IMG/VR virus record: IMGVR_UViG_3300032296_003307
Location: 204,740 to 268,739 of that record
Strand: one strand, 5' to 3'
Length of the DNA stretch: 64,000 bases
The notes beneath the pieces were generated by a model. The model was not told the DNA's origin and did not search any database. It saw nothing but the letters and a program-made list of their open reading frames with translations. A program made the position numbers and the translations under genes. Positions 1 through 64,000 of the stretch are shown here, piece by piece (positions within the stretch are counted from its first letter, which is position 1; each line of letters opens with the position of its first letter).

Positions 1-542
1 CAGTTGTTGATGTAAATGGACTATATGCTTTATTTATCGGTGATTCACATACGGCAAATCACGAAAGTGGTTGGCAAACTGTTTTGTGTGAATCTACAGG
101 AATGAAAATGAATAATATTTCCATAGGTGGTAAAACAACGTATTGGATGCAAATAACCGCAAAAACTAATGTGACATCACACTACGATTATTGTTTCATT
201 TATGGTGGTGCAAATGACATGTATTCACAAGGTATTAAACCTGAAACCGCATTACATAACGTTCAAAAAATCGTTGATTTGTGTAATCGTATGAAAGTTC
301 ATGCCGTGGTTATTACAGGGTTTGACCCCGTAAAATGCACAAGAACAAATAACCCACAATACCCATCAAGGTATTCCAAATTACAAGAGTTATTTATGGA
401 CTCAATCAAAGGTGCGGATGTTATTGACACAAGAGTTGTGGATAGAAAAGATTGTTGGGATAACCTTTGTCATATGGCTCCATCAGGACACAAGAAAATT
501 GCGGATAAAATTATTTTGGACATGAAATTTAAAAGAAAATGA
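1..542 (+). CDS. SGNH/GDSL hydrolase family protein (5'-truncated)
   Basis: The frame is open from the window start (VVDVNGLYALFIGDSHT...), giving block I GDS, block III GANDM and C-terminal DNLCH (DxxH). The ORF-track start at 84 is internal. Confidence 0.85.
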   Translation, partial: VVDVNGLYALFIGDSHTANHESGWQTVLCESTGMKMNNISIGGKTTYWMQITAKTNVTSHYDYCFIYGGANDMYSQGIKPETALHNVQKIVDLCNRMKVHAVVITGFDPVKCTRTNNPQYPSRYSKLQELFMDSIKGADVIDTRVVDRKDCWDNLCHMAPSGHKKIADKIILDMKFKRK

Positions 543-943
543 AAAAACTAATTTTCGTATTGCTCCTATTTCCAATCTTATGCTTTAGTCAACCAAGAAT
601 TTGTTGGGGAGGAACTGCGGGATATTCTACGGTTCCAACACAGGAGGTTTTTGTTTGGGGAACATTTGTAAATTACGAATTTAATAAAAAGAATTTAGTG
701 ACTCCTTTACTTGGTATTGGAATTGTAAGTTGGAATAGTCCGACAGTAAATCAAAGATACTTTATTCCTCAGGCACAAGTTGGCGTGGCAACAAAAGACG
801 GGTTAGTGTGTTTTTTTGGTATGACAGAAAAAAAAGAAGCCTCATTCGGGGTTGGGTTTTATACAGGATATCAACAATTTAGAATAGAATATAGTGAAAC
901 ATCAAAAACAATAATGTTTGGCACTGGTTACATATTGAAATAA
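539..943 (+). CDS. Secreted/outer-membrane hypothetical protein
   Basis: Signal peptide MKKLIFVLLLFPILCFSQ, then beta-strand-like alternating residues ending in FGTGYILK. Confidence 0.55.
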   Translation: MKKLIFVLLLFPILCFSQPRICWGGTAGYSTVPTQEVFVWGTFVNYEFNKKNLVTPLLGIGIVSWNSPTVNQRYFIPQAQVGVATKDGLVCFFGMTEKKEASFGVGFYTGYQQFRIEYSETSKTIMFGTGYILK

Positions 944-951
944 TTATAAAG

Positions 952-1575
952 ATGGAATATACATTAAAAGGTTATGGTTGGTCCATGGAAGCCGTGGGTA
1001 AAGCAATCACAGATGAACAGATTGAAATCATTAAGAAAAAATTAGAAGAAGAAGGTAATCCTGAACTTTGGACAATCCGACACGATTTTGACGAATTGCT
1101 CGGAATTGATATATGGGATGGCGATTTATTTCACATATCAAAACCTTTGGATAATGGTACTGCTCGTTTTGAATTAGTCGGTACAGACGATAAGGTCATT
1201 TTTGAGTTTGGTATTGAAGACGTATCAAGCATTTATGCCATTATGGACAACTACGATGAAATATATGGATTAGAAGAACAAGACGCATATCCAAAACCTA
1301 GTGGTCCAAAACACGTATATTTGTCTATTGACGAAAGTAAGGGTGGTTTGATGAGTTGGGTTTTTGAATCAGATGAAGAACCAAAAATTGAAGATTTCCA
1401 TTTTTCTACAGGATGCGTGGCAACACCTAAAGGTGATTGGGACTATCTTGATAAGGTTTTCTTTAAGGGTCAACCAATTGAAGTTTACGATTGGCTTGAT
1501 AATTGGGGTAAAGGTGCGACTATCGAGATTTACTCTTGGGATGACCAAGACGGTGATTACTCAACAATTTCTTAA
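952..1575 (+). CDS. Hypothetical acidic protein
   Basis: 207-aa ORF, co-oriented with its neighbours, A-rich leader. Confidence 0.7.
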   Translation: MEYTLKGYGWSMEAVGKAITDEQIEIIKKKLEEEGNPELWTIRHDFDELLGIDIWDGDLFHISKPLDNGTARFELVGTDDKVIFEFGIEDVSSIYAIMDNYDEIYGLEEQDAYPKPSGPKHVYLSIDESKGGLMSWVFESDEEPKIEDFHFSTGCVATPKGDWDYLDKVFFKGQPIEVYDWLDNWGKGATIEIYSWDDQDGDYSTIS

Positions 1576-2128
1576 TCAAAAATTTTGTTTCATTTTCACT
1601 TAGATTTGTAACAAAATTTTTGATACTTTCTTGTTGGACTTCGCCAATCTCCCACACTTCATCAACATCTTCATCATTAACATCACTATCGTGATAATCG
1701 GTATCAACCAAATCACCGTAGTCATCTATGTATCCTTCACTTATTAGATAAAGTAGATTTGCCTCTAATTGAGTTGAATCCATAAAATAACCGTCAATTT
1801 CTTGTTCATAATATTTTGTGGACCATTCAGATTCATCTCTTTTGATGCGAGCGCCAAATGTTTTTTTAACAGGTACTTTCATGCTGTCTACCGTTAATGT
1901 GTCATCTTCTAAACGTTCTTTGTTTTCCGCCATCATGTTGTACCAAAAAAACATATCATCCATGTCTTCAGAGTTGGCATTTATTAACTTACCTCGTTTT
2001 TGTAAAAAATAATCAAAATCAGATTCACCCAAATCCCCATAAAAATCATCAACACTGGCATCCCCGTAGTCTTTTTTCCAAAGATTGAATAAGGTTTTTA
2101 ATTCTCTAAATAATTGTTCTTTATTCAT
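1520..2128 (-). CDS. Hypothetical acidic protein
   Basis: 202-aa ORF; its start overlaps the stop of the upstream GH19 gene. Confidence 0.65.
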   Translation of the reverse strand: MNKEQLFRELKTLFNLWKKDYGDASVDDFYGDLGESDFDYFLQKRGKLINANSEDMDDMFFWYNMMAENKERLEDDTLTVDSMKVPVKKTFGARIKRDESEWSTKYYEQEIDGYFMDSTQLEANLLYLISEGYIDDYGDLVDTDYHDSDVNDEDVDEVWEIGEVQQESIKNFVTNLSENETKFLIKKLLSNHRLGHPKSKSR

Positions 2129-2922
2129 TACGCAGTTGTTGCAATATCAAATTTTGGATTCATAGCCAATGCGGCTTTTCTTGACCAATCTGACCTTCTA
2201 TTTCCGGCGTTTATATCTGTAAAATAAATTGTTGCTGATTCTTTATCTTTAAAATCAGGTAATTTTTTTGGGTCTTTACCATTCAAGAAAAATGAGATGG
2301 CAACTTTTGCAGATATTTCCGGTTTTTCCAATAATTCAGGATTGTTTTCCAAATCCACGCCCGCTAATTTACCGTAGTGTCTATAATTTGCTCTTCCGGT
2401 AATTCCATTTAAACCACGCCCAACATATTTCCACCCATCACCTGGTTGAGTATTTCCCAATGGAACACCCGAATCCTTACCGTACACACAATCAAAAAAC
2501 TTTGGGTCATCACATTTTAAAGATTTGCACTTGGTCCCTCTAGCACCAAAAATACTAACAATTCTACTATCACTTGTGGTACAATAACCAAATTCTTTAA
2601 CAGCAACAAATCCTGATTCTTTACCAATAACAGATAAAATACCAATCTGTGCATATGGGTTTGTAATACCCATTTTTTCCATTTCTTGGATAGTCATATC
2701 GACCATTTTTGCGGCTTGACCTGAATAACTGTGTTTAATTTTTCCTGTTATTTTATTTTTTCCGATTGATTCGTTTTCTTTTGTTGATGGTGATGTTCCT
2801 CCACTATTGTTAGAAAATCCAAACATTTTTTTCGCCATACCCAACAAACTATCTTCAGGTTGTTCGTTGACACTCATGAGTTCTCTAACTCTATTTACTT
2901 CTTCAATAAGATTTTGTCTCAT
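2128..2922 (-). CDS. Glycoside hydrolase family 19 (chitinase/lysozyme-like) endolysin or virion lysin
   Basis: KESG catalytic region and GNTQPGDGWKYVGRGLNGITGRANY, the GH19 phage lysozyme signature. TATTTAT motif upstream on the sense strand (2927-2933). Confidence 0.85.
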   Translation of the reverse strand: MRQNLIEEVNRVRELMSVNEQPEDSLLGMAKKMFGFSNNSGGTSPSTKENESIGKNKITGKIKHSYSGQAAKMVDMTIQEMEKMGITNPYAQIGILSVIGKESGFVAVKEFGYCTTSDSRIVSIFGARGTKCKSLKCDDPKFFDCVYGKDSGVPLGNTQPGDGWKYVGRGLNGITGRANYRHYGKLAGVDLENNPELLEKPEISAKVAISFFLNGKDPKKLPDFKDKESATIYFTDINAGNRRSDWSRKAALAMNPKFDIATTA

Positions 2923-2970
2923 AACAATAAATAGCTTGTTTGTTTAAAAAATATTCAATACCTTTGTATT

Positions 2971-3138
2971 ATGATGCCACCAAAATATCTACAAGACCTA
3001 CTTGAAATGTATGACAAGAATCTAACAATGTTCGTAGGCGACGTACCTGTTTTGTTTTTCACCACCACAATTGTACGTGAGGAAGAAGAACCAACAAAAG
3101 CACCAAAAGATAATATTTTACAATGTTCAGCGGGATAA
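2971..3138 (+). CDS. Small hypothetical protein, 55 aa (MMPPKYLQDLLEMYDK...CSAG)
   Basis: Read by eye (below the ORF-track cutoff). Preceded by a TAccTTTG -7 element at 2959-2966. Confidence 0.55.
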   Translation: MMPPKYLQDLLEMYDKNLTMFVGDVPVLFFTTTIVREEEEPTKAPKDNILQCSAG

Positions 3139-3193
3139 CTTGACGCTTTTTTAAAATTGGATATATTTATATCAAAACAAATTAAAACTTTCA

Positions 3194-3262
3194 ATGAAAA
3201 CCATTTTCATATTCGGGACACCAGCAACAGAGGGTGATACTTCCAAAGTGGAGATGGGATAA
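3194..3262 (+). CDS. Putative attenuator leader peptide MKTIFIFGTPATEGDTSKVEMG
   Basis: 22 codons after a TATTTAT motif (3164-3170) and an A-rich leader. Its 3' end overlaps the antiterminator strand GAGATGGG. Confidence 0.7.
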   Translation: MKTIFIFGTPATEGDTSKVEMG

Positions 3263-3315
3263 TATTGTCTTTAAGACCTTAAGAAAACCCATCTCAAAAA
3301 GATGGGTTTTTTTTT
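3251..3315 (+). terminator. Intrinsic terminator with competing antiterminator
   Basis: Terminator AAAACCCATCT(3284-3294)/AGATGGGTTTT(3300-3310) plus a T9 run. Alternative 8-bp helix GAGATGGG(3251-3258)/CCCATCTC(3288-3295). Confidence 0.8.
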
Positions 3316-3322
3316 GGTTTAA

Positions 3323-3354
3323 TTTGGCAAATCAAAAATAAAGTTGTAATTTTG
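3323..3354 (+). promoter_or_regulatory. Bacteroidota housekeeping-sigma promoter (-33 TTTG / -7 TAnnTTTG) for the tRNA array
   Basis: TTTG at 3323-3326, 20-nt spacer, TAATTTTG at 3347-3354. Confidence 0.75.
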
Positions 3355-3388
3355 TATCGTTGTTGAAAGAAACATCTGAAACAACAAA

Positions 3389-3400
3389 GTTCTTTGACAT
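3389..3400 (+). promoter_or_regulatory. boxA-like antitermination element
   Basis: GTTCTTTGACAT resembles rrn boxA (TGCTCTTTAACA-type) and lies 15 nt before the first tRNA. Confidence 0.65.
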
Positions 3401-3415
3401 ATTGGAAAAACACAT

Positions 3416-3487
3416 GGCCCCTTCGTCTATCGGCTAGGACATATCCCTTTCACGGATAAAAGACGGGTTCGATTCCCGTAGGGGCTA
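3416..3487 (+). tRNA. tRNA-Glu(UUC)
   Basis: Acceptor GGCCCCT/AGGGGCT, anticodon arm TATCC-CTTTCAC-GGATA, T-loop TTCGATT. Confidence 0.95.
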
Positions 3488-3493
3488 CAAAAC

Positions 3494-3628
3494 ATCTCCG
3501 TAACTGTTAAAACGGTGAGTGGGTAAATGATGGTTGATTGGTCTGACACTACTTATACTAGTTTGTAGAGAAAAGTCAGAGCACTAAACAAGTAATTTAC
3601 AAGATGGGTTCGATTCCCATCGGAGATT
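3494..3628 (+). ncRNA. tRNA-like RNA with a greatly extended central arm
   Basis: Acceptor ATCTCCG/CGGAGAT, T-arm ATGGG-TTCGATT-CCCAT, mini D-arm ACTG/CGGT, nested helices GTAAAT/ATTTAC, TCTGAC/GTCAGA and CTAC/GTAG. Confidence 0.7.
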
Positions 3629-3634
3629 CAAAAT

Positions 3635-3708
3635 GCCACCATAGCTTTAATTGGTAGAGCACCTGACTTGTAATCAGGGGGTTGGCGGTTCGAATCCGTC
3701 TGGTGGCT
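3635..3708 (+). tRNA. tRNA-Thr(UGU)
   Basis: GCCACCA/TGGTGGC acceptor, CCTGA-CTTGTAA-TCAGG anticodon arm. Confidence 0.95.
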
Positions 3709-3757
3709 CAAACTCAAGGAGTAATTAACCTTGAACTGTCAGGTTCGAAACTGACGA

Positions 3758-3849
3758 TTGATTATGGTGTAATAGGGCACACTGGCCTTAGTTGCTTCTT
3801 AACAGAAGTGGACGGGGCTGGGGATTGGGTTCGATTCCCTTTAATCAGC
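3758..3849 (+). ncRNA. tRNA-like RNA with an elongated anticodon arm
   Basis: TTGATTA/TAATCAG acceptor, D-arm GTGT-AATAGG-GCAC, long arm CTGGCC...GCTTCT-TAAC-AGAAGT...GGCTGG, T-arm GGG-TTCGATT-CCC. Confidence 0.7.
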
Positions 3850-3853
3850 AAAT

Positions 3854-4382
3854 GACCCCACAATTAACAGTAGTACTCGACTGTTATGGTGTGTGAACCC
3901 GACTTGAAGTCTTCGGGGCTATGGGGGATAGATACACTTGACGTGAAATTTGTATAACCTCTTATAAACGGGGTTAACCGACATGGGGAAGTTCAGTCGG
4001 GTACATCGGGAACAAGTATGACTGAGTCCCCCATTATGGATTAAGGGGGTTAGGGGCTTTAATTAGTCGTAATACAATCCACAAGTTGTAGAAACACTGG
4101 ACAATTCTACAATATACACTCTTCTTCCGAGTGAGACCAGACACGTAACTATGTGGTAGGGTGAAGATGTCCTGAGGGTAATATCGTTGTTAATTGTAAG
4201 GCTTATGGTCCGAAAGGATAAGTTGAAACCCAAAGGCACAACGGTATGATAGTACAGACCTACCTTGGATGGTTACTATGTTCTGACGAATCTTGGAAAT
4301 ATAGGTAGGGATATTAATTCGCCAACTATTAAAACTTAAAGGTGTTCCTATAATGGCGTAGGGATGATTCAACACCTTTTTT
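3854..4382 (+). ncRNA. Large structured non-coding RNA candidate (~520 nt)
   Basis: No credible ORF, GC content above the flanks, many helices including a long-range 10-bp pairing 3860-3869/4188-4197. Confidence 0.6.
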
Positions 4383-4386
4383 ACAT

Positions 4387-4464
4387 CGCGGGATGGACTG
4401 GAGATGGTACCAGCTGAGTCTCATAAGCTCAATCACGGGGGTTCGAATCCCTCTCCCGCTACCA
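4387..4464 (+). tRNA. tRNA-Met(CAU), atypical (C1.U72 mismatch, encoded CCA)
   Basis: CGCGGGA/TCCCGCT-A-CCA, anticodon arm TGAGT-CTCATAA-GCTCA. Confidence 0.85.
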
Positions 4465-4467
4465 AAT

Positions 4468-4538
4468 CGTGGATTGGTGTAATGGTAACATATTGGGCTC
4501 ATAACCCAAAGTTCCGAGTTCGAGTCTCGGGTCCGCAA
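4468..4538 (+). tRNA. Initiator tRNA-fMet(CAU)
   Basis: C1.A72 mismatch and three consecutive G-C pairs in TTGGG-CTCATAA-CCCAA. Confidence 0.92.
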
Positions 4539-4544
4539 CTAAAT

Positions 4545-4584
4545 GCCGGAGGACTCCCATGATAGTCCCATGGGTCCGGCTCCA
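4545..4584 (+). ncRNA. CCA-ended tRNA minihelix-like element
   Basis: GCCGGA/TCCGGC stem stacked on CCCATG/CATGGG with a 7-nt loop, followed by T-CCA. Confidence 0.55.
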
Positions 4585-4585
4585 T

Positions 4586-4657
4586 GCGGGTGTCGTATAA
4601 AGGCTATTACTTCAGCCTTCCAAGCTGAAGATGGGAGTTCGATTCTCCCCACCCGCT
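4586..4657 (+). tRNA. tRNA-Gly(UCC)
   Basis: GCGGGTG/CACCCGC-T, TCAGC-CTTCCAA-GCTGA. Confidence 0.95.
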
Positions 4658-4662
4658 CAAAA

Positions 4663-4735
4663 GCGAGAGTGGCTCAGTTGGTAGAGCATGACCTTGCCAA
4701 GGTCAGGGTCGCCAGTTCGAACCTGGTCTCTCGCT
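4663..4735 (+). tRNA. tRNA-Gly(GCC)
   Basis: GCGAGAG/CTCTCGC-T, TGACC-TTGCCAA-GGTCA. Confidence 0.95.
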
Positions 4736-4805
4736 CGAATGTGAATCTTAAAAAGGGCACTTCCGTCTCGTTGAGCGGCACGCTGAGCCCGGATTCACAT
4801 ATCAC

Positions 4806-4877
4806 GGTCTCATAGTTAATCGGCTATAATATCGCCCTGTCACGGCGAAGTGCCGGGTTCGATTCCCGGTGGGACCG
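4806..4877 (+). tRNA. tRNA-Asp(GUC)
   Basis: GGTCTCA/TGGGACC-G, TCGCC-CTGTCAC-GGCGA. Confidence 0.95.
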
Positions 4878-5075
4878 CAAAATTCAGTCAGGGTCGAGCC
4901 ACGTTGTGCCACGACTGAATGATAGGTAAGGAAGGACAAGAGGTGGCCGTGACTACTCCTTACCGTTAATTTATGTATTTATTGGTATGTTTAAACGACT
5001 ACTAAAATACTTGGAATCAATAGAACAACACAGAATGAACGCCATTATTTTTGGTGGAAAAGGGTTGTTGTAGTT

Positions 5076-5149
5076 GGGCTGTTAGCTCAGATGGCTAGAG
5101 CACCTGCCTTGCACGCAGGGGGTCGAGAGTTCGAGTCTCTCACGGTCCA
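5076..5149 (+). tRNA. tRNA-Ala(UGC)
   Basis: G3.U70 pair, CCTGC-CTTGCAC-GCAGG. Confidence 0.95.
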
Positions 5150-5233
5150 CAAGATGAGTTTCCCTACACCTTTGGGTTAGTAACTAGTTAAAGGGGGACA
5201 AAAGTGGTATACAAGTCCACGACTCATCCACTT

Positions 5234-5310
5234 CGGGATGTTGGGGAGCCCGGTCACCCCGCCTGCTTTGGGAGCAGGAGAACTCGCAGGTTCGAATCCT
5301 GCCATCCCGA
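5234..5310 (+). tRNA. tRNA-Pro(UGG)
   Basis: CGGGATG/CATCCCG-A, CCTGC-TTTGGGA-GCAGG. Confidence 0.95.
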
Positions 5311-5354
5311 CAAAATTTTTTCAATATGTCAAAAACTTTTCTTATCTTTGTAAT

Positions 5355-5663
5355 ATGAAACAAAAAATTAATAAACTCGGTGCTTTGGTATCTGTAATGA
5401 TATGGTTTGTTCTTATAACCATCTTAGGTATCTTTTTGACTTCTTGTGGTAAGCCAAAGAACAGGATTGAAAAAGGTGATATTGTTCAGAAGTGTCAGAT
5501 TGATTCTATTAATGTTTTACCACAGCATTCAACAATCGAACCTGACAGGAAGTGTGAATATTTTACAAGTTGTGGAAGTAGAATTGTGTCACATGAAGGC
5601 GCTTTCAGGGTTGGTGATACTGTGACTTACGTATATAAGAAATCTAATAGTCAGAAAAACTGA
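5355..5663 (+). CDS. Putative lipoprotein
   Basis: The likely start is ATG 5355, after TAtcTTTG at 5343-5350. Hydrophobic stretch followed by lipobox LTSC. Confidence 0.7.
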   Translation: MKQKINKLGALVSVMIWFVLITILGIFLTSCGKPKNRIEKGDIVQKCQIDSINVLPQHSTIEPDRKCEYFTSCGSRIVSHEGAFRVGDTVTYVYKKSNSQKN

Positions 5664-6300
5664 TTAACTTTTTTATACGGTTCATAGATTCTGTCATACC
5701 GTCTTGGTAATCATATTTTCCAACATAAACGTCAGGATATTGTACGGTAATTGGATATTTTTTGCCGATTCTTTCCATAATATCATCCTGAATCGCTTCA
5801 GGACTATTCTCACTTAAATCGTCAAGTTCTGATTGAAACATACTTACTTTTTCTTCAAATTCAAAATCACCAAATTCTAAATTTGGGTAATATTTTTCAA
5901 CCACTTCATCCATTTTATTTGTATTTAAATCTCCAATAGTAACTACCGTTCCGTCGGCCATTTTTACAGTGCTGTTTGGATAAATTAAAACAGAATCTAA
6001 TTCTAAATCGTACGAAATTAAAATAGATGAAGTACGTATTGGTTCAATAGCATAATTCGTAACTTTATAAATTAATTTGGCGTAAGGGGTTTCTACAATT
6101 CCGGGGTTTTCAATTACCTCAGAAATAAGTTTAAAATAGTTTTTTTCACCACCGTAATATTCAACAATATAAGGTAAAAAATCTTCCAAGCCCCAACTTT
6201 CTTTCCCTATAAATCTTGAAACTTGATTTAAATTATATACATCAACACCTCTGGCATCCCAAAGTTTAAATAGTACTTTTTTTTCTTGGTCTGTTAACAT
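5644..6300 (-). CDS. Hypothetical protein, paralog of 6302-7084
   Basis: Shares KKxLxxxWxxxG, YYGG and PxST motifs and the C-terminal ESxxRIKxLISFSDY with its neighbour. Confidence 0.75.
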   Translation of the reverse strand: MLTDQEKKVLFKLWDARGVDVYNLNQVSRFIGKESWGLEDFLPYIVEYYGGEKNYFKLISEVIENPGIVETPYAKLIYKVTNYAIEPIRTSSILISYDLELDSVLIYPNSTVKMADGTVVTIGDLNTNKMDEVVEKYYPNLEFGDFEFEEKVSMFQSELDDLSENSPEAIQDDIMERIGKKYPITVQYPDVYVGKYDYQDGMTESMNRIKKLISFSDY

Positions 6301-6301
6301 A

Positions 6302-7084
6302 TTAATAATCTGAAAAAGATATTAAATTTTTTATTCTAATTACTGACTCGTTCAGATTTCCCAAATCAAAATCAACAATTTCAACTTTTGGTATATTTGG
6401 TTTTGGTGTAGGTGATGTTTGAACAAAAAATTTTTCTCGGGCAATTTTATTTAAGTAATCACTGGCGTTTTCTTTAATAGTTTCAATTAGTTCCTTAAAA
6501 TCTCCGTATATTTCTTTTTGATATTGTATATATTCTTCGCTACCAACTTCAATTTGAGGTAAATATTTTTCCATAAGTTGTTTGATTCCTAAATTTTTGA
6601 TTTCCAAAACAGGAATATATGTTGTTTCCCTGTTAAGGGTTGTGAACTTAAGAGTTGAACTTGGATGTAAATAAATTTTTTTCAAATACATTTTTGTGTT
6701 TTTAGGAACGCCATTATCATAGTAGGTTTGTACTAATTGTATGTCACCTAATTTTAAAAAAATGGTACCCATTGGGTTAATTAACGAACGGTCTTTTTTT
6801 GTTTCCTTTTTATAGACACCAAACTCCTGTAATATTTTTTCTTTGTATTTTTCTAATCCGCCGTAGTAATCAAAAAATAAATCGGTATAATATTCAGGTT
6901 GTAATTTATCTTTTGTGTAATAACCCACAAAACGTAAATCGCTTTCTAACCTATTTGGGTCAAAACCTTTTTTATTCCAAATAATGGATAGGATTTTTTT
7001 CTGATTTGGTGTTAATCTAGGTTCTCTTAAACCAAAAATTTTTTTTAGGTCAAATTCGTTAATTAGAGAAATTTTATTACCCAT
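6302..7084 (-). CDS. Hypothetical protein, paralog of 5644-6300
   Basis: Same shared motifs as 5644-6300. TATTTAT on the sense strand at 7091-7097. Confidence 0.75.
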   Translation of the reverse strand: MGNKISLINEFDLKKIFGLREPRLTPNQKKILSIIWNKKGFDPNRLESDLRFVGYYTKDKLQPEYYTDLFFDYYGGLEKYKEKILQEFGVYKKETKKDRSLINPMGTIFLKLGDIQLVQTYYDNGVPKNTKMYLKKIYLHPSSTLKFTTLNRETTYIPVLEIKNLGIKQLMEKYLPQIEVGSEEYIQYQKEIYGDFKELIETIKENASDYLNKIAREKFFVQTSPTPKPNIPKVEIVDFDLGNLNESVIRIKNLISFSDY

Positions 7085-7149
7085 GATTTTATAAATATTT
7101 GTTTTTTTAATTAAACTGATATATATTTGTAAGGTAATGTAATAAAGAT

Positions 7150-7278
7150 ATGGGAAAGTTCAGTTATGATGACTTTAACGAGGAAGAACAACCACGTAAA
7201 GGGTCAAGAAACGACAAAAAAGAGAGCAAGAAACCTAAACTTACAGACAAAACAAAAAAACCTAAAAAACCGAAATAA
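7150..7278 (+). CDS. Small Lys-rich basic protein (42 aa)
   Basis: MGKFSYDDFNEEEQPRKG...KKPKKPK, downstream of the promoter TTTG(7098-7101)-N20-TATATTTG(7122-7129). Confidence 0.6.
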   Translation: MGKFSYDDFNEEEQPRKGSRNDKKESKKPKLTDKTKKPKKPK

Positions 7279-7280
7279 CA

Positions 7281-7481
7281 ATGTCAAACAAAGAAAAAAA
7301 ACCAATTAATGCGGAAAATCTACAGAAGATTTCAAACGGAAATGAAATCCACATTAATATTGGAAAAAAATTCTTTGATATGGGTGATGTTGAGGTCATA
7401 GAAATACAAAGACCCAAAGAACCCGTCTACGGTGAAGATGAGTGGGATAATATACACGGAGATATAGTACACTTCACCTAA
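7281..7481 (+). CDS. Small hypothetical protein
   Basis: 66-aa ORF starting 2 nt after the upstream stop. Confidence 0.6.
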   Translation: MSNKEKKPINAENLQKISNGNEIHINIGKKFFDMGDVEVIEIQRPKEPVYGEDEWDNIHGDIVHFT

Positions 7482-7488
7482 TCAATAT

Positions 7489-7562
7489 AGACGGGTGGCG
7501 CAATAGGTTAGCGCAGGATTCTTATACAATCAAGGTTACGGGTTCAAGTCCCGTCTCGTCTA
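7489..7562 (+). tRNA. tRNA-Ile(UAU)
   Basis: AGACGGG/CTCGTCT-A, anticodon loop CTTATAC, T-loop TTCAAGT. Confidence 0.88.
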
Positions 7563-7566
7563 CTTC

Positions 7567-7640
7567 GGGCCTTTAGCTCAGTCGGTCAGAGCAGGACACT
7601 CATAATGTCAAGGTCGTAGGTTCGAACCCTACAAGGCCCA
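7567..7640 (+). tRNA. tRNA-CAU (probably Ile2/lysidine type; elongator Met not excluded)
   Basis: GGGCCTT/AAGGCCC-A, anticodon loop CTCATAA, paired 1:72. Confidence 0.85.
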
Positions 7641-7691
7641 CAAATTATAATTTTATTCCTTTTTTTATTGAGTTATCCATATTTATTTATT

Positions 7692-8318
7692 ATGGATTTT
7701 ACTCAGATTATTATTACCCTGTTAACTTCAATTACTTCTGTTATTGTTGCACTTATAACCGCAGGGTTTATTCGTAGAAAAGATGACAAAGCAAAGGCGG
7801 AAAAATCTAAAAAACAATTAATAGACCAAATTCAAAAAGACGAGTTGATTCACGCAACTCTAAGGGAAATAAGAAGAAAATATAACGCTGATAGAGTATT
7901 CATAACTCAGTTCCATAACGGAGGTACGTTTTATACTAATTCACCAATGCAGAAAGCGTCGGTAACATACGAAAGATGTTCAGATGGATTAAAAAGAATT
8001 GCTGACCAATTTCAGAATTATTTGGTGAGCAATCTTTCTTGGTACGCATCTAAAGTACTTAAAAACCAAGCTTTTTTTTATGACATTGATGAAGTTGTTG
8101 ACGATATAATAATGAAAAGTGTTTTTAAAAATTACTCTACGTGGGCACACGCCGCGGTTCCAATAATGGATAATAATAAAAATCCCATAGCGGTACTTGC
8201 CATGGATTGGGTCATATCAGAACTACCTGTTGAGTATGTCGATGATGAAGATTTTAACGATGAGTTTACCGAAGAATTTACAAAAGACGGAAATTCCTTA
8301 AAAACATACTTAATGTGA
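7692..8318 (+). CDS. Membrane-anchored GAF-like protein, candidate holin
   Basis: Start MDFTQ after TATTTAT 7680-7686. One N-terminal TM helix, then a GAF-like pattern (NADRVFITQFHNG...AVPI...PIAVLAMD). Confidence 0.55.
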   Translation: MDFTQIIITLLTSITSVIVALITAGFIRRKDDKAKAEKSKKQLIDQIQKDELIHATLREIRRKYNADRVFITQFHNGGTFYTNSPMQKASVTYERCSDGLKRIADQFQNYLVSNLSWYASKVLKNQAFFYDIDEVVDDIIMKSVFKNYSTWAHAAVPIMDNNKNPIAVLAMDWVISELPVEYVDDEDFNDEFTEEFTKDGNSLKTYLM

Positions 8319-8330
8319 TATTTATAATAT

Positions 8331-8960
8331 ATGTCTGACATTATTGCAGGAAATTTTCAGTGGAAGTCTAACGGAGGTCCTCGTAATCACCCATCAGGTT
8401 CTTGGAAATTATCTAATGCGTGGGATTTAGAGTCCAGAGAGGGTAATGATGTGTTTTCCGCTGTTAATGGAATGGTAACCGAAAAACAAAGTCCGTCAAC
8501 ACCAGGTCATCTGTATGGTACATCGATAACTATAAGAGGTGAAGGTTCCTACCCAACTATTTTTTATAGTAATTTAAGTTCTGTAAATGTTAACGTAGGG
8601 TCACAAGTTAGAGTCGGTGATAAACTAGGTGAAATTGCAAACGCGCCGGCAGGTACATCCCCTTATATACACATAGCTCTACCAATTGGAAAAGATATAA
8701 CATCGATTATAAGTAACAACGGTTCTTTTGTATCTCCATCTGGTTCATCTTCAGGTGTTGAGGATGCCGCGGTCGCCGCAGGAGCCGCAGGAGCGACTGC
8801 GTTGGCTAGTGGTGATGGTAAAAAAGATAATGGAGATGGTGGAAGTTTTATGGACAAATTTTATGGTACTTTAACCAAAGGTTTATTACCCTTTGGATTA
8901 GTTACGGGTGTTGCCGGTATGAAAGAAGAGGTCGAAAGAATTAAAGAACTTATGAAATAA
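8331..8960 (+). CDS. M23 peptidase-like protein
   Basis: DL...VFSAVNGMV...YGTSITI...YSNL...VNVGSQVRVGDKLG...PYIHI matches the M23 fold pattern; the metal-binding motifs are partly degenerate. Confidence 0.7.
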   Translation: MSDIIAGNFQWKSNGGPRNHPSGSWKLSNAWDLESREGNDVFSAVNGMVTEKQSPSTPGHLYGTSITIRGEGSYPTIFYSNLSSVNVNVGSQVRVGDKLGEIANAPAGTSPYIHIALPIGKDITSIISNNGSFVSPSGSSSGVEDAAVAAGAAGATALASGDGKKDNGDGGSFMDKFYGTLTKGLLPFGLVTGVAGMKEEVERIKELMK

Positions 8961-8988
8961 AAAAACCCACTCAGAGTGGGTTTTTTTA
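8961..8988. terminator. Bidirectional intrinsic terminator
   Basis: A-run, CCCACT-CAG-AGTGGG, T-run, between convergent genes. Confidence 0.8.
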
Positions 8989-9005
8989 ATGTTGTTAATT
9001 ACTGA

Positions 9006-9191
9006 TTACTTTTTTGTTTCTTCTTTTTTTACTTCTTTAGTACACGTGTCTTTACAAGTAGAATCTTTCTTACAAGTATCAACACATTCTTTCTTCGTTG
9101 TTGTGTCTACAACGGCTTGTTCAGTTGAGTTCGAACATGAAACGAAAGTTAACATAGTAATTGTTACGAATGCGATAAATAAATTTTTCAT
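9006..9191 (-). CDS. Small Cys-rich lipoprotein
   Basis: MKNLFIAFVTITMLTFVSC lipoprotein signal, then repeated CxDT/DST units. Confidence 0.7.
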   Translation of the reverse strand: MKNLFIAFVTITMLTFVSCSNSTEQAVVDTTTKKECVDTCKKDSTCKDTCTKEVKKEETKK

Positions 9192-9282
9192 TTTTCTTTT
9201 TATTAATTATACAAAATTAAATATATAAAAAAAAGGTAAAGTTCGCCATATTTATTGTGTATAGTAAAAATATTTATCATTT

Positions 9283-9639
9283 ATGGAACATTTAAAAAAA
9301 ATTATACACGAAAGTTTGGGACGTGTTCTCAAAGAACAAATGGCTGCCCCAATGGAGGGACAAAAACAAGCGACGCAACAACCTCAAAAATCTATTAAAC
9401 CTAAAAAAGACGAAATTAAAGTTCCTGAAAATTGTTTTGGCGGACCTAAAAAACAAGCCGGTGGTTTAGTCGCTTTAATTCAAGTATTAATGAAGGATAG
9501 TGATAGAAACGGTGAAAGAGCGGTTGAGGAAATTAAAAGATTCTCAGAAGGTAAATCTAAACCTGACCCTAAAGAAGTGGTACAAATTTTAAACAAATAC
9601 AACAAACAAAAATATTTGGGATACGCAGGTTGTTTCTAA
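9283..9639 (+). CDS. Hypothetical protein
   Basis: 118 aa; TATTTAT at 9271-9277. Confidence 0.7.
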   Translation: MEHLKKIIHESLGRVLKEQMAAPMEGQKQATQQPQKSIKPKKDEIKVPENCFGGPKKQAGGLVALIQVLMKDSDRNGERAVEEIKRFSEGKSKPDPKEVVQILNKYNKQKYLGYAGCF

Positions 9640-9658
9640 TTTAAAAAATATTAAAAAG

Positions 9659-9686
9659 AAAAGGTGGTCAATGACCACCTTTTTTT
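9659..9686. terminator. Bidirectional terminator (ends the tmRNA and the convergent CDS)
   Basis: AAAAGGTGGTCA-A-TGACCACCTTTT inverted repeat with a T-run. Confidence 0.8.
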
Positions 9687-9691
9687 GTTTG

Positions 9692-10072
9692 TGGAGGTGG
9701 AGGGTATCGAACCCTCGTCCAGTCTACCTTGACTGTAAGGTACTACACGTTTAGGTTAACATTTGCTAATGTTCCAAACTTCACAATTCCCTTATTTTAT
9801 AGTGGTTCGGTTTACTGAGAACTAATCCTCCACTTGTTTCTTTTAAGATAGAAACCACACCTCTAAAGGACTTATGTTCCTAGGTTAATGTCCTCCCGAC
9901 CTGAGTGTTATAGCGATTAGGCTACAACTGAAGCCTCTTCACGGAACAAACCGCAAGCTGCCATGTTATTTAAAACGTTGCCGTCTAATTGGTTAAATCA
10001 GTTTTTAATGAGTTAATTCAGCTCATACGTGCACCTTACCTTCAAAAATACCTGTCAAATCCAGTCACCCCC
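9692..10072 (-). ncRNA. ssrA: tmRNA
   Basis: 5' GGGGGTGACTGGATTTGAC, 3' GAGGG-TTCGATA-CCCTC-CACCTCC-A with G3.U70. Tag ORF 9982-9917 encodes (A)GNVLNNMAACGLFREEASVVA. Confidence 0.92.
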
Positions 10073-10075
10073 ATA

Positions 10076-10098
10076 TTTCAAAGAACACTACAAATATA
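10076..10098 (-). promoter_or_regulatory. Host-type -7 promoter plus boxA-like element for tmRNA
   Basis: On the minus strand, TATATTTG (10098-10091) followed by GTTCTTTGAAA (10086-10076). Confidence 0.65.
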
Positions 10099-10138
10099 CT
10101 AACACTATAAATATATTCCAAGTATTTATAAGAAACAT

Positions 10139-11971
10139 ATGAAACTTTTTTCAATACTGACCGAGTCAAAAAAATCTGACGTAAAAAAAGAATTACTGTC
10201 TAAATTTCCTGAAGCCGAAATGTATATTGACCGTGCGATTAATTCTGACCCAACAGGATTCAAATATATGGATTACATTAAACGTTCATTTATTGATTTA
10301 TATCCTATTTCTAAAAGTTGGGGTAATGAAGAAAGTCTTGTTGAATATTTTGACGATATATCTTGGTTTGAAAACAATTATAAAAGATTATCTATTGATG
10401 ATATTGATTCAATATATGAAGACGCTAAGGCGGACAACGCATCGCAAAAAATGTTGAGAAGCATTGTATCAATAAATCCAAACAAAATAAGGGATATTAA
10501 TTCTTGGGACATTAGGACGTTAAAATATGTTAGGGATTATGTTAATTCTAAAAAAACAAGAAAACAAATGGAAAAAGAAGCCAAGGAAGGTGCTGACTTG
10601 GTTTATGAATCCCCAAACAAAAAAGTTTTAGTTTTCAAAGTTAAAACACATGCCGCCGCTTGTTACTATGGTAGAAATACCAAATGGTGTGTAACAACCG
10701 CAGGACAACCTGGTCATTTTCAAAGGGAAACCCAAGATTACGATATGTATTTTGTTGTTGATAGAACAGGTGAAAGGGAAAAATTGGCGGTACAGAAACC
10801 AAAAGACAGACGCAAATCAAACTTCTTGAAAGTATGGAATGAAAAAGACGTTGAAAAGGGTCCTAATCATTTATACGATTTGTATCCTGAAGTACATGAT
10901 GTATTTGTTGGTGATTCAATGAACGAAACAATTAAGTTCTTAAAATCATTAACAACAGATAATTTGGGTAAGTACCGTTGGGATTATCCTGATGATTTAA
11001 TTACTGATATGTATTTGGCGGGTTCTACTGAAGAGGGTAATTTAAGGATAATAATTGAGATTACCTTTTCAGATAAAAGTTTTTGGGAAATGTATGATAT
11101 AAATGAATATGATAGTACATTAATTCAAACTGTCTATTCTCCTTACAACAGTTGGGATTTTTGGGACACATACACAATAAAAGAAGATTTTGAAGAAGGT
11201 TATTTGTGGAACTACGCAACCAACGAGCAACAAGAAGAAATATCAAGGTTATGTCAAATTTTATTTCCATCATATCTTGTACAATTAAAACAAAATACAT
11301 TGGACGAAATGCCTAAGGAATTTAATCAGTTAGTAGAAAAAACTTTCCCAAGAAAAATTGATAGTATGGTCTATGAGTACACAGCATCAAAGAATAATGA
11401 AGCCGAACACAACGTTAGAGATGGATTAGAAAGTGAATATTGCGACATATTCAAAGAATATAATGGTAAGGTGATGTCTTGTTTTTATAGATACGCCTTT
11501 AATGTTAATGACCTTATCAGGTTATTAGAAGATTACAAAGGTGGTGATGTTTTTGATTCTTTAAGAGCATATGTAAATAGAGTGTCTGACGCACCATATG
11601 AAATTAGTGATTGGGCTTACCAAGGTGGGGGGTCATCTGACGAATACAATGGTATGGAAAACGAATTTGACTCTTTAATTAACGCGATGCAAGAATCGGT
11701 TGATAGTAGTGAAGATGTTGAAGACATTACCCGAAAAACAGAGGAGTACAACAACTTCAACAAATTTTTAGAAAAAAATAAAATAACTGTTGGAGATTGG
11801 AATACATTACCATCGGACAATAATTTTTCCTTTAGAATTAATACAATTGACTTTAAAGAGGGTAAGGTGGACCTTCAAATCAAATCAAACGATACGGGCA
11901 ACATGAAAGAATATTTCCCCACCTACGAAGAATTTACAAGTTTATTATACAATTATCAACTTTTTAGATAA
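10139..11971 (+). CDS. Large hypothetical phage protein (AACYYGRNTKWC motif)
   Basis: 610-aa ORF; TATTTAT at 10123-10129. Confidence 0.75.
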   Translation: MKLFSILTESKKSDVKKELLSKFPEAEMYIDRAINSDPTGFKYMDYIKRSFIDLYPISKSWGNEESLVEYFDDISWFENNYKRLSIDDIDSIYEDAKADNASQKMLRSIVSINPNKIRDINSWDIRTLKYVRDYVNSKKTRKQMEKEAKEGADLVYESPNKKVLVFKVKTHAAACYYGRNTKWCVTTAGQPGHFQRETQDYDMYFVVDRTGEREKLAVQKPKDRRKSNFLKVWNEKDVEKGPNHLYDLYPEVHDVFVGDSMNETIKFLKSLTTDNLGKYRWDYPDDLITDMYLAGSTEEGNLRIIIEITFSDKSFWEMYDINEYDSTLIQTVYSPYNSWDFWDTYTIKEDFEEGYLWNYATNEQQEEISRLCQILFPSYLVQLKQNTLDEMPKEFNQLVEKTFPRKIDSMVYEYTASKNNEAEHNVRDGLESEYCDIFKEYNGKVMSCFYRYAFNVNDLIRLLEDYKGGDVFDSLRAYVNRVSDAPYEISDWAYQGGGSSDEYNGMENEFDSLINAMQESVDSSEDVEDITRKTEEYNNFNKFLEKNKITVGDWNTLPSDNNFSFRINTIDFKEGKVDLQIKSNDTGNMKEYFPTYEEFTSLLYNYQLFR

Positions 11972-11993
11972 TTTTTCGTATCTTTGTATTCAA

Positions 11994-12863
11994 ATGGAAA
12001 GATTACAATTATTAAAAGACGTTCTGTCTGTACGCACTTGCACATATCAAGAAGATTATTTGGTTGAGTTTTTGAGAAATTACTTAACAGAAAAAAATTA
12101 TGATTTTTTCATTGATGAGTTCAAAAACGTATATGTCACAAAAACTTCACCTGAGTTTGAAGGTCAACATTTTCCTTGTGTGGTTGCTCATACCGACACC
12201 GTACATTGGGGAATGAAATCAATTAATATCAAAGAAGAGATTAAATTGGATTACCAAAAAAGGGAAAAATTGTCATTAAAAGCATACGATGACGAAGGCA
12301 ATCCATCAGGTATTGGTGGCGATGATAAAGCCGGTGTATTTGGATGTTTGAGTTGTTTGGAGGATTTACCACATATCAAAGTTGCGTTGTTTGTTTCAGA
12401 AGAAACAGGTTGTCACGGTTCAAAAATGGCTAATTCTGAATTTTTTTCTGATGTTGCCTACGCCATCCAATTTGACGGACCTGAAAATTATATGATTACC
12501 GAAGTTTGTTCAGGTATCAGATTGTTTGACCGTAATAGTTACTTCTTTGATGTTATTGATGGTGTTTTTACCGAAAAAATGGAATATCACCAATACATGA
12601 TTCACCCATACACAGATGTGTCAATGCTCAAAATGAAATTTGACTTCGCATGTGTGAATATATCAATTGGGTATTACAACTACCACACCGCTCATGAATA
12701 CGTTGTTTTGGACGACGTAGAACGTGGTATTGATGTTTGTAAAACAATCATTGAAAGGTTGGGTTACGAAAAACAACTTTACGAATACAAAAAACCAACT
12801 TACAATCGCCATTTCTACGTAAAAGACGAAGATGAAGATTTTGTTCAAAGGTATTTGTTCTAA
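11994..12863 (+). CDS. Zinc peptidase, M20/M28/M42 clan
   Basis: AHTDTV, GGDDKAG, EETG, QFD and YHT metal-binding motifs. TAtcTTTG promoter at 11979-11986. Confidence 0.85.
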   Translation: MERLQLLKDVLSVRTCTYQEDYLVEFLRNYLTEKNYDFFIDEFKNVYVTKTSPEFEGQHFPCVVAHTDTVHWGMKSINIKEEIKLDYQKREKLSLKAYDDEGNPSGIGGDDKAGVFGCLSCLEDLPHIKVALFVSEETGCHGSKMANSEFFSDVAYAIQFDGPENYMITEVCSGIRLFDRNSYFFDVIDGVFTEKMEYHQYMIHPYTDVSMLKMKFDFACVNISIGYYNYHTAHEYVVLDDVERGIDVCKTIIERLGYEKQLYEYKKPTYNRHFYVKDEDEDFVQRYLF

Positions 12864-12891
12864 TTAATTATTTCGGCATATTTATTTAATT

Positions 12892-14298
12892 ATGCCAAGA
12901 TTTATTCTAACAGAACAAGAAAGAAAAAGGATTCTTGAATTATATCTAAATGAACAAGTGGCTCAAATACCATACCCAACTGGTGTTACTAAAGCCGCGG
13001 TAGACAAAATACTATCTATTTCGGCACAAAATAAAAAAGGTTTAAGAGGTTCTTATTTGGCTCCTTTACAACAACAAGAAATAGACAAAGAATTTGGTAA
13101 AGATACTTTTAAGAAATTTTTTGATGGTGGCGGTAGAGACGTTTTAGACGGAAAAAAAACATTCAAAGATAGTTCTATACCGGAAATTTTAAATTGTGTA
13201 AGATTTGATGAAAAAGATGGAGACACAATGGGAACCTATACTAACGGTAAAAAATATGTTAGAGTTTTTAATCCAAACAGTATTCAAGTTTTTTGGGAGA
13301 CAGGGGCTTTTCAACAATTTGTACGTAAATCGGATAACTCTGCAGGTTCATTAACTAAAAGTGGTACATACGCATGTAACGCACAAAAGAACGATGTGGT
13401 AATTAGCGCCACCGATACAGGTGCAAATACCGGTTCAGTAAATCTTGATTGTGTAAGATTTGATGAAAAAGATGGAGACACAATGGGAACCTATACTAAC
13501 GGTAAAAAATATGTTAGAGTTTTTAATCCAAACAGTATTCAAGTTTTTTGGGAGACAGGAGAATTTCAACAATTTGTGCGTAAAGCAGACAACTCCGCAG
13601 GTCCATTAACTAAAAGCGGAAAATGGTCTTGTAACGCAACAAAAGATAACGTTGTAATAGACACCAACCAAACCGGTTCTACATCAAACAAGACTGAGTG
13701 GATGACATATTTAACTGACTCAGTTTTTAATGGTAAATCAAAACAATATCTAAAATATAAAGACCAAGACTCTGTTTATTTCCCTGATTCTAAAACATAT
13801 TATACTGAGAAAGAATGGTTTACCGTTGATGATTCAGGAAATGTGACAAAATCAGGATATTGGTTCCAAGACAAAAATAAACCTCAAAACAGCCAGTTTA
13901 CGCAAGGTGAAGGTAAAAATCCAAATGAAAAAACTGTTACAGTTGCACCTCCTTTAGAAAATGTTGCAAAAGGAACCGCAAGTATGAAACAGGGTAACCA
14001 AGGTGATTCTGTAAAAACATTACAACAAATGTTAATAGATAAAGGATATTTAAAAATCAATAATCCAACTAATTACTTTGGTAATATGACCTACAATGCG
14101 GTTCTACAGTTCCAAAAAGACAGTCTTTTGAAAAAACAAGATGGTATCGTTGGTTATGAAACATATACTGCCTTGTATAGAGCCCCTGAAGTTCAAAAAA
14201 CACCTGATGTGAACATACAACCAAAAGGAATACAAGCTCAACCACTTTCGTCCGAAACCCCAAAGACACCTACCCAAATAACAATACCCAATAGATAA
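12892..14298 (+). CDS. Protein with a tandem-duplicated domain and C-terminal peptidoglycan-binding domain
   Basis: GNQGDSVKTLQQML...FGNMTYNAVLQFQ...DGIVGYETY matches PG_binding_1; internal 85-aa-period duplication. Confidence 0.8.
   Translation: MPRFILTEQERKRILELYLNEQVAQIPYPTGVTKAAVDKILSISAQNKKGLRGSYLAPLQQQEIDKEFGKDTFKKFFDGGGRDVLDGKKTFKDSSIPEILNCVRFDEKDGDTMGTYTNGKKYVRVFNPNSIQVFWETGAFQQFVRKSDNSAGSLTKSGTYACNAQKNDVVISATDTGANTGSVNLDCVRFDEKDGDTMGTYTNGKKYVRVFNPNSIQVFWETGEFQQFVRKADNSAGPLTKSGKWSCNATKDNVVIDTNQTGSTSNKTEWMTYLTDSVFNGKSKQYLKYKDQDSVYFPDSKTYYTEKEWFTVDDSGNVTKSGYWFQDKNKPQNSQFTQGEGKNPNEKTVTVAPPLENVAKGTASMKQGNQGDSVKTLQQMLIDKGYLKINNPTNYFGNMTYNAVLQFQKDSLLKKQDGIVGYETYTALYRAPEVQKTPDVNIQPKGIQAQPLSSETPKTPTQITIPNR
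13193..13640 (+). repeat. Direct intragenic duplication, period 255 nt
   Basis: 13193-13304 is identical to 13448-13559 (112 nt); similarity continues with mostly third-position changes. Confidence 0.95.
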
Positions 14299-14299
14299 G

Positions 14300-16306
14300 T
14301 TAAACTTTTTCTATCTTAATTATTTCGTCAAATTTCAAGACGTAATTTTCACCTTCAATTACATTACCAACCAAGTATTCTTCTGAAATATAATCTTCAA
14401 CTTCATCTTGAATCGCTCTTTTAATCGGTCTGGCACCGAATGTTTCGTCAAACCCGACTTTGGCAATATGTTCAATTATGGTATCGTCAAATTCAAAGTT
14501 AAGTTTTAATTCTGTTAACCTGTCTTTAAGTTTTACTATTTCCAATTTAACAATTTTTTCAATTTCGGGTTGTTTCAAAGAGTTAAAAACAATAACTTCA
14601 TCAATACGATTTAAAAATTCAGGAGAGAAATAATTTTTCATTTCTTTTTGAAGAATTTGACGCTTGTACTCTTCTTGTGTTGAAGAGCTTGATGCGGTTG
14701 AAAAACCAATCTGAGTTCCAAAATCTTGTAATTTTTTAACCCCTAAGTTTGAAGTCATAATAATCAAACAATTTTTAAAGTTGATTTTTCTACCTAAAGA
14801 ATCAGTTAAATGACCTTCATCTAACATCTGTAACAATGTGTTAAAGATTTCTTTGTTTGCCTTTTCAACTTCATCAAACAGAATTACCGAATAAGGTTTG
14901 TTCTTAACTTGTTCGGTTAACTGTCCACCTTCATCGTAACCAACATAACCAGGAGGAGCACCAATCAATTTGGAAATGGTGTGTTTTTCTTGAAACTCAG
15001 ACATATCTACACGGATAAGATTGTCTTCACTACCAAAGATTTGTTTTGCCAATTGTTTTGCCAAGTGAGTCTTACCAACACCTGTTGAACCCAAGAAAAT
15101 GAATGAACCGATAGGTTTATTTGGGTCTTTAATTCCCAACCTATTTCTGCGAATTGATTTTGCAATTTTGGTAACCGCCTCATCTTGTCCAATAACTTTG
15201 TCCATCAGAGATTTGTCTAAGGCAATTAAGTTTGTTTTATCATCAACAGATATTTTAGAAACAGGAATTTTAGTCATAGAAGAAACGACATCCAAAACAA
15301 GTTCAGGTAAAATCTCGCGTTTCTTTTCTGACATTTCTATCTCATACCTTTCCTTTTCATTTTCTAACTTACTGGCAATTTTTTTCTCTTTGTTCCGTAA
15401 TTCTGCCGCCTCTTCATATTTTTGTCTTTTCACAACATCTTTTTTCTTTTCACTTATTTCTCTGAGTTGTGCGGTAAGTTTTTCTATGATTTCAGGTACT
15501 TTGGCCTCTACTTGTGCACGAGCACCAACCTCATCCATAATGTCAAACGCTTTGTCAGGAAACTCTCTGTCGGTAATGTATCTATCAGCCAAATTAACAC
15601 AAAGCTCAAGTACTTCATCAGAATAACTTACTTTGTGATATTCTTGATACTTTGTTCTTAGATTTTTAAGAATTAATAATGTTTCTTTTTTTGATGGTGA
15701 ATCAACAACTACTTTTTGAAATCTGCGTTCTAACGCACCGTCTTTTTCAAAGTTTGTTCTGTATTCATCTAGTGTTGTTGCTCCGATACATTGAATTTCA
15801 CCACGAGCAAGGGCGGGTTTAAATATATTAGAGGCGTCCATAGAGCCCGATGCGTTACCCGCACCAACTATAGTATGAATTTCATCGATAAAAACAATAA
15901 TTTCGGGGTTTTTTGACAATTCTTCAATAATTACTTTTAATCTTTCTTCAAACTGACCACGATATTTTGTTCCAGCAACAATTGATGTCATATCCAATAG
16001 AACAATCCTCTTACTCAATAAGTTACGTGGACAATCACCATTAAAAATTTTCATGGCGAGACCTTCAACAATTGCGGTTTTACCACAACCTGGCTCTCCT
16101 ATGATTATTGGATTGTTTTTCTTTCTTCTTGAAAGAATTTGAGCAATTCGTTGTATTTCACGTTCTCTACCAATTACAGGGTCTAATCTACCTTCTGACG
16201 CCAATTTTATTAGGTCTTTTGAGAAGTTATCCAATACGGGTGTAGATGAACTGTTACGTCTACTTTGCGGTTTTACATTTTCGTTGTCGTCCATTGATTC
16301 AATCAT
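14300..16306 (-). CDS. clpC: ClpC/ClpA-type AAA+ chaperone lacking the Clp N-terminal domain
   Basis: Two Walker A motifs (GEPGCGKT, GSTGVGKT), pore loops KYRG and GYVG, UVR-like middle domain and IGF ClpP-docking loop. Start MIES follows TATATTTG at 16318-16311. Confidence 0.92.
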   Translation of the reverse strand: MIESMDDNENVKPQSRRNSSSTPVLDNFSKDLIKLASEGRLDPVIGREREIQRIAQILSRRKKNNPIIIGEPGCGKTAIVEGLAMKIFNGDCPRNLLSKRIVLLDMTSIVAGTKYRGQFEERLKVIIEELSKNPEIIVFIDEIHTIVGAGNASGSMDASNIFKPALARGEIQCIGATTLDEYRTNFEKDGALERRFQKVVVDSPSKKETLLILKNLRTKYQEYHKVSYSDEVLELCVNLADRYITDREFPDKAFDIMDEVGARAQVEAKVPEIIEKLTAQLREISEKKKDVVKRQKYEEAAELRNKEKKIASKLENEKERYEIEMSEKKREILPELVLDVVSSMTKIPVSKISVDDKTNLIALDKSLMDKVIGQDEAVTKIAKSIRRNRLGIKDPNKPIGSFIFLGSTGVGKTHLAKQLAKQIFGSEDNLIRVDMSEFQEKHTISKLIGAPPGYVGYDEGGQLTEQVKNKPYSVILFDEVEKANKEIFNTLLQMLDEGHLTDSLGRKINFKNCLIIMTSNLGVKKLQDFGTQIGFSTASSSSTQEEYKRQILQKEMKNYFSPEFLNRIDEVIVFNSLKQPEIEKIVKLEIVKLKDRLTELKLNFEFDDTIIEHIAKVGFDETFGARPIKRAIQDEVEDYISEEYLVGNVIEGENYVLKFDEIIKIEKV

Positions 16307-16343
16307 ACCACAAATATACAACTATGTTTCATATTATCAACTA

Positions 16344-16380
16344 TGACAATTTGTCTTTATTATATGACAAAATGTCATAT
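16344..16380. promoter_or_regulatory. Tandem TGACA-N3-TGTC(A) operator-like palindromes between divergent clpC and the UVR gene
   Basis: TGACAatt TGTCT (16344-16356) and the perfect ATATGACA-aaa-TGTCATAT (16362-16380). Confidence 0.6.
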
Positions 16381-16443
16381 TTTCTTTTTTGGTATAATTT
16401 TATATAATTGTAAGGAAAATAAAAGAAATAAAAAAATAAAAAT

Positions 16444-16902
16444 ATGTTTAACAGAAATTTTAAATTAAAAGATTGGTTAAAAGAATTTGACGACATTTAT
16501 GAGTCATTAAGTAAATCCGCTTGGGAAATTAAAAACGAAATGGGTTTAGAAGAAAACACTGAATCGGGTGAAAATGAAAACGGTAAGTGGAAAAGAACTA
16601 CCTATACCACACCTGGTAAAAATGGTATAACATACACAGTGACAACTTATCATGTTGGTTCTGATAAAACCGAAACAACTGAAAAAGAAACCGAGATTTA
16701 TATGTTGAAAAAAGAACTTGCTCAGGTAGTGGAAAAACAAGATTTTGAAAAGGCGGTAGAGTTGAGAGATAAAATTAAAAAACTTGAAACATCAAACAAA
16801 GAAATCACTAAATTAGAATCTGATTTGAAATCTGCAATTGACAAAGAAGATTTTGAAACGGCAATCAAACTACGGGACAAAATCAAAAAAATGAAATCCT
16901 AA
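16444..16902 (+). CDS. Double UvrB/UvrC (UVR) motif protein, McsA-like C-terminus
   Basis: LxxxVEKQDFEKAVELRDKIK and LKSAIDKEDFETAIKLRDKIK. Confidence 0.85.
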   Translation: MFNRNFKLKDWLKEFDDIYESLSKSAWEIKNEMGLEENTESGENENGKWKRTTYTTPGKNGITYTVTTYHVGSDKTETTEKETEIYMLKKELAQVVEKQDFEKAVELRDKIKKLETSNKEITKLESDLKSAIDKEDFETAIKLRDKIKKMKS

Positions 16903-16905
16903 TTT

Positions 16906-16935
16906 TAACCCCCGACTTAGTTTCGGGGGTTTTTT
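16906..16935 (+). terminator. Intrinsic terminator
   Basis: AACCCCCGA...TCGGGGGTT followed by a T-run. Confidence 0.8.
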
Positions 16936-16948
16936 ATATTTATATTAT

Positions 16949-17323
16949 ATGAAACTTTGGGAAAAATATTTAGATACGACCAAAAAGGATTTGGCCATTC
17001 TGAATGAATACAGAAAAATGAGAAAAATTTTACAGGATTATGATACCGAAGAATGGCAATTATCTAAAGGAATTAATATCCCAACAGAAGCATATTTTAT
17101 TAGGTCTCAAATAGTTGAACGACTTACAAGCTTAAGAAGTATGTTAGAAAAATTGGGTTTAACTAACACCGAAGAAGAACAGTCGGATTTTACTACCTAC
17201 ATTATGACTAAATTTTCAGAAATAGATAAAGAAATACCTTTACAAAAAGGAAATGAACCCGATAATATAAGCGGAGAAAAAATATGGCAATCAAGAGTCA
17301 AACAATCGAAGGTACAAAGATAA
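16949..17323 (+). CDS. Hypothetical protein
   Basis: 124 aa; TATTTAT at 16937-16943. Confidence 0.65.
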   Translation: MKLWEKYLDTTKKDLAILNEYRKMRKILQDYDTEEWQLSKGINIPTEAYFIRSQIVERLTSLRSMLEKLGLTNTEEEQSDFTTYIMTKFSEIDKEIPLQKGNEPDNISGEKIWQSRVKQSKVQR

Positions 17324-17526
17324 TTAATGAAATAGTTTCAACAAACTTGGTTAAAACTACGTATGACGTAGAAGAAAACAGTTTAATTGCGGAATTTAAA
17401 AATGGTGTACAGTACATATACGAAAAAGTTCCCCATGAACTATACGTAAGGTTTAGAAACGCAGAATCGCAGGGAAATTTTTTTAATACACAAATATCTA
17501 AAAAATATAAATACAAAAAACTTTAA
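17284..17526 (+). CDS. KTSC domain protein
   Basis: STNL..TTYD.EENSLIAEFKNG.QYIYEKVP..LY..F.NAESQGNFFN..I matches the KTSC pattern. Confidence 0.85.
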   Translation: MAIKSQTIEGTKIINEIVSTNLVKTTYDVEENSLIAEFKNGVQYIYEKVPHELYVRFRNAESQGNFFNTQISKKYKYKKL

Positions 17527-17548
17527 CATTTCCTTGTATTTATTATGG

Positions 17549-18301
17549 ATGGCAATTGATAAAGAAATAATTAACTCTTTTGAACCCAAGGATAAATTAA
17601 ATCCAAAAATTTGGTATACACCAAAAGGGGAAGATACACCAAAATTACAACCTGAAGTTAGAACCGCATTACTTAAATCGGCTCAACTTTTTATTGAGTA
17701 CGTAAAAGTAGATTTTTTCTTTTCGGATATTATTATGCCTGGTTCTTTAGCAAATTACAATTGGTCAAAGTATTCAGATGCGGATGTTCACATCATTGTT
17801 AATTTAGACCAATTTGATAGAGATGAAATTCCTTTATACCAAGAGTTATTTAAAATTAAAAAAACACTTTTTAATAATACTCATAACATTAAAGTTAGGG
17901 GATATGATGTTGAAATGTATATCGAAGATAGTTCTGTCCCAAGATTTTCAGAAGGAACATACTCAATAATGTTTGATGAATGGATTTCGGTTCCAAAAAA
18001 AGAAGAATTTAAAATAGATAAAGAACTTTTAAAAAAGAAAACTAAGAATTGGATGGACCAAATTGATTTGGTAATTAGCCAAACAAAAAAAGAAGATGTT
18101 GATGATATACGTGATTTGTTTAAAAAGATTGATGATAAGTTAAAAAAATATAGAACGGAAGGTCTTAGACAAGGTGGTGAGCAATCTTATGAAAATTTAG
18201 TATTTAAAATTTTAAGAAGAAATGGGTATATTGGAAAGATGAAAGACTACGAAACTGAATTCGTTGATAAAAAGTTATCGGTTGAACAAACTGAAGAATA
18301 A
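17549..18301 (+). CDS. Pol-beta-superfamily nucleotidyltransferase
   Basis: GSLANYNWSKYSDADVH (GS...DxD) and a third acidic residue in YDVEMY. Start MAIDK follows TATTTAT at 17537-17543. Confidence 0.75.
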   Translation: MAIDKEIINSFEPKDKLNPKIWYTPKGEDTPKLQPEVRTALLKSAQLFIEYVKVDFFFSDIIMPGSLANYNWSKYSDADVHIIVNLDQFDRDEIPLYQELFKIKKTLFNNTHNIKVRGYDVEMYIEDSSVPRFSEGTYSIMFDEWISVPKKEEFKIDKELLKKKTKNWMDQIDLVISQTKKEDVDDIRDLFKKIDDKLKKYRTEGLRQGGEQSYENLVFKILRRNGYIGKMKDYETEFVDKKLSVEQTEE

Positions 18302-18341
18302 TTAAATATTCATTAAGTAACGCATATTTATATAGAAAAAA

Positions 18342-19358
18342 ATGGCTTTAGTAACATATACCATAGCACCATGTGCAGGAGGGAGCACATTAGATGTTGA
18401 ATTTAGTGGCTCATCTTTACCCGTGGTCGGCGGGAATTATTATTTAACCTTTACAGGTGCGACAACTCAAGGTTGTTATGAAATTGTTGATACTTCAGAA
18501 CCAGGAACTGGTTCGGATAAAGTTGATACTATGTCAACAAATTATGGTGATTGTGCGACTTGTTTGACGGCAAATCCAACCCCAACCCCAACACCAACAG
18601 TATCCTTGACTCCATCGGTAACCAAGACACCAACCAATACCCCGACTCAAACCAAAACACAGACACAAACACCAACTAAAACACCAACCCAAACTAAAAC
18701 ACCTACAAACACTCCAACACCTACCACAACACCTTCTACTTGCTTTTCAGCAATAACCGACACTACAAATTGGTATTATACAGATTGTTGCGGTAACTTT
18801 CAAGGAGGAAATGAAATAGGTATTACTGTTTGTGTTGATAGTACTAAACCTAATTCGGGTTTGGCAATTTTGGTAGATTTTCCGTGTAGTCAATCATGCC
18901 CTACACCAACACCAACAGCTTCAGTAACTAAAACACCAACAAACACACCAACTAATACACCAACTAAAACATCAACACCAACTAATACACCAACTAAAAC
19001 TCAAACACCTACAAAAACAACAACAAACACACCAACACCTTCACAAACACAAACTAAGACACCAACTAATACACCAACACCAACCAATACACCAACTAAA
19101 ACATCAACCCCAACAATAACACCAACTAAAACCCCTACACAAACGTCAACACCTACACCCTCATTTACTCCCTTTTATTCGATTGAAACAGGTTCTGAGT
19201 ATTTTATGTGTGTAATTTGTCCCGACGAAGGATTAACAGGTTATACCTATACACCAACAACAGTTCCACATCCAGCAGCAGCAAACGCACAGGAAAACGT
19301 AACTATATACCAAAGAGGTGCAGTCGTAATTGGCGGACCTGATGGATTAAACTCATAA
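18342..19358 (+). CDS. Thr/Pro-repeat (mucin-like) protein with small Cys-rich modules; putative virion surface protein
   Basis: Two long (TPT/TKT/TNT)n tracts separated by Cys-rich motifs. Confidence 0.7.
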   Translation: MALVTYTIAPCAGGSTLDVEFSGSSLPVVGGNYYLTFTGATTQGCYEIVDTSEPGTGSDKVDTMSTNYGDCATCLTANPTPTPTPTVSLTPSVTKTPTNTPTQTKTQTQTPTKTPTQTKTPTNTPTPTTTPSTCFSAITDTTNWYYTDCCGNFQGGNEIGITVCVDSTKPNSGLAILVDFPCSQSCPTPTPTASVTKTPTNTPTNTPTKTSTPTNTPTKTQTPTKTTTNTPTPSQTQTKTPTNTPTPTNTPTKTSTPTITPTKTPTQTSTPTPSFTPFYSIETGSEYFMCVICPDEGLTGYTYTPTTVPHPAAANAQENVTIYQRGAVVIGGPDGLNS

Positions 19359-19382
19359 TAAAATAAAATAAAAAACTATATC

Positions 19383-20720
19383 ATGGCAGATTTAAAACCA
19401 ATCGGTAGTGAAAAACTCCAAGGACAGGATAAAATTTCAAGAATTTTGCAAATTGCAAATTATAAAGAAGTCCGCCCTTCAAATATAAACGAAACATCCA
19501 AAGATGAATATAGTAGAACTTTGGCTGATGGTAATGAATACCATATTGTAAAAGAAAAATTGGGTTACGTTATCAAGAAAAAAGTTAACGAGTCTTTAGA
19601 ATACATAGACCAAATGCAAAATAGAAAGCATTACGACTCATATGGTTCCGCACTTAAAAGACTAAACTTAATGATTAAAGAACAAAACATACTCCATGGT
19701 AATGATGAGGGTATCTCTTTGTTTGGTGAACAGAAAAAATTTGTACTAAAAACACCAAAACCAAAAGCACCTGAGGGCGATGATACACCAGCACCACCAA
19801 TGGCAGATGTTCCGCCAGCACCCGCAGAACCGGGCGGAGGAACAGGTCTATCATATGGCGGAGATACACCACCAACAGGAGGAGATGATATGCCACCTCC
19901 ACCACCTGGTGACGAGATGGGCGGTGATTTAGCACCTGAACCTGGTATGGGTGATGAAGGTGATTTGGCTCCTGATATGGGTGGAGAAGAGGGAGATATT
20001 GAACCTGCGGAACCTGATGACGAAGGCGAGGTTACAATGAAAACGATTCAAAAATTAACAGGTAAACTTGGTCAAAAAATCAGAATGATTAACGATTCTG
20101 TCGGAATGACTTCTGATGACGTAAAGTATGTAATTAACTCAATATTATCGGCTTTAAATGTTTCTTTACTCGATGAAGACGACAGACAAGACATCATTGA
20201 CAGATTAGAAGAAATGCCTGAAGATATGGGCGATGAAGGAGATGAATCAGGATTGATACCTGAACCTGACGGTATGGACATTGGTGATGAAGGAGATGAA
20301 GGAGGGTTAATTCCTGAACCAGAAGGAGAAATGACTGAAGAAGTCCCTACTTACGGTAAAGGATACAAACCCGGCGACAATCATCCTTACACTACAAAAG
20401 TTAGTAAAATAATGGATTCTGTTTTTGCAGAATCTAAAGTAGATAAAGTTCTTAAATCATACTTCAATATTTCTGAGTCAGAAAAAAAATTCAAGAAAAA
20501 TATTGAGATTCAAAAGGGTGTGGAAAGAGCGGATAAAATTAAAAGAACTTTAGGTCAGATAAAGAAACTTAGTGAGACCGTTGAGCAACAAATGGCATCT
20601 GAATTTATAATTAAAGAAAATTCTGAATTTACATTAGTTGGTAAAACCAATAAAGATAATTTAATTTTTGAACACGAGGGAACTCAAATCAAAATCACAC
20701 CAAGAGGCGAAATTCTATGA
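19383..20720 (+). CDS. Hypothetical protein with a Pro/Gly/acidic disordered linker (head module)
   Basis: 445-aa ORF in the run leading to the terminase. Confidence 0.75.
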   Translation: MADLKPIGSEKLQGQDKISRILQIANYKEVRPSNINETSKDEYSRTLADGNEYHIVKEKLGYVIKKKVNESLEYIDQMQNRKHYDSYGSALKRLNLMIKEQNILHGNDEGISLFGEQKKFVLKTPKPKAPEGDDTPAPPMADVPPAPAEPGGGTGLSYGGDTPPTGGDDMPPPPPGDEMGGDLAPEPGMGDEGDLAPDMGGEEGDIEPAEPDDEGEVTMKTIQKLTGKLGQKIRMINDSVGMTSDDVKYVINSILSALNVSLLDEDDRQDIIDRLEEMPEDMGDEGDESGLIPEPDGMDIGDEGDEGGLIPEPEGEMTEEVPTYGKGYKPGDNHPYTTKVSKIMDSVFAESKVDKVLKSYFNISESEKKFKKNIEIQKGVERADKIKRTLGQIKKLSETVEQQMASEFIIKENSEFTLVGKTNKDNLIFEHEGTQIKITPRGEIL

Positions 20721-21115
20721 GTCATCTAATCTATGTAAATGGTTTAGGACCTAATTACAAAGGTGATAATATGTATGAGTTCATATTTAGTGACGAATTT
20801 GATGTTTGGGGGGAAGGATGGGATAGAAAACCGGCACACGGAGCTCCTCTTCCCCCCGAACTTAACTACATAAAAAAAGTTGGAGTTCTTAAAAATACCG
20901 AAATAATATTAGAATTAATTCAAAACTCCGATTATTTTGCGGTTACAGATGCTATGGAGGATGTAATTGCATTAGCCTGGGAAACTGATGAATCATGTGA
21001 AAACGAAAAAAGATTAGTTTTTAAGTTTGGCGATTCGGAAGATACCATAAAAGACAAGTTGTACGAAAGAGATTTGTTAATACATTTTGAAAAAGAAGAA
21101 ATCTATGAGAGCTAA
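20717..21115 (+). CDS. Hypothetical protein
   Basis: ATGA overlap with the upstream gene. Confidence 0.75.
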   Translation: MSHLIYVNGLGPNYKGDNMYEFIFSDEFDVWGEGWDRKPAHGAPLPPELNYIKKVGVLKNTEIILELIQNSDYFAVTDAMEDVIALAWETDESCENEKRLVFKFGDSEDTIKDKLYERDLLIHFEKEEIYES

Positions 21116-21965
21116 TAAAATAAAATTTTTAATGGAAAACGGATTACCGTCAAATTTCCTAATAAATTTAACTGACAGTCAGTTAAATACTTTACACAAC
21201 AGATATTTGAGTGAACAACCCCAAACTAAGGGTACTCTAAAAGTGCCTGCCGGTTCACAAGCTGAAAAAGACGCTCAAGCAAAAAAAATACCTTACATGA
21301 CTTATGAAGAAGAAATGAGAGAAACCGAAGAAGACCCAATGGACTTTGAAAAAGGGGCTAGAAGTCAAGATGCAAAACAAGTTGGTCCCGCATCTGATGA
21401 CGGGTTTGGTAACTATGACGACGGTACGGGTGAGTTCACCGAAGGTAAGAAAAAATCCAAATATAACGCTTGGGCAATCTGCACATCACAAATGGGTAAA
21501 GAGTTTAAAACCACTGAAAGAAGTCAGTGGTCAGCAAAACAAAAAAACAAATACGAAAGATGTGTAAAAGATGTTAAGCAATCGTTGAAGGAAGGAAAAG
21601 ACCCTTACGTATCTTTGTTGGAATCAAAAGTGATGAACATGGTACAATCAAATATCCTTCCTGGTATGACTAAAAATGATTTGATAAAAATGGTTAAAGA
21701 AAACATGCAAATGGTTAGTTTCAAAAAATTGGACAAACCAATTGGAAAAATGTATTCTTCTAAAAAATCAAATCCTATGGAGACAGTAATGGCGGAACCC
21801 GCAACAAAACCAAAAACAGCACCTCCTAAAATTAAACCAGGAACAAGACCAAAGACAACACCAAATCCCTACCAACCACCAAAAGAAACACCAAAAGAAA
21901 AACCAAGAGCAGAAGACTATAAGTCAATGTTTATTCAGGCATTAAATCAATTATTGGGTAAGTAA
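21105..21965 (+). CDS. Hypothetical protein
   Basis: Likely start MRANK; Pro/Lys-rich tail. Confidence 0.7.
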   Translation: MRANKIKFLMENGLPSNFLINLTDSQLNTLHNRYLSEQPQTKGTLKVPAGSQAEKDAQAKKIPYMTYEEEMRETEEDPMDFEKGARSQDAKQVGPASDDGFGNYDDGTGEFTEGKKKSKYNAWAICTSQMGKEFKTTERSQWSAKQKNKYERCVKDVKQSLKEGKDPYVSLLESKVMNMVQSNILPGMTKNDLIKMVKENMQMVSFKKLDKPIGKMYSSKKSNPMETVMAEPATKPKTAPPKIKPGTRPKTTPNPYQPPKETPKEKPRAEDYKSMFIQALNQLLGK

Positions 21966-21969
21966 TAAA

Positions 21970-23469
21970 ATGGCAAAAAAATTAAGAACTGAAGCACCTA
22001 TGGATTTTGGGGATATGCCCGAAAGACCCGCAAGAGGAATCCAAAGAAGATTGGCTAGCGGAGAAACTATTTTCCAAGGTAATCCCGCAATTCCTCAAAC
22101 AGGTGGGGATACTTCTTACCTTGAGAAAAATGCAAGTCAAAGATTTGCTGAAGTTATTCAAATGGCGCGTAGATTTACAGGTAGGGATGACCTATCGTCA
22201 AGTGCGGTAATCAATATGTTGGCAATGCAATTGATGAGAGATGTTCAAACAGTGATTAACTTAGAAACATCAAATCAACAAACCGCACAAGAATTGATTA
22301 ATTATGCTATAGATATTATCCAAAAAGAGTATAAGATAACCGATTGTTCTTACTTGTTTGATGTTGGTTTTGTTGATTTATATGGAATCCCTTCGTCAAC
22401 ATTTAGAACAAGACCTGAACCAAGAAGACAACAACCTGAACCGGAACCTGAGGATGACGAAGAAGAACAAAATGAACCTAATTTTGATTTCCCTTCTTTT
22501 GAAACTCCCGAGATAGAAAGAACCGATGAAGATTTTGTATTGGAAAAACACAAAAGACAAATTATTAACTCTTTAATTCAGGGAGCTGCAAAAAAATTCC
22601 ATTGGATAATATTAGACCCAGAAGTTGCCACGGCATTAAATGCCATTAGCCCTCAATTACAACCCGCATACACAAGAATTATGGCAATAAACGATTTGTT
22701 GTATTGGACTATGGACGATATGATACAACAAATGTCGGGTTCAGGTGAAGGCGCTGGCGGTTCTTCTGAAGCTAATTATGACGAAGAAGAAGGATATCCT
22801 GAATGGAGAGCCGGTCAAACATACAACAAAAGAGACATTGTTCAATTTAATGGTGCGGAATATTTGTGTAAGACAGAACAAGTAACATCAAATATAAATC
22901 CTGAAGATGATGACACAAATTGGTGTCCAAAACCAGGTGTTAAATTAACTGTTAGGGCAACGACATTTGTAATTATGGTTCACGAATTAGGTAAGGCGGT
23001 TGAGTCTGCGTTGGGTAGATTTGGATTACCTGAAAATCCTATATTAGCGGCGGATGTTATGGGTCAAACTGATACTATGATGGCAGAACCTGACCAATTA
23101 AGATTGGGTCCAAAAATGGTTGAGAAGTTAAGGAGTTTATTGCCAAATGAACTATATGATGAAGATGCGGGAGATTTGATGAACTGGTTTAAAATGTATT
23201 TTTACAAAAAACCCGCACAGGAATTCTTAGAATTGGTTAAAAATGTTTTGTCTGACAATCCAAGAGATAATGATAAGGCGAAACGAGAGTTTGAATATGT
23301 TTTAAGGGATGCTAAAAAGGCTCGTGAGACTTATTTAAGTGGTGGAGACGATGAAGAAGACTACTATGGTGATGATGACGATGAAACACCACCATCAGGT
23401 CCTGATGATGAAGGTTTTGATGACTTGGATTCAATGTTAAAAGGTCTCGGAATAGATACCTCCAAATAA
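21970..23469 (+). CDS. Hypothetical protein with an inserted CBM5/12-like (chitin-binding type 3) module
   Basis: YPEWRAGQTYNKRDIVQFNGAEYLC...P....NW matches the CBM5/12 aromatic pattern. Confidence 0.65.
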   Translation: MAKKLRTEAPMDFGDMPERPARGIQRRLASGETIFQGNPAIPQTGGDTSYLEKNASQRFAEVIQMARRFTGRDDLSSSAVINMLAMQLMRDVQTVINLETSNQQTAQELINYAIDIIQKEYKITDCSYLFDVGFVDLYGIPSSTFRTRPEPRRQQPEPEPEDDEEEQNEPNFDFPSFETPEIERTDEDFVLEKHKRQIINSLIQGAAKKFHWIILDPEVATALNAISPQLQPAYTRIMAINDLLYWTMDDMIQQMSGSGEGAGGSSEANYDEEEGYPEWRAGQTYNKRDIVQFNGAEYLCKTEQVTSNINPEDDDTNWCPKPGVKLTVRATTFVIMVHELGKAVESALGRFGLPENPILAADVMGQTDTMMAEPDQLRLGPKMVEKLRSLLPNELYDEDAGDLMNWFKMYFYKKPAQEFLELVKNVLSDNPRDNDKAKREFEYVLRDAKKARETYLSGGDDEEDYYGDDDDETPPSGPDDEGFDDLDSMLKGLGIDTSK

Positions 23470-23476
23470 TAAGAAT

Positions 23477-23507
23477 AACCCTATATTTATTGATATAGGG
23501 TTTTTTT
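23477..23507 (+). terminator. Terminator-like hairpin containing the TATTTAT motif, directly abutting the terminase ATG
   Basis: AACCCTATAT-ttattg-ATATAGGGTT plus a T-run ending at 23507. Confidence 0.7.
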
Positions 23508-25280
23508 ATGGCAATAACTAAAGAACAGTTACTTTTAGAGAAAGCGAGATGTATTAAAAGTACATACTACGCACTTAAAACGTACTTACAAACTTACGAC
23601 AACACACAATCAAAATATGTTCCGTTGGAACTATTTCCTGACCAACAAAGGTTAATTGAAGATTATGATAAATATAACGAAAACATTGCGTTAAAGTATC
23701 GTCAGGCGGGTGTGTCTACGGTAACCGCCGCTTGGGTGTCTAAAAAATTAGTCTTCGCTAATTCACAACAACCTGAAAAAATATTGATAATCGCCAACAA
23801 GCTTGACACCGCAGTGGAAATGGCAAACAAAGTTAGAGAATTTACCGAACAATGGCCCAAGTGGTTGAATGTTGGTTTTTCTCCTGAAAAAAATGCAGCA
23901 AGACATTTTAAGTTAACAAATAAGTGTGAAGTAAAAGCGGTGGCAACATCAAAAGACGCACTTCGTGGTTATACCCCAACCATACTTATATTTGATGAGG
24001 CGGCTTATATAGACGCTGACGATGATTTTTGGGCGGCTTGTATGGCATCACTTTCCACAGGTGGTAAAGTGATTGTAATTTCAACCCCAAACGGATATGA
24101 CCCAATTTATTACAGTATTTACGAACAAGCAAACAAAGGGGTTAACGAATTTAAAATTTCCGACATGTATTGGTACCGTGACCCAAGATACACGAGGGAT
24201 TTATACATGGTAAAAACAGAAAGTTTGGTTGATTATCTATTAGATAGAAACAATTTTCCAAACACAGAAATACTGGATTTAAGTGGTAATCCATTTGAAA
24301 GGGATATTGAAAAGGTTCAAGAGTTAATTTCCCAAGGGTACAAACCATGTTCGGCTTGGTTCGAATCCATGGTTAAAAAACTTAAATTTGACAAAAGAAA
24401 AATATCACAGGAATTAGAATGTAATTTTTTGGGTTCAGGTGATAACGTATTTGATTCTAATTTGCTTCACAAAATTTCCGAAACTATGATAAAAGAACCG
24501 TCATCAAAAATGATGACAAATAGTTTGTGGATTTGGAAAGAACCTATTATGGGTCACAAATATGTTATGGGTGTCGACGTATCTCGTGGCGACTCTGAAG
24601 ACTTTTCATCAATCCAAATTATCGATTTTGATGAAAGAGAACAAGTATTGGAGTATGTTGGAAAAACACCTCCTGATATGTTGGCTGAAATTGCCTACAA
24701 ATGGGCTACTATGTATTCGGCGTATATTGTAGTCGATATTACCGGTGGTATGGGGGTTGCCACATCAAGAAAACTACAAGAACTTGGATATAGGGATTTA
24801 TATGTTGATGGTGTTGAAATGGGAAATAAATGGAAATACGACCCAAAGACCGCTGATAAAATACCTGGCATCAACTTCAATTCTAAACGTGTTCAAATTA
24901 TCAGTTCGTTTGAAGAAGGAATTAGACATGGTTTTAAAATCTATTCATTAAGATTATTGAATGAAATGAACACGTTTGTTTATATAAATGGAAGACCCGA
25001 CCACATGAAAGGTCAGCATGATGACTTGTTAATGAGTTTGGCAATGGCGATTTATGTAAGTGAAATGTCATTCACTCAATTGAAAAAAGTGGACGATTTA
25101 ACAAAAGTTATGTTAGAATCTTGGACAGTAAATAAACACGATAATTCCGCAATAACCGATTTTAATCCAAATATACCGGTATTTGTTAATGACGATAATA
25201 AGAATATTTTTAGAAATCAACCGACAAGACAAGATTATCAAGATTATAGATGGGTCTTCGGAGGAATGGGGTTTAAATAA
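23508..25280 (+). CDS. terL: Terminase large subunit (T4 gp17-like)
   Basis: LKYRQAGVST ATPase motif, ILIFDEAA Walker B, ISTPNG coupling motif, nuclease motifs GVDVSRG and HDDL. Confidence 0.95.
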   Translation: MAITKEQLLLEKARCIKSTYYALKTYLQTYDNTQSKYVPLELFPDQQRLIEDYDKYNENIALKYRQAGVSTVTAAWVSKKLVFANSQQPEKILIIANKLDTAVEMANKVREFTEQWPKWLNVGFSPEKNAARHFKLTNKCEVKAVATSKDALRGYTPTILIFDEAAYIDADDDFWAACMASLSTGGKVIVISTPNGYDPIYYSIYEQANKGVNEFKISDMYWYRDPRYTRDLYMVKTESLVDYLLDRNNFPNTEILDLSGNPFERDIEKVQELISQGYKPCSAWFESMVKKLKFDKRKISQELECNFLGSGDNVFDSNLLHKISETMIKEPSSKMMTNSLWIWKEPIMGHKYVMGVDVSRGDSEDFSSIQIIDFDEREQVLEYVGKTPPDMLAEIAYKWATMYSAYIVVDITGGMGVATSRKLQELGYRDLYVDGVEMGNKWKYDPKTADKIPGINFNSKRVQIISSFEEGIRHGFKIYSLRLLNEMNTFVYINGRPDHMKGQHDDLLMSLAMAIYVSEMSFTQLKKVDDLTKVMLESWTVNKHDNSAITDFNPNIPVFVNDDNKNIFRNQPTRQDYQDYRWVFGGMGFK

Positions 25281-25306
25281 ATCAATATCAAATTATATTT
25301 AAAGAT

Positions 25307-27124
25307 ATGAGCGATAATTTAACAATATGGCAAAGGCTGAGTCAGACATTTGGTCCTGATTCACTTCTTGGTCAAGATTCACCAGTATACAAATACGATA
25401 AGAAAGAATTACTTAGAACTACAGATAGAGCTCAATATGAGTTAGAAAAACTACAGGCACAACAAACTGCGTTTCTATCTAATCAATGGGCGAAGATTGA
25501 AAACAATCTGTATCAACAAGCCGTATATTACGAACCAACAAGACTTTCTGCGTTTTATGACTACGAAAGTATGGAATATACTCCTGAAATTTCTGCGGCG
25601 TTAGATGCGTACGCCGAAGAATCTACTACTGTAGATGAAGATGGTTACATGTTACAGATTTATTCCGAATCAAAAAGAATAAAATCAATATTAACCGATT
25701 TGTTTAACAATGTAATGGACATTAACACCAACTTACCTATGTGGACAAGAAACACATGTAAGTATGGTGATAATTTTGTGTTCTTAAAATTGGACCCTGA
25801 AAAAGGAATTGTGGGTTGTTTCCAACTACCTAATATTGAAATGGAGCGTATTGAGAGAGGTATGACACCACAAACAGTGGCAACCGCAGAGAACGAACAA
25901 AAAGCCCTTAAGTTTGCGTGGAAGAACAAACAAATGGAATACCAATCTTGGGAGGTTGCTCACTTCCGTTTATTGGGTGACGATAGAAGATTGCCTTACG
26001 GAACATCTATGTTGGAAAAAGGAAGAAGAACATGGAAACAGTTAGTATTGGCTGAGGACGCAATGTTAATTTACAGAACATCAAGAGCACCTGAAAGACG
26101 TGTATTCAAGGTTTACGTTGGTAACATGGATGACAAAGACGTTCAACCATATGTTCAAAAATTTGCAAACAACTTTAAAAGAGACCAAGTTACCGATTCA
26201 AAAACAGGTAACGTAGACATGAGATTTAACCAAATGGCGGTTGACCAAGATTATTTTGTACCTGTACGTGACCCTGCCGCGCCAAGTCCAATCGATACTT
26301 TACCAGGAGCGCAGAACTTGGCAGAAATTGCTGATATTGAATACATTCAGAAAAAATTATTAACCGCATTAAGAATTCCTAAAGCGTTTTTAGGTTTTGA
26401 AGAAGTTGTGGGTGACGGTAAGAATTTGTCTTTGTTAGATATTCGTTTTGCTCGTACAATTAACAGAATACAAAAATCCATGATTGCAGAACTTAATAAA
26501 ATAGCAATTATACATTTATTCTTGTTAGGGTTCGAAGATGAATTAGGTAACTTTACTTTAGGGTTGACAAACCCATCTAAACAGGCAGACTTGTTAGCGA
26601 TTGATGTTTGGAAAGAAAAAATGTTACTTTATAAAGATGCGGTAACACCAATTGAAGGTATTGCACCAACATCACAATCTTGGGCTAAAAAACATATACT
26701 TGGTTTTTCTGACGATGAGATAAAATTAGATTTACAACAACAAAGATTAGAAAAGGCAGTTTCTGCTGAACTCACAAATACCGCAACTGCAATTCCAAAA
26801 ACAGGTTTATTTGATAATGTTGACAAACTGTACGGTCAACTTAGCGGTAAAACAGGTGGAGCGGTTCCAACACCGGGAGCGGAATTAGGTGGAGCACCTC
26901 CTGATTTAGGTGGCGGAGCACCACCACCACCTCCGCCTCCACCTCCTCCTGGTGGTGAGGAACTTGCTGCGGGTGGCGGAACGTTACCCGAAGAGAAAAT
27001 GGATAAAATAAACATTCTATTGGAAGGAGACTTTTTGACCCCAAATGATTTCTTAGATTTGGGTAAAGCTAAAAATTCTCTGAATGAAATGGATGACGAA
27101 TTAAACAGAATATTAAAATCGTAA
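25307..27124 (+). CDS. Portal protein (T4 gp20-like)
   Basis: LAEDAMLIYRTSRAPERRVFKVYVGNM, DYFVP, IDTLPG and ALRIP are gp20 motifs. Confidence 0.95.
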   Translation: MSDNLTIWQRLSQTFGPDSLLGQDSPVYKYDKKELLRTTDRAQYELEKLQAQQTAFLSNQWAKIENNLYQQAVYYEPTRLSAFYDYESMEYTPEISAALDAYAEESTTVDEDGYMLQIYSESKRIKSILTDLFNNVMDINTNLPMWTRNTCKYGDNFVFLKLDPEKGIVGCFQLPNIEMERIERGMTPQTVATAENEQKALKFAWKNKQMEYQSWEVAHFRLLGDDRRLPYGTSMLEKGRRTWKQLVLAEDAMLIYRTSRAPERRVFKVYVGNMDDKDVQPYVQKFANNFKRDQVTDSKTGNVDMRFNQMAVDQDYFVPVRDPAAPSPIDTLPGAQNLAEIADIEYIQKKLLTALRIPKAFLGFEEVVGDGKNLSLLDIRFARTINRIQKSMIAELNKIAIIHLFLLGFEDELGNFTLGLTNPSKQADLLAIDVWKEKMLLYKDAVTPIEGIAPTSQSWAKKHILGFSDDEIKLDLQQQRLEKAVSAELTNTATAIPKTGLFDNVDKLYGQLSGKTGGAVPTPGAELGGAPPDLGGGAPPPPPPPPPPGGEELAAGGGTLPEEKMDKINILLEGDFLTPNDFLDLGKAKNSLNEMDDELNRILKS

Positions 27125-27135
27125 TATTTATTATC

Positions 27136-27843
27136 ATGAACTTCGGAGAAAAATTTAGTAAAATAGAGTTTTTGTTGTCAGAATCTTACGTTAACAAAAA
27201 CTTAAAAAATGATATCAAAAAATTCCAAAAATTAGTTTTGGAAAATAAAAACGTTGCAAAAATGTATTTTTTGTATTCGGAGCTATCTAAACAACAAGGA
27301 TTTGATAAGAATTTTGCTGAAGATTTTATTACGGAATCTCTTTCACAAATTAAAGATTTATCATCTAAAACAAACTTCAAATCAATCAATCCTTGGATTT
27401 CTAAAGTTGTTTGTGAGAATAGATATTCTGATATAGATAATTTGATAAACAATGACCCTCTGAAATTAAAAGAAAAAATATTAGCAAAATCAAAAATAGT
27501 TGAGTCGTTGACCAAAAAATCAATTCAAAAAGAAAGTGTTAATATTCCTTTAAGTTCAGTTGAGGTTATCAGAAAAAATGTGGTAAAAAACTATATCGAT
27601 TCATTAGATGAATCCACTCAGAATAGTTTAAAAAATCTTTTATCTAAAGACGACAAAGAATTAAAAAATTTATTTGAAGATGTTAAGTCAAAAACTTTAG
27701 ATAAATTAATGGTCGTTTCTGAAGGTAACCACGACGAACTTACCAAGAACAAAATCAACGAAACTATTACGCATGTTAAGAAAGAAGAGTACAACAAATT
27801 CAACTACGTTAGATTAAAGAATCTATACGAAAATTTAGGTTGA
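27136..27843 (+). CDS. Hypothetical protein (head module)
   Basis: 235 aa; TATTTAT at 27125-27131. Confidence 0.75.
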   Translation: MNFGEKFSKIEFLLSESYVNKNLKNDIKKFQKLVLENKNVAKMYFLYSELSKQQGFDKNFAEDFITESLSQIKDLSSKTNFKSINPWISKVVCENRYSDIDNLINNDPLKLKEKILAKSKIVESLTKKSIQKESVNIPLSSVEVIRKNVVKNYIDSLDESTQNSLKNLLSKDDKELKNLFEDVKSKTLDKLMVVSEGNHDELTKNKINETITHVKKEEYNKFNYVRLKNLYENLG

Positions 27844-28032
27844 TTAGTCGTTACTCTGTTTTGATTGTTTGTATTTCGCCTTTTTCATTTTTTCACGTTT
27901 CAAGGTCGTCTTTTTAACGTATTCTGTACGTTTTCTCAACTCCTCATTTTGTTTGGTTTTAATAACCTTACCTTTTAACGTTTTTAAGGCTTTTTCTAAA
28001 TTAGTGTTTTTGTCTATGTTTACTACTAGCAT
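27844..28032 (-). CDS. rpsU: Ribosomal protein bS21 (Bacteroidota type)
   Basis: MLVV..NLEKALKTLKGKV.KTK..EELRKR.EYVK.T..KR...KKAKYKQ matches the bS21 pattern. Confidence 0.9.
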   Translation of the reverse strand: MLVVNIDKNTNLEKALKTLKGKVIKTKQNEELRKRTEYVKKTTLKREKMKKAKYKQSKQSND

Positions 28033-28129
28033 ATATACTAAATAATACGAAAAGTGGAAAAAGTTTGACTGATGAATATACTATGTGTATATTTTTAAAA
28101 AATAAACTTTTCTATTATGATATTTTTTA

Positions 28130-28573
28130 ATGAAAAAAGGCAAAACAGCAAAAATAATAGGTTTTGAATCTATTAAAGTTATTTATGGTACAGTTGATTC
28201 GAAAAACCTAAAATCCGTTTATCTAAACATTCAAACATGGGCAAATCCAATACAGACATCAGAAAATTGGGACAGAGTTGTAGCGAATTTAAGTAGAAAC
28301 ATAAAATTAAACATTTCAGATATTTTAGATACAACATTATTTAATACAAATTTTATTGTTGATTTAGATTTAAGAACAAGCGGAATACAAACAGGTAAAA
28401 AAAGTTTTACAAATTTAGAGGTTACTTTTTTCTTAAATAAAGAAATTGATTTTAAATCTACAGAACTAAAAGACAAATTAAAAAAATTGACAAAATACAT
28501 TTATCAAGAAAATTTAAAGAAAAACACTCACTTTGATTTTACTATTTCTAAATCCGAAAAACAAACAATTTAA
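28130..28573 (+). CDS. Hypothetical protein
   Basis: 147 aa, divergent from bS21. Confidence 0.75.
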   Translation: MKKGKTAKIIGFESIKVIYGTVDSKNLKSVYLNIQTWANPIQTSENWDRVVANLSRNIKLNISDILDTTLFNTNFIVDLDLRTSGIQTGKKSFTNLEVTFFLNKEIDFKSTELKDKLKKLTKYIYQENLKKNTHFDFTISKSEKQTI

Positions 28574-28601
28574 TCTTCCATTATATTTATAACTAAAAGT
28601 T

Positions 28602-29312
28602 ATGAAGATTTTAGGACCAAACGATACGGGGCGTGGTATTTTGATTGAGTACGATGCGGGATACATTTCCCCAACCGAAAAACACAACCTTCATTTGATG
28701 GAGCAAATGAAGAAGGACATGTTAGATTATTCAAAACCATTTGAATTCTATGCCGTACTACAAAAATACAACACACCAAATAGAAACGGAAGAATATATC
28801 CTGAAAGGATTTTGAAAAGAGAATCGGAAAATTATAAAAAGATGATTCAAAAAGGTACCTCTTTATCAGAGTTGAACCACCCTGAATCATCTTTAATTGA
28901 TTTGGACCGTGTATCACACATTATCACTGACATTTGGTGGGATGGTATAATTTTGATGGGTAAATTAAAATTATTGACTTCGCCAGGTTTTCATGAAAGA
29001 GGTATTGTTTCAACCAAGGGAGACCAAGCGGCTAACTTACTAAGACAGGGGGTTACTTTAGGTATTTCTTCTCGTGGAGTTGGTTCGTTAAAAAAAGTAG
29101 GTGAAAGAAATGAAGTGCAAGACGATTTTGAATTAATTTGTTTTGATTTAGTATCGTCACCGTCTACACCTGGCGCGTATCTATTCTTGGACCCAAAAGA
29201 AAGAAGTAATTTTGAAGAAAATTTGGAAGAAGAAATACAAAGGAAATCGCAAGGCTCAATTGATAAATCAGTTGACTTAATGAAGAAATTAACCGATTAT
29301 TTATCAAAATAA
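28602..29312 (+). CDS. Prohead core protease (T4 gp21-like)
   Basis: NRNGRIYP, ELNHP, VSH, GISSRGVGS and FDLVSSPSTPGA motifs. Confidence 0.95.
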   Translation: MKILGPNDTGRGILIEYDAGYISPTEKHNLHLMEQMKKDMLDYSKPFEFYAVLQKYNTPNRNGRIYPERILKRESENYKKMIQKGTSLSELNHPESSLIDLDRVSHIITDIWWDGIILMGKLKLLTSPGFHERGIVSTKGDQAANLLRQGVTLGISSRGVGSLKKVGERNEVQDDFELICFDLVSSPSTPGAYLFLDPKERSNFEENLEEEIQRKSQGSIDKSVDLMKKLTDYLSK

Positions 29313-29322
29313 ATTAATTGAC

Positions 29323-29535
29323 ATGGACGAAAAATATTTTGTAGCAAAAATCACTTATGATTTACCCGATGAAGAATCAGGAAAGATTAAAAAAATTAGA
29401 GAAGAAAAACTCGTTAAAGCATTCTCTGTTACTGATGTAGAAGCTAAAGTAACAAGTAGATACCAAGGGTTTCAACACGATTGGAGAATAACATCGGTAT
29501 CTGAAAGTAAAATTGACGAAGTGATAGAAGCGTAA
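29323..29535 (+). CDS. DUF4494-like small protein
   Basis: YFVAKITY...KKIREEKLVKAFSVTDVEAKV...ITSVSESKIDEV resembles Bacteroidota DUF4494 (from recall). Confidence 0.6.
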   Translation: MDEKYFVAKITYDLPDEESGKIKKIREEKLVKAFSVTDVEAKVTSRYQGFQHDWRITSVSESKIDEVIEA

Positions 29536-29537
29536 TC

Positions 29538-29563
29538 AAAACCCCTCGAATCGAGGGGTTTTT
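29538..29563 (+). terminator. Intrinsic terminator
   Basis: AAAACCCCTCGA-A-TCGAGGGGTTTT inverted repeat with a T-run. Confidence 0.8.
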
Positions 29564-29646
29564 TGTTTTTATTGGGTTCTTAAATCAAAGAATCTAACTT
29601 TTTTCAAGTTGGGGTATATTTATTATATACAATTTAATAACTTGAA

Positions 29647-31290
29647 ATGACTGAAAAAGATTTAGTTCAGGAAGCATTACAACAAATGAAAAATTTGGAG
29701 GACGTAGTGCAAGAAAATGCAAAAGGAATACTTGGAGCAACAATGGCTCAAGAAATCTCAGAATTAGTAAAAGAGTCTTTAATTAAAGAGACTAAGAAAA
29801 AAGAGTCAATGGAACAGGATGAAGACGAAATGCCTGATGACACGGATGACATGGATGACACTATGGATTCATTATCACCTGAAGGTGACGATGATGATTT
29901 AGGTGCTGATGATGACGACGTAGATTCGATGGGAATGTCACCTGATTCGATGATGGAACCAGAAGATGATGATGTAATTGACGCAACAGGATTAGACGGC
30001 GAAAAACTTTGGAACTTATTTAAGAAAATCGACCCTAACAAAGACCAAATTTTAGTTCAAAATGATGGTGACAACATTCACATTAAAGATGATGAAAACG
30101 ATGTTGAATACATCCTTAGAATGAACGAAAGTTATGACGATGTTTATGAAGATGATTATTCTAATGTAGATGATATTTATTCTGAAGTATTCAACGAAGA
30201 CATGGGATATGATTTAGAAGAAGATGAAGACGGAATGGGTATTGAAGATGCCAATGTTGATATATTCAGCGAAGACATGGGATATGACCCCGAAGATTCA
30301 GAAACCGTTTACGAAATCACTATGGACGAAGAAATGGACGAGGAAATGGATGAAGACATGGGTTATGACTCAGGTGAGTTTGATGAAACCATCTATGAAA
30401 TTACCATGGACGAAGAAATGGACGAAGAAATGTACGAAGAAATGGATGAGGAAATGGACGAGGAAATGGACGAAATGTACCACGATGATGTCAATGAAGC
30501 AAAATACATGATAAAACCTGTTATGGGTAAAATGAAGAATAAGGGCGAAGCTAAAGAAAATAAAACCATGAAATCAGCAATGAGAGGTTTGAAGAAAGGT
30601 GAAACAAAAGAAGGTAATTATATGTCAAAACCAATAAAACCAACTAAACAAACCAAAGTTGATGGATATAAAAAAGAAACTTTACCCGAAAAAGGAATCA
30701 GTAACGTTGTAAAGAAAGAAACTAAAGAAGGGTCATTTGTAACAAAACCAAAAGGTGTTGGTATGAAACCTGGACAAAAGAAATTCGAATACAAAGAAGC
30801 TGCAAGAACTTACGGTAATGGTTCTAAAGAAGGTCGTGGTTTAAGAAAAGGAATTACACCAAATAGAAATTTTGTTTATGAAAATGAAGTTTTACAACAA
30901 GAGATTGAGACTCTAAGAGAAAAAAATGAAGAGTACAGAAAAGCACTCAACGTTTTTAGAGAAAAACTTAATGAAGTTGCGGTGTTTAATTCAAACTTAG
31001 CATACGCGACTAGGTTGTTTACAGAACATTCAACATCTAAAACTGAAAAGATTAATATTCTTAGAAGATTTGATGATGTAGAAACACTTAAAGAATCTAA
31101 ATCGTTGTATTCCGCTATTAAAAACGAGTTGTCACAAACAACAAACAATAAAGTTGTTACAGAATCTATCGAAAGAAAGATTGAAAAAACAGCATCAACA
31201 GGCTCAGCAACTAATTTGATTGAGTCTAAAACTTACGAAAATCCTCAGTTTTTAAGAATGAAAGATTTGATGGGTAAGTTACAAAAATAA
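29647..31290 (+). CDS. Prohead core/scaffolding protein (gp22-like by position)
   Basis: Located between protease and MCP; highly acidic (EMDE)n repeats and a C-terminal coiled coil. Confidence 0.75.
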   Translation: MTEKDLVQEALQQMKNLEDVVQENAKGILGATMAQEISELVKESLIKETKKKESMEQDEDEMPDDTDDMDDTMDSLSPEGDDDDLGADDDDVDSMGMSPDSMMEPEDDDVIDATGLDGEKLWNLFKKIDPNKDQILVQNDGDNIHIKDDENDVEYILRMNESYDDVYEDDYSNVDDIYSEVFNEDMGYDLEEDEDGMGIEDANVDIFSEDMGYDPEDSETVYEITMDEEMDEEMDEDMGYDSGEFDETIYEITMDEEMDEEMYEEMDEEMDEEMDEMYHDDVNEAKYMIKPVMGKMKNKGEAKENKTMKSAMRGLKKGETKEGNYMSKPIKPTKQTKVDGYKKETLPEKGISNVVKKETKEGSFVTKPKGVGMKPGQKKFEYKEAARTYGNGSKEGRGLRKGITPNRNFVYENEVLQQEIETLREKNEEYRKALNVFREKLNEVAVFNSNLAYATRLFTEHSTSKTEKINILRRFDDVETLKESKSLYSAIKNELSQTTNNKVVTESIERKIEKTASTGSATNLIESKTYENPQFLRMKDLMGKLQK

Positions 31291-31324
31291 AAAAAATAAA
31301 CATAAAAATTAAATAAAAATAAAA

Positions 31325-33208
31325 ATGGGAGCATTATTAGATTCAGGTCTTGTAGGTAACATTGGTCTTAAGCATCTTAAGGTTATCAAAGAAGACACTA
31401 TTAACAAATGGGATAAACTAGGTTTCTTAGAAGGTCTAAGAGGTCACTTAAAAGAAAATGTTGCGCAGTTGTACGAAAACCAAGCGTCTTTCTTAATTAA
31501 CGAAGCGGCTTCAACCACAGATTCAGGTTCTTTTGAAACAGTTGTATTCCCAATCGTGAGAAGAGTATTCTCTAAACTTTTGGCTAACGACATCGTTTCT
31601 GTACAAGCAATGAACTTACCTATCGGTAAATTGTTCTACTTTGTACCTAAAATTCAAGGTTACTCAGGTGGTACTTTGACATCTCCAGCATGGGGTGATG
31701 CACAATCAGGTCAGCACTACGCACCAATGGGGTCTCCAGGAAACTACCCAGGTAATCCTGATTCAGGTTATTTGGCGGCAGACAGCACAGGTGACTACAA
31801 TCCTTACTACAAGAAAAATCTTTACGATTTATTCTATGAAGGTAACGAAGCTGACTTGGACCCTCCAGGGTTGTTTGACTACTCTAAAGGTAGATGGTCC
31901 GCAATCACTTCAACTACTTTGACTCAGAGATGGGTTGGTAGCAACTTAGTTGATTGGGGTGTAAGTGCTAGCACAGAATATAGAAAAATTATTCTTAAGA
32001 TGTGTGGATTTGCTGATACAGGCGCAGGTAAATTAATCGGTCCTAACGGTAACGAAATGGACACTGAAGAATTCTTGGCTAGTTTACAAATCAGAACTTT
32101 GAAATCTGCAGGTTCTTCAGGAACAGGTTCTTTCTCAGGTCTTTCTATGTCAGACATCAATGGTGTTTCTAACCCATTGTTATTCAGAGTTGTAACTCAA
32201 ATCTACGGTCAAGGTATTGTACAGTACGGAGGTTACGCATCAACTTCATGGGCTTCTACAGGTTCAGGTGGAAAATTCTGGAATACTTGTGACGCTAACG
32301 GTTGTATTTACTTGGAAGTTGATTTACAACAACCAGTATGTATTGATTGTGCAACTAACTCACTTGATGGTTACTCAGGTTACACTACAGGTGGTGAAGG
32401 GTTAGCACCTGACGCTTCATTCTTCGCAGTATTTAGAAGATATGAAGAGTTAGAATTTGAAGATAAAATTGGTGAAGTTTCTTTTGATTTGGAATCTGTA
32501 ACAGTTTCCGTAACTGAAAGAAAATTGAGAGCTCAGTGGTCTCCTGAATTAGCACAGGACGTTGCAGCATTCCATAACATCGACGCTGAGGCTGAATTAA
32601 CAGCTTTATTGTCAGAACAAATCGCGGCTGAAATCGACAGAGAAATCTTAAGAGATTTGAGAAAAGGTGCGGCTTGGAACTTAAGATGGGATTACAACGG
32701 ATGGAAGAGACTTTCTCAGACTACATCATACACACAAAAAGATTGGAACCAAACTTTGATTACCGCAGTTAACCAAATCTCAGCACAGATTCACAAATCT
32801 ACTTTGAGAGGTGGAGCTAACTGGATTGTTGTGTCTTCTGAAATTAGTGCAATTTTTGATGATTTGGAATACTTCCACGTGTCAAACGCAGCACCTGAAC
32901 AGGACCAATATAACATGGGTATTGAAAGAGTAGGTACTTTGGCAGGTAGATACCAAGTTTACAGAGACCCTTACTTCCCAGCTAACCAAGTGTTGTTGGG
33001 TCACAAAGGAACATCTTTGTTAGACACAGGTTACATATACGCACCATATGTACCTCTACAATTAACTCCAACAATGTATAACCCATTCAACTTCACACCT
33101 ATCAAGGGTATCATGACAAGATACGCTAAGAAGATGGTTAACAACCGTTTCTATGGTAGAATTACAGTTGACGGCGTAAGAACATTTGACTTGAGAGAAT
33201 TGAGATAA
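31325..33208 (+). CDS. Major capsid protein (T4 gp23-like)
   Basis: PIVRRVF, VSVQAMNLP, RKLRAQWSPELAQD, DAEAELT, EIDREI, YAPYVPL and P.KGIMTRY motifs. Confidence 0.97.
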   Translation: MGALLDSGLVGNIGLKHLKVIKEDTINKWDKLGFLEGLRGHLKENVAQLYENQASFLINEAASTTDSGSFETVVFPIVRRVFSKLLANDIVSVQAMNLPIGKLFYFVPKIQGYSGGTLTSPAWGDAQSGQHYAPMGSPGNYPGNPDSGYLAADSTGDYNPYYKKNLYDLFYEGNEADLDPPGLFDYSKGRWSAITSTTLTQRWVGSNLVDWGVSASTEYRKIILKMCGFADTGAGKLIGPNGNEMDTEEFLASLQIRTLKSAGSSGTGSFSGLSMSDINGVSNPLLFRVVTQIYGQGIVQYGGYASTSWASTGSGGKFWNTCDANGCIYLEVDLQQPVCIDCATNSLDGYSGYTTGGEGLAPDASFFAVFRRYEELEFEDKIGEVSFDLESVTVSVTERKLRAQWSPELAQDVAAFHNIDAEAELTALLSEQIAAEIDREILRDLRKGAAWNLRWDYNGWKRLSQTTSYTQKDWNQTLITAVNQISAQIHKSTLRGGANWIVVSSEISAIFDDLEYFHVSNAAPEQDQYNMGIERVGTLAGRYQVYRDPYFPANQVLLGHKGTSLLDTGYIYAPYVPLQLTPTMYNPFNFTPIKGIMTRYAKKMVNNRFYGRITVDGVRTFDLRELR

Positions 33209-33220
33209 TCATTCTTAACT

Positions 33221-33253
33221 TAAAAAAAGGGTCCAAAAAGGACCCTTTTTTTT
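33221..33253. terminator. Bidirectional terminator after the major capsid gene
   Basis: AAAAAAAGGGTCC-aaaaa-GGACCCTTTTTTT. Confidence 0.85.
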
Positions 33254-33492
33254 TATTCTTTTTTTTCTTCATTATCAACATTTTCTTGATAAGAAATTTT
33301 TCTAATTAATTTAGAAACAATTTCGCTTTCTATCAAAGTAAACGCACCTCGAGTAAATGAAGATTCTAACGCTTTAATTATTAAAAATCTAACTTGTTCG
33401 TCATCCATGTTATCGATTAATTTATTTAACTGAGTTGACGATTCCCAACTAATTGTATCGAATAACATATTTATATTTTTTTTATTGCTCAT
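33253..33492 (-). CDS. Small hypothetical protein
   Basis: The likely start is MSNKKNINML at 33492; the longer ORF-track call overlaps the divergent gene. Confidence 0.65.
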   Translation of the reverse strand: MSNKKNINMLFDTISWESSTQLNKLIDNMDDEQVRFLIIKALESSFTRGAFTLIESEIVSKLIRKISYQENVDNEEKKE

Positions 33493-33517
33493 AATCTGAT
33501 ATTTATTAATATAAGAA

Positions 33518-34195
33518 ATGTCTAACAAAAAAACAATATCAGAGATAACGGGCACGGGCGGTTCAGGTTCTTTCAAAATTCCTTTGAATTTGGCACCTAG
33601 AATGTGGACAAAAGAACAGATGGGTGCGTTTACAGAACCAGTATCACACTACTTAAACCCAAACGTCGCATATGATAGTTATGACGGGACATTAAAAATG
33701 AGTAAACAGGAAATAAACAAACAAGAAAAAAAGGCTAAAAAAATGGCTAATTTTATGAAAAAAATTGAAAACGAGTTACCAAAGGGGACTCCTAAGTACA
33801 TACAAACCCAAGCTAATTTACCCAAAGACGAATATAAACCCGTACTACAAGAAGATTTAGCGGTTTGGTTCGGTAAAAAGAAAAAAGGTAAAGGTAGCTC
33901 CCAACCACAAGGACCATGGGTTAATATTTGTAGAAAAAAAGAAGGCGGTGGTCATCCACCTTGTGGCAGACCAGATGCCGACCCTAAAGGATACCCAAAG
34001 TGTAGAGCTGCCGGAGTGGCGGCAAAAATGACAGATTCGCAAAAAAAATCCGCATGTGCTCAAAAAAGAAGAGAAGAAAAAAAGGACACACAATCAGGTA
34101 AAGGTCAAAAACCGGTTATGACCTCATACAAACCTAAAAATGAATCTTTAAGAGAAATTATTGTTTCTATTCTTAGAGAAGAAACTTCTATTTAA
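33518..34195 (+). CDS. Hypothetical protein with a Cys-containing basic C-terminal module
   Basis: WF...WVNIC...PCGR...YPKCR...CAQKR; TATTTAT at 33500-33506. Confidence 0.7.
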   Translation: MSNKKTISEITGTGGSGSFKIPLNLAPRMWTKEQMGAFTEPVSHYLNPNVAYDSYDGTLKMSKQEINKQEKKAKKMANFMKKIENELPKGTPKYIQTQANLPKDEYKPVLQEDLAVWFGKKKKGKGSSQPQGPWVNICRKKEGGGHPPCGRPDADPKGYPKCRAAGVAAKMTDSQKKSACAQKRREEKKDTQSGKGQKPVMTSYKPKNESLREIIVSILREETSI

Positions 34196-34598
34196 TATTA
34201 TCCGAAATAGTTTTAAGTGAGTGCTTAATGTTTGAAGTTATTTCGCTTTCAAATTTTTGTCTTCTTGTTTCTAACTCCGTATTAAATAAATTAGTAACCA
34301 CCTCTATACCTTTTCCTTCTATTACTAAAGAATAACTATAAACGTGATTAATTATGTTTACATGCCTACCCTCAATAATTACATATATATCTAATTCATC
34401 ATTTCTTATATACCTTTTGTTTGATAAGGGCGTTATTAATAACGTAGTTTGTTCTAATGGTATTAGTTTTTTACATATTTCAACACATTGACGTTCGTGT
34501 TGACTTTTAACCAATCTTGTTGGGTCACTAATTTTGTGTAGTTTAATCCCTTGTTTCTGTACAAACCTTTTTAGTTTGTGAAGTATATTTCTTGACAT
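34188..34598 (-). CDS. Hypothetical protein
   Basis: 136 aa; host-type TACATTTG at 34617-34610. Confidence 0.7.
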   Translation of the reverse strand: MSRNILHKLKRFVQKQGIKLHKISDPTRLVKSQHERQCVEICKKLIPLEQTTLLITPLSNKRYIRNDELDIYVIIEGRHVNIINHVYSYSLVIEGKGIEVVTNLFNTELETRRQKFESEITSNIKHSLKTISDNIK

Positions 34599-34639
34599 AT
34601 GTTTAAAAACAAATGTAAATATAAGATAAAAAAATTAGA

Positions 34640-35119
34640 TTAACAATATGTACCTGAACATCTTTTTTTTCCATCTAAACCAGGCATTTTTCCTTTACAT
34701 ACTTGAACCGCATATCCGTTTGCGTAAGCCGAAGGGTATACGTCAAATTTGGCTTTAGCTGCAGATTTACCTCTTGCACATAACTTAGTGCCTGTTTTTT
34801 TTCTACCCTCAGTCATAGTATCAATCATTTGGTCATCCATTTCTTCATCATCGGAACCTTCCGTTTCATTCATTAAAAAATCAAATACTTGGTCCATATT
34901 GTTTTTTGCTTCGGCAATATGGTCTTGAGCCCAATCATGACCATTATCTAAAATACCTTCAATTACGGATTTATCCATATCAAGAAGTATTTCGCACTGT
35001 CTTTTCATTTGTTCTAAATTGGAAAAAAACATATACCTGTTTGATTCTACACCACCACCTTCATTAAGAAGTTTATTTATTATTCTTTTTAAATCGTTTT
35101 CTGATAATTTTGTTCTCAT
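34640..35119 (-). CDS. Hypothetical protein (C-terminal CARG...YPSAYANG...C motif)
   Basis: 159-aa ORF overlapping the upstream stop. Confidence 0.7.
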   Translation of the reverse strand: MRTKLSENDLKRIINKLLNEGGGVESNRYMFFSNLEQMKRQCEILLDMDKSVIEGILDNGHDWAQDHIAEAKNNMDQVFDFLMNETEGSDDEEMDDQMIDTMTEGRKKTGTKLCARGKSAAKAKFDVYPSAYANGYAVQVCKGKMPGLDGKKRCSGTYC

Positions 35120-36627
35120 TTTGAGTTTACTATTTGGAATTTTAATTGTTTTTTATAAGTATCTACTTGACCACTAGAATTAACTTTTATATCTATAAAA
35201 TATTCGTTTGGTATTTTGTCTCTAGTGTCAAAAATAAAATAATACTCATTTGGTGTTCTGTTTATATTTGTCCAATCTTGAACTAATACTTCAGTAGTGC
35301 CTTCCATTACGTATACCCTATACTGTGCGGATATCTTTTGTAATGTCTCTTGAGCCGAGTATGCTTTTTTAATTGTTACCCCAACTTTTCTGACATCTGT
35401 ATCTAATATTTTTTCACTTTGTTTTATACCGTAAAAATCAAACCCAAAGATTGATGGGTCTTTACTGTATTGACCAACAATACCAAAAGTAGTTATGGCT
35501 TTTAACGCAAATTGGTTTTCAATTGTCCCTAAATTCGCACCATCTAAAATAACATCTGACCATTTGTCGTAAAATAAACATGGTGTTGTGTACCCTGTAA
35601 TTGCCGGTACAGTTACTTCGTAAACCCCCTTTGTCTTTAGACATGTTGTGAGTCCACTTAAATAAGAAGGTATATCTCCATAAGGGTCTTCAATATTAAC
35701 AACAGGTTCAGTGTCTAAATTTGACAATTCTCCCGCATCATTATAAACATACAAATACAATTTATTTTGTTTTTTTTCTACAAAATTATTTCTGTCATCG
35801 TCTATTAAGTCATCGTAAGTGGTTAAAAGATACGGTTCATAAAAAGTTTGTGTGTACTTAGTAAAAAAACCAACAGAATAATTTGTGGTTAAACCCGTGA
35901 TTATTTCAAAAGCGGGTTTGTAAGCGATTATCCAACCAGTAACACCTGTTAAAGAACCGTTTAAAATGGAATTTATTTCGTTGGACATATCAAACTCAAT
36001 ATCCTCATTTCCTAATTCAAAATGTTGTGTATCAACAATTGTTAGGTTTTCATAATTCTGACCTGAAAAAGACGATGTGTTTAAATTGCTGTAAATTCCC
36101 GGTGTTTGCCAATTTTCAATCGTACTCCTTTGGAAAAAATTACTTGGTCTGTCAGAATAAGTGTCTGTATCAAAAAAAGTGTTGTTAGTAAATGACGCTA
36201 AATAATTATTGTTTGTTTTTGTCAAATTATTAAAGTCGTATCCAACACCCTCGTCCCACGTTTGTGTGGTTCCACTACTTGTTAGTGGTATTCTGATTAA
36301 TACTAAATCAAATGATGTTGCTCTTTGTGAACCTGTCGAAGTTGTGGTATTTAATAAAGCCTCGTCAAAAGAAGAGGTGTTTCTCATTTTTAATGTATGT
36401 GTCATAGAAGAAAAAGAGGTACATCCTGTTGAAATTTCTCCTGACGCAATTTTTTCTTCTAATAAAGTTAAATCAATATCAAAAATAAATCTAGTGTAAC
36501 TAATCGGTTCTAATGCGAGTTGATTTGACCCAAAAGTTAATTCAGTTACGGGGTTTCTAGCCGTATTGGTATATGCGCCAAATATGATAGTATTATTTCT
36601 GTTAAAATATGAATTTAAAATTGACAT
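35116..36627 (-). CDS. Putative virion structural protein (beta-rich)
   Basis: 503 aa, Thr/Asn-rich, next to the baseplate spike gene; TATTTAT at 36639-36633. Confidence 0.6.
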   Translation of the reverse strand: MSILNSYFNRNNTIIFGAYTNTARNPVTELTFGSNQLALEPISYTRFIFDIDLTLLEEKIASGEISTGCTSFSSMTHTLKMRNTSSFDEALLNTTTSTGSQRATSFDLVLIRIPLTSSGTTQTWDEGVGYDFNNLTKTNNNYLASFTNNTFFDTDTYSDRPSNFFQRSTIENWQTPGIYSNLNTSSFSGQNYENLTIVDTQHFELGNEDIEFDMSNEINSILNGSLTGVTGWIIAYKPAFEIITGLTTNYSVGFFTKYTQTFYEPYLLTTYDDLIDDDRNNFVEKKQNKLYLYVYNDAGELSNLDTEPVVNIEDPYGDIPSYLSGLTTCLKTKGVYEVTVPAITGYTTPCLFYDKWSDVILDGANLGTIENQFALKAITTFGIVGQYSKDPSIFGFDFYGIKQSEKILDTDVRKVGVTIKKAYSAQETLQKISAQYRVYVMEGTTEVLVQDWTNINRTPNEYYFIFDTRDKIPNEYFIDIKVNSSGQVDTYKKQLKFQIVNSK

Positions 36628-36639
36628 CTATTATAAATA

Positions 36640-38163
36640 TCAATTCATTCTAATATTTTCATTCAGTATGGTTTGGTTTGCATTGTTTAATTCAAATAAA
36701 ATTTGTTGGACTGTTGTACCATCAGTACCTACGGGTACCGCAGCCAATCCATGATATGAGTGAACGTGAGATATCATAAATTTTATGACCAAATTAAGAA
36801 GACTTATTAATTCTTCACCTCTTACCATAGAACTTGTATTTGGTAAAATATTGTCTAAAATTTGTGATTGGTTAATTCCATATATTGTGTTTTCAATATC
36901 TAACTCTTTTGCCAAGTGTGATAATAATAAAACATTATCGGCACCTAAAATTCCGTAAGTTACAGGGTTTGTTGTGTTTTCAGTTTCTTGGATTTCACTA
37001 AAAACCGTTTTTGTTGGTTTTCCGGTTGCGTTTTCACTTAACACAATACCAAAACCATTGTCTTGATTACTTGGGTTATCGTAGTCGGCATCTAAAAAAG
37101 AAATGTTGTTGTAAAATCTATTAAAATTATTCTCAGATACATTACCATCTACAGAAGTAATTGTTGTAATATTTGGTTTAAAAATAAAAGGAAATCTATT
37201 TTCTGATAAATCGGGACCGCTTTCACCTGTATCAGGAATTGTTAAATTATTCCAAGCAACATCAGATATAAAATTATTTATTATTTCTACCGCATCGTCA
37301 AAACTTTCATTTTTAAATTGTTGTGTATAATATATTTGAGAAATAGAACTTAAATCAGAATTAAAAACTATTGTTTCTGTGGTTGCACTTCTTGATAATG
37401 GTAATTTATATAAATTTACACTACCTGTAAACCTACCCAATAAATTATCTAAATTTTGTATATCCCATTCTACCAAATATCTAACAAATAATTCATCATC
37501 TTCTAATCTAAACGTTTTTCTTGGGGGTTGTTTAATTAAAGTTTCCTTAAAATTTGTTAGTTGTAAAAATGACCTCCTCGTGTACCCTATTGGGTAATCA
37601 TGAACAGATAGATTTTGTGTTTTACCTGCTCTAACTAATACTTCTTCTGCCTTTACAATTACATCCGCAGAACCTCTGCCTATAATACCGTAATCCTCAG
37701 GTTGAGGAAAGATTCCCTCTGATTGGGGGTTGTTGTATTCCCCTTCACTATTTTTAAGTTCTAATGTTGGTAAAATTTGAGGACCTTCACCTGTTTGTTG
37801 TTTCATCGCTTGGAAGTTCTCAAAAGGAATTGCCATTGGAGAGGAATATTGACCAGGAACATAATAAGCGTCTTGCCAAGGATACAATGAGTTTTGATAA
37901 AAAATGTTAATCCTTTCACCCTCAATCATGGGTAAACTTAAAAACAGTGGAACCAAAGGTCTTACCACCAAAGGGTCTATGGGACCTTTTCTTGGGTCTG
38001 TATTCCATTTGTATTTTCCATCAATACCATAAGCCTCAATAACCGCTAATATTGATTTATCTTCAGGTTCGGCTCTTACCCTACCCAAATCCAATGGGTC
38101 TTGAACATCAACGACCAAAGCGGGAAATATTATTCGGTATTCGTTTTTAACTATATCAGGCAT
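36640..38163 (-). CDS. Baseplate hub/central spike protein (gp5/VgrG-like)
   Basis: N-terminal OB-fold motif VVDVQDPLDLGRVRA and C-terminal HVHSYHG metal-binding tip motif. Confidence 0.7.
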   Translation of the reverse strand: MPDIVKNEYRIIFPALVVDVQDPLDLGRVRAEPEDKSILAVIEAYGIDGKYKWNTDPRKGPIDPLVVRPLVPLFLSLPMIEGERINIFYQNSLYPWQDAYYVPGQYSSPMAIPFENFQAMKQQTGEGPQILPTLELKNSEGEYNNPQSEGIFPQPEDYGIIGRGSADVIVKAEEVLVRAGKTQNLSVHDYPIGYTRRSFLQLTNFKETLIKQPPRKTFRLEDDELFVRYLVEWDIQNLDNLLGRFTGSVNLYKLPLSRSATTETIVFNSDLSSISQIYYTQQFKNESFDDAVEIINNFISDVAWNNLTIPDTGESGPDLSENRFPFIFKPNITTITSVDGNVSENNFNRFYNNISFLDADYDNPSNQDNGFGIVLSENATGKPTKTVFSEIQETENTTNPVTYGILGADNVLLLSHLAKELDIENTIYGINQSQILDNILPNTSSMVRGEELISLLNLVIKFMISHVHSYHGLAAVPVGTDGTTVQQILFELNNANQTILNENIRMN

Positions 38164-38374
38164 TGTTTCTATTTCTGAATTCTTTATGTATTATATCATA
38201 CATTGTTTCGATGTTGTCCAAATGATGTGTCAATTGAACTATGGTTTCTTTTGTTTGGTCAAAGTCTTCTCTTAAAAAGTCCATCGCCTTTATTAAGTCA
38301 GAGTTTGGTCTATCGTTAACTTCTTTGACAATTGTTGTCAATTCTTCCACTGTTATTTTTCCTAAGTCAATCAT
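38156..38374 (-). CDS. Small coiled-coil protein
   Basis: 72 aa, overlapping both neighbours. Confidence 0.65.
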   Translation of the reverse strand: MIDLGKITVEELTTIVKEVNDRPNSDLIKAMDFLREDFDQTKETIVQLTHHLDNIETMYDIIHKEFRNRNNA

Positions 38375-40296
38375 AATATTATTCCTGATTTTGTTACAAA
38401 CCCAACTTGGCTTATCAAACCTATATCTGCCGCGGTTATTAATTGTTTTGTTACTGAATTGGCATCTCTTTCCGCTTCAACGCCGGTGATTTCTGCTAAT
38501 TTAGCCAAAAGACCAATATTTGGAGAACCATCGGGCATCGGTCCAGTTGGTATTCCAATTTTTTGATATTCTTCTAAAACATTCAAAAACGCTCTTGTGT
38601 TATCAAAACCTCCTCTGGCATCCGCCAACGCTAGAAGTGGTGCAGGTACGTTTATCAGACCTTGCCTTAGAGCAAGTCGTATTGCGTTTAGTATACTATC
38701 AATTAAATTTTTACACTTTCTATAATCACTAATAACGCCAGCAACAAGAACCCCCGCATCTATAATCTGTAGTAATTGTAATATAACTTTTACTTTTTTG
38801 TTTTTTTTATTTTTTAAAATGTCTTTTGCAATGACTCTTAAAAGGTCCTTAATGTCTTTTATTATTAAATCGTATAAAATTTTCACAAATAATGCACCCA
38901 ATTTAGAAACGACATTTATAACAAGTGTTTTGAATTTTTTAGAAAAATCAACTAACCCTGTTATAGTGTCGACTACTGATTGTTGTAACGATTTTAACAT
39001 AATCATCATAGGTAATAACACCTTGGGTGATAACATTGCCTTAAATATTGATATCGCAACTTCTTTAATAAATTTTGTATTGATAGATATTTTTAATGTC
39101 TCTTGCTTGGGCCAACCGGGACTATCTCCTATATTATCAAACACTTTATTAACTAATTCGTCTAACTTTCCTGGTGCCGCTTGGTCATCTAATAGTGTTA
39201 AATTTTTATAGATACCTTGTGTGTTTACCGGTAAATTTACAACGTCGCAGTCTTGAAACTGTATTACACCTAATTTTACATCGTTTATTGTTGCGTCTAT
39301 GTCACGTAAATCTATATCAGTCATTTCAAAAAACTGCTCATCAACACCATCTAATTCAGGTACTTTTGACGTTCCTGCAACGTCTATTTCTTTTCTATCA
39401 TCAAAACATAATCCTAACACTCTTTGAAGAATTAAACTGAATTTTTTTTCTTCTTGTATTTTTTCAGAAGGGGCGTCCGAAACTATATAATCAAAATTTA
39501 ATAGATTATTCAGAATAGATGTCCAAAGAGCTCTCATATCTAATATTTTAATTGTTTGAAAATAGTCATTTATAAAATCACTAATTAAATTTTCGGAACC
39601 AATTCTGTCCTTTAAAGTGACTCTATAACTTTCAATTGAGTCTATGTATTGAATATCAAATAACTCTCTACCTGTAAATCCATAATATATTTGTCCGTTG
39701 GTTACGGAGTATTCTTGTCCGGTCATGATTAACTCAAACAATTCACGATTCATCGCAAACGGTGTTTGTTGTACCACAATAGGATAAGTTTCGTAATGTA
39801 ATGCGCCCACTTTAGAATCAGGAGCGTCGTATAACGCTCCGAAAAGGTCAATAGATTTAATTGGTATATCTAAGACTTGTGAGTTGTATTTTTGTTGTTG
39901 GTCACACCCTAATAATTTTTTTAATTCTTGTAGAAATATTGTTTCCGCCTGTCCTTGGACCCTATTAACAGCCTCTACGTATTTATTTCTCAAAAAATTA
40001 GTGGTCTCACCCATGGTTTTTCCACTTACGTTGCCAGGTGCGCCTTGTAATTTCAATAAGTCAAAAAGTCTGTCTGATTGGGTTTTGACATCCCTCTCAA
40101 ATCTTTTTTTTCCTGTCGCTTTTTGTAATTGGTCTATTTGAGTAACTAACTTTGTTTTAGATTCTTGAAACTCTTTTTGTTTTCCGTTAGCATCTTCAAT
40201 AGCCTCTTTATACGCAACTTTAACCTCCTTATAGGTTTTTGATGCAACTACTTTGGATTCTACTTCACCATATGTTTCTTTTAAATCTATTGGCAT
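38371..40296 (-). CDS. Large helical hypothetical protein (possible tail/baseplate component)
   Basis: 641-aa ORF in the same operon as the spike gene. Confidence 0.7.
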   Translation of the reverse strand: MPIDLKETYGEVESKVVASKTYKEVKVAYKEAIEDANGKQKEFQESKTKLVTQIDQLQKATGKKRFERDVKTQSDRLFDLLKLQGAPGNVSGKTMGETTNFLRNKYVEAVNRVQGQAETIFLQELKKLLGCDQQQKYNSQVLDIPIKSIDLFGALYDAPDSKVGALHYETYPIVVQQTPFAMNRELFELIMTGQEYSVTNGQIYYGFTGRELFDIQYIDSIESYRVTLKDRIGSENLISDFINDYFQTIKILDMRALWTSILNNLLNFDYIVSDAPSEKIQEEKKFSLILQRVLGLCFDDRKEIDVAGTSKVPELDGVDEQFFEMTDIDLRDIDATINDVKLGVIQFQDCDVVNLPVNTQGIYKNLTLLDDQAAPGKLDELVNKVFDNIGDSPGWPKQETLKISINTKFIKEVAISIFKAMLSPKVLLPMMIMLKSLQQSVVDTITGLVDFSKKFKTLVINVVSKLGALFVKILYDLIIKDIKDLLRVIAKDILKNKKNKKVKVILQLLQIIDAGVLVAGVISDYRKCKNLIDSILNAIRLALRQGLINVPAPLLALADARGGFDNTRAFLNVLEEYQKIGIPTGPMPDGSPNIGLLAKLAEITGVEAERDANSVTKQLITAADIGLISQVGFVTKSGIIL

Positions 40297-40297
40297 A

Positions 40298-40660
40298 TTA
40301 TTTCATTTTAAAAGAGGTGTTTATGTCATCCAAATCTTTTTGAAGTAATGTTTTGAGCATTTCTTCATCGGAATCAGTTAACATTAACGATTCTTCTTGT
40401 TTTGATTTCTCCCAAATTGATGTTTGTAATTTAGCTAAAGTTAATTTTTTTTCTACAACTTCATTTATTATTTTTTGTTGTTTTTCTAAAACAGGACCAA
40501 TAAGAGTCATATCTTCAGGTTCCTTTAGAAATGCTAACATTTTATTTTGAACTCTTAATGCGGTTGTTCTTTGTTCAACAAGTTCATTATATACTTCTTG
40601 AAGTAATGACAATATTGAGTCCTTTGAGGTATCAATTTCTTTCTTTTTTGGTCTTGGCAT
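40298..40660 (-). CDS. Hypothetical coiled-coil protein
   Basis: 120 aa; TATTTAT at 40671-40665. Confidence 0.7.
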   Translation of the reverse strand: MPRPKKKEIDTSKDSILSLLQEVYNELVEQRTTALRVQNKMLAFLKEPEDMTLIGPVLEKQQKIINEVVEKKLTLAKLQTSIWEKSKQEESLMLTDSDEEMLKTLLQKDLDDINTSFKMK

Positions 40661-40686
40661 ATCTATAAATACTTTTCCTACGATTT

Positions 40687-41430
40687 TTAATCTAACATAC
40701 CATTTAAAACAAAGTAGTACATTTTTTTGAACTTTTTAATTGAGCCTCTTATTTCTTTGGTTGATAAGTTAGTCATTTCTCTTAAAGACAACAATATAAC
40801 ATTTTTATTAAACTTGTTATTCTCATTCCCTAAAAATATTTCTTTGTAATTCTCAAAAAGGTCTTGAAGTGCAAATCCTAATTTTTTTTCATTTTCAGTC
40901 AATTCATTTTGGTCCATCATTCTTTTTAATTCGTCTACAAATTTACCTATTACGTCTTGAGCATCAACAATTTCATACTCCAAATAATAAACCATGTCAG
41001 GTCTATTTTCTAAATTTGTTGATATGTCTTCATACGATACTTTACGATTAGTTTCTTTTTGGTCCTTAATGATTTGACCCATTAAATAATTCTTGCAAAT
41101 TGTACCAAAATATGAATAAGCCTTCTTTTCTTTAGAAGGCTTAAACTTATCAATTTTGGTCATTAAAAAAGAGTGAGTATCCGTATGAATTTCCTTAAAG
41201 TCCATGTCTTTACGATATAACTTGTATCTTCTTATTATTGAAGATATCATTTTATCTAATGGACCTCTTAGGTATTGATTGTAAATCTCGTTCTTTTCGT
41301 TAAATGTTGTTGCGGTTAGATACATTCTAACCGCCATTTCTTCTTCTACATCAAAGTAGTTTTCTTTTGTGGCTTTACGCCCCCTTTTTCTCGAAAGAAC
41401 TGTCGTTGTAGTCGTTTCATACGTGGACAT
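40687..41430 (-). CDS. Phage sigma factor (T4 gp55-like late sigma)
   Basis: ENYF...KIDKFKPSKEKKAYSYFGTICKNYLMGQIIKDQK resembles sigma region 2 and gp55 (NF...AYxTQxxxNAFxxRIKKE). Confidence 0.65.
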   Translation of the reverse strand: MSTYETTTTTVLSRKRGRKATKENYFDVEEEMAVRMYLTATTFNEKNEIYNQYLRGPLDKMISSIIRRYKLYRKDMDFKEIHTDTHSFLMTKIDKFKPSKEKKAYSYFGTICKNYLMGQIIKDQKETNRKVSYEDISTNLENRPDMVYYLEYEIVDAQDVIGKFVDELKRMMDQNELTENEKKLGFALQDLFENYKEIFLGNENNKFNKNVILLSLREMTNLSTKEIRGSIKKFKKMYYFVLNGMLD

Positions 41431-41432
41431 TA

Positions 41433-42233
41433 TTATACTTGAGGTTCATATTTTATGCCTCTATCGTCTGTAAAATAAAATTCTTTCTTAGATGTTTCAA
41501 TCCAAAATTTAACTTCATTTTCAGTCATGGGTTGAGTTCCGTTTTTGTAGTTCCAAAAAATACTACCCTCTCTCATGTTCAAGTGTTTGTACCCAAACTT
41601 AGGTATTGTCATAATACGTAAAGAATGATATGTCATTCTCAAGAAGAATTCATATCCAAAAGTCAATTTTACACTAGGCTTTAGTTTTCCGAATTCGACA
41701 AATTTATTTTTTTTCATAACCGCACCTGAGATTTGAAAGTTTTGATAACTTTGTAAAATATCATTAGACAATATCCCTATTTCCTGTGCAAAATTAGCCG
41801 CAAATGTGGCTTCATTTGTAAAACCAGCAAAAGTACCTTTTGTATCTACGTCAATTACGATAGGTAAAAAAATGTCAGTTTGTTCGTAGAAATTGTAATA
41901 TTTTTCTACATTGTCCAACCAAATTGGTGATAATTCGTCATCAAATTCTAAAATAGTAAACCACTCTGAGTTGCAATTTTCGACACCAAAATTAACTTGA
42001 GAACAAAAATTAGGTTCATCAGAATACTCTAATAGGTTTACCGTTAAACCTGAATAATCAAATGATTTTAATTTTTCAATTAATGGTTCTTCTTTAGTAT
42101 GTACAATTACTAACTCTTTAGGTTGTTTTCTTTGTTGTAAAACCGAGTTAACACAACTTTGTAAATAATCATCAAAACCTTTGGTTAATGCGGATTTTAT
42201 GGGTAGTATAACTGAAATATCTATATTTTTCAT
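41433..42233 (-). CDS. Glycosyltransferase, GT2 family
   Basis: ISVILPI...SVLQQ...ELVIV...NFGV...ILEFDD. Confidence 0.8.
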   Translation of the reverse strand: MKNIDISVILPIKSALTKGFDDYLQSCVNSVLQQRKQPKELVIVHTKEEPLIEKLKSFDYSGLTVNLLEYSDEPNFCSQVNFGVENCNSEWFTILEFDDELSPIWLDNVEKYYNFYEQTDIFLPIVIDVDTKGTFAGFTNEATFAANFAQEIGILSNDILQSYQNFQISGAVMKKNKFVEFGKLKPSVKLTFGYEFFLRMTYHSLRIMTIPKFGYKHLNMREGSIFWNYKNGTQPMTENEVKFWIETSKKEFYFTDDRGIKYEPQV

Positions 42234-42237
42234 AATC

Positions 42238-43296
42238 TTAGTTTGTTTCTTTAATTCTGTTTAATTGTTCTTGGAAATTATTAAGTCTTGCGTCAAAAAT
42301 ATTCATAAAACAATCTAATACTTTTTCCTCAAAAACATTTTTATCCGAAAATTTATTTGCGGTTTCTTTTCCGTCTTGAATTAGTTTCGGTGAAATATTA
42401 TCCTCCAACCAATTTAGGGTAAAATCTGCAATTACGTCTGTAAAATTTATTGGGTTGTCTATCCACACTCCATTCTCTTCGGTCATCCAGTCATGTTTCA
42501 AATAAGGTATTTTACCAATTACAGGAACTCCAACTTTCATACTTTCCAAAGGAAATGAGCCCCAAGTACTTGTTGGGTCAATCCAAACAGACAAGAATGA
42601 TTCTTTGATAGAAGTGGCGAAATCTTGTTCAGATAAACCTCTTAAATCTCTAAAAGTAATCCATCTATACTGAGGAAATTTTAAATAAAACTCTTTAATC
42701 AAGTTTATTGCATCTCTTTGGTCTCTTGAGTGTACACCAATTATTGGTTTTGCGGGAACCACCTGCTCTTCAAATTTATCTGAAATCAAAGGTTCAATAA
42801 TGTCGTAAGAAACATTTCTCATTACCTTAGATATTTGTGACTTAGCACTTTCACTTGTGGTAATACATTTTAAGAAACCAAAATCAGGCCAAGTGGCACC
42901 TGGTTGTAATGTTTCTAAAACATGGTCGTAAGCCTGAGCAATCACTATTTTACCACAAGGTAGGTTTTTTACCTGTTCCATTACGAAACCAAATATTTCG
43001 GGTAGAACTAACAAATCTTCAGGTGCCACTGACAAATTACCCCCCTCAATTGGTTGATGAGGTAAGTCATCATATTTAGCGTCTAACCAAGAAGACACAG
43101 GTGTGTAGTCAGGTTTTTCAGTCAACATTATTGCGTTGTAACCGTTGTTTTTTAATGTAAGTGCAAAATCATAAATGTATCTTATTGATGCCTTTGCGTT
43201 ACCTTTTGTTTCTTGAACGAAGAAATAAATCCTTGCGTTTTTATTTACGATTTGTTCAATTGATTTTTCTAACTTTAAAACTAATTCGTTTTCCAT
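42238..43296 (-). CDS. Glycosyltransferase, GT-B fold
   Basis: DLLVLPE and WGSFPLESMKVGVPVIG (GT4-like nucleotide-binding motif). Confidence 0.75.
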   Translation of the reverse strand: MENELVLKLEKSIEQIVNKNARIYFFVQETKGNAKASIRYIYDFALTLKNNGYNAIMLTEKPDYTPVSSWLDAKYDDLPHQPIEGGNLSVAPEDLLVLPEIFGFVMEQVKNLPCGKIVIAQAYDHVLETLQPGATWPDFGFLKCITTSESAKSQISKVMRNVSYDIIEPLISDKFEEQVVPAKPIIGVHSRDQRDAINLIKEFYLKFPQYRWITFRDLRGLSEQDFATSIKESFLSVWIDPTSTWGSFPLESMKVGVPVIGKIPYLKHDWMTEENGVWIDNPINFTDVIADFTLNWLEDNISPKLIQDGKETANKFSDKNVFEEKVLDCFMNIFDARLNNFQEQLNRIKETN

Positions 43297-43297
43297 A

Positions 43298-43570
43298 TTA
43301 TAAACTTTGTATCATTTTGTGTTTAAGAAGTGTGTTCCAAGCAATTCTGAATGGGATTGTTAAGTTATTAGATGCTCTTGACCCCAACATTTCGTCCGTC
43401 TCTTCTTGTTCTGTAAGAACAATCTCCATCATCATTTTTACCAATTCATATCTTACGATGGAAATACTTTGTTCTGTTTCACCTGTTGTAGGCTCTTTCG
43501 ATTCAATATTCAAATACTCGTTGATATTGTTTAAATCGAAATAATAATTTTCACCCATTAACTGTATCAT
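43298..43570 (-). CDS. Hypothetical protein
   Basis: 90 aa within the operon. Confidence 0.65.
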   Translation of the reverse strand: MIQLMGENYYFDLNNINEYLNIESKEPTTGETEQSISIVRYELVKMMMEIVLTEQEETDEMLGSRASNNLTIPFRIAWNTLLKHKMIQSL

Positions 43571-44156
43571 GTTCTGTTATTTTTTCTAAAATAATATCTA
43601 ATTCCTTAAAATTAGAAATAGTAAATTCGGTATCAATGTCTTTATTATAGACCATATCATATTTAATCATGGTTTTCCCATGATTATTTTGTAATAAATT
43701 TGGATTTGTAGTTACAATAACATCCATTTCAGACCAAACTTCATTTTCATTAAATTTGTTTATGAATATTATTTTATCACACTGACACGCAAATTTTGAG
43801 ATAAAAAATAATGTTGCGGGTTTCGCTTTACCGATGTCATCTGAAAACAAAATGAATCTATGTTTTTCTTTGTATTTTTGATAGATTTCGTCATAATCAT
43901 AAAAAGTTGACATTTCAGTCGATGGGGCGTGACCAAATATCTGCATTACAAATTCTTCATATAAAAAACTATAAAATTCTTCGTCGTCTTTGAAGTTGAA
44001 ATGATTACCGAATTCAAATGATGTTACAGGTAAATTCATCTCATAAACAAACTCAGGTTCTTCACCCATTTCATCAATTAAGTATTTTTGATAAACTTGT
44101 TCTATTTTGGCAACAACGTCCCTTAGAACCCCATTTATTTCTATTGCGATGTTCAT
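43551..44156 (-). CDS. HAD/NT5C-like 5'-nucleotidase homologue with a degenerate motif I
   Basis: MNIAIEINGVLRD (canonical IxIDxDGVLxD) and C-terminal YN motif. Confidence 0.6.
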   Translation of the reverse strand: MNIAIEINGVLRDVVAKIEQVYQKYLIDEMGEEPEFVYEMNLPVTSFEFGNHFNFKDDEEFYSFLYEEFVMQIFGHAPSTEMSTFYDYDEIYQKYKEKHRFILFSDDIGKAKPATLFFISKFACQCDKIIFINKFNENEVWSEMDVIVTTNPNLLQNNHGKTMIKYDMVYNKDIDTEFTISNFKELDIILEKITEHDTVNG

Positions 44157-44878
44157 TCTTCGTATCTTTTAAGAATTTTAGTTATAAGAGGATTTCTTAC
44201 AATATCTTTTTCATTAAATTCAAAGACACCTATATCATCCATATCTTTAAATTTATTTATTGCATCCCATAAACCTGATTGAGTTTTATCTTTGTACCTA
44301 TCCGTCTGTTCCAAATCTCCTGAAATAAAAAATTTACTATTAAAACCAATCCTTGTTAACAATAATTTCATTTGATTAGGTGTACTATTCTGACCTTCTT
44401 CAAAAATCAAAATTGTGTTATCTATGTTCCAACCTCTTATGTATGCCAACGCTTGAACTTCTATAAAATCAGATTGTATTAATCTTTCTCGTGTTTCTTT
44501 ACCTATTAATTTATTTAAAAGATAATACGAGGGACTGATGTATGGGTCTAATTTTTCTTCTAACGAACCGGGTAACGAACCTAACTTTTCTTCCGCTTCA
44601 ACCGCAGGTCGTACAATCATTAATTTTTCATAAGGACTGTTTGGGTCTGATAATAAATCTACAGCGGCTTTCATGGCTATGTATGATTTTCCTACACCGG
44701 CGGGACCAGAACAAATAGTGATTTGATTCTTTCTAAGAATATCATAATAAATTTTTTGATTTTCTGTTAAGAATTTTTCTTTTGTTTGTTTTTTTAGAAT
44801 TGTGACTAAAAGTTCTTTTTTATTTTTTTGTGATAATTCTTGTACAATCGGAGTTGTTACTTTTTTCTTTTTTTCCAT
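44153..44878 (-). CDS. phoH: PhoH family ATPase
   Basis: GPAGVGKS, RPAVE..EKLGSLPG, AYIRG, EEGQN, LTRIG, GDLEQ and DIVRN motifs. Confidence 0.95.
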   Translation of the reverse strand: MEKKKKVTTPIVQELSQKNKKELLVTILKKQTKEKFLTENQKIYYDILRKNQITICSGPAGVGKSYIAMKAAVDLLSDPNSPYEKLMIVRPAVEAEEKLGSLPGSLEEKLDPYISPSYYLLNKLIGKETRERLIQSDFIEVQALAYIRGWNIDNTILIFEEGQNSTPNQMKLLLTRIGFNSKFFISGDLEQTDRYKDKTQSGLWDAINKFKDMDDIGVFEFNEKDIVRNPLITKILKRYEE

Positions 44879-44879
44879 T

Positions 44880-45875
44880 TTAGTTAGTTATTATTTTATT
44901 TTGATTTTGATTATAAAATTCAAACCAATAATCAATCATTTCATTCAACATCGTTTCAAAGTTGTACTTGGGTTCCCACCCTGTATGGTTTTTTAATTTT
45001 TCAGGACTACCTTTTAAATTGTTTAGTTCTTCCGGTCTTAAAAATTTTTCATCAATTACTACATAATCTTGATAAGATAAATTAAGTCTGTGGAACACGT
45101 ATTCGCACAAATCTCGAACGGTATGTGAAACGCCCGTTGCACAAACATAATCGTCAGGAGATTCTAATTGTAGTATCATCCACATCGCTTCAACATAATC
45201 TTTAGCGTGACCCCAATCACGACTGGCATCTAAATTACCTAACGCTAATTTATTTGACAATCCTAATTTTATCTTAACGGCTTCTTTCACCACTTTATTA
45301 GTAACAAAATTAGTTCCTCTCCTTGGCGATTCGTGGTTAAAAAGAATGCCGTTCGATATGAACATGTCGTAAGAATTTCTATAGTTTCTTGATATGTTAT
45401 ATGAAAATACTTTTGCACATCCATATGGAGATACTGGGTTCATCTGTGTTGTTTCTCTTTGGAACCCGTCAGGGTCTATAGAGTTTCCAAACATTTCAGA
45501 TGATGATGCTTGGTATATTTTTGTGTTGGGTTTTATTAATCTTACCGCCTCTAAAAGATTTAATGTTCCTAAACCAGTTACGTTTGCGGTGTATATGGGT
45601 TGGTCAAAAGATATTCTAACGTGTGACTGAGCAGCCAAATTATATATTTCATCTGGTTGTGTTTTTTTGATTACTGTCATTAATGATGAAAGGTCAGTCA
45701 TATCCGCATAAAATAATTTAACATCATCGTAAACATTTCCAAGTCTTGCTGTTTGATTCTCTGCAACTGAATTTCTTTTTAAAGTACCAAAAACTTCGTA
45801 ATTTTTTTCTAATAATAATTCGGCCAAATAAGAACCGTCTTGTCCATTAATGCCGGTAATCAAAGCTTTTTTCAT
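44880..45875 (-). CDS. gmd: GDP-mannose 4,6-dehydratase
   Basis: ALITGINGQDGSYLAE, YNLAAQSHV, QASSSE, SPYGCAK, NHESPRRG and RDWGHA. Confidence 0.95.
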   Translation of the reverse strand: MKKALITGINGQDGSYLAELLLEKNYEVFGTLKRNSVAENQTARLGNVYDDVKLFYADMTDLSSLMTVIKKTQPDEIYNLAAQSHVRISFDQPIYTANVTGLGTLNLLEAVRLIKPNTKIYQASSSEMFGNSIDPDGFQRETTQMNPVSPYGCAKVFSYNISRNYRNSYDMFISNGILFNHESPRRGTNFVTNKVVKEAVKIKLGLSNKLALGNLDASRDWGHAKDYVEAMWMILQLESPDDYVCATGVSHTVRDLCEYVFHRLNLSYQDYVVIDEKFLRPEELNNLKGSPEKLKNHTGWEPKYNFETMLNEMIDYWFEFYNQNQNKIITN

Positions 45876-47023
45876 ATTGTTTCGTTCACTATTTCTATTA
45901 TGTAATCTAATTCACCTTTAGTCATTTGGTGGTTATTTGGTAGATAAAGACCATATTTATGAACCTTAAACGCCTTTGGCAATTCTTGTTTATCGTACCT
46001 TTCAAACCAAAATGGGTGTTCGTTTATTGAACCACATATCAAAGGTCTACACTCGACACCCTTAACATTTAGGTTATGAACCAATAACTCTAATTTACTT
46101 GTTATTATTGGATAAGAAAAATTAGATATAAATGTATTTTCACTTGGTTTAATTTTCCATTCATGATTTATGATACCCTCATGATAAATTTTATAATTTT
46201 TATTCCTGTTACTCACTATAGAATCTAACTTTTTTAGTTGTTCTAATCCAATAAATGCTTGTAAATCTGTTGCTCTTAGATTAAATCCCGGATAATAAAA
46301 TGTGTACAAAGAACGAAAATCAGAAATTTTATATTTGTTTCTTAATTCTTCTTGTTTTTGTTTTGGTAAATCTCTGTCCCACCCATGAGAACGAATTGAT
46401 AAAAGTATATGGTATAACTCCTCGTCATCTGTAGATATCATACCACCTTCAATTGTTGACATATGATGACCAAAATAAAAAGAAAATGTGGACATGTCCC
46501 CAAACGTACCTAATTTTTTTTCCTCATATTCAGAACCAATCGATTCACAAGTATCTTCAATAAGTTTAATATCGTGTTTTACACACAAATCAACTATTTC
46601 TTTCATGTGGTTTGGAAAACCTAAAACATGAACTAAAATAATACTGGAAGGGTTGTGTTGTTCTATTATTTTTTTTAAGTGTTCAATATCTAAACCCAAG
46701 TTATCTTCATCACATTCGCACATTATTGGTTCTAACCCAAGTTGTATTGCTGGTGTTACTGTGGTTACCCAAGAAACTGAAGGAACAACAATTTTTTTAT
46801 TTCTTAATTTACCTGAGATAAGTAATGCGTATACAGATGCTAAATTTGCCGAAGAGCCTGAGTTTACAAAAACCGAGAATTTTCTACCTAACCATTCAGA
46901 CCATTTTTTTTCAAACTCTACAGTTAAATCACCTTTTGTTAATTTTGGGTTATGTTGCAACCATTCAATCAACTTGGATATGTCCTGATTGTCTATTGTG
47001 TCTTTAACCAATTTTATATTCAT
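45872..47023 (-). CDS. PLP-dependent DegT-family enzyme of the ColD/E1 3-dehydratase type
   Basis: VNSGSSAN, EDTCES and SFYFGHHMSTIEGG, with His at the position where aminotransferases have the Schiff-base Lys. Confidence 0.8.
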   Translation of the reverse strand: MNIKLVKDTIDNQDISKLIEWLQHNPKLTKGDLTVEFEKKWSEWLGRKFSVFVNSGSSANLASVYALLISGKLRNKKIVVPSVSWVTTVTPAIQLGLEPIMCECDEDNLGLDIEHLKKIIEQHNPSSIILVHVLGFPNHMKEIVDLCVKHDIKLIEDTCESIGSEYEEKKLGTFGDMSTFSFYFGHHMSTIEGGMISTDDEELYHILLSIRSHGWDRDLPKQKQEELRNKYKISDFRSLYTFYYPGFNLRATDLQAFIGLEQLKKLDSIVSNRNKNYKIYHEGIINHEWKIKPSENTFISNFSYPIITSKLELLVHNLNVKGVECRPLICGSINEHPFWFERYDKQELPKAFKVHKYGLYLPNNHQMTKGELDYIIEIVNETI

Positions 47024-47798
47024 AGATGTCTTTTTTTGTTAGGTTTAAAAGCTCATTATAATCAGATGTTTTTATACAAGAATAATAACTATTACGTTTG
47101 TTTAATAAATTGTTAGAGTCGTCATACTCCAAATATTCTTCGATATTTTTTCCTGTTTGTGTGTATAAATCTACAATAAATTGTTTTACATTATATAATT
47201 CTCCGCTTCCGATAATTAGGTCTGATTCTGCACTTATAGATTTTTCTACAACAATTTTTGGGTGTATCAAGTCCCTTTCAAAGTCGATGTTACCTATTTT
47301 TATTTTTTGATTAAGTATTAATGAGTCAAATATTTTCTTAAATAGAAACCCGTCTTTTCTAAATGGTGAATTGAAATTAAACGGATATATTATTACAACG
47401 TTATTGTAATCTTTTTTATTTTTGTTTATTTCGTTGCACATCATTTCTTTGGATTTTATGTATGGAGTCTCAAAATAATTGTAAGGTGTTTCTAAATTTA
47501 TACACCCGTCATGTTTGTTCCATAATTCCGATGTTGAATAAACAACTATTTTTCTGCAAAAATCTTTCAATCTGTTTATAACATCTAAAGTATATGATAC
47601 GTTAACTTGAAAAAACAAAGAATCATTATCCTTTAAAAAAGTTCTTTGTTCGGCAAACAATAAAAAAATCTTATCGTATTTTTTTTTCTGTATTTTTTCA
47701 AAATCTAAATTTCTTGATGAAATAAAATCAAAATTATTTTTTGGAAAGTACGTTGAAAGTTGTGATGTGTTACCAATCACTAAGTTTTGATTGGTCAT
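47004..47798 (-). CDS. NAD-dependent epimerase/reductase (extended SDR)
   Basis: Degenerate GxxSQL Rossmann motif, STSE, PYIKSK (YxxxK) and RDLIH. Confidence 0.7.
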   Translation of the reverse strand: MTNQNLVIGNTSQLSTYFPKNNFDFISSRNLDFEKIQKKKYDKIFLLFAEQRTFLKDNDSLFFQVNVSYTLDVINRLKDFCRKIVVYSTSELWNKHDGCINLETPYNYFETPYIKSKEMMCNEINKNKKDYNNVVIIYPFNFNSPFRKDGFLFKKIFDSLILNQKIKIGNIDFERDLIHPKIVVEKSISAESDLIIGSGELYNVKQFIVDLYTQTGKNIEEYLEYDDSNNLLNKRNSYYSCIKTSDYNELLNLTKKDIYEYKIG

Positions 47799-48397
47799 AA
47801 TTTAAACGTTTCGTTATACGGGCTTTTTTTGTTTACGTATATTTCATGTGAATTTGCGACTATTCCCTTTCTTTCAAAACCTAAGTGTTCAAGAAACGAA
47901 AAATCTTGGTCAACTCCTAATGCTTTGTGATTTTCTACATCCAAAACATGAATAAAAACATCATCAAAATTAATCCCCTTTAACACCTGATTTTCATAAC
48001 CCTCAACGTCTAAACACATAAAATGCACCTCAGTGATGTTGTGTTTATTTAATAATTTAGACAATTGTATTGCGGGATGCGGTTTAGGATTCCAAGACTT
48101 GTTATGAATATTAAGTACACCACCAATCATATAATGACTAAAATCCCCTTCAATATAATCTAATTTGTAATCATCAGATACTAATACATAGTTTTCTACT
48201 ATTGTGTTTGGTCTGTAAATTTTGTACTTGTGGTTAAAATCCATTTTAGGTTCTACAACTAAACCAGTCCATCCGTTCCTTTCTAACGTTGCCGTATTAT
48301 TTTGGTCTTCAGGGTCTGAACCGCCCGCTTCAACAAAAAATTTATTTGTACCTAAATTTTTTATTATAATACCATCAATTCCAAATTGAGCTCCCAT
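47795..48397 (-). CDS. FkbM family methyltransferase
   Basis: FFVEAGG...SNT-like NNT..LE..GWTGLVVEP and LDVEGYE. Confidence 0.85.
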   Translation of the reverse strand: MGAQFGIDGIIIKNLGTNKFFVEAGGSDPEDQNNTATLERNGWTGLVVEPKMDFNHKYKIYRPNTIVENYVLVSDDYKLDYIEGDFSHYMIGGVLNIHNKSWNPKPHPAIQLSKLLNKHNITEVHFMCLDVEGYENQVLKGINFDDVFIHVLDVENHKALGVDQDFSFLEHLGFERKGIVANSHEIYVNKKSPYNETFKL

Positions 48398-48440
48398 ATA
48401 AAATAATTTAATTAAAAATCAAAAATTATCAATCTAAGAA

Positions 48441-49454
48441 TTATTTTCTTCTATATTTTACATTTGACTTGTCGTAGATATTATCAATCAAAGAAATTAC
48501 ATTTAGAGTTTCTTTCATTTTAAATTCCTCCAAGTTTTGATATACAAAAGGGTGATTTGGACATGACCCTTCATATGACCCATAGTTATTTGGTTCATTA
48601 GATATTTTGTATTTTTTTCTTATTTTTTCAAATTCAGATTGTGAACCTTGTGACAATAAGTTTGCTGACTCAACAATATTCATTGCTTTACCACCAATCT
48701 TGACAAATCCGTTTGAACCTATTACTGATAGTGAGCATTCTAAATTTCTAGGTTCTGCAGCAATTGTTATTTCACACGTACCACCAAAAGAACCAAAATC
48801 AAATATGGAATAAATGGTGTCCTCAATATCCACATTTGAATGTTTCATATTATATAACTTAGAACTATGAACCTCTGGTAACCCAAAAACAAATTGTAAA
48901 ATGTCTAAATAATGTATTCCTACTTCGTAAAGAGTGCCTCCACCAACAGATGGAATTGCTCTCCACCCACTGAAATATTCTAGTGGTCTTTGCCATCTTT
49001 GAACTAAGTTCACCGAACGGATATCACCTAATAAATTATTCTCTATTGTTTCTTTTAACAGTTGTACTGTTGGATTTAATCTAACTTGTAAAACACAATA
49101 TGCATCTCTATTGTATTTTTCACTCACCGAGATAATTTTTTCAACTTCATCAACAGAAAAAGAAACAGGTTTTTCAACTAAAACATCACAATTATTTTCT
49201 AACGCAAAAATAGATTGGGTGGTATGTAGTGAATTTGGTGTTGCTATGGTCACAAAATCAACTTTACCTGATTTAATCATTTCTTTATAATCAACAAACC
49301 AATCCACACCAAACTTTTCGCCAATTTCTTGTGCGATGTGTTCTTGTATGTCACACACCGCAACTAATTTAAAATTTTTATTTGCCTCAATCGATTCAAT
49401 ATGTCGTGGTAGTATAGCACCACATCCTATTATCCCTACTTTTTTTGTTTTCAT
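48441..49454 (-). CDS. Gfo/Idh/MocA oxidoreductase (WbpB/WlbA-like sugar 3-dehydrogenase)
   Basis: VGIIGCGAI, ATPNSLH, VEKP and GIHYLD motifs; likely start MKTKK. Confidence 0.85.
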   Translation of the reverse strand: MKTKKVGIIGCGAILPRHIESIEANKNFKLVAVCDIQEHIAQEIGEKFGVDWFVDYKEMIKSGKVDFVTIATPNSLHTTQSIFALENNCDVLVEKPVSFSVDEVEKIISVSEKYNRDAYCVLQVRLNPTVQLLKETIENNLLGDIRSVNLVQRWQRPLEYFSGWRAIPSVGGGTLYEVGIHYLDILQFVFGLPEVHSSKLYNMKHSNVDIEDTIYSIFDFGSFGGTCEITIAAEPRNLECSLSVIGSNGFVKIGGKAMNIVESANLLSQGSQSEFEKIRKKYKISNEPNNYGSYEGSCPNHPFVYQNLEEFKMKETLNVISLIDNIYDKSNVKYRRK

Positions 49455-49455
49455 A

Positions 49456-49932
49456 TTATAATATTTTTCTAACAACTTTAATTGGATTTCCGTAAGCTAA
49501 AACCGAATCAGGTACGTTTTTTGAAACCACACTTCCAGCACCAACTAAAGAATTTTCACCAATTATTACACCGCAAATTATAACTGAATTTGCACCGATA
49601 GAACACCCATCTTTAAATATTGTTTTTTTAAACCGATATGGTTTTTTCCAATCCCCGTTTACTTTCGGATATAAATCATTTGTTGTTACTGTGTTTGGAC
49701 CTAAAAAAACATTATTACCAATTTCAACACCTTCGTAAATTAACGAATGATTTTGTATTTTGCAGTTATCCCCAATTACAACATTAGGTCCTATGTGAAC
49801 ACCCTCTCCAATTACACAGTTTTTACCTATGGTTGAATTTTCACAGATGTGGCTAAATGCCCAAATTTTTGTATTTTCCCCAACGTTTTTTGTTTCTACT
49901 ATTGCGGTATCATGTATAAAAACATTTTCCAT
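49456..49932 (-). CDS. Hexapeptide-repeat N-acetyltransferase (WbpD/WlbB-like)
   Basis: FIHDTAIV, TKIWAFSHI, CKIQN, TNDLYP, SIGANS and YGNP. Confidence 0.88.
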   Translation of the reverse strand: MENVFIHDTAIVETKNVGENTKIWAFSHICENSTIGKNCVIGEGVHIGPNVVIGDNCKIQNHSLIYEGVEIGNNVFLGPNTVTTNDLYPKVNGDWKKPYRFKKTIFKDGCSIGANSVIICGVIIGENSLVGAGSVVSKNVPDSVLAYGNPIKVVRKIL

Positions 49933-49933
49933 A

Positions 49934-50722
49934 TTATTTAACTTTTTTATTTATTTGGTCAATCCAATATTCGTAATCAATCAATTCTTTACTGTTGTTT
50001 TTAACTTTTCGTATTTCTTTTTTAACAAGTTCAATATTATTTAAATCTATCGGGTTGTTCAAGAAAACTATTGGTAAAAATTTATACAGGGCGTTATATA
50101 TGGCGTCATACTTTGTCCTGTCACCAACACAAACAGGAATGCAGTCCAAATAAAGCGCCTCATAGGTTCTGATACACTCTAATCCGTTACCTGTTGGGGA
50201 AACCACTCCAATATACTCTTTCATTTTTTTAACGTATTCACGGTATGTTAATCCATACTCAAAGTCTATATTTTGTGATACCATGCAAATTTGTTTTATT
50301 AAATTCCTATAGTTTGGGTTGGTATAAACATTAAAATTTGCATACAATTTTTCATAAATTGGTTCTTGGTTTATTATCTCTTCTCCAGTTAAAAACGGTA
50401 ATTTTTCAAAAATGGCGTCGTTAATCATACCGTGACCTTCTCTTTTAGGTGCGTATTGATTTTCAACACCAATTGGTATTGGTGTTACAATGCTATTGTA
50501 TACGGTAGAATTTGTTGCAAATATGTGTTTTACGTTGTGTGGTTTTTGTTTAAGAATTTCTTCAGTAAAACTTATATCACCATTCATAATTAACATTACA
50601 ACCTTGTGAGGTATTGTTGACACCCTTCTGAATTCAGGTATTACATGGTCTATCTTACAAAAAACAATTCTTTCATCGTCGTGTAACTCAGAAAACCTGT
50701 TCATTTGAATTAAATTGTTCAT
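49934..50722 (-). CDS. Exostosin/GT47-like glycosyltransferase
   Basis: PIPIG and VSPTGNGLECIRTYEALYLDCIPV; likely start MNNLIQ. Confidence 0.65.
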   Translation of the reverse strand: MNNLIQMNRFSELHDDERIVFCKIDHVIPEFRRVSTIPHKVVMLIMNGDISFTEEILKQKPHNVKHIFATNSTVYNSIVTPIPIGVENQYAPKREGHGMINDAIFEKLPFLTGEEIINQEPIYEKLYANFNVYTNPNYRNLIKQICMVSQNIDFEYGLTYREYVKKMKEYIGVVSPTGNGLECIRTYEALYLDCIPVCVGDRTKYDAIYNALYKFLPIVFLNNPIDLNNIELVKKEIRKVKNNSKELIDYEYWIDQINKKVK

Positions 50723-50723
50723 C

Positions 50724-51512
50724 TTATATAAAGTAGGGTATTTTATCAAATAAAGTATCTAAATAATTTTTGTGTTCACTGTATGGTCTTACAGAATGGC
50801 ACTCTATATAAAAATTTTTATTTAAAAGAATTTCGTTGTAGGGTACCTCAATATTTCTGTAACAATCGACTCTCCTCTTTAAAAAATCCGATGATTTACT
50901 AAGTGCGGATATTCTTTTTCTATAAGGAAAATTCATTAGTTTTTTACAACTGTATGCCTCGTCCATACCCCACTTATCACCCCACATTGTGATTACACCA
51001 CTATTTTCTAATTTTAATATTTCTTCTTCAAAAGTATCTTCAAAATCATAAACATCCCAAAACGTACTACCTTTTGCAATGTGATATGCGGAAGGGCTGT
51101 ATCCATTTTCATACCATGTTAATTTAGATTTACCCTCTAATTTATATTGGTCGTCTATCAACATAACATAGTTATCATCAGGAACGTCTTTTATAGTATC
51201 TCTTAAGAAGTAGGTACCTAAAGGTATTTGGTCAATACCCATAATAGCACAAACATCATCCTCAAAAAATTTTGTAAAATAAAATAAACCCCAAGTATAT
51301 TGCCAAGGTTTGATATCAGGAACCGATGGTTGTACTAAAATTTCCCCATATTCAGTAGATAAATTAATTTCATCTAATTCTTCTTGTGTTCCGAAAAATA
51401 TTAAGGTTGGTTTAATACCAAACTTTTCTTTATACGTAAAAGAAAGTTTGTTCCAAAAATCATAATACAATGGATTGTTATTTGTTGATAATATAACTCT
51501 ATCTACTTTCAT
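50724..51512 (-). CDS. Putative glycosyltransferase
   Basis: Cluster context, GIDQIPL (DxD-like) and WGMDE. Confidence 0.5.
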   Translation of the reverse strand: MKVDRVILSTNNNPLYYDFWNKLSFTYKEKFGIKPTLIFFGTQEELDEINLSTEYGEILVQPSVPDIKPWQYTWGLFYFTKFFEDDVCAIMGIDQIPLGTYFLRDTIKDVPDDNYVMLIDDQYKLEGKSKLTWYENGYSPSAYHIAKGSTFWDVYDFEDTFEEEILKLENSGVITMWGDKWGMDEAYSCKKLMNFPYRKRISALSKSSDFLKRRVDCYRNIEVPYNEILLNKNFYIECHSVRPYSEHKNYLDTLFDKIPYFI

Positions 51513-51515
51513 AAC

Positions 51516-52325
51516 TTAATTAATTGTTGTTCTGTGACTTCCGTGATAATACGAAATGTCTTTATTTTCCTCATAGTTTTTATTGTCTATTAGTGTTGAT
51601 AATATAACACCCCAAACAGGTAAGTCACCCCACCTATTACTATAAATCCCGTGTGAATCGTCCACCTCATCTAAAAACATACATACAATGTCATTATCTA
51701 AAAAGTATTGAATGTCTACTATCATAAAGTTGGTATACGGACACTTAATTTCTTCAAATGATTTATATGGAGAAATACCGTTAACTGAAATAAAACTCTC
51801 CCAAAGATTTTTTAAACCAACAATGACATAATCCTCGTCTTGTCCTTGAAACATTGGTGAGGAGAAATATATTTCATTCTCCGTCATACGTTTTATTGTA
51901 TTTGGGTCAAACTTGGTTACGACACAATCTTCATCAATTCTTATGATGTATTTGTAATTGGATAAATAATCCAAAAAATCCATAGACCAAAAATGACACA
52001 TGTGTTTGTATCCTAATGGAAAGGCCATTGACTGTGGTGTTGGTGGGCATAACAACATATTTATTTTGTTTTTCTTGTCGTCAAAAGCTGTTTTTGGGTA
52101 TGCCTTTTTAATATCAATAAACGTTAAGTTTAACCCTTTGCTATTGGACGAAATAAATGTTTGGTGTTCTTTGGTTATATTTCCTTCGTGAAAAAGTATT
52201 ATGTCATATTTTTCACTTGTTTTAGAAATAATGTTATCGTATATACTTTTGTTTCTAAGTATAAGATTTTGATATCCATTTAAGTCTTGATATCCTCTAG
52301 TTAATGCAACTATAGCGTTTTTCAT
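51516..52325 (-). CDS. GT15 (Kre2/Mnt1-like alpha-1,2-mannosyltransferase) homologue
   Basis: GYKHMCHFWS, YKYIIRIDED, YTNF and GIYSNRWGDLP match the GT15 signatures (YRHMCRF, YYWRVEP, RWGDA). Confidence 0.75.
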   Translation of the reverse strand: MKNAIVALTRGYQDLNGYQNLILRNKSIYDNIISKTSEKYDIILFHEGNITKEHQTFISSNSKGLNLTFIDIKKAYPKTAFDDKKNKINMLLCPPTPQSMAFPLGYKHMCHFWSMDFLDYLSNYKYIIRIDEDCVVTKFDPNTIKRMTENEIYFSSPMFQGQDEDYVIVGLKNLWESFISVNGISPYKSFEEIKCPYTNFMIVDIQYFLDNDIVCMFLDEVDDSHGIYSNRWGDLPVWGVILSTLIDNKNYEENKDISYYHGSHRTTIN

Positions 52326-52330
52326 AAAAA

Positions 52331-53761
52331 TTATGACATGTTGTTTGTTGTGAGTTTACCCATAATAGATTCGGTATCAACATAATGACCTTGAGTCTTG
52401 TGAGAATCCATTTGAAAATGTTTTAGAAAATTTGCAGTCAAGGCCATTTTTTTTCTATTGAATAATGAAAACAACGTTATTGAGCGCTCGTGATAGTGTC
52501 CTGCGTTTTTATCGTTTCTGAACTTAGTAACCAAAGGAACTACCCAATTCATGTACTTATCAAACACGTCTTTTCTAAATGTGGTATTGGATGTTGCAGA
52601 CCAATGTTGAACTGTTCCTTTTTGAACTGCTGCTTCAACACTGTTTTTTAAATCTAACCCATAGACTGATTTCATTGCTTCGTCCAAACCATTTATAAAT
52701 GGGGCGTGTTTGATAAACATGTTGTGATTTGCAGGGTATGGTATATACCCAATCATGTCTGTTTTTTCATAATAAAACTTAAACATGTTTGTTTCAAAAT
52801 CAGGTACATAGTTAATATCATACTCAAAAAGATTAACATATTCACTGTCAATTAAGTTGTGTTTCCATAAAGTATACCAACCAGTGAAAGAAGTTAATTG
52901 AGGATAGTTTTCCAAATTGCCTTCATAATTTCTAGAAATAATTATGTTTGGAACGTCCGTTAATTTGTCTATAGGTCTGTTCCCAACAAAAACATACTTG
53001 TAACTACTAAAACCAATAAATTTTTTTATTCTTTCAAACTCCAATAATAAATCTTGGTCGTGAATAAAAATAAAAGTTTTGACATATTTTTCAGGTTCGG
53101 TAATGTCTATAGGAAGTTTTTCTGAAAATTTTTCAACAAAAGATTCCCTATTAGATTCCCACTGTTCATTTGTTTGACCCACTGACAAATGAGTTACTCT
53201 AATGTCAGTACATATACCTATTTGAACGTTTTTAATGTAGTTTCTAAAACAGAAATCAATATCATAGAAATGAAATCCTTTTACAGACTCATCAAAATTT
53301 TCAACTATGTTTTTTTTGTTTACCGCAAAAAACAATCCATCCACAATAATTGTGGGTTCTAATTTGTTACCAATATCTTTAGAGTATTTGGACTCCCACT
53401 TCTTACCTTCCGATTCATGATTTACGATACCATACATGGCAGATGTCATTTCCCACCACCTACCTGTTTCGGGTAGATATTTTGTCCCTGCTAAACCTAT
53501 AATCCCATATTCAGGGTTTTTGTTGAAGTGTGATTTTAGTTTGTGAGCCCAACCATTAGTATCAAATTTTAAGTCGTCGTGACAAAAAACAACAATATCA
53601 TATTCAGATTGTTCTAAAATTTTGTTATAGACTTCCGTCAAAGAATATTGACCATTATTTTCTATCGGAATAATTTGAATTTTTTTATTACCAGATGTTT
53701 TCTTTAATTGTTCGATGTATTTTTCATCGATTTTACGAGTGCTATATCCTATTGTAATCAT
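52331..53761 (-). CDS. Two-domain glycosyltransferase (GT2-like N-domain plus a second GT-A-like domain)
   Basis: SLTEVYN, VFCHDD, GIIGLAG, VDGLF and FHFYDID; the second half has FEYD and HER. Confidence 0.8.
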   Translation of the reverse strand: MITIGYSTRKIDEKYIEQLKKTSGNKKIQIIPIENNGQYSLTEVYNKILEQSEYDIVVFCHDDLKFDTNGWAHKLKSHFNKNPEYGIIGLAGTKYLPETGRWWEMTSAMYGIVNHESEGKKWESKYSKDIGNKLEPTIIVDGLFFAVNKKNIVENFDESVKGFHFYDIDFCFRNYIKNVQIGICTDIRVTHLSVGQTNEQWESNRESFVEKFSEKLPIDITEPEKYVKTFIFIHDQDLLLEFERIKKFIGFSSYKYVFVGNRPIDKLTDVPNIIISRNYEGNLENYPQLTSFTGWYTLWKHNLIDSEYVNLFEYDINYVPDFETNMFKFYYEKTDMIGYIPYPANHNMFIKHAPFINGLDEAMKSVYGLDLKNSVEAAVQKGTVQHWSATSNTTFRKDVFDKYMNWVVPLVTKFRNDKNAGHYHERSITLFSLFNRKKMALTANFLKHFQMDSHKTQGHYVDTESIMGKLTTNNMS

Positions 53762-53764
53762 ATT

Positions 53765-54490
53765 TTAATTATACATAAAATCTCTTGCTAATGTATCTTC
53801 AACATCACAAAAATCAAATTTAGTTTGATGCCACTGCTCAGGTTTTTTAGTAGGACCATTATCTGACTGACCTCTTTCACACCTGATTATCCAATCTTCT
53901 AATGTTTTGTGATGGTAATGATTTAATTGTGCGGTGTCAATAGTTCCCTTATCATTGTAAGGACCAACAAAAAATTTTTTATTCGTATCCATTAAAGGAA
54001 CATTTGGATTGTGAGGAAGTACCATACGACCTCCTGATGACATTTTTAATATTGTTTTAACATGTCTATCAACATCTTTTTGTTTAATAGTAAATTGTTT
54101 TAATAGAGAATTAGAATTTTCGTCTCGTTTTAATTTACCATTAGCACCAAAAAATTGCCAGTTTATTCCAATTCCGCTTGGGTTATTATATTCTTCTAAA
54201 AATGAGTTAATGTTTTCGTGTTTTTTTAACACTAGAAATTCGTCGCAATCAAAAAAAGCCGCCCACTCGTATTCTGTTTTATATGTGTTTATAAAATGAT
54301 TATAAACTTCCATCTGTTTACGGTGCCCGTCATATTGTATTTTTTTTAAGTAAGGACGATTTATCTTACATCTCCAATCATTTTCATAGATTACAATTTC
54401 ATCAAATCCTAATTTATGATTGTAATCAATCCATTCTTCAATGTAATTGTCTTCGTCTTTCGCAATACAAATTAGTGCCGATTTTTTCAT
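53765..54490 (-). CDS. Glycosyltransferase (GT92/GT2_4-like)
   Basis: CIAKDE..YIEEWI.Y...LGFD and WAAFFDCDEFL. Confidence 0.8.
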   Translation of the reverse strand: MKKSALICIAKDEDNYIEEWIDYNHKLGFDEIVIYENDWRCKINRPYLKKIQYDGHRKQMEVYNHFINTYKTEYEWAAFFDCDEFLVLKKHENINSFLEEYNNPSGIGINWQFFGANGKLKRDENSNSLLKQFTIKQKDVDRHVKTILKMSSGGRMVLPHNPNVPLMDTNKKFFVGPYNDKGTIDTAQLNHYHHKTLEDWIIRCERGQSDNGPTKKPEQWHQTKFDFCDVEDTLARDFMYN

Positions 54491-55080
54491 AATCCCGTAC
54501 TCCCAAATCCATTTTCACCTCTTTCTCCACTGTCTATGTTTTTACTTTCTTTTATTACCACAACCTCACCATCCAAAACAGGTGACAAAACCGCTTGAGC
54601 TATTTTATCTCCTGATTTAATATGATAGTCTTCTTTATTTGTGTTAAAAATTATCACCATAACCTCTCCCGTATAACCTCTGTCTACAGTACCGGGAGAA
54701 TTTAAAACCATTAATCCTTTTTTAGACGCCAAACCGCTTTTAGAACGAATTTGCATTTCGTATCCAACAGGTATCTTGAATTTTAATCCTGTACCAACAA
54801 CCGCTCTTCCTAGTCCTGGTATGTTAACATCGTTAATTGCGTGTAAATCAAATCCACTATCAGACGGATAATTGTACAATGGTGTTACTGCGTTATCTTT
54901 AATTTTTTCATAGACTAATGTATGTCTATATCTGTCAACTTTAAAATTCCTTTCAAGTTCTTCTAAGTCTAAACCATCTAATAGTTGAGCATCACTTTCA
55001 GATATATCTTCTTTTATGGTTTGTTCTAACTCCTCTAGTAATTTTTTTAGTTCTTTTTCTAATTCGTCTCCGTAAATCAT
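54487..55080 (-). CDS. dut: Trimeric dUTPase with an acidic N-terminal extension
   Basis: SGFDL, RSKSG, NSPGTVDRGYTGE, KIAQ and RGENGFGSTG. Confidence 0.95.
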   Translation of the reverse strand: MIYGDELEKELKKLLEELEQTIKEDISESDAQLLDGLDLEELERNFKVDRYRHTLVYEKIKDNAVTPLYNYPSDSGFDLHAINDVNIPGLGRAVVGTGLKFKIPVGYEMQIRSKSGLASKKGLMVLNSPGTVDRGYTGEVMVIIFNTNKEDYHIKSGDKIAQAVLSPVLDGEVVVIKESKNIDSGERGENGFGSTGL

Positions 55081-55781
55081 TATCTTAAATTTTTTAATTT
55101 ATCTATTAGTTTAACCAACACAAGGACATCTCTTTCACAGTATTGACAAATCGCATCTAACATATCGTCTAACCAATATGCGTCATGTACTCGGTTACCG
55201 GTAACTTCACCTTCCTTTGATGACTCAACACCCATGGCGGCACACATTAATTCCAAAGACGCCAATCCCCAAGGATTACCCGCTCTCCACACTTCTAATG
55301 TGTCAATTGCTTTAACTTCCCATGGTTTTGTATCATGACGAGGTAATAGTTTTGAAGGTTCAATACCATTAATCATCATTCGTTTAATCATTACAGGGAT
55401 GTCAAAGTTTTTAATATTGTGACCACACATCCAAAAATTCAAATTGTGACACCTTTCAAAAAGATGGTTAACTTCTTTTAACAATTCATATTCATTATGG
55501 TTTTTAAGGACCTGAGAACGAACTTTACCTTCCTTATCAACAAACGCCATACACACACAAACAATCTTAGAAAATTCAGGAACCAATGCCGCTCTATTGT
55601 GGTAAACATCTTTCGATGGTAAACCCGCATCTTCAGGATAACGCTTCAAAAACCAATCAAAATAATTGTGAAATTGTTTGTGAAGCATTGGGTATTTTTC
55701 CTGTAAGTCTTCGTATGTTGATGTTATTCCGACAGTTTCTATGTCTAAGAATAAAATGTTTTGTAATGGTATGTCTATCAT
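55080..55781 (-). CDS. DEDDy 3'-5' exonuclease (PolB-exo-like)
   Basis: FLDIET, GHNIKNFDIP, IDT and YCERD. Confidence 0.88.
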   Translation of the reverse strand: MIDIPLQNILFLDIETVGITSTYEDLQEKYPMLHKQFHNYFDWFLKRYPEDAGLPSKDVYHNRAALVPEFSKIVCVCMAFVDKEGKVRSQVLKNHNEYELLKEVNHLFERCHNLNFWMCGHNIKNFDIPVMIKRMMINGIEPSKLLPRHDTKPWEVKAIDTLEVWRAGNPWGLASLELMCAAMGVESSKEGEVTGNRVHDAYWLDDMLDAICQYCERDVLVLVKLIDKLKNLR

Positions 55782-56992
55782 AAAATTGATTTGTAAAACT
55801 CTGCTCTTGTTTTTGTTACTGTATTTAAATCGTAAGTGTCTTTTACCGTTTCATATAATCTTTCACCCATATCTTTAACCATATTGGGATTATTGATTAA
55901 TTTTTTAATGAACTTATACCAATCACCATGATTTCTGTTTTCATCAACTAAAAGTGCGTTTCCGTCAACAAAGTTACCATTTTTTAGACAATGTTTCAAA
56001 TCAATAGTGTAGGGACCTACATTTGATGCGATAAGAGCCTTTTTGTAAAATCCCGCTTCAATAACTTTTAATTGAGACTTCATTCTGTTGAATACGTGAT
56101 TTTTAATTGGTGCTAATGACACATCAAATTTTGAGTAATTTTTTGCGTATGAAGTTACAGGTCTTGTCCAAACCCTTTGGTAAAAATTATTATCCCATTT
56201 AGTTGGACCTTCAAATTCTTTCCATTTCATAAGTTCAGTTTTATAGTCCGCCTCAACCATTTTATAATTGTTTGTAACAATTTCTTCATATCTAGCCCAA
56301 ACAGTTTCATGAGGTTCAATTGGTCTTCTTTTCTGTTCTCCCGTGTCTTTGTTAATTTCAGTTACAACTCCTCTAATGTCAAAACCACATAAATAAAACT
56401 GTGTTTCGTTTCTATGAGACTCCAAGTAATTACCTAACCCCTCTATTAACGCCATGTCGTGTAAATGTGAAGAACCTCCTAACCAACCAATTCTTAATTT
56501 ATCGGACTCTAAAGTAGGTTCCATAAACTGACCTTCCTTTGGATTAATTGCGTTAGGAAAAACAACAACATTTTTATTTAATTTACTAATTTCATCTGCG
56601 AAAATTTTTGTAGTTGTCATGACATAACCCGCAACCTTTAAATTTGCCATAATTTTTTCGTGAATTTTTTGTTGCACAATAATTTGATGTATTGGGTGTT
56701 CTTTTGTAGGTAACCAATAATCATCTAAATCCATGATAGTTTTAATTCCCATCATGTTTAGTATTTCTATAAATGTTTTTGCTTTATCATAATCACCACC
56801 TATAGTTCTATGAAAATGAACTATTTGATAGTTAGACCAAAAAGACAAATCGTCCATATTTGGTTCATACTCAATATCTACGTGAAAATCGTTTGGATAT
56901 AAGTTTTGTAAAAAAATGTGAGGGTCGACCGACCTAAACTTACCTACGCCTGTTTTATCTGAAGGCACTACTAAAACTTTAATTTTTGACAT
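55778..56992 (-). CDS. Glycosyltransferase, GT-B fold
   Basis: MDLDD, IGWLGGSSH and DVSLAPI...FNRMKSQLKVIEAG. Confidence 0.8.
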   Translation of the reverse strand: MSKIKVLVVPSDKTGVGKFRSVDPHIFLQNLYPNDFHVDIEYEPNMDDLSFWSNYQIVHFHRTIGGDYDKAKTFIEILNMMGIKTIMDLDDYWLPTKEHPIHQIIVQQKIHEKIMANLKVAGYVMTTTKIFADEISKLNKNVVVFPNAINPKEGQFMEPTLESDKLRIGWLGGSSHLHDMALIEGLGNYLESHRNETQFYLCGFDIRGVVTEINKDTGEQKRRPIEPHETVWARYEEIVTNNYKMVEADYKTELMKWKEFEGPTKWDNNFYQRVWTRPVTSYAKNYSKFDVSLAPIKNHVFNRMKSQLKVIEAGFYKKALIASNVGPYTIDLKHCLKNGNFVDGNALLVDENRNHGDWYKFIKKLINNPNMVKDMGERLYETVKDTYDLNTVTKTRAEFYKSIL

Positions 56993-57041
56993 CTTATTCT
57001 TTTCAGAAAAAGATACAAAAAATTACGTAAAAATCAAAAGA

Positions 57042-57632
57042 TTACTTAAGTTTTTTAATTTTAGAGATTTTTCCTTCAAAAATATGTTGACCAACTCTGA
57101 ATGAAAATAAATCATTTGATTTTGATGTTGACTCAACTAATAAACCGCTTTCAGATAAAATCTCACGTACGGCTTCTTTTACCATCTTTTTAATGTTTTG
57201 TGTTTCAGAGACATTTTGTCTTTGAGGTTGTCCTTGAGGTTGTTTCTTTACGGTTGTTTCTTCTTCTGAAAACAAATCTTTTTTCATTAATCTCGCCGCT
57301 TTGTTAACCAATTCATCACTTATTGATGGTCCCGCCATGGACGCAGGAGGTGCGATTGGATGCTCAATCATCAGTCTTTTTATTTCGTCAGGTAATTTAG
57401 AACTCATAATTCTATCCTTAGTTTGTGGAACTGGTGTTGAATTTTGTTTTTGTATTACCGCTTGTTCTGACATTAAAAAATCTTGTGGTATATTATACGA
57501 AGCTTGAGGTGTGTCAAAGTTTTCTACTATTGGATTAGAAACTGATTTATTGGCTCTAGGTGTATCGTTGTGTCTATCCATTATTTTTTTAGACACCATT
57601 AATTTCTGCATTAAAGAATTTTCGTCCATCAT
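57042..57632 (-). CDS. Hypothetical protein
   Basis: 196-aa ORF. Confidence 0.7.
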   Translation of the reverse strand: MMDENSLMQKLMVSKKIMDRHNDTPRANKSVSNPIVENFDTPQASYNIPQDFLMSEQAVIQKQNSTPVPQTKDRIMSSKLPDEIKRLMIEHPIAPPASMAGPSISDELVNKAARLMKKDLFSEEETTVKKQPQGQPQRQNVSETQNIKKMVKEAVREILSESGLLVESTSKSNDLFSFRVGQHIFEGKISKIKKLK

Positions 57633-57644
57633 ATTACTATATTA

Positions 57645-58025
57645 TCAAAATTTACTATTAATTATAACACGATTCATGCTTTTGTCACCATTAAAATTGT
57701 ATCCTGGTCTTGGAGTGTTAAATTTTTCTGTTGTTGGTTTAAACGACATTATTTTATCTAATCTAAATAATCTCCAAGAAGGTAAAGGTAAAACACCTAA
57801 GTACGCTTTGTGAGACGAGCCTTCATAGTCCCAAGCTCTTAAAACCAAGTTATTCGCCTTAGAATACCCTAAACATACAGGTTCTATTAAACGCAGACCT
57901 TTACCGCCAGGTTCGTCCCCGTCATAATAGATTACCGTGATATCTTTGTTTTTTATTGCTTTTTGAACGTCATTCAAATTAGCAACCTCCAACAGAATAC
58001 CTTTTAAGGTGTTTGTTAATTTCAT
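57645..58025 (-). CDS. Stand-alone WYL-domain protein
   Basis: AI.....V.IYY......G.R.IEP..LG......LRAW......WRLFRLDKI. Confidence 0.75.
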   Translation of the reverse strand: MKLTNTLKGILLEVANLNDVQKAIKNKDITVIYYDGDEPGGKGLRLIEPVCLGYSKANNLVLRAWDYEGSSHKAYLGVLPLPSWRLFRLDKIMSFKPTTEKFNTPRPGYNFNGDKSMNRVIINSKF

Positions 58026-58315
58026 TAAAAATCGGGATACCTTTTATTCTTATTGTATTTGTTTATTTTTATTTCAAGTTTTCTTTCAACTACATCTATA
58101 CTAGTACCCGCATCTTCATTGAAGATATCTAAAAATACTCCTGTACCCCTACCCAAAGTATCTCCATCGGCAATTGCGTCAGGTGAAGTAACTGAGTATT
58201 CGTCTGCTTTAGGCGTGTAGTCGTTTTTAACTTGGTTTACAACTCTTTGTCTGTCAGCAATTGCGGTTAACAAGTTAGTTGGTTGTGAATAATCTAAAGG
58301 GATTAAAGTTGCCAT
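58025..58315 (-). CDS. Hypothetical protein
   Basis: 96 aa, overlapping both neighbours. Confidence 0.65.
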   Translation of the reverse strand: MATLIPLDYSQPTNLLTAIADRQRVVNQVKNDYTPKADEYSVTSPDAIADGDTLGRGTGVFLDIFNEDAGTSIDVVERKLEIKINKYNKNKRYPDF

Positions 58316-58779
58316 AAATTTTCCATTAATTGATTTATCCTTTTGAGGCTGTTTAGTGCTTGCTCATTCATGTGTTTATCAACACCTGATTTGTGCGATT
58401 TTGATGGGGAATTGTTCATGTTTGATAATTGAGGTGAATAGTCTCTGTCCATTTGCATTCCCGTTTCTCTTTTGTTTCTGTCGGTCATTTCTAAACCTCT
58501 ACGAGCACCTGATAAGATAGATTCAACAAATTGTTTCATTTTAAGACCCCCATTTAAATTAAATTCAGGTCCATTTTGGTCACCTTTAAAAGAATCGAAA
58601 AAATTTTTAATTCTTTTTGCTTGTTGATATGTCATAGAGGTAGACCCTTGTAATTGTCTATTTCTTTCAAACCCGTCCTTACCTTGACCCGCAGCGCCGT
58701 GTTGTCGATACATATCTATAAGATGTTTTCTAACATCTTCAGGCATTTCGAATTTTTGACCATATAAATTACTATTCAT
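58303..58779 (-). CDS. Hypothetical protein
   Basis: 158 aa. Confidence 0.7.
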   Translation of the reverse strand: MNSNLYGQKFEMPEDVRKHLIDMYRQHGAAGQGKDGFERNRQLQGSTSMTYQQAKRIKNFFDSFKGDQNGPEFNLNGGLKMKQFVESILSGARRGLEMTDRNKRETGMQMDRDYSPQLSNMNNSPSKSHKSGVDKHMNEQALNSLKRINQLMENLWQL

Positions 58780-59620
58780 TCTTTAATAACATCATTAAAT
58801 CTCTAACAGACAAACCTTCCTTATTTGCCATTTTTTTCAACGCTTTAATATTCCTTCTTAACATAGAACTCGCGTCAATATCTTTTTTAGATATTTCGTG
58901 GTCATCCGTTTTTTTATGTAACAAATCTTCAATCATCTTCATCATCTTTTGTTTTTGTATTTCTGATAAAGTTGCTTTTGTTACAAAATTTTTATCTTTA
59001 TAATATTTTGAGCTTTTATCTCTTTTACCTGAAGGGTCTTTACCAAACTGTTTTGTTCTGTTATACGCCTCTTCGGGTTCCATTTCCATCTTATCTTTTA
59101 AGTACTTAAATGTTTCTTTTCCGTCTAATTCTTCGGTTTCTTCATATCCAAAGGCGTCCGAATAATCAACTTCTTGGATTGTTGGTTCGTCTTCTGTTGA
59201 TTCTCCATAATACACACGATAAGTTCCTGTGTATGGTGGTTTTGGCGTTCTTGTCGCTCTTACTGTTTGGTCCATAGTTTTTCTCGGATGCATTGACATA
59301 TCTAAAATTGGTGTAGAAGAGTCACTCATGGTTCCGTCAAAATCAATTAACTCTGAAACTTCTCCATTTTTTTTACTAACACGTGTAATAATTTTTTTCA
59401 AATCATCTATTGTGTATTTTTTGTCTTTTTGTTTACCCAAGTTAGAAACAACTTTTTTTAATTCCTTTTGATTTTTTTTAGGAACAGAAATTTTTTCGTC
59501 TTTTTTTCTTGCTTCAGAAAGTGTTCTTTGTACTGAAAAATAGACATCAATAGTATTTGCATTCTCCTTTAAGAAGAAGTAATACGGTTCAGCATAATAT
59601 TCTTTATTAAGTTCTATCAT
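58772..59620 (-). CDS. Hypothetical protein
   Basis: 282 aa; TATTTAT on the minus strand at 59638-59632. Confidence 0.7.
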   Translation of the reverse strand: MIELNKEYYAEPYYFFLKENANTIDVYFSVQRTLSEARKKDEKISVPKKNQKELKKVVSNLGKQKDKKYTIDDLKKIITRVSKKNGEVSELIDFDGTMSDSSTPILDMSMHPRKTMDQTVRATRTPKPPYTGTYRVYYGESTEDEPTIQEVDYSDAFGYEETEELDGKETFKYLKDKMEMEPEEAYNRTKQFGKDPSGKRDKSSKYYKDKNFVTKATLSEIQKQKMMKMIEDLLHKKTDDHEISKKDIDASSMLRRNIKALKKMANKEGLSVRDLMMLLKNE

Positions 59621-59663
59621 AATTACTAACTATAAATACATCATTAAAGGTATTTATTTTATA

Positions 59664-62291
59664 ATGGCTTATCAAAACATCAATCAATACGTCTATAACA
59701 AGTGGTATTTATTGGGAGTATACACTGGTGATGACATCTCCTTAGCGTCCGACGAAAGAAATTACAACGAAGAAGTTGTTTTTTCTACCGACATTATAGG
59801 CGTTGATGATGGTAATCTTCTACCAATAAATATCAACTTTAACAGTACTGCAAATACTCAGACTTTTGATATTTCTTATAATTCATACAACTTTAACAAT
59901 ATTATAGTCTCGTCCAATTATTGGACGCCTGAAAATTTTGACCCGAATTGTATAACAGCACAAACAATTTGTGACATTGGTTTGACAGGCACTGATAACG
60001 GTTTGGTTACCGGAATGACAGGTCAATCCATTACTATAACAAATGGGGTATTGACCGGCTCATCAAAATTTAATAGATATACTTTTGGTAGACAAATGAA
60101 GTTTCACCAAGTTACAGGATATACTGCAAGTCCAAACGTTAGATTTTCAGGTGTTCCTTCAGGTGCGACATATGCGATTGTAACAAAATCAGCCAGTACA
60201 ATAGGGACTTATCAAGAATTTTATGGTGGTTTTTATCAAGGTTTTTATTCTTTATTTGGATACGAATATGACGTATTACCATACAGACAACATAGAGGTT
60301 GGACTGTTGAAATGTTGTTAAAGCCGAGATTATCTGATGAATATTCTCCGCCGTCAGGATATGCAACTTTAAACGGATTTTATCCGCAAAACAAAAATAT
60401 TTTCTTTTACTTAGGAACTAGAGCGGAAAACAAATATTGGCATCACGCTGACGGAACAAATTCTGGTGATACAGGTTACACAAGAGTAACTTCGGGTCTA
60501 ACAACTCTTCTTACTTGTGCTTGTGCAGACACGGGAGTTACCAACTCAAGCTGTATTCATGTATACCCCCCAACAGGATATACAACCGCACATACCACTT
60601 GTGATTGTGTGTGTACTTGTGGGTATTGTAACACACTTGTTCCCGAACCCGAAGACGACCCGTTATACGATTCAATGTCAAACGCTCTTGCGTTGAGATT
60701 GAGTGGTGACCCAGGAAACCCACATATATGTGTTAGGGTACTTAGGATGACAGGTGATTGTGTAACCACCGGTACTTGTGTCACAGGTGAAACTTCTTTA
60801 ACAGGTTATACGTTTGAGGAATTTTGTTCTTCTAAAGGAATATACGATTACTGTACAGGAACGACTTATTTAGAACAGGAACACTGGTTTCAGGTAGACG
60901 CCGTTTTTGAAAGAAAATATTGGTTTGACGAATGTGATTTATATTATAGGGGTGGTTTAGGAACGATTACATCATATCCTTTTTCCGCAACTGTTGTAAA
61001 TCAAACACTATCGTTAATCCAACCACCAACAACACATGAGAATATTGTCCCCCCAAAATTAGAAATTGTTGAATTAAATAATATGTGGTTACTTGAAAAG
61101 GACTACAGAAAAGGTACATTTAAAATTTACGTAAATGGAATGCACATTTTTTCTATTGAGGATTTTGAGGAAATCATACCTAGAGGATTATCAACAAGAA
61201 AAGAAAGACAAGTAGGTGTTCCTTTTAATATATCAATTGGGGGAGGAACACAAGGTCTACACGATAATTTAGTATTCAGTGGTTTACCCACAGGAATTAC
61301 AAACAACTATATTCAAGACCCTGAGTTATTTCCTGACAATATTCTTAGTGCCACTACCTTGAGTGGTCTTAACACTAATATTTTAATTGAAAAATATTTT
61401 GCGGGAAATTTTGAGGGGGGTATTTCTCAGTTTAGGTTTTACAACAAACCTTTATCTGTACCTGAAATACAACACAATTACAGAATATTAAATACTGACT
61501 ACGAATTATTTAATGAGTTCTGTCCAACTTGCCCACCAGTTCCAACACCTACACCAACCCCAACTGTAACTCAAACCCAAACTTCAACTCCAACACCAAC
61601 ACCTACCGAAACTGTAACACCAACAGTAACTCAGACACCGACAACAACACCAACGCCTTCAGTTACACCGGGAATTACACCTACAATGACATCGTCACCA
61701 ACACCAACACCGTCTTCAACTCCTGTGTTCGATTTCGGATACTTGTTCATAGAACCACAATCAGGTTCAACAAATATTGGTCAATACTTGTACGATTTGG
61801 GTCTAAACTTCTTCGGATTTACAAACTTGTCATCTCCAGATACTTCTGATGCATCTCAATTTAACATAGATATGAATAGATATGTTGACTTCAGTGGTTG
61901 GACTTCAGGACTGTTCCCATCTGTAAGAAGTCAGTTTATACCTCAAACATCAGGTGGTGTTGATGGATATGGAAATGCAATAGTTGCTTACAACTTCACA
62001 ACACACGAAGTTCCTGCTAACACAGTAATCGGTCCTGCTTGGTTTATTTGGATACTTCCTGTTGATTCAACTAATAACCAAATCCAAACCATGATTGATT
62101 ACAATAACAGTGGTAATCCAAATGATTTGACTGGCGTTAATACCGAAGGAACATTAAGAGCAAATACATTTACATACTCAGGTAGTACAATACCGCCTGA
62201 TACATATAGAGTTTACACAACATTTACTGACGTTGCGTTCTATCTAAACAATACCGATGATATTTATTTCAAAGGAAACTCAGTTTCATAA
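59664..62291 (+). CDS. Large beta-rich putative virion protein (LamG/ConA-like features, Cys cluster, PT-repeat linker)
   Basis: WTVEMLLK, KIYVNG and FEGGISQFRFYNKPLS.PEI..NY are LamG-like; a (PT)n tract precedes the C-terminal domain. Confidence 0.65.
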   Translation: MAYQNINQYVYNKWYLLGVYTGDDISLASDERNYNEEVVFSTDIIGVDDGNLLPININFNSTANTQTFDISYNSYNFNNIIVSSNYWTPENFDPNCITAQTICDIGLTGTDNGLVTGMTGQSITITNGVLTGSSKFNRYTFGRQMKFHQVTGYTASPNVRFSGVPSGATYAIVTKSASTIGTYQEFYGGFYQGFYSLFGYEYDVLPYRQHRGWTVEMLLKPRLSDEYSPPSGYATLNGFYPQNKNIFFYLGTRAENKYWHHADGTNSGDTGYTRVTSGLTTLLTCACADTGVTNSSCIHVYPPTGYTTAHTTCDCVCTCGYCNTLVPEPEDDPLYDSMSNALALRLSGDPGNPHICVRVLRMTGDCVTTGTCVTGETSLTGYTFEEFCSSKGIYDYCTGTTYLEQEHWFQVDAVFERKYWFDECDLYYRGGLGTITSYPFSATVVNQTLSLIQPPTTHENIVPPKLEIVELNNMWLLEKDYRKGTFKIYVNGMHIFSIEDFEEIIPRGLSTRKERQVGVPFNISIGGGTQGLHDNLVFSGLPTGITNNYIQDPELFPDNILSATTLSGLNTNILIEKYFAGNFEGGISQFRFYNKPLSVPEIQHNYRILNTDYELFNEFCPTCPPVPTPTPTPTVTQTQTSTPTPTPTETVTPTVTQTPTTTPTPSVTPGITPTMTSSPTPTPSSTPVFDFGYLFIEPQSGSTNIGQYLYDLGLNFFGFTNLSSPDTSDASQFNIDMNRYVDFSGWTSGLFPSVRSQFIPQTSGGVDGYGNAIVAYNFTTHEVPANTVIGPAWFIWILPVDSTNNQIQTMIDYNNSGNPNDLTGVNTEGTLRANTFTYSGSTIPPDTYRVYTTFTDVAFYLNNTDDIYFKGNSVS

Positions 62292-62302
62292 GTAATAGTA
62301 TA

Positions 62303-64000
62303 ATGAGTAATTTACCATATAAGAATCCGTTAACCGCACTTCAGTTAAACAGTCAACAATCAATACCAAGAAACGTAAATAGAGGTGTATCTTTTTCCGT
62401 GCTCAATACGGGTGGATATATGGAAGTGTACACTCTTGGTGATTTAATATGGAATTACTCGGGTGAAACTCTTCAAACAATTACCGGTTCAACAATACCA
62501 ATAGATTTTTATAAAGGGGGAAACACAGCATTTCAACCCGATGTGTTAACTCTTAACTCGGACAACATATCTACAGGTCGTAGAAAATTGGGTATGTTAG
62601 CATATGTTTATGAAACGGATTTAATATATCAGTTTCACATTGACAATTATGATGCGTTATGGAGTGGTGCCACAGGAGCGACAGGTGTAGGTGGTCCAAC
62701 TGTGATTCAAAATCAATTTGGAACTACGGTTAAAAATAATTCTGTTGCGGGTCAAAATTTTATTAATGCATGGACCGCATCTACTATTGAAGGTGTTGGG
62801 GGAGTGTCAAGAAGTAATGCAAGGTGGAGAGTATTTAGCGGGTCACTTGCGGTAATAACAGGTGGAACGGTTAGTGGTGGAACCACACTTATTTTAGATA
62901 CTAACTACGGTACTCAAATAGAAGTAACAGGATTTACTTCAGGTACTACTGTAACGGGTGGCACATATGACTATACCACAGGAAATTTAACATTAGACAA
63001 TTCTAACGGTACATTTGAAATAATTTCGGGTGTGACCGGTGTTTTAATAACAGGAGGCACATATTTTAGCGGGACCTCCACATTAGATTTGTTTGATTCA
63101 ACAGGAGGCACCATATCAATAACAGGTGTTACCGCAGGTACTTCAGGTACTTCAGGCACTTCGGGTACAAGTGGTACTTCGGGTACTTCCGGTACAAGCG
63201 GTACTTCAGGCACTTCGGGTACAAGTGGTACTTCGGGTACAAGTGGCACTTCAGGAAGTTCAGGAACAAGTGGGTCTTCGGGAAGTTCAGGTTCAAGTGG
63301 TACTGATGGTAGCTCAGGTACTTCAGGAACTAGCGGAACAAGCGGCACAAGCGGTTCTTCAGGAAGTTCAGGAACAAGCGGTTCTTCAGGAAGTTCAGGA
63401 ACAAGTGGTACTTCGGGAAGTTCGGGTTCTTCGGGATTGAGTGGTGTTGATGGAACTTCAGGTACATCAGGTTCAAGCGGAACTAGCGGAACAAGTGGTA
63501 TAAGTGGTTCTTCGGGAAGTTCAGGTACTAGTGGTTCTTCAGGCTCTTCCGGAACTAGCGGAACATCGGGAACTAGCGGAACAAGCGGCACAAGTGGTTC
63601 TTCAGGAAGTTCAGGAACAAGTGGTTCTTCAGGAAGTTCAGGTTCATCAGGAACATCAGGGACTAGCGGAACATCAGGTTCATCAGGAACATCAGGAACT
63701 AGCGGAACATCAGGTTCTTCAGGTACTAGTGGTTCTTCAGGTACTAGTGGTTCATCAGGCACTAGTGGTTCATCAGGCACTAGTGGTTCTTCAGGAAGTT
63801 CAGGTTCATCAGGAACATCAGGTTCTTCAGGCTCAAGCGGTACTAGTGGTACATCGGGAACTAGCGGAACAAGTGGTACAAGCGGCACATCAGGTTCTTC
63901 AGGGAGTTCAGGTTCTTCAGGTTCAAGTGGTACTAGCGGAACAAGCGGCACTTCAGGAACAAGTGGCACATCAGGTTCTTCAGGAAGTTCAGGTTCTTCA
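62303..64000 (+). CDS. Putative fibre protein with Gly-(Ser/Thr)-Ser triplet repeats (3'-truncated)
   Basis: Frame reads open from ATG 62303 (MSNLPYKNP...) to the window end. It is absent from the ORF track because it has no stop in the window. Confidence 0.85.
   Translation, partial: MSNLPYKNPLTALQLNSQQSIPRNVNRGVSFSVLNTGGYMEVYTLGDLIWNYSGETLQTITGSTIPIDFYKGGNTAFQPDVLTLNSDNISTGRRKLGMLAYVYETDLIYQFHIDNYDALWSGATGATGVGGPTVIQNQFGTTVKNNSVAGQNFINAWTASTIEGVGGVSRSNARWRVFSGSLAVITGGTVSGGTTLILDTNYGTQIEVTGFTSGTTVTGGTYDYTTGNLTLDNSNGTFEIISGVTGVLITGGTYFSGTSTLDLFDSTGGTISITGVTAGTSGTSGTSGTSGTSGTSGTSGTSGTSGTSGTSGTSGTSGSSGTSGSSGSSGSSGTDGSSGTSGTSGTSGTSGSSGSSGTSGSSGSSGTSGTSGSSGSSGLSGVDGTSGTSGSSGTSGTSGISGSSGSSGTSGSSGSSGTSGTSGTSGTSGTSGSSGSSGTSGSSGSSGSSGTSGTSGTSGSSGTSGTSGTSGSSGTSGSSGTSGSSGTSGSSGTSGSSGSSGSSGTSGSSGSSGTSGTSGTSGTSGTSGTSGSSGSSGSSGSSGTSGTSGTSGTSGTSGSSGSSGSS
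63137..64000 (+). repeat. 9-nt-period coding repeat (GTS/GSS)n
   Basis: About 95 consecutive Gly-X-Y triplets with varied synonymous codons. Confidence 0.95.

What the first reader, a model, noticed from the sequence alone, without database searches (positions are those of the whole stretch)
3854..4382. ~520-nt structured ncRNA candidate inside the tRNA array
Seen: no plausible ORF. Helices include ACAATTAACA(3860-3869)/TGTTAATTGT(4188-4197), CCCGACT(3898-3904)/AGTCGGG(3995-4001), TATGACTGA(4017-4025)/TTAGTCGTA(4063-4071), TTGTAGAA(4086-4093)/TTCTACAA(4105-4112), CCTACCT(4259-4265)/AGGTAGG(4303-4309) with an alternative partner GGTAGG at 4155-4160, and AAAGGTGTT(4338-4346)/AACACCTTT(4371-4379); GAAA and UUCG-like loops are present. 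Established: large ncRNAs such as GOLLD and ROOL occur next to phage tRNAs. I cannot match this one to a known family by eye; it may be one RNA or several.
Basis: partly seen in the sequence, partly recalled or inferred. Interest (0 to 1): 0.75.

Follow-up and report, generated by a model that had tools for sequence, protein, structure and literature searches.

The report
New ornate RNA of freshwater phages
The 530-base gap between two tRNA genes of this 269-kb freshwater phage encodes a real, intricately folded and very abundant non-coding RNA that fits no catalogued family; it is a new example of the same puzzling kind as the giant phage RNAs GOLLD and ROOL.

Summary
Window 3850-4386 (+) is one conserved non-coding RNA. 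I recovered 100 full-length copies (83 distinct, 410-546 nt, 64-94% identical) from viral and freshwater metagenome contigs. Two core patterns found none in 185,579 prokaryotic genomes. Nearly all tRNAs in those loci (800 of 802) lie on the RNA's strand, and in 50 of 80 loci a tRNA starts within 6 nt of its 3' end. Covariation is strong: in the 3' domain 33 of 35 pairs show compensatory changes, including two pseudoknots. A 150-nt core is almost invariant. Four metatranscriptomes hold the RNA at word depths up to about 5000, while flanking phage protein genes read about 0. No Rfam 15 family matches. GOLLD, ROOL and RNase P models fail, yet GOLLD itself scores about 300 bits in seven related phages and is missing from this genome. 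Verdict: a new family of large ornate phage tRNA-array RNA. It is probably cut out of the tRNA transcript by tRNA-processing enzymes. Its biochemical role is unknown; an RNA-only assembly or a ribozyme remain open.

The parts
3850..4386 (+). Whole RNA unit (537 nt in this phage), flush between two tRNA genes
   Evidence: nhmmer/BLAST homology covers query 1-534 in other phages. Conservation starts at about 3852 (AAGACCCCAC) and ends after the U tract.
3758..3849 (+). Upstream tRNA-like gene (ARAGORN tRNA-Leu UAG, 92 nt). Its 3' end would set the RNA's 5' end.
   Evidence: Not matched by Rfam tRNA. ARAGORN with introns calls it tRNA-Val with a 21-nt intron.
3856..3926 (+). 5' domain: predicted closing helix 3856-3860/3922-3926 (invariant, so untested) enclosing hairpins 3865-3870/3881-3886 and 3898-3902/3913-3918
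   Evidence: RNAalifold. Hairpin 3865-70/3881-86 is 100% paired with 4 compensatory pairs; 3900-02/3913-15 has 2 compensatory pairs.
3929..4027 (+). Optional module A (about 100 nt, present in about a third of members): hairpins 3956-3961/3970-3975 and 3978-3982/3996-4000
   Evidence: Absent in the 410- and 460-nt size classes. RNA-library variants replace 3928-4026 with 20 nt or skip 3937-4024. Both hairpins covary.
4028..4180 (+). Nearly invariant core (mean column identity 89%). Hairpins: 4028-32/4045-49; 4055-58/4065-68 (loop UUAAUU with invariant UUAA); 4085-93/4105-13 (11-nt loop ACACUGGACAA); 4117-21/4129-33 (loop UUCUUCC); 4136-43/4152-57 (loop CGUAACUA). Candidate pseudoknot 4038-42/4076-80.
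   Evidence: 98.2% of cells paired, 8 pairs with compensatory change against 2.6 in shuffles, 16 of 34 pairs never vary. RNA-library variants 4141 A>C and 4154 T>G occur at similar depths. L126 changes both sides of 4040/4078.
4181..4247 (+). Variable module B: a hairpin of 0-75 nt in several unrelated versions, closed by 4181-4185/4243-4247
   Evidence: The closing helix has 5 of 5 compensatory pairs. An RNA contig skips 4180-4249.
4254..4382 (+). 3' domain: helix 4259-65/4303-09 enclosing hairpin 4281-86/4293-98, then a linker, then the terminator-like terminal hairpin 4338-45/4372-79 with inner hairpin 4346-50/4359-63 and a U tract at 4377-4382
   Evidence: the count of structure pairs: 95.8% paired against 69.8% in shuffles (0 of 500), 33 of 35 pairs compensatory, slid controls at most 51%.
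4288..4370 (+). Pseudoknot or kissing pairing 1: hairpin loop 4288-4292 (GAAUC) with the internal loop of the terminal hairpin, 4366-4370 (GAUUC)
   Evidence: 100% paired, 5 of 5 pairs compensatory. Four versions occur: GAAUC/GAUUC, CUCUC/GAGAG, GUAUC/GAUAC, ACUUC/GAAGU.
4320..4358 (+). Pseudoknot 2: linker 4320-4323 (CGCC) with the loop of the inner terminal hairpin, 4355-4358 (GGCG)
   Evidence: 95% paired, 4 of 4 pairs compensatory. At least six versions occur.
4145..4276 (+). Candidate long-range pairing between two invariant loop segments, GUAACU 4145-4150 and GGUUAC 4271-4276. It would tie the core to the 3' domain.
   Evidence: Both 6-mers are invariant in 53 representatives and are perfectly complementary. 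Read directly from the sequence; covariation cannot test it.
4387..4464 (+). Downstream tRNA-Met. Its 5' end (the RNase P site) would set the RNA's 3' end.
   Evidence: In 50 of 80 homologous loci a tRNA starts -2 to +6 nt from the end of the RNA.

Best explanation
This is a stable, trans-acting non-coding RNA of a previously uncatalogued family. It is 410-546 nt across members and 537 nt here. A subset of a large clade of uncultured freshwater T4-like jumbo phages carries it.

Shown:
- It is conserved as one collinear unit.
- It lies inside tRNA arrays on the tRNA strand.
- It folds into at least 12 helices plus two covariation-proven pseudoknot or kissing pairings.
- It has an almost invariant 150-nt core and two swappable peripheral modules.
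- It is present in environmental RNA far above neighbouring phage genes.

Inferred:
- It is transcribed with the tRNAs as one precursor.
- It is released by the host's tRNA-processing nucleases: RNase P at the 5' end of the abutting downstream tRNA, and RNase Z or RNase E after the upstream tRNA.
- The doubly knotted, terminator-like 3' hairpin with its U tail protects the 3' end and lets the RNA accumulate.
- It acts through its shape, like GOLLD and ROOL, which occupy the same genomic niche. GOLLD occurs in the same phage clade. The action may be as an RNA-only multimer in which one or both 'pseudoknots' are bridges between molecules, serving the phage's own translation or tRNA programme during infection.

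I put the structured, processed, stable ncRNA part at about 0.9, and the multimeric GOLLD/ROOL-like mode of action at about 0.3.
For: Family and conservation: pattern scans and nhmmer gave 122 hits, 100 of them full length and 83 distinct.

Structure: RNAalifold predicts 83 pairs, 42 with compensatory changes. In the 3' domain 33 of 35 pairs are compensatory, 0 of 500 shuffles reach the observed values, and slid controls reach at most 51%. In the core 8 pairs are compensatory against 2.6 expected. My own shuffle and slide controls agree.

Strand: 800 of 802 tRNAs in the oriented loci are co-directional. Many G-U pairs occur that would be A-C mismatches on the other strand.

Processing context: a downstream tRNA starts within -2 to +6 nt in 50 of 80 loci, and the tRNA's identity varies (Glu, Phe, Ile, Asp, Met).

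Expression: word depth over 3867-4228 is 5190 and 1664 in run X15 and 364 and 297 in X17. Flanking coding bins 2600-3323 and 5315-7486 read 0-4. Six metatranscriptomes from different studies hold 33-43% of its words.

Class: GOLLD and ROOL are phage RNAs near tRNA islands, highly abundant, of unknown function, and form RNA-only cages. In both, pairings first found by covariation and read as tertiary contacts proved to be intermolecular bridges (PMC12286853). GOLLD scores 298-328 bits in seven related phage records, four of which also carry this RNA.
Against: - No experiment or read-level end mapping: contigs give no strand, no ends and no true abundance (caveats).
- Single-sequence folding energy is not better than shuffles.
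- The core is too conserved for covariation to fix its fold; 16 of 34 core pairs never vary.
- Nothing shows multimerisation.
- The RNA is dispensable for close relatives: three complete or 93% complete relatives lack it (with a positive control).
- No conserved partner protein was found.
- The terminal hairpin plus U tract could act as a terminator rather than a protective cap.
- In about a third of loci no tRNA abuts the 3' end, so RNase P cannot be the only way the end is made.
Confidence: 0.7

Rival explanations
1. It is a ribozyme. The invariant 150-nt core would be an active site, for instance a phage-specific tRNA-processing or RNA-ligating/cleaving activity suited to a genome with 30 tRNA genes.
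For: Extreme conservation of unpaired core nucleotides and loops is typical of catalytic cores. The RNA is constantly embedded among tRNAs. Peripheral modules vary around a fixed core, as in RNase P and group I introns.
Against: No match to RNase P, group I/II intron or any self-cleaving ribozyme model in Rfam 15 at E<=10. No 5'/3' closing P1 and no GGAAAGUCC-type P4 strand by eye. Related complete phages do without it. GOLLD and ROOL also have conserved cores and no known catalysis.
Confidence: 0.12
2. It is mainly a cis-acting element of the tRNA operon. It would be a leaky intrinsic terminator, a processing platform or a spacer that sets the expression of the downstream tRNAs. The abundant RNA would then be a by-product.
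For: A 3' hairpin followed by a U tract sits directly before a tRNA in most loci. Other gaps in the same array also hold conserved hairpins.
Against: Terminating or spacing needs 40 nt, not 410-546 nt with an invariant 150-nt core and two pseudoknots. The downstream gene differs between loci (five different tRNAs, or ClpP-like or other genes), so there is no constant regulated target. The terminator scan does not call the hairpin because its loop exceeds 8 nt.
Confidence: 0.08
3. The stretch is two or more independent small RNAs, for example the 5' domain plus core and a separate 3' pseudoknotted RNA, that merely travel together.
For: Both proven pseudoknots lie within the 3' domain (4254-4382). 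No covariation links it to the core. Summed depth in RNA runs falls sharply after 4228.
Against: Every copy not cut by a contig end is collinear and complete; one (L118) has a diverged 3' hairpin. One RNA contig runs from 3859 through the core into the 3' domain (record 18). Invariant complementary loops GUAACU and GGUUAC could join the two parts. The depth drop is expected because the 3' domain is more variable, so fewer relatives' contigs reach the 88% likeness threshold.
Confidence: 0.08
4. It is a very divergent member of GOLLD or ROOL rather than a separate family.
For: Same niche (phage tRNA islands), similar size range to ROOL, and the same phage clade as lake-type GOLLD.
Against: GOLLD RF02032 finds nothing in this genome at E<=10 but scores 298-328 bits in seven relatives, four of which carry this RNA as a second, separate locus; in two the distance could be read, 10 and 29 kb away. 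nhmmer with this family's profile finds nothing in three GOLLD loci including 1.5 kb flanks that cover the GOLLD 5' region. ROOL RF03087 finds nothing, though without a positive control.
Confidence: 0.04

Closest known systems
GOLLD RNA (Rfam RF02032)
   Same: A large, ornate, pseudoknotted phage RNA found in or near tRNA islands, with a conserved part plus variable parts, abundant and of unknown function. It is lake-derived, and it occurs in the very clade of freshwater jumbo phages that carries this RNA.
   Different: No sequence or covariance-model similarity. This RNA is 410-546 nt, whereas many GOLLD members exceed 800 nt. It is a separate locus in phages that have both. This window's phage has this RNA and no GOLLD. 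GOLLD's 14-mer cage is demonstrated; nothing is known of this RNA's quaternary state.
ROOL RNA (Rfam RF03087)
   Same: Roughly the same size (the Rfam ROOL model has 574 positions), multiple pseudoknots, phage or prophage location near tRNAs, and rRNA-like abundance without a known partner protein.
   Different: No model match. According to the literature ROOL comes from rumen and Firmicutes prophages, whereas this family was found only on freshwater and other aquatic viral and metagenome contigs and in no prokaryotic genome.
Phage T4 stable RNAs C and D ('species 1 and 2') of the tRNA gene cluster (from my own knowledge of the T4 literature, not checked here)
   Same: Non-tRNA stable RNAs encoded inside the tRNA cluster of a T4-type phage, co-transcribed with the tRNAs, released by tRNA-processing enzymes, and of unknown function. 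The phage here has a T4-type major head protein.
   Different: The T4 RNAs are about 120-140 nt and simple. No similarity was tested or is expected. This RNA is four times larger, with an invariant core and pseudoknots.
Bacterial RNase P RNA (RF00010/RF00011)
   Same: A 350-400-nt RNA with an invariant core and variable peripheral helices, functionally tied to tRNA 5' ends. A short resemblance, GGUAGGGUGAAG against GGUAAGGGUGAAAG of the E. coli RNA, was seen by eye.
   Different: No model match in the whole genome, while the same search hits 11 of 14 control genomes. No terminal P1 pairing and no P4 signature. The resemblance is a recalled lead only.

Membership tests
GOLLD (RF02032) | Match to the covariance model of the conserved 3' region (gathering score 150 bits) | tested here: not met
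   0 matches at E<=10 in the whole 268,739-bp genome. The region alone against all of Rfam gives nothing. The same model scores 298-328 bits in seven related phages. BLAST of three GOLLD loci against this genome finds only flanks and the tmRNA.
GOLLD (RF02032) | Phage-encoded and located in or near tRNA islands | tested here: met
ROOL (RF03087) | Match to the covariance model (gathering score 99.1 bits) | tested here: not met
   0 matches at E<=10 and none in five relatives. Caveat: no positive control rang anywhere.
Bacterial RNase P RNA (RF00010, also RF00011 within cmscan) | Match to the covariance model; P4 pseudoknot built from the conserved GGAAAGUCC and ACAGAA-CCGGCUUA strands; P1 closing the 5' and 3' ends | tested here: not met
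   (0 matches; controls ring in 11 of 14 genomes).. The motifs are absent by eye, and the 3' end is a local hairpin.
tRNA / tRNA-like / tmRNA (CL00001) | Cloverleaf or T-arm plus acceptor mimic detected by ARAGORN or Rfam | tested here: not met
   No call inside 3850-4386.
Group I / group II introns and self-cleaving ribozymes in Rfam 15 | Covariance-model match; for a tRNA intron, flanking exon halves | tested here: not met
   cmscan at E<=10 returns only three chance-level hits: PutA thermometer, CRISPR-DR8 and RFPL3-AS1. The flanks are complete tRNAs.
Intrinsic (Rho-independent) terminator | G+C-rich hairpin directly followed by a U tract, ending transcription | tested here: inconclusive
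   Hairpin 4338-4379 plus UUUUUU is present and conserved. The scan tool did not call it because of its long loop. A tRNA follows within 6 nt in most loci. Termination itself cannot be tested here.
Informal class 'large ornate phage RNAs of tRNA islands' (GOLLD, ROOL) | More than 400 nt, many covarying helices with pseudoknots, no ORF, phage-encoded beside tRNAs, very abundant | tested here: met
Informal class 'large ornate phage RNAs of tRNA islands' (GOLLD, ROOL) | Forms RNA-only homo-oligomeric cages | not testable with these tools
   Needs native gels, mass photometry or cryo-EM. The only lead: the pairings found by covariation could be intermolecular, as they were in ROOL and GOLLD.

The most novel reading that the evidence does not exclude
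The RNA is a third, structurally independent self-assembling phage RNA, an RNA-only multimer or cage. Its covarying loop-loop pairings (4288-92/4366-70, 4320-23/4355-58) and its invariant complementary or palindromic loops (GUAACU/GGUUAC; UUAA) would be bridges between molecules. Alternatively it is a new natural ribozyme class acting on the phage's tRNA/translation system. Either way, one clade of abundant lake phages would carry two unrelated giant RNAs (this one and GOLLD). That would give a natural comparison for working out what such RNAs do.
Probability: 0.25. Interest if true: 0.9.

Novelty: new variant of a known kind. Interest (0 to 1): 0.72.

Why it matters
Only a handful of bacterial or phage RNAs of this size and intricacy are known (OLE, GOLLD, ROOL, HEARO, raiA), and none of the phage ones has a known function. 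This family adds an independent example with:
- an alignment of 83 distinct sequences,
- clear modular architecture,
- two proven pseudoknots,
- very high abundance in lake and river metatranscriptomes.

Closely related phages exist with GOLLD only, with this RNA only (the window's phage), or with both. That natural presence/absence matrix could make the long-open question of what giant phage RNAs do testable by comparative genomics and, once a host is found, by genetics. The compact 410-nt versions are ready targets for cryo-EM and ribozyme assays.

Tried and rejected
- Rfam 15 at gathering score and at E<=10, on the window, on the array and on the region alone: only tRNAs, the tmRNA and chance hits.
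- Single-family searches of the whole genome for GOLLD, ROOL and RNaseP_bact_a: nothing. My first guess of RF01998 for GOLLD was the wrong accession.
- Thermodynamic folding of either strand: z = 0.03 and -0.99, uninformative.
- blastn against GenBank phages: no match.
- A first covariation scan that counted G-U/G-C switches as variation gave mostly noise. I replaced it with a scan that counts only double-sided changes.
- Search for a conserved partner protein near the RNA: an unknown ORF of about 140 aa lies just upstream in 32 of 87 loci but has no homologue in this genome. An antisense 'ORF family' is an artefact of RNA conservation.
- RNase P-like reading of GGUAGGGUGAAG, and hammerhead-like reading of CUGAGG...GA: rejected by eye and by the models.
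- G-quadruplex reading of the G runs: run 4045-4049 pairs with 4028-4032, with a compensatory change at 4031/4046.
- Bacteroidota-type promoter (TTTG-N-TAnnTTTG) at 3323-3354 as a clue to the host: the pattern is not enriched in the window, 8 found against 5.9 expected. The host stays unknown.
- Literature searches: no description of this family. A survey of IMG/VR intergenic regions (PMC10690425) reports motifs of about 67 nt on average and may contain pieces of this RNA; I could not check its supplementary models.

Full report
WHERE IT IS. The window is the last 64 kb of a 268,739-bp IMG/VR virus record rated 100% complete. The record has a T4-type terminase, portal and major head protein. 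It carries 30 tRNA genes and a tmRNA at window 9689-10072 on the minus strand. The finding fills the gap between ARAGORN tRNA-Leu (3758-3849) and tRNA-Met (4387-4464), within an array of ten + strand tRNAs at 3416-5311.

THE OBSERVATION. No + strand ORF of 40 aa or more lies inside the stretch. G+C is about 42% against about 32% for the genome. The helices visible in this one sequence are not more than chance gives: the minimum free energy equals that of dinucleotide shuffles (z = 0.03 on +, -0.99 on -). The case therefore rests on comparison with homologues.

NOT A KNOWN FAMILY.
- cmscan against all 4227 Rfam 15 families found only tRNAs and the tmRNA at gathering score.
- Inside 3845-4390 at E<=10 it found three chance-level hits.
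- Whole-genome searches with GOLLD (RF02032), ROOL (RF03087) and RNaseP_bact_a (RF00010) were empty. The RNase P search rang in 11 of 14 control genomes.
- GenBank phages hold no blastn match.
- I found no paper that describes the family. A survey of IMG/VR intergenic motifs averaging 67 nt (PMC10690425) may contain fragments of it.

A FAMILY EXISTS.
- Exact-pattern scans with conserved core words found 36 viral contigs and 91 metagenome stretches, nearly all named freshwater or lake.
- Two independent core patterns found nothing in 185,579 species-representative prokaryotic genomes.
- nhmmer recovered 100 full-length copies, 83 of them distinct and 64-94% identical to the window. Lengths cluster near 410, 460, 485 and 540 nt.
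- Homology covers the whole unit from about 3852 to the U tract at 4382.
- The length classes come from two modules. Module A (3929-4027) is present or absent. Module B (4186-4242) is a hairpin in several unrelated versions, or a mere tetraloop-sized turn.

STRUCTURE.
- RNAalifold on 53 representatives (alignment A1) predicts 83 pairs, 42 with compensatory double changes.
- An all-against-all scan for stacked pairs with double-sided changes recovered the local helices and two long-range pairings that RNAalifold cannot draw.
- Pairing 1 joins the loop of hairpin 4281-4298 (4288-4292) to the internal loop of the terminal hairpin (4366-4370). It occurs in four versions: GAAUC/GAUUC, CUCUC/GAGAG, GUAUC/GAUAC and ACUUC/GAAGU.
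- Pairing 2 joins linker 4320-4323 to the loop of the inner terminal hairpin (4355-4358). It occurs in at least six versions.
- The counting tool on the 3' domain (A3, six helices including both pseudoknots) gives 95.8% standard pairs against 69.8% in shuffles. 33 of 35 pairs have changes on both sides. None of 500 shuffles reached the observed value on any of the five measures. Slid registers reach at most 51%. My own controls on 83 sequences agree.
- The core (4028-4182, A2) has 89% mean column identity. Its five hairpins are 98.2% paired, with 8 compensatory pairs against 2.6 in shuffles, but 16 of 34 pairs never vary. The core fold is therefore supported only in part.
- A candidate third pseudoknot (GGAUU 4038-42 with AAUCC 4076-80) has one compensatory case, in L126.
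- A fourth (GUAACU 4145-50 with GGUUAC 4271-76) joins two invariant loops and cannot be tested.
- Frequent G-U pairs and the orientation of 800 of 802 neighbouring tRNAs assign the RNA to the + strand.

Three are confirmed: 4086-93/4105-12, 4259-65/4303-09 and 4338-46/4371-79. Three are not conserved: 3860-69/4188-97, 3898-3904/3995-4001 and 4017-25/4063-71. One arm of each lies in a dispensable module, and competing local helices covary instead.

EXPRESSION.
- Twenty public runs hold near-identical words, among them six metatranscriptomes from different freshwater and riverine studies.
- I laid four RNA runs on window 2600-8000. The summed word depth over 3867-4228 was 5190 and 1664 (X15), 364 and 297 (X17), 1.7 and 42 (X16), and 5 and 26 (X19).
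- The protein-coding flanks (2600-3323, 5315-7486) read 0, apart from 0.65-4 in one run. DNA carry-over therefore cannot explain the signal.
- The RNA contigs are family variants. They replace 3928-4026 with 20 nt, skip 3937-4024 or skip 4180-4249. These are exactly modules A and B.
- They carry 4141 A>C together with 4154 T>G at similar depths, which is a compensatory pair in hairpin 4136-4157.
- One 417-nt RNA contig runs from 3859 through the core into the 3' domain.
- Caveats: contigs have no strand and no true ends, and depths sum over relatives.

CONTEXT AND PROCESSING.
- In 50 of 80 loci with a downstream tRNA, that tRNA starts -2 to +6 nt from the end of the RNA. Its identity varies (Glu, Phe, Ile, Asp, Met).
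- Upstream, a tRNA ends within 3 nt in seven loci and about 64 nt away in ten.
- This fits release from a polycistronic tRNA precursor by RNase P (3' end) and RNase Z or E (5' end). That is an inference from established tRNA-processing biology, not something shown here.
- The terminal hairpin with its U tract looks like a terminator, but it is locked by both pseudoknots. I infer that it caps and stabilises the 3' end.
- No partner protein is conserved. An unknown ORF of about 140 aa precedes the RNA in 32 of 87 loci but has no homologue in this genome.

THE PHAGE CLADE AND GOLLD.
- The major head protein has at least 598 relatives among viral contigs; the best 80 are 73-90% identical.
- The nearest cultured phages infect Microcystis (43%) and Flavobacterium (41%).
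- Three complete or 93% complete relatives (321, 296 and 272 kb) lack the RNA. The same search finds it in four known carriers. It is therefore an accessory gene of a sub-clade.
- Unexpectedly, GOLLD scores 298-328 bits over its full model in seven related records. Four of them also carry this RNA; where both positions were listed it lies 10 and 29 kb away.
- The window's own genome has no GOLLD.
- This family's profile finds nothing in three GOLLD loci including their 5' flanks.
- So one clade of lake phages carries two unrelated giant RNAs in all combinations.

INTERPRETATION.
- What is shown: a conserved, modular, pseudoknotted, abundant, phage-only RNA inside tRNA arrays.
- What I infer: it is cut from the tRNA transcript, stabilised by its knotted 3' end, and acts through its shape as GOLLD and ROOL are thought to do.
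- In both of those RNAs, pairings first detected by covariation turned out to be bridges between subunits of RNA-only cages (PMC12286853). The two pairings found here may equally be inter- rather than intramolecular.
- A ribozyme function is the main rival. A purely cis-acting terminator or spacer, several separate RNAs, or a divergent GOLLD/ROOL are less likely for the reasons given under each.
- It works like GOLLD and ROOL in every testable respect of context and architecture, but it fails their membership tests. I file it as a new family of the same kind.

Noticed in passing
whole genome G000 (window = G000:204740-268739); relatives G001-G003, G006-G008, G010: GOLLD RNA (RF02032) scores 298-328 bits in seven related jumbo-phage records but is absent from this 100%-complete genome. 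In G007 it lies about 1 kb from the tmRNA. In this genome the corresponding side of the tmRNA holds protein genes instead.
   Followed up: partly
window 9689-10072 (-): Full-length phage-encoded tmRNA (99.5 bits, Rfam RF00023). ARAGORN did not call it.
   Followed up: no
window 3489-3634 (+): A 146-nt tRNA-like element: 7-bp acceptor stem (3494-3500/3621-3627), D-arm-like hairpin and a perfect T arm, but with about 86 nt of structured insert where the anticodon arm should be. It matches 15 related loci at 84-99% identity and is not called by ARAGORN or Rfam.
   Followed up: partly
window 3758-3849 (+): The 92-nt 'tRNA-Leu' directly upstream of the RNA is odd. Its anticodon sits at position 32, ARAGORN with introns recalls it as tRNA-Val with a 21-nt intron, and the Rfam tRNA model does not match it.
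   Followed up: no
window 5151-5233 and 4879-4965 (+): Two more conserved non-tRNA spacers in the array. 5151-5233 is about 90% identical to stretches that ARAGORN calls 'tRNA-???' with a 2-base anticodon in L005 and L007. A 69-87-nt piece of 4879-4965 recurs in 10 loci.
   Followed up: no
L032:548-982 (+) and 31 other loci, ending about 8 nt before the RNA: A conserved ORF of 124-144 aa with no Pfam or PHROG family lies immediately upstream of the RNA, on the same strand, in 32 of 87 loci. It has no homologue in the window's genome.
   Followed up: partly
window 14300-16321 (-); L078:9174-9905 (+): The phage encodes a Lon-like ATP-dependent protease (phrog_4871, E 2e-236). In 12 related loci a ClpP-family protease gene starts within about 10 nt (more in a few loci) after the RNA.
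   Followed up: no
window 3323-3354 (+): A TTTG-N20-TAATTTTG match to the Bacteroidota promoter consensus sits just upstream of the first tRNA, after a strong terminator at 3281-3313. The pattern is not enriched in the window (8 found against 5.9 expected), so it gives no reliable clue to the host.
   Followed up: yes

What the first reader, a model, noticed from the sequence alone, without database searches (positions are those of the whole stretch)
4545..4584. 40-nt CCA-terminated minihelix between tRNAs
Seen: GCCGGA-GGACT-CCCATG-ATAGTCC-CATGGG-TCCGGC-T-CCA, a 12-bp coaxial acceptor-plus-T-arm-sized helix with a 7-nt loop. The bulged GGACT is complementary to AGTCC in the loop. It has an encoded CCA although most neighbouring tRNAs do not. 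Established: minihelices can be aminoacylated in vitro. Inference: a natural anticodon-less aminoacyl carrier or decoy.
Basis: partly seen in the sequence, partly recalled or inferred. Interest (0 to 1): 0.6.

Follow-up and report, generated by a model that had tools for sequence, protein, structure and literature searches.

The report
CCA-ended hairpin in phage tRNA array
A 40-base hairpin shaped like the top half of a tRNA and ending in CCA really does sit in a freshwater jumbo phage's tRNA gene array, but only this one phage lineage has it, so it is most likely a recent spacer cassette that tRNA-processing enzymes cut out.

Summary
It has a 6-bp stem, a 5-nt 5' bulge, a second 6-bp stem, a 7-nt loop, an unpaired U and then CCA. 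All 12 pairs are Watson-Crick and 9 are G-C.

The hairpin sits like a gene in a tightly packed tRNA array of a 268.7-kb, 32% GC freshwater jumbo phage: tRNA-Met, C-UAAAU, hairpin, U, tRNA-Gly(UCC). Only 3 of the 30 tRNAs encode CCA.

No tRNA finder or Rfam model matches it, and its loop is not a T-loop.

It is not conserved. Relatives at 74% and 66% terminase identity fill the same slot with unrelated hairpin modules of 44 to 302 nt. Only near-identical strains carry it: one metagenome contig and three lake or reservoir runs. Their three variants all fall at unpaired positions. No similar element turned up elsewhere in this genome, in the relatives' arrays, or in six other phage tRNA arrays.

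The CCA is weaker evidence than it looks. All 27 CCA-less tRNAs already encode N73-C followed by A-rich sequence, so UCCAU is one or two changes from the default tail.

My best reading is a lineage-specific cassette, co-transcribed with the array and released as a minimal RNase P substrate. Charging or a decoy role is not excluded and has no support. Interest is modest.

The parts
4468..4539 (+). Upstream neighbour: initiator-like tRNA-Met(CAU) with a C1xA72 mismatch. It ends N73-C and has no encoded CCA.
   Evidence: ARAGORN; Rfam tRNA model, 55.2 bits; tail read.
4540..4544 (+). 5' leader spacer TAAAT. It is the same A-rich, U(-1) leader found before most tRNAs of this array.
   Evidence: A T4540A variant is seen in run X11.
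4545..4550 (+). Outer, acceptor-like stem, 5' strand GCCGGA. It pairs with 4575-4580.
4551..4555 (+). 5-nt 5' bulge GGACT, complementary to loop bases 4564-4568. This gives an alternative hairpin, not a pseudoknot.
4556..4561 (+). Inner, T-stem-like stem, 5' strand CCCATG. It pairs with 4569-4574.
4562..4568 (+). 7-nt loop ATAGTCC. It is not the TTCRA T-loop present in all 30 tRNAs of this phage. A population variant, A4562T, falls here.
4569..4580 (+). Continuous 3' strand CATGGGTCCGGC of both stems. This is the uninterrupted side of the 12-bp stack.
4581..4584 (+). Unpaired discriminator-like T followed by the encoded CCA.
4585..4585 (+). Single-base spacer T before tRNA-Gly. A T4585A variant is seen in run X9.
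4586..4658 (+). Downstream neighbour: tRNA-Gly(UCC). RNase P cleavage at its 5' end would set the hairpin's 3' end at CCA plus one base.
   Evidence: ARAGORN; Rfam tRNA model, 63.4 bits.

Best explanation
The hairpin is a young, lineage-specific cassette in a fast-changing slot of a jumbo phage's polycistronic tRNA array. It is transcribed with the tRNAs. It offers a 12-bp stacked helix, G+1, U-1 and a free UCCA, which is the known minimal substrate of bacterial RNase P. RNase P would therefore cut at its 5' end (4544/4545) and at the 5' end of the next tRNA (4585/4586), and a 3' exonuclease would remove the last U. That would free a stable RNA of about 40 nt and leave the upstream tRNA-Met with only a short trailer. 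Its role is probably neutral or cis-acting: a spacer the processing machinery can deal with. It does not decode. What is shown: the structure, the position, the absence from relatives and the modular turnover of the slot. What is inferred: transcription, RNase P cleavage and a discrete product.
For: Structure: it forms and folds independently inside the Met-hairpin-Gly precursor.

Punctuation: it follows the array's usual pattern, with an AAAU leader before G+1 and one base between CCA and tRNA-Gly.

Transcription unit: no promoter-like or terminator-like site lies between 4400 and 5000. A terminator at 3281-3313 precedes the array.

Transcription: a 170-nt contig from a metatranscriptome spans 4498-4667, running from Met through the hairpin into Gly.

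Slot turnover: in relatives the same slot holds 44 to 302 nt of unrelated hairpin modules. The two-hairpin module that fills the slot in the clade at 74% terminase identity lies after tRNA-Asp in this phage (4883-4966). Other cassettes, including an HNH-type ORF, come and go nearby.

Strain variants: near-identical strains from several lakes keep the hairpin. Their three variants (4540, 4562, 4585) all lie at unpaired positions outside the CCA.

Published biochemistry: hairpins made of an acceptor stem plus T-stem and loop are cleaved at the canonical site by RNase P RNA, and the RCCA tail pairs with its P15 loop (review PMC11143913).

Precedent: the T4 tRNA cluster contains the stable non-tRNA RNAs rnaC and rnaD.
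Against: No read data show 5' or 3' ends or a 40-nt RNA species. The RNA contig has depth 2 and could be contaminating DNA.

The host, and therefore its RNase P type, is unknown.

Three variants at unpaired sites give only P of about 0.07 (my arithmetic: 19 unpaired of 46 positions, cubed). The 100% identity to L107 is uninformative at 1-3% local divergence.

Other hairpin modules in the same arrays lack any NCCA tail, so processing by RNase P is clearly not required of a spacer module.

A perfect, G-C-rich 12-bp helix with a 7-nt loop is more tRNA-like than a mere spacer needs to be.
Confidence: 0.45

Rival explanations
1. It is a trans-acting minihelix RNA. Once released with a mature CCA end, it either gets charged (its acceptor end matches Thr and partly Gly identity) and serves as an anticodon-less aminoacyl donor, or it acts as a decoy that soaks up enzymes or host defence toxins that act on tRNA acceptor/CCA ends.
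For: The geometry is tRNA-like: 12 stacked bp, a 7-nt loop and a free NCCA. G1-C72, C2-G71, C3-G70 and U73 equal the acceptor end of the phage's own tRNA-Thr and partly match both tRNA-Gly genes. The stems and the CCA are unchanged in all strain variants seen. From my own knowledge of the literature, minihelices are substrates in vitro for several aminoacyl-tRNA synthetases, the CCA-adding enzyme and EF-Tu.
Against: It is restricted to one species-level lineage. Sister clades put unrelated modules in the slot. No second example was found in 1 Mb of relatives' DNA, in IMG/VR, in GTDB genomes or in six other phage arrays. The loop lacks T-loop residues. The genome has no FemAB-type transferase. 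The CCA is only 1-2 changes from the default N73-C-AAA tail.
Confidence: 0.12
2. It is a chance or neutral hairpin spacer. It is one of many interchangeable hairpin cassettes. Its tRNA-like size and its CCA are accidents, it is not cut at its own 5' end, and it simply stays on a trailer or is degraded.
For: The folding z-score is only -2.2. The genome holds 56 strict hairpins of this kind with any tail, so about one with CCA is expected. C74 is encoded after all 27 CCA-less tRNAs, which makes CCA a near neighbour of the default tail. The slot tolerates many unrelated fillers.
Against: It is the only such hairpin next to a tRNA in this genome and in the relatives' arrays, even when the tail is relaxed to N-C-(A/C)-A. 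All 12 pairs are Watson-Crick with 9 G-C, at 65% GC in a 32% GC genome. Helix length, loop size, U(-1)/G(+1) and the unpaired N73 all match the RNase P minimal substrate at once.
Confidence: 0.25
3. It is the remnant of a tRNA gene that lost its D arm, anticodon arm and variable region through an internal deletion, leaving the acceptor stem and T arm.
For: It occupies a gene-sized slot with tRNA-type punctuation. The order acceptor-like stem, T-like stem, N73 is that of a tRNA. The first three acceptor pairs and U73 equal those of tRNA-Thr.
Against: The loop ATAGTCC lacks the TTCRA motif kept by all 30 tRNAs of this phage, yet the stems are perfect. That pattern does not fit neutral decay. No tRNA with a GCCGGA/TCCGGC acceptor exists in this genome or in four large relatives. 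No relative has a tRNA in this slot.
Confidence: 0.08

Closest known systems
Synthetic acceptor/T-arm 'minihelix' or model hairpin substrates of bacterial RNase P (McClain, Guerrier-Takada and Altman; reviewed in PMC11143913)
   Same: A stack of about 12 bp closed by a 7-nt loop, a single-stranded NCCA 3' tail, G at +1 and a short leader with U at -1. Such hairpins are cleaved at the canonical site, and their CCA pairs with the P15 loop.
   Different: The known substrates are laboratory constructs cut out of real tRNAs and keep a true T-loop. This one is genome-encoded, has a 5-nt 5' bulge at the stem junction and a non-T-loop sequence, and its cleavage is untested.
Phage T4 stable RNAs rnaC and rnaD (species 1 and 2) in the T4 tRNA cluster
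   Same: They are non-decoding structured RNAs encoded inside a phage tRNA array and separated from their neighbours by a few bases. rnaC keeps a T arm and an acceptor-like end, and rnaD is followed by ...CACC-A. As far as I know, their function is still unknown.
   Different: The T4 RNAs are 119 and 139 nt with several helices, and there is no sequence similarity. In this window the better counterpart of rnaC is the 146-nt tRNA-like RNA at 3489-3634, not the 40-nt hairpin.
tRNA-like domain of tmRNA, and plant-virus tRNA-like 3' ends
   Same: Acceptor/T-arm mimicry with a CCA end and no anticodon arm. This phage also encodes a tmRNA at 9689-10072 on the minus strand.
   Different: Those are parts of larger RNAs with real T-loops and defined identity elements (G3:U70 in tmRNA). 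This hairpin has C3-G70 and no T-loop. The only Rfam tmRNA or tRNA matches lie elsewhere.
t-elements of plant mitochondria, and other natural non-tRNA RNase P substrates (4.5S RNA precursor, phage-encoded small RNAs)
   Same: Stem-loops that resemble the top half of a tRNA and are used as cutting signals by tRNA-processing enzymes. This comparison rests on my own knowledge.
   Different: They come from different organisms and contexts, do not sit in tRNA arrays, and generally have no encoded CCA. No homology was tested.

Membership tests
Canonical tRNA (Rfam RF00005 / ARAGORN) | Cloverleaf with D arm, anticodon arm and T arm, detectable by tRNA models. | tested here: not met
   ARAGORN finds 12 tRNAs in the window and none at 4545-4584. 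Rfam gives no hit there even at E<=10.
Canonical tRNA (Rfam RF00005 / ARAGORN) | T-loop consensus (T54-Psi55-C56-R57-A58, TTCRA in DNA). | tested here: not met
   The loop is ATAGTCC (TTAGTCC in one strain). All 30 tRNAs of the phage have TTCRA.
Minimal (minihelix) substrate of bacterial RNase P | About 12 stacked base pairs equivalent to acceptor stem plus T stem, closed by a loop. | tested here: met
   6 + 6 Watson-Crick pairs that are continuous on the 3' strand, with a 7-nt loop and 96% of the folding ensemble. A 5-nt bulge interrupts the 5' strand.
Minimal (minihelix) substrate of bacterial RNase P | Single-stranded 3' N73-CCA, plus a 5' leader with the cleavage site before +1. | tested here: met
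   U-CCA is unpaired. The leader is UAAAU with U at -1 and G at +1.
Minimal (minihelix) substrate of bacterial RNase P | Actual cleavage by RNase P at the -1/+1 bond. | not testable with these tools
   This needs an enzyme assay or RNA end-mapping. The laid runs were contigs, which show no ends.
Aminoacylatable minihelix (Thr or Gly identity) | Acceptor-end identity nucleotides of the cognate tRNA. | tested here: inconclusive
   G1-C72, C2-G71, C3-G70 and U73 equal the phage tRNA-Thr(UGU). The two tRNA-Gly genes share 1:72, 2:71 and U73 but have G3-C70. The host and its synthetases are unknown.
Aminoacylatable minihelix (Thr or Gly identity) | Charging by a synthetase. | not testable with these tools
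   A biochemical assay is required.
Conserved functional small RNA of this phage group | Presence in related phages with compensatory changes in the stems. | tested here: not met
   It is absent from relatives at 74% and 66% terminase identity, which have other modules in the slot. It is present only in near-identical strains, with no stem variation at all.
T4-type stable RNAs of phage tRNA clusters (rnaC/rnaD) | A non-tRNA structured RNA encoded within a phage tRNA array and spaced like a tRNA. | tested here: met
   Position and spacing; T4 layout. This is a likeness of context only. No sequence or structural homology is apparent by eye in the T4 rnaC/rnaD sequences and folds.

The most novel reading that the evidence does not exclude
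A phage makes a free-standing, genome-encoded acceptor/T-arm minihelix of about 40 nt with a mature CCA end. In the cell it is recognised by acceptor-end-reading enzymes. It would either be charged (Thr- or Gly-like identity) or act as a sponge for host defence toxins that modify or cut tRNA 3' ends. That would make it the first natural anticodon-less 'top-half tRNA'.
Probability: 0.08. Interest if true: 0.8.

Novelty: new variant of a known kind. Interest (0 to 1): 0.35.

Why it matters
If the hairpin is released as a CCA-ended 40-mer, it would be a natural counterpart of the laboratory minihelices that defined how RNase P, the CCA-adding enzyme, EF-Tu and several synthetases read the top half of tRNA. 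Those minihelices also underlie ideas on the origin of tRNA.

The more secure result concerns the array as a whole. In this group of freshwater jumbo phages, the tRNA arrays are mosaics of tRNAs and interchangeable structured RNA cassettes that turn over between close relatives. Several of these cassettes covary and match no Rfam family. That collection of unknown phage RNAs is probably a better target for study than this one hairpin.

Tried and rejected
Homologue searches with no result:
- A stem-anchored pattern of the hairpin found no other copy in IMG/VR viral contigs. A looser pattern found none in 185,579 GTDB genomes.
- GenBank phages hold no close relative of the array, only generic tRNA hits.
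- Two neighbouring proteins gave no related loci. The large terminase did.

Structural scans with no result:
- I scanned for CCA-tailed coaxial hairpins in the whole genome, in 1 Mb of relatives' loci, in 60 kb of the syntenic array of the 295-kb relative G001, and in six unrelated phage tRNA arrays. Only the candidate came up.
- Relaxing the tail to the phage's default N-C-A-A did not change this for this genome and the relatives' arrays.

Ideas rejected:
- Pseudoknot between bulge and loop: rejected on geometry because the linkers would be 0 nt. It is an alternative fold 3.3 kcal/mol less stable.
- 'CCA is encoded only where the tRNA is an atypical RNase P substrate': rejected. tRNA-Ile(GAU) and tRNA-His carry CCA but score 72.5 and 66.7 bits on the tRNA model.
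- Homology with the GGTGGA...TCCACC hairpin that precedes tRNA-Gly in other relatives: 4 of 6 outer-stem positions match and two pairs differ on both strands. My estimate is that this could be chance (P of about 0.04), and the inner parts are unrelated. I leave this open.
- ORF 4543-4815: it runs through tRNA genes and is spurious.
- Phage-encoded CCA-adding enzyme (PF01743) and FemAB-type transferase (PF02388): neither is present.

Literature: full-text searches found no report of a natural minihelix in a phage tRNA cluster. One search failed on a term that was too short.

Full report
**What and where**

The window is the last 64 kb of a 268,739-nt IMG/VR virus record rated 100% complete. The genome has 32% GC, 30 tRNA genes covering all 20 amino acids, and a tmRNA. 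The window also encodes a large terminase, a portal protein and a major head protein. The same DNA is found in lake, reservoir and other freshwater metagenomes from many studies. This is a freshwater jumbo phage, and its host is unknown.

**The observation**

Positions 4545-4584 read GCCGGA GGACT CCCATG ATAGTCC CATGGG TCCGGC T CCA.
- The predicted fold is 6 bp, a 5-nt 5' bulge, 6 bp and a 7-nt loop, with a free UCCA tail. Its energy is -18.9 kcal/mol and it takes 96% of the ensemble. The z-score is a modest -2.2.
- All 12 pairs are Watson-Crick and 9 are G-C. The hairpin has 65% GC, against 47% for the array and 32% for the genome.
- The bulge GGACU is complementary to AGUCC in the loop. With no linker nucleotides the two helices cannot coexist. 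They form an alternative hairpin at -15.6 kcal/mol.

**The context**

The element sits exactly where a tRNA gene would sit. The order is tRNA-Met (4468-4539, initiator-like C1xA72), C-UAAAU, the hairpin, U, then tRNA-Gly(UCC) from 4586.
- The AAAU leader with U at -1 is the usual leader in this array.
- In a 191-nt Met-hairpin-Gly precursor, the hairpin folds on its own between two cloverleaves.
- Only tRNA-Ile(GAU), tRNA-His and the tRNA-Met at 4387-4464 encode CCA. The other 27 tRNAs end in N73-C followed by A-rich sequence.
- The genome encodes no CCA-adding enzyme.

**Is it a known RNA?**

No. ARAGORN and Rfam give nothing at this position, even at E<=10. The loop lacks the TTCRA motif that all 30 tRNAs keep.

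**Conservation**

The terminase search found 361 related viral contigs.
- Four large relatives at 74% terminase identity have a syntenic array. Between the same tRNA-Met and tRNA-Gly(UCC) they carry a 94-nt two-hairpin module instead.
- In this phage, that two-hairpin module lies after tRNA-Asp, at 4883-4966.
- Other relatives fill the slot with 44, 72-73 or 222-302 nt built from different modules. One of them has 66% terminase identity.
- A relative at 91% identity is cut off before the slot. It shows an HNH-type ORF inserted between tRNA-Gly and tRNA-Asp.

The hairpin itself was found only in near-identical strains.
- Metagenome contig L107 is 95-99% identical over the aligned blocks. Its hairpin is identical, but neighbouring cassettes are gained or lost.
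- Contigs of three lake or reservoir runs also cover it.
- The variants near it are T4540A in the spacer, A4562T at the first loop base and T4585A in the spacer after CCA. None falls in a stem or in the CCA. Three of three at unpaired sites is only weak evidence of constraint (about 0.07 by my arithmetic).

No tRNA with this acceptor stem exists in this genome or in four relatives. No similar CCA-tailed or C-A-A-tailed coaxial hairpin lies near tRNAs in this genome or in the relatives' arrays. None with a CCA tail lies in six unrelated phage arrays, T4 and two huge phages among them.

**How much does the CCA mean?**

Less than it first seems.
- Genome-wide there are 56 strict hairpins of this type with any 3-nt tail, so about one with CCA is expected by chance.
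- C74 is already encoded after every CCA-less tRNA. UCCAU is therefore only one or two changes away from the default UCAAAU.
- The case for tRNA mimicry rests on several features occurring together: the helix length, the loop size, the unpaired N73, G+1/U-1 and the exact slot position.

**Mechanism**

Hairpins made of an acceptor stem plus T stem-loop with a 3' CCA are cleaved at the canonical site by bacterial RNase P RNA. Their RCCA tail pairs with the P15 loop. In T4 dimeric precursors the CCA affects cleavage (review PMC11143913).

I therefore infer three steps:
- The hairpin is transcribed as part of the array. No terminator or promoter match interrupts 4400-5000, and a 170-nt metatranscriptome contig spans 4498-4667 at depth 2.
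- RNase P cuts at its 5' end and at the 5' end of tRNA-Gly.
- An exonuclease trims one base from its 3' end.

The result would be a stable CCA-ended RNA of about 40 nt, and the upstream tRNA-Met would keep only a short trailer. None of these steps is shown by data.

**Rival readings**

- A trans-acting role as a charged carrier or a decoy cannot be excluded. The acceptor end (G1-C72, C2-G71, C3-G70, U73) equals that of the phage tRNA-Thr and partly matches both tRNA-Gly genes. However, the narrow distribution, the non-T-loop and the lack of a FemAB-type transferase give it no positive support.
- A tRNA relic is unlikely. The stems are perfect while the loop is non-canonical, and no relative has a tRNA in the slot.
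- A purely accidental hairpin remains a serious alternative.

**Comparison with known systems**

The hairpin works like a laboratory RNase P minihelix substrate. By context it resembles the T4 stable RNAs rnaC and rnaD. It is not a member of any curated RNA family.

**Verdict**

The feature is real and curious. It is confined to one lineage and is probably a recent cassette. Interest is modest unless RNA end-mapping shows a discrete CCA-ended product.

Noticed in passing
window 3851-4386: A 536-nt non-coding stretch lies between tRNA-Leu and tRNA-Met. It is 95% identical to contig L107. The differences in its variable part look compensatory (AACCTC..GGGGTT versus AACACC..GGTGTT; CCGAC..GTCGG versus CTGAG..CTCAG). 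No Rfam family matches at E<=10. It may be a large structured RNA.
   Followed up: partly
window 3489-3634: A 146-nt tRNA-like RNA missed by ARAGORN. It has a 7-bp acceptor stem (ATCTCCG/CGGAGAT), a D-arm-like hairpin, a canonical T arm (GATGGGTTCGATTCCCATC) and the usual N73-C-AAAAT tail. About 85 nt replace the anticodon arm. Folding z-score is -2.9. It resembles T4 rnaC.
   Followed up: partly
window 4883-4966; L083 1410-1495 and many relatives: A two-hairpin module. Its stems covary between phages (TTCAGTC/GACTGAA versus GATGTAA/TTACATC; GGTAAGGA/TCCTTACC versus GAGTCAGA/TCTGACTC) and its loops are conserved. GCCAC in loop 1 and GGTGGC in loop 2 could form a kissing contact. It occupies different slots of the array in different phages.
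   Followed up: partly
window 4740-4802: A hairpin module between tRNA-Gly(GCC) and tRNA-Asp, with a covarying outer stem in relatives (GTGAATC/GATTCAC, GTAAATC/GGTTTAC, GTGAACC/GGTTCAC). In L107 about 308 nt lie between the same two tRNAs in place of the 64 nt here, and in L095 an HNH-type ORF is inserted there.
   Followed up: partly
window 9689-10072 (- strand): A full-length tmRNA encoded by the phage (Rfam RF00023, 99.5 bits, E 2e-38). ARAGORN did not report it.
   Followed up: no
window 4387-4464 and 4468-4539: Two tandem initiator-like tRNA-Met genes with a mismatched 1:72 pair. The first is atypical (30.8 bits on the tRNA model) and encodes CCA. The second does not encode CCA.
   Followed up: no
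whole genome (G000), all tRNA genes: All 27 tRNA genes without CCA encode C74 directly after the discriminator, followed mostly by AAA(T). This uniform N73-C-AAA tail hints at a particular 3'-end maturation route in the unknown host.
   Followed up: partly
G000 204118-204222 and 204283-204372 (just upstream of the window; L129 5119-5223 and 5284-5373): Two over-long tRNA-model matches (105 and 90 nt; 40 and 37.9 bits) that ARAGORN did not call. They may be tRNAs with insertions.
   Followed up: no
window 3758-3849: A 92-nt 'tRNA-Leu(UAG)' called by ARAGORN with its anticodon at position 32. It scores only 20 bits on the Rfam tRNA model and is absent from the near-identical contig L107.
   Followed up: no

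What the first reader, a model, noticed from the sequence alone, without database searches (positions are those of the whole stretch)
9692..16902. Phage ribosome-rescue and proteolysis set: tmRNA with a long atypical tag, N-domain-less ClpC and a divergent double-UVR protein
Seen: the tmRNA tag (A)GNVLNNMAACGLFREEASVVA has 21 encoded residues and ends in VVA rather than the usual LAA. ClpC starts directly at the first AAA module, with no Clp_N adaptor domain, but keeps the UVR middle domain and IGF loop. The gene opposite encodes two UVR motifs, and a zinc peptidase lies between tmRNA and clpC. Established: UVR coiled coils pair with one another, and ClpC activity is gated by its middle domain and adaptors. 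Inference: the phage redirects host ClpP with its own unfoldase, activator and degradation tag.
Basis: partly seen in the sequence, partly recalled or inferred. Interest (0 to 1): 0.6.

Follow-up and report, generated by a model that had tools for sequence, protein, structure and literature searches.

The report
Jumbo-phage tmRNA, headless ClpC, peptidase block
A 269-kb freshwater phage, probably of Bacteroidota, carries a real ribosome-rescue RNA that writes an unusually long 22-residue tag, beside a ClpC unfoldase lacking its regulatory N-domain and a small peptidase; this block is kept across a large phage clade, but that the parts work together is still only inferred.

Summary
All four observations are real. 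The tmRNA lies at 9689-10072 on the minus strand (Rfam 99.5 bits). ARAGORN does not call it. Its tag frame gives 21 codons ending V-V-A, and 48 distinct relatives keep the same frame with a coding-type substitution pattern. ClpC (14300-16321, minus) has both AAA+ modules, the UVR M-domain and an I-G-F ClpP loop, but no Clp_N domain. P0005 (16444-16902) carries two UVR motifs. P0002 (11994-12863) is a lid-less PepT-like M20 peptidase with all metal ligands conserved.

The genome is a complete 268.7-kb jumbo phage with no ClpP, SmpB or Clp_N, so it must rely on the host for these. The closest cellular ClpCs are all Bacteroidota, whose tags are 9 codons ending [LM]AA.

The order clpC, peptidase, unknown P0001, tmRNA holds in every one of 80 related viral loci that reaches far enough (58 of 80). 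However, the whole neighbourhood is collinear, so this is weak evidence of function. The UVR gene occurs in only 30 of the 80 loci.

Published work on S. aureus ClpC makes a tag-reading N-less ClpC plausible. A complex prediction for ClpC with the UVR protein gave no answer.

Verdict: a new variant of known kinds. The functional coupling is plausible but unproven.

The parts
9689..10072 (-). tmRNA gene (ssrA), 384 nt. The tRNA-like domain has a G3-U70 pair and discriminator A. The 3' end reads CAA, not CCA, so CCA must be added after transcription.
   Evidence: Rfam RF00023 99.5 bits, E 1e-37, model 1-374; sequence read; homologues found in 58 related viral loci.
9917..9982 (-). Tag reading frame inside the tmRNA: resume codon GGC, 21 sense codons ending V-V-A, then a TAA stop. 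With the charged Ala this makes a 22-residue tag.
   Evidence: Frame read. The same frame is open in 48 distinct relatives, giving 25 distinct peptides of 21-22 residues, all ending V-A or A-A. G1, G11, L12 and the last A are invariant. Codon-position entropy is 13.2/7.1/19.8, and the other two frames are closed in 48 and 43 of 48. ARAGORN calls the same frame in 3 relatives.
9659..9683 (-). Terminator-like hairpin (11 pairs) directly 3' of the tmRNA. It also lies behind the plus-strand gene 9283-9639.
   Evidence: sequence.
10139..11971 (+). P0001, a 610-aa protein of unknown function and a conserved member of the block.
   Evidence: No Pfam or PHROG family. Homologues of 353-615 aa lie between the peptidase and the tmRNA in 69 of 80 loci. 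AlphaFold2 pLDDT is 86, but there is no fold match.
11994..12863 (+). P0002, a 289-aa M20-type (PepT-like) metallopeptidase: catalytic domain only, with no lid or dimerisation domain.
   Evidence: H66, D68, D110, E136, E137, D161 and H231 are at least 97% conserved in 58 distinct homologues. Present next to clpC in 77 of 80 loci.
12892..14298 (+). P0003, a 468-aa protein with a C-terminal PG_binding_1 domain and an internal duplication. It is an insertion specific to this genome and not part of the conserved block.
   Evidence: A tblastn match was found only in L006, a contig identical to the window here.
14300..16321 (-). N-domain-less ClpC (673-aa ORF; likely start ATG at 16306, giving 668 aa).
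   Evidence: No Clp_N anywhere in the genome. It is the only AAA_2 protein in the genome.
15377..15469 (-). UVR motif of the ClpC M-domain (residues 285-315). The tip aromatic Tyr302 corresponds to S. aureus Phe436.
   Evidence: PF02151, 20.4 bits; alignment to 6em8. The tip aromatic is Y or F in 78 of the 80 clade ClpCs; the search pattern did not match the other two.
14702..14710 (-). ClpP-docking loop I-G-F (residues 538-540).
   Evidence: G539 and F540 are invariant in A2. [IV]-G-F is present in all 80. Flavobacterium ClpC has V-G-F at the same place.
16444..16902 (+). P0005, a 152-aa double-UVR protein without cysteines, transcribed divergently from clpC.
   Evidence: PF02151 x2, E 1.4e-16. 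The family occupies the same position in 30 of 80 loci. 138 relatives in the large protein collection, none with a meaningful source name and several on contigs of 100-228 kb. UVR1 is 50% identical over 22 residues to the phage ClpC M-domain tip.
16907..16931 (+). Terminator-like hairpin after P0005.

Best explanation
This is a conserved proteostasis and ribosome-rescue block in a clade of freshwater jumbo phages whose hosts are probably Bacteroidota.

Shown here:
- A structurally complete tmRNA whose tag frame is under peptide-level selection.
- A catalytically intact two-ring ClpC core of Bacteroidota ancestry that has lost only its N-domain.
- A lid-less PepT-like M20 peptidase with intact metal ligands.
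- No phage ClpP, SmpB or Clp_N.

Inferred mechanism:
1. The phage tmRNA is charged by host AlaRS and delivered by host SmpB to stalled ribosomes. It frees them and appends a clade-specific 22-residue tag in place of the host's 10-residue one.
2. The N-less ClpC docks on host ClpP through its [IV]-G-F loop. Without an N-domain it escapes N-domain-dependent repression and adaptor control, and takes substrates directly at its pore, including the phage tag.
3. The peptidase trims the released peptides towards free amino acids for phage protein synthesis.
4. In the subclade that includes this phage, the double-UVR protein is proposed to cap the aromatic M-domain tips of ClpC, so that the rings do not lock head-to-head into inactive assemblies. 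Its two hairpins resemble the ClpC M-domain tip and carry the equivalent Phe.
For: - tmRNA. Tag selection.
- The host lineage's tags are short and end [LM]AA.
- ClpC motifs are intact in all 80 clade members, apart from single search-pattern misses in three of the four Walker motifs. 56% identity to Flavobacterium ClpC, with the same M-domain tip and ClpP loop.
- All 80 best cellular ClpC matches but one (a MAG labelled Thalassomonas) are Bacteroidota.
- No ClpP, SmpB or Clp_N in a genome rated 100% complete.
- Peptidase metal ligands are conserved.
- The order clpC, peptidase, P0001, tmRNA, with the tmRNA on the clpC strand 1.2-7.1 kb away, holds in 58 of 80 loci. The other 22 contigs end too early, so there is no counter-example. 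This persists although P0001 falls to about 20% identity and insertions occur inside the block.
- The variable slot next to clpC holds either the double-UVR gene or an Hsp20 gene, both proteostasis-type.
- Literature on S. aureus ClpC (PMC12583610). The N-domain stabilises the resting state. N-less ClpC binds ClpP but forms inactive rods through M-domain tip contacts. N-less ClpC-F436A degrades GFP-SsrA as well as MecA-activated wild type. The SsrA tag is recognised at the pore, not by the N-domain.
- UVR-domain proteins are enriched among chloroplast CLPC1 interactors (PMC8889267).
- A near-identical 258-nt piece of the tmRNA is present in a metatranscriptome. This is weak evidence because only contigs were available.
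Against: - No experiment or computation here links the tag to ClpC.
- The genes are not one operon.
- Genes with no evident link to proteolysis on the far side of clpC (KTSC protein, 255-aa protein) are equally collinear in 76 loci. Synteny may therefore be inherited order only.
- The tmRNA sits at the edge of the 30-tRNA region, which by itself explains its position.
- The UVR gene is absent from within about 10 kb of clpC in 50 of 80 loci, so it cannot be a general requirement.
- Huge phages with N-less ClpC at 49-56% identity have no linked tmRNA, peptidase or UVR gene.
- The analogy comes from a Firmicute ClpC. Nothing is known about the regulation of Bacteroidota ClpC.
Confidence: 0.4

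Rival explanations
1. The functions are independent and the genes are neighbours by descent. The tmRNA belongs with the adjacent tRNA block and simply adds ribosome-rescue capacity during infection, with its tag handled by the host's normal SsrA proteases. ClpC is a general unfoldase or chaperone for host takeover or virion maturation. The peptidase has its own separate role.
For: - The whole neighbourhood is collinear, including genes with no evident link to proteolysis.
- The tmRNA lies directly after the tRNA cluster.
- The strands differ and each gene has its own terminator.
- N-less ClpC occurs without a linked tmRNA in other huge phages.
- Tags ending in small aliphatic residues are the general rule for host protease recognition (general knowledge, not tested here).
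Against: - It does not explain why the tag is more than twice the host length and has conserved internal positions (G11, L12 and the hydrophobic pattern), which point to a dedicated reader.
- It does not explain why the block survives insertions and deep divergence of P0001.
Confidence: 0.35
2. The double-UVR protein acts on the HOST ClpC rather than on the phage ClpC. As a mimic of the M-domain tip, it would break or lock the host ClpC resting state, deregulating or blocking host proteolysis.
For: - Both hairpins carry the F/Y-E-x-A-x-x-[LI]-R-D motif of the ClpC M-domain tip.
- The host-type ClpC tip is nearly identical to the phage ClpC tip, so either could be the target.
- Weak local structural matches to the S. 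aureus ClpC resting-state M-domain (39% identity over 51 columns) and to McsA (Foldseek E about 0.8, so leads only).
Against: - No binding evidence of any kind.
- The gene is limited to one subclade.
- It sits divergent from the phage clpC, which favours a role with the phage protein.
Confidence: 0.1
3. The tag is not a degron. The phage tmRNA would rescue ribosomes while marking products with a tag that host proteases handle poorly, or it would compete with host tmRNA for SmpB, altering host quality control.
For: - The C-terminus differs from the host [LM]AA.
- A mycobacteriophage tmRNA reduced to the tRNA-like domain has been suggested to titrate SmpB (PMC4131195).
Against: - A full-length tag frame that is selected at the peptide level, with an invariant final Ala, argues for recognition rather than a neutral or blocking tail.
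- An unfoldase and a peptidase lie beside it.
Confidence: 0.1

Closest known systems
Bacterial trans-translation with SsrA-tag proteolysis (tmRNA-SmpB, then ClpXP, ClpAP, Lon or FtsH)
   Same: The tmRNA fits the Rfam model over its full length. It has a G3-U70 tRNA-like domain and a resume codon behind a U-A-(G/A)-A-(C/U) context, and its tag ends in small aliphatic residues.
   Different: It is encoded by a phage that has no SmpB. The tag has 21-22 codons against 9 in Bacteroidota, ends V-x-V-A rather than [LM]-A-A, and has conserved internal G-L. ARAGORN misses 45 of 48 members.
Known phage tmRNAs: mycobacteriophage Bxz1 group, Wildcat, DS6A, Bacillus phage G (PMC4131195); huge phages (PMC7162821)
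   Same: A large phage carrying ssrA next to many tRNAs; a role in ribosome rescue has been proposed for these.
   Different: Those reports do not describe a conserved link to a Clp unfoldase or a peptidase, nor this tag family. The word 'Clp' does not occur in the main text of the huge-phage paper, and no paper in the library mentions a phage-encoded ClpC.
Engineered S. aureus N-less ClpC and N-less ClpC-F436A (PMC12583610)
   Same: The same architecture as the phage protein: AAA1, an M-domain with an aromatic tip, AAA2 and a ClpP loop, with no N-domain. The engineered form binds ClpP without an adaptor and, once tip contacts are removed, degrades SsrA-tagged GFP.
   Different: The phage protein is a natural, conserved gene of Bacteroidota ancestry that keeps the tip aromatic (Tyr302). 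By analogy it would still need something to prevent head-to-head locking. This has not been tested.
UVR-domain partners of ClpC: McsA (Firmicutes); CLPF, EXE1/2 and UVR2-4 (chloroplast; PMC8889267)
   Same: A small protein with UVR hairpins encoded beside clpC. JGI labels some relatives 'McsA'. There is a weak local structural match to McsA in the McsA/McsB complex.
   Different: P0005 has no cysteines and so lacks McsA's zinc fingers. The window holds no McsB. It has two UVR hairpins plus a short N-terminal helix and sheet region modelled with low confidence. It is not a member of the McsA family.
Peptidase T (PepT, M20B tripeptidase; PDB 1fno, 1vix)
   Same: The blocks around the metal ligands align, and all ligand positions are conserved.
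   Different: It has 289 residues against about 410. The lid/dimerisation domain is missing, and the Pfam scores lie just under the cut-offs.

Membership tests
tmRNA (Rfam RF00023) | Full-length match to the covariance model above the gathering score | tested here: met
   99.5 bits against a gathering score of 47; model positions 1-374; E 1e-37.
tmRNA (Rfam RF00023) | tRNA-like domain with acceptor stem, T-arm and the G3-U70 alanine identity pair | tested here: met
   The 5' strand GGGGGUG pairs with the 3' strand CACCUCC, giving G3-U70. The T-arm is GAGGG/CCCUC and the discriminator is A (sequence).
tmRNA (Rfam RF00023) | Internal open tag frame with resume codon and in-frame stop, conserved among relatives | tested here: met
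   21-22 codons open in 48 of 48 relatives; third-position variation is highest; the alternative frames are closed.
tmRNA (Rfam RF00023) | Tag of the usual bacterial kind (about 8-12 codons ending [LMV]-A-A) | tested here: not met
   21 codons ending V-V-A. The Bacteroidota genomes examined give 9 codons ending [LM]AA.
tmRNA (Rfam RF00023) | Works with an SmpB partner | not testable with these tools
   No SmpB in the phage genome; host SmpB would be needed.
ClpC (class I Hsp100 that docks on ClpP) | Two AAA+ modules with Walker A/B motifs and pore loops | tested here: met
   Pfam AAA and AAA_2. GEPGCGKT, FIDEI, GSTGVGKT, LFDEV, KYRG and GYVGY are all present.
ClpC (class I Hsp100 that docks on ClpP) | Short M-domain with a single UVR-type coiled coil | tested here: met
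   PF02151 at residues 285-315 (20.4 bits, cut-off 21.5). It aligns without gaps to the S. aureus ClpC M-domain.
ClpC (class I Hsp100 that docks on ClpP) | [LIV]-G-[FL] ClpP-docking loop in AAA2 | tested here: met
   I538-G539-F540; conserved in all 80 clade members.
ClpC (class I Hsp100 that docks on ClpP) | N-terminal Clp_N repeat domain (site for adaptors and phospho-arginine) | tested here: not met
   No PF02861 in the protein or anywhere in the genome. The alignment starts at residue 152 of S. aureus ClpC and residue 166 of Flavobacterium ClpC. Only 122 nt of intergenic DNA lie upstream.
M20 metallopeptidase (PepT-like) | Pfam family score above the curated cut-off | tested here: inconclusive
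   M20 scores 22.9 against 24.6 bits and M42 scores 23.1 against 23.2 bits. PHROG 4191 'peptidase' scores 7e-34.
M20 metallopeptidase (PepT-like) | His/Asp/Glu/Asp/His metal ligands and the catalytic Glu | tested here: met
   H66, D110, E137, D161 and H231, plus D68 and E136, are at least 97% conserved in 58 homologues. The blocks align to PepT.
M20 metallopeptidase (PepT-like) | Lid/dimerisation domain inserted in the catalytic domain | tested here: not met
   289 aa. PepT residues about 200-360 have no counterpart.
McsA (protein-arginine kinase activator) | N-terminal CXXC zinc fingers | tested here: not met
   P0005 contains no cysteine.
McsA (protein-arginine kinase activator) | UVR motif | tested here: met
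   Two PF02151 motifs.
McsA (protein-arginine kinase activator) | Partner kinase McsB encoded alongside | not tested
   No kinase-like gene was seen among the annotated neighbours. The genome was not searched with the McsB family.

The most novel reading that the evidence does not exclude
A phage-private branch of trans-translation. The phage tmRNA writes a clade-specific 22-residue degron that is read at the pore of the phage's own N-domain-less, adaptor-independent ClpC docked on host ClpP. An M-domain-tip-mimicking double-UVR protein (in one subclade) keeps the rings from locking, and a lid-less PepT-like peptidase completes breakdown to amino acids. Together they would form an orthogonal tag, unfoldase and peptidase pathway imposed on a Bacteroidota host.
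Probability: 0.3. Interest if true: 0.8.

Novelty: new variant of a known kind. Interest (0 to 1): 0.62.

Why it matters
Phage tmRNAs have been catalogued, but their tags and the fate of the tagged proteins are essentially unstudied.

- This clade offers a widespread tag family with conserved internal positions. It occurs in lake, freshwater and drinking-water metagenomes from at least 8 studies.
- The standard detector misses the family almost entirely, so surveys based on it under-count phage tmRNAs.
- The tmRNA sits next to a natural version of the N-less ClpC that was only recently shown, as an engineered protein, to escape resting-state control and to gain SsrA-tag degradation.
- If the parts are coupled, this would be the first case of a virus bringing its own degradation tag together with the unfoldase that reads it.
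- It would also give a natural system for studying ClpC control without an N-domain, and possibly a new M-domain-binding regulator.
- If the parts are not coupled, the result is still useful: a clean annotation of a conserved auxiliary block in uncultivated jumbo phages that probably infect Bacteroidota.

Tried and rejected
- ARAGORN at default settings gives no tmRNA call in the window or in the 800-nt region. Relaxed thresholds find the span but give an implausible tag, AITLRSGGH. This was rejected in favour of the frame shared by 48 relatives and by ARAGORN's own calls on 3 of them.
- Complex prediction of ClpC residues 40-400 with P0005: score 0.03 against a mark of 0.32, verdict 'no answer'. 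It counts neither for nor against binding.
- Fold searches. P0001 has no Foldseek PDB match at E <= 0.001, and its best VIA Z of 6.6 covers only a short helical stretch. P0005 has no significant match; the short local hits to the ClpC M-domain and to McsA have E about 0.8 and are leads only.
- The protein atlas search for P0001 returned only unnamed viral clusters.
- Searches of the phage genome for ClpP, SmpB, Clp_N and a second Clp ATPase found none.
- Test of the link in distant huge phages (LR756502, LR745206, LR756508): N-less ClpC is present, but no tmRNA, peptidase, P0001 or UVR gene lies within 12 kb. One of them has a tmRNA 360 kb away with an unrelated tag.
- A collection-wide scan for this tmRNA class by DNA pattern was considered. 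The 48 sequences share no run of 14 specified bases, so it was not run.
- The sigma-70 promoter scan found no more sites than shuffled sequence, and Bacteroidota promoters are of another type, so it is uninformative.
- RNA runs were available only as contigs, so neither transcription nor the RNA ends can be shown.


Full report
**1. What the window is**

The window is the last 64 kb of a single 268,739-bp IMG/VR virus record that CheckV rates 100% complete. Terminase (23508-25280), portal (25307-27124) and major head protein (31325-33208) lie just downstream of the finding. The genome carries 30 tRNAs, all between 182 and 212 kb, so the tmRNA sits at the edge of that block. No cultivated phage is close: the terminase is at most 29% identical to any GenBank phage, and the best named hits are Flavobacterium and cyanobacterial myophages. 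Near-identical DNA occurs in lake, freshwater and drinking-water metagenomes from at least 8 studies.

**2. The tmRNA and its tag**

Rfam places a full-length tmRNA at 9689-10072 on the minus strand (99.5 bits, E 1e-37). The tRNA-like domain has the G3-U70 pair and discriminator A. The 3' end reads CAA, so CCA is not fully encoded. A terminator-like hairpin follows directly.

ARAGORN does not call the gene.

I recovered 48 distinct homologous tmRNAs from related viral contigs. In all of them the same frame is open for 21-22 codons, giving 25 distinct peptides. Gly1, Gly11, Leu12 and the final Ala are invariant, and the hydrophobic pattern and the V/A-x-V-A end are conserved. Codon-position entropy is 13.2/7.1/19.8, the signature of a translated frame. 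The +1 frame is closed in 48 of 48 and the +2 frame in 43 of 48. ARAGORN calls only 3 of the 48, in the same frame.

The context before the resume codon, U-A-(G/A)-A-(C/U), resembles the E. coli U-A-G-U-C; that comparison rests on my own knowledge.

Five Bacteroidota genomes were examined. Four gave ARAGORN tags, all of 9 codons: GENNYAMAA, GESNYAMAA, GENNYALAA and GDNRFALAA. The phage tag is therefore truly atypical for the likely host lineage. It shares the initial Gly.

**3. ClpC**

The 673-aa ORF probably starts at Met6, which is invariant in the clade. It has AAA, AAA_lid_9, UVR, AAA_2 and D2-small domains but no Clp_N. It aligns end to end with S. aureus ClpC from that protein's residue 152 (E 5e-217). 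It is 56% identical to Flavobacterium olei ClpC from residue 166. That 848-aa protein does have Clp_N.

Across the 80 clade members the pattern searches matched as follows:

| Feature | Members matched |
|---|---|
| First Walker A | 80 of 80 |
| Each of the other three Walker motifs | 79 of 80 |
| M-domain tip aromatic (Tyr or Phe, at the S. aureus Phe436 position) | 78 of 80 |
| [IV]-G-F ClpP loop | 80 of 80 |

The 80 best cellular matches are Bacteroidota at 54-58% identity, except one MAG labelled Thalassomonas. This suggests a Bacteroidota donor and host.

The phage genome has no Clp_N, no ClpP, no SmpB and no second Clp ATPase. N-less ClpC is also found in three huge phages of 484-642 kb. 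No paper in the searchable library mentions a phage-encoded ClpC.

**4. The other genes**

- **P0002** is an M20-type peptidase whose conserved blocks align to Peptidase T but which lacks the lid domain. All metal-ligand positions are at least 97% conserved in 58 homologues.
- **P0001** (610 aa) has no family and no fold match, although its model is confident.
- **P0003** (PG_binding_1) occurs only in this genome.
- **P0005** has two UVR hairpins of the form [DN]-[FY]-E-x-A-[IV]-x-[LI]-R-[DE]. These resemble the ClpC M-domain tip: 50% identity over 22 residues. It also has a short N-terminal part modelled with low confidence. It has no cysteines, so it is not McsA. 138 relatives exist, all from sequence collections without meaningful names, some on contigs of 100-228 kb.

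**5. Synteny**

At least 594 viral stretches encode relatives of this ClpC. The best 80 (71-100% identity) all begin at query residue 1-20, nearly all at 1-6, and their ORFs are 664-689 aa, so they are equally N-less.

- In 58 of these loci a tmRNA lies 1.2-7.1 kb downstream on the clpC strand.
- The other 22 contigs end within 1.3 kb of the P0001 homologue or earlier, so there is no counter-example.
- The peptidase is present in 77 loci and P0001 homologues in 69.

Three points limit what this shows.

- Genes on the other side of clpC are just as conserved. The KTSC protein and the 255-aa protein are each found in 76 loci, so the region is simply collinear.
- The double-UVR gene occupies a variable slot next to clpC in only 30 loci. 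In 4 loci the slot holds an Hsp20 gene, and in the rest it is empty.
- The distant huge phages show none of these links.

**6. Mechanism**

What is shown: every part looks functional, and the phage must borrow ClpP, SmpB, AlaRS and CCA addition from the host.

What is inferred: the tag is the substrate signal for the phage ClpC.

The best outside support is PMC12583610.

- In S. aureus the N-domain stabilises the inactive resting state and acts as a selectivity filter.
- N-less ClpC forms hexamers and binds ClpP, but locks into inactive rods through M-domain tips.
- N-less ClpC-F436A degrades GFP-SsrA as well as MecA-activated wild type.
- The SsrA tag is read at the pore.

A natural N-less ClpC beside a tmRNA fits this well. 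Because the phage ClpC keeps its tip aromatic, the analogy predicts a need for a tip-capping factor. P0005 is a reasonable candidate for that role in its subclade. UVR-domain proteins are enriched among chloroplast CLPC1 interactors (PMC8889267).

The one complex prediction allowed gave no answer and is not used as evidence either way. A PepT-like peptidase downstream of a Clp protease would complete breakdown to amino acids. That step is inference only.

**7. Expression**

Three metatranscriptome runs hold pieces of the locus. In X18 a 258-nt piece of the tmRNA (9776-10033) has 2 differences and a depth of 14.6, against 2-3 for pieces of the neighbouring genes. These are contigs from RNA libraries and do not prove transcription.

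**8. Verdict**

- **Observation:** confirmed, with corrections to strand, detector and gene content.
- **Interpretation:** partly supported. Dependence on host ClpP and a phage-specific tag are well grounded. The ClpC-tag coupling and the activator role of the UVR protein remain hypotheses.
- **Novelty:** a new variant of known kinds (phage tmRNA; ClpC). The specific features are a tag family not described in the literature searched here and a natural N-less ClpC, co-inherited across a large clade of uncultivated freshwater jumbo phages.

Noticed in passing
window 9689-10072 and tmRNAs in L007-L085: ARAGORN at default settings misses this tmRNA and 45 of 48 distinct relatives. Phage surveys that rely on it, such as the huge-phage study, would under-count this class.
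   Followed up: yes
window 3416-7641; genome 182-212 kb: All 30 tRNAs of the genome lie in one 30-kb region that ends just before the tmRNA. The window includes a tRNA-Ile with anticodon UAU (7489-7563). It also includes a 92-nt tRNA-Leu(UAG) call (3758-3849) that Rfam does not list at its gathering score.
   Followed up: no
window 12892-14298: A 468-aa protein with a C-terminal peptidoglycan-binding domain and an internal duplication of about 70 residues. It is inserted between clpC and the peptidase in this genome only.
   Followed up: partly
L034 9432-9860 (also L082, L083, L085): In four related loci the slot next to clpC that holds the double-UVR gene here is occupied by an Hsp20/alpha-crystallin gene (PF00011, 7.5e-14). 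This is another proteostasis gene in the same position.
   Followed up: partly
window 16949-18301: A 124-aa protein, a KTSC-domain protein (17284-17526, overlapping the previous ORF by 40 nt) and a 255-aa protein are conserved in 39, 76 and 76 related loci. The 255-aa protein has no Pfam family. Together they show that the neighbourhood is collinear well beyond the proposed set.
   Followed up: partly
window 8331-8960: An M23-family peptidase domain protein lies just upstream of the tmRNA (PF01551, 3.3e-10).
   Followed up: no
window 18342-19358: A 338-aa protein with a long Thr/Pro/Lys/Gln-rich repeat region and no family match.
   Followed up: no
L171-L173 (LR756502, LR745206, LR756508): Three huge phages of 484-642 kb also encode N-domain-less ClpC (657-707 aa; 49-56% identity). 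N-domain loss therefore looks like a recurrent or ancient feature of phage ClpC, independent of the tmRNA link.
   Followed up: partly
L174 (LR756508 92434-92880): This huge phage has a tmRNA (72 bits) for which ARAGORN gives the tag GRRKPLSW. That tag is unlike both bacterial tags and the tag family described here, and it may be a mis-call.
   Followed up: no
PDB 8xon_S: A 696-residue solved chain labelled 'NDP-hexose 4-ketoreductase' aligns to the ClpC core from its residue 41 (E 2e-200). It may be another natural ClpC without an N-domain.
   Followed up: no
window 9776-10033, run X18: An aquatic metatranscriptome holds a 258-nt contig piece of the tmRNA with 2 differences, at higher depth than pieces of the neighbouring genes. 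This is compatible with expression but is not proof, because only contigs were available.
   Followed up: partly
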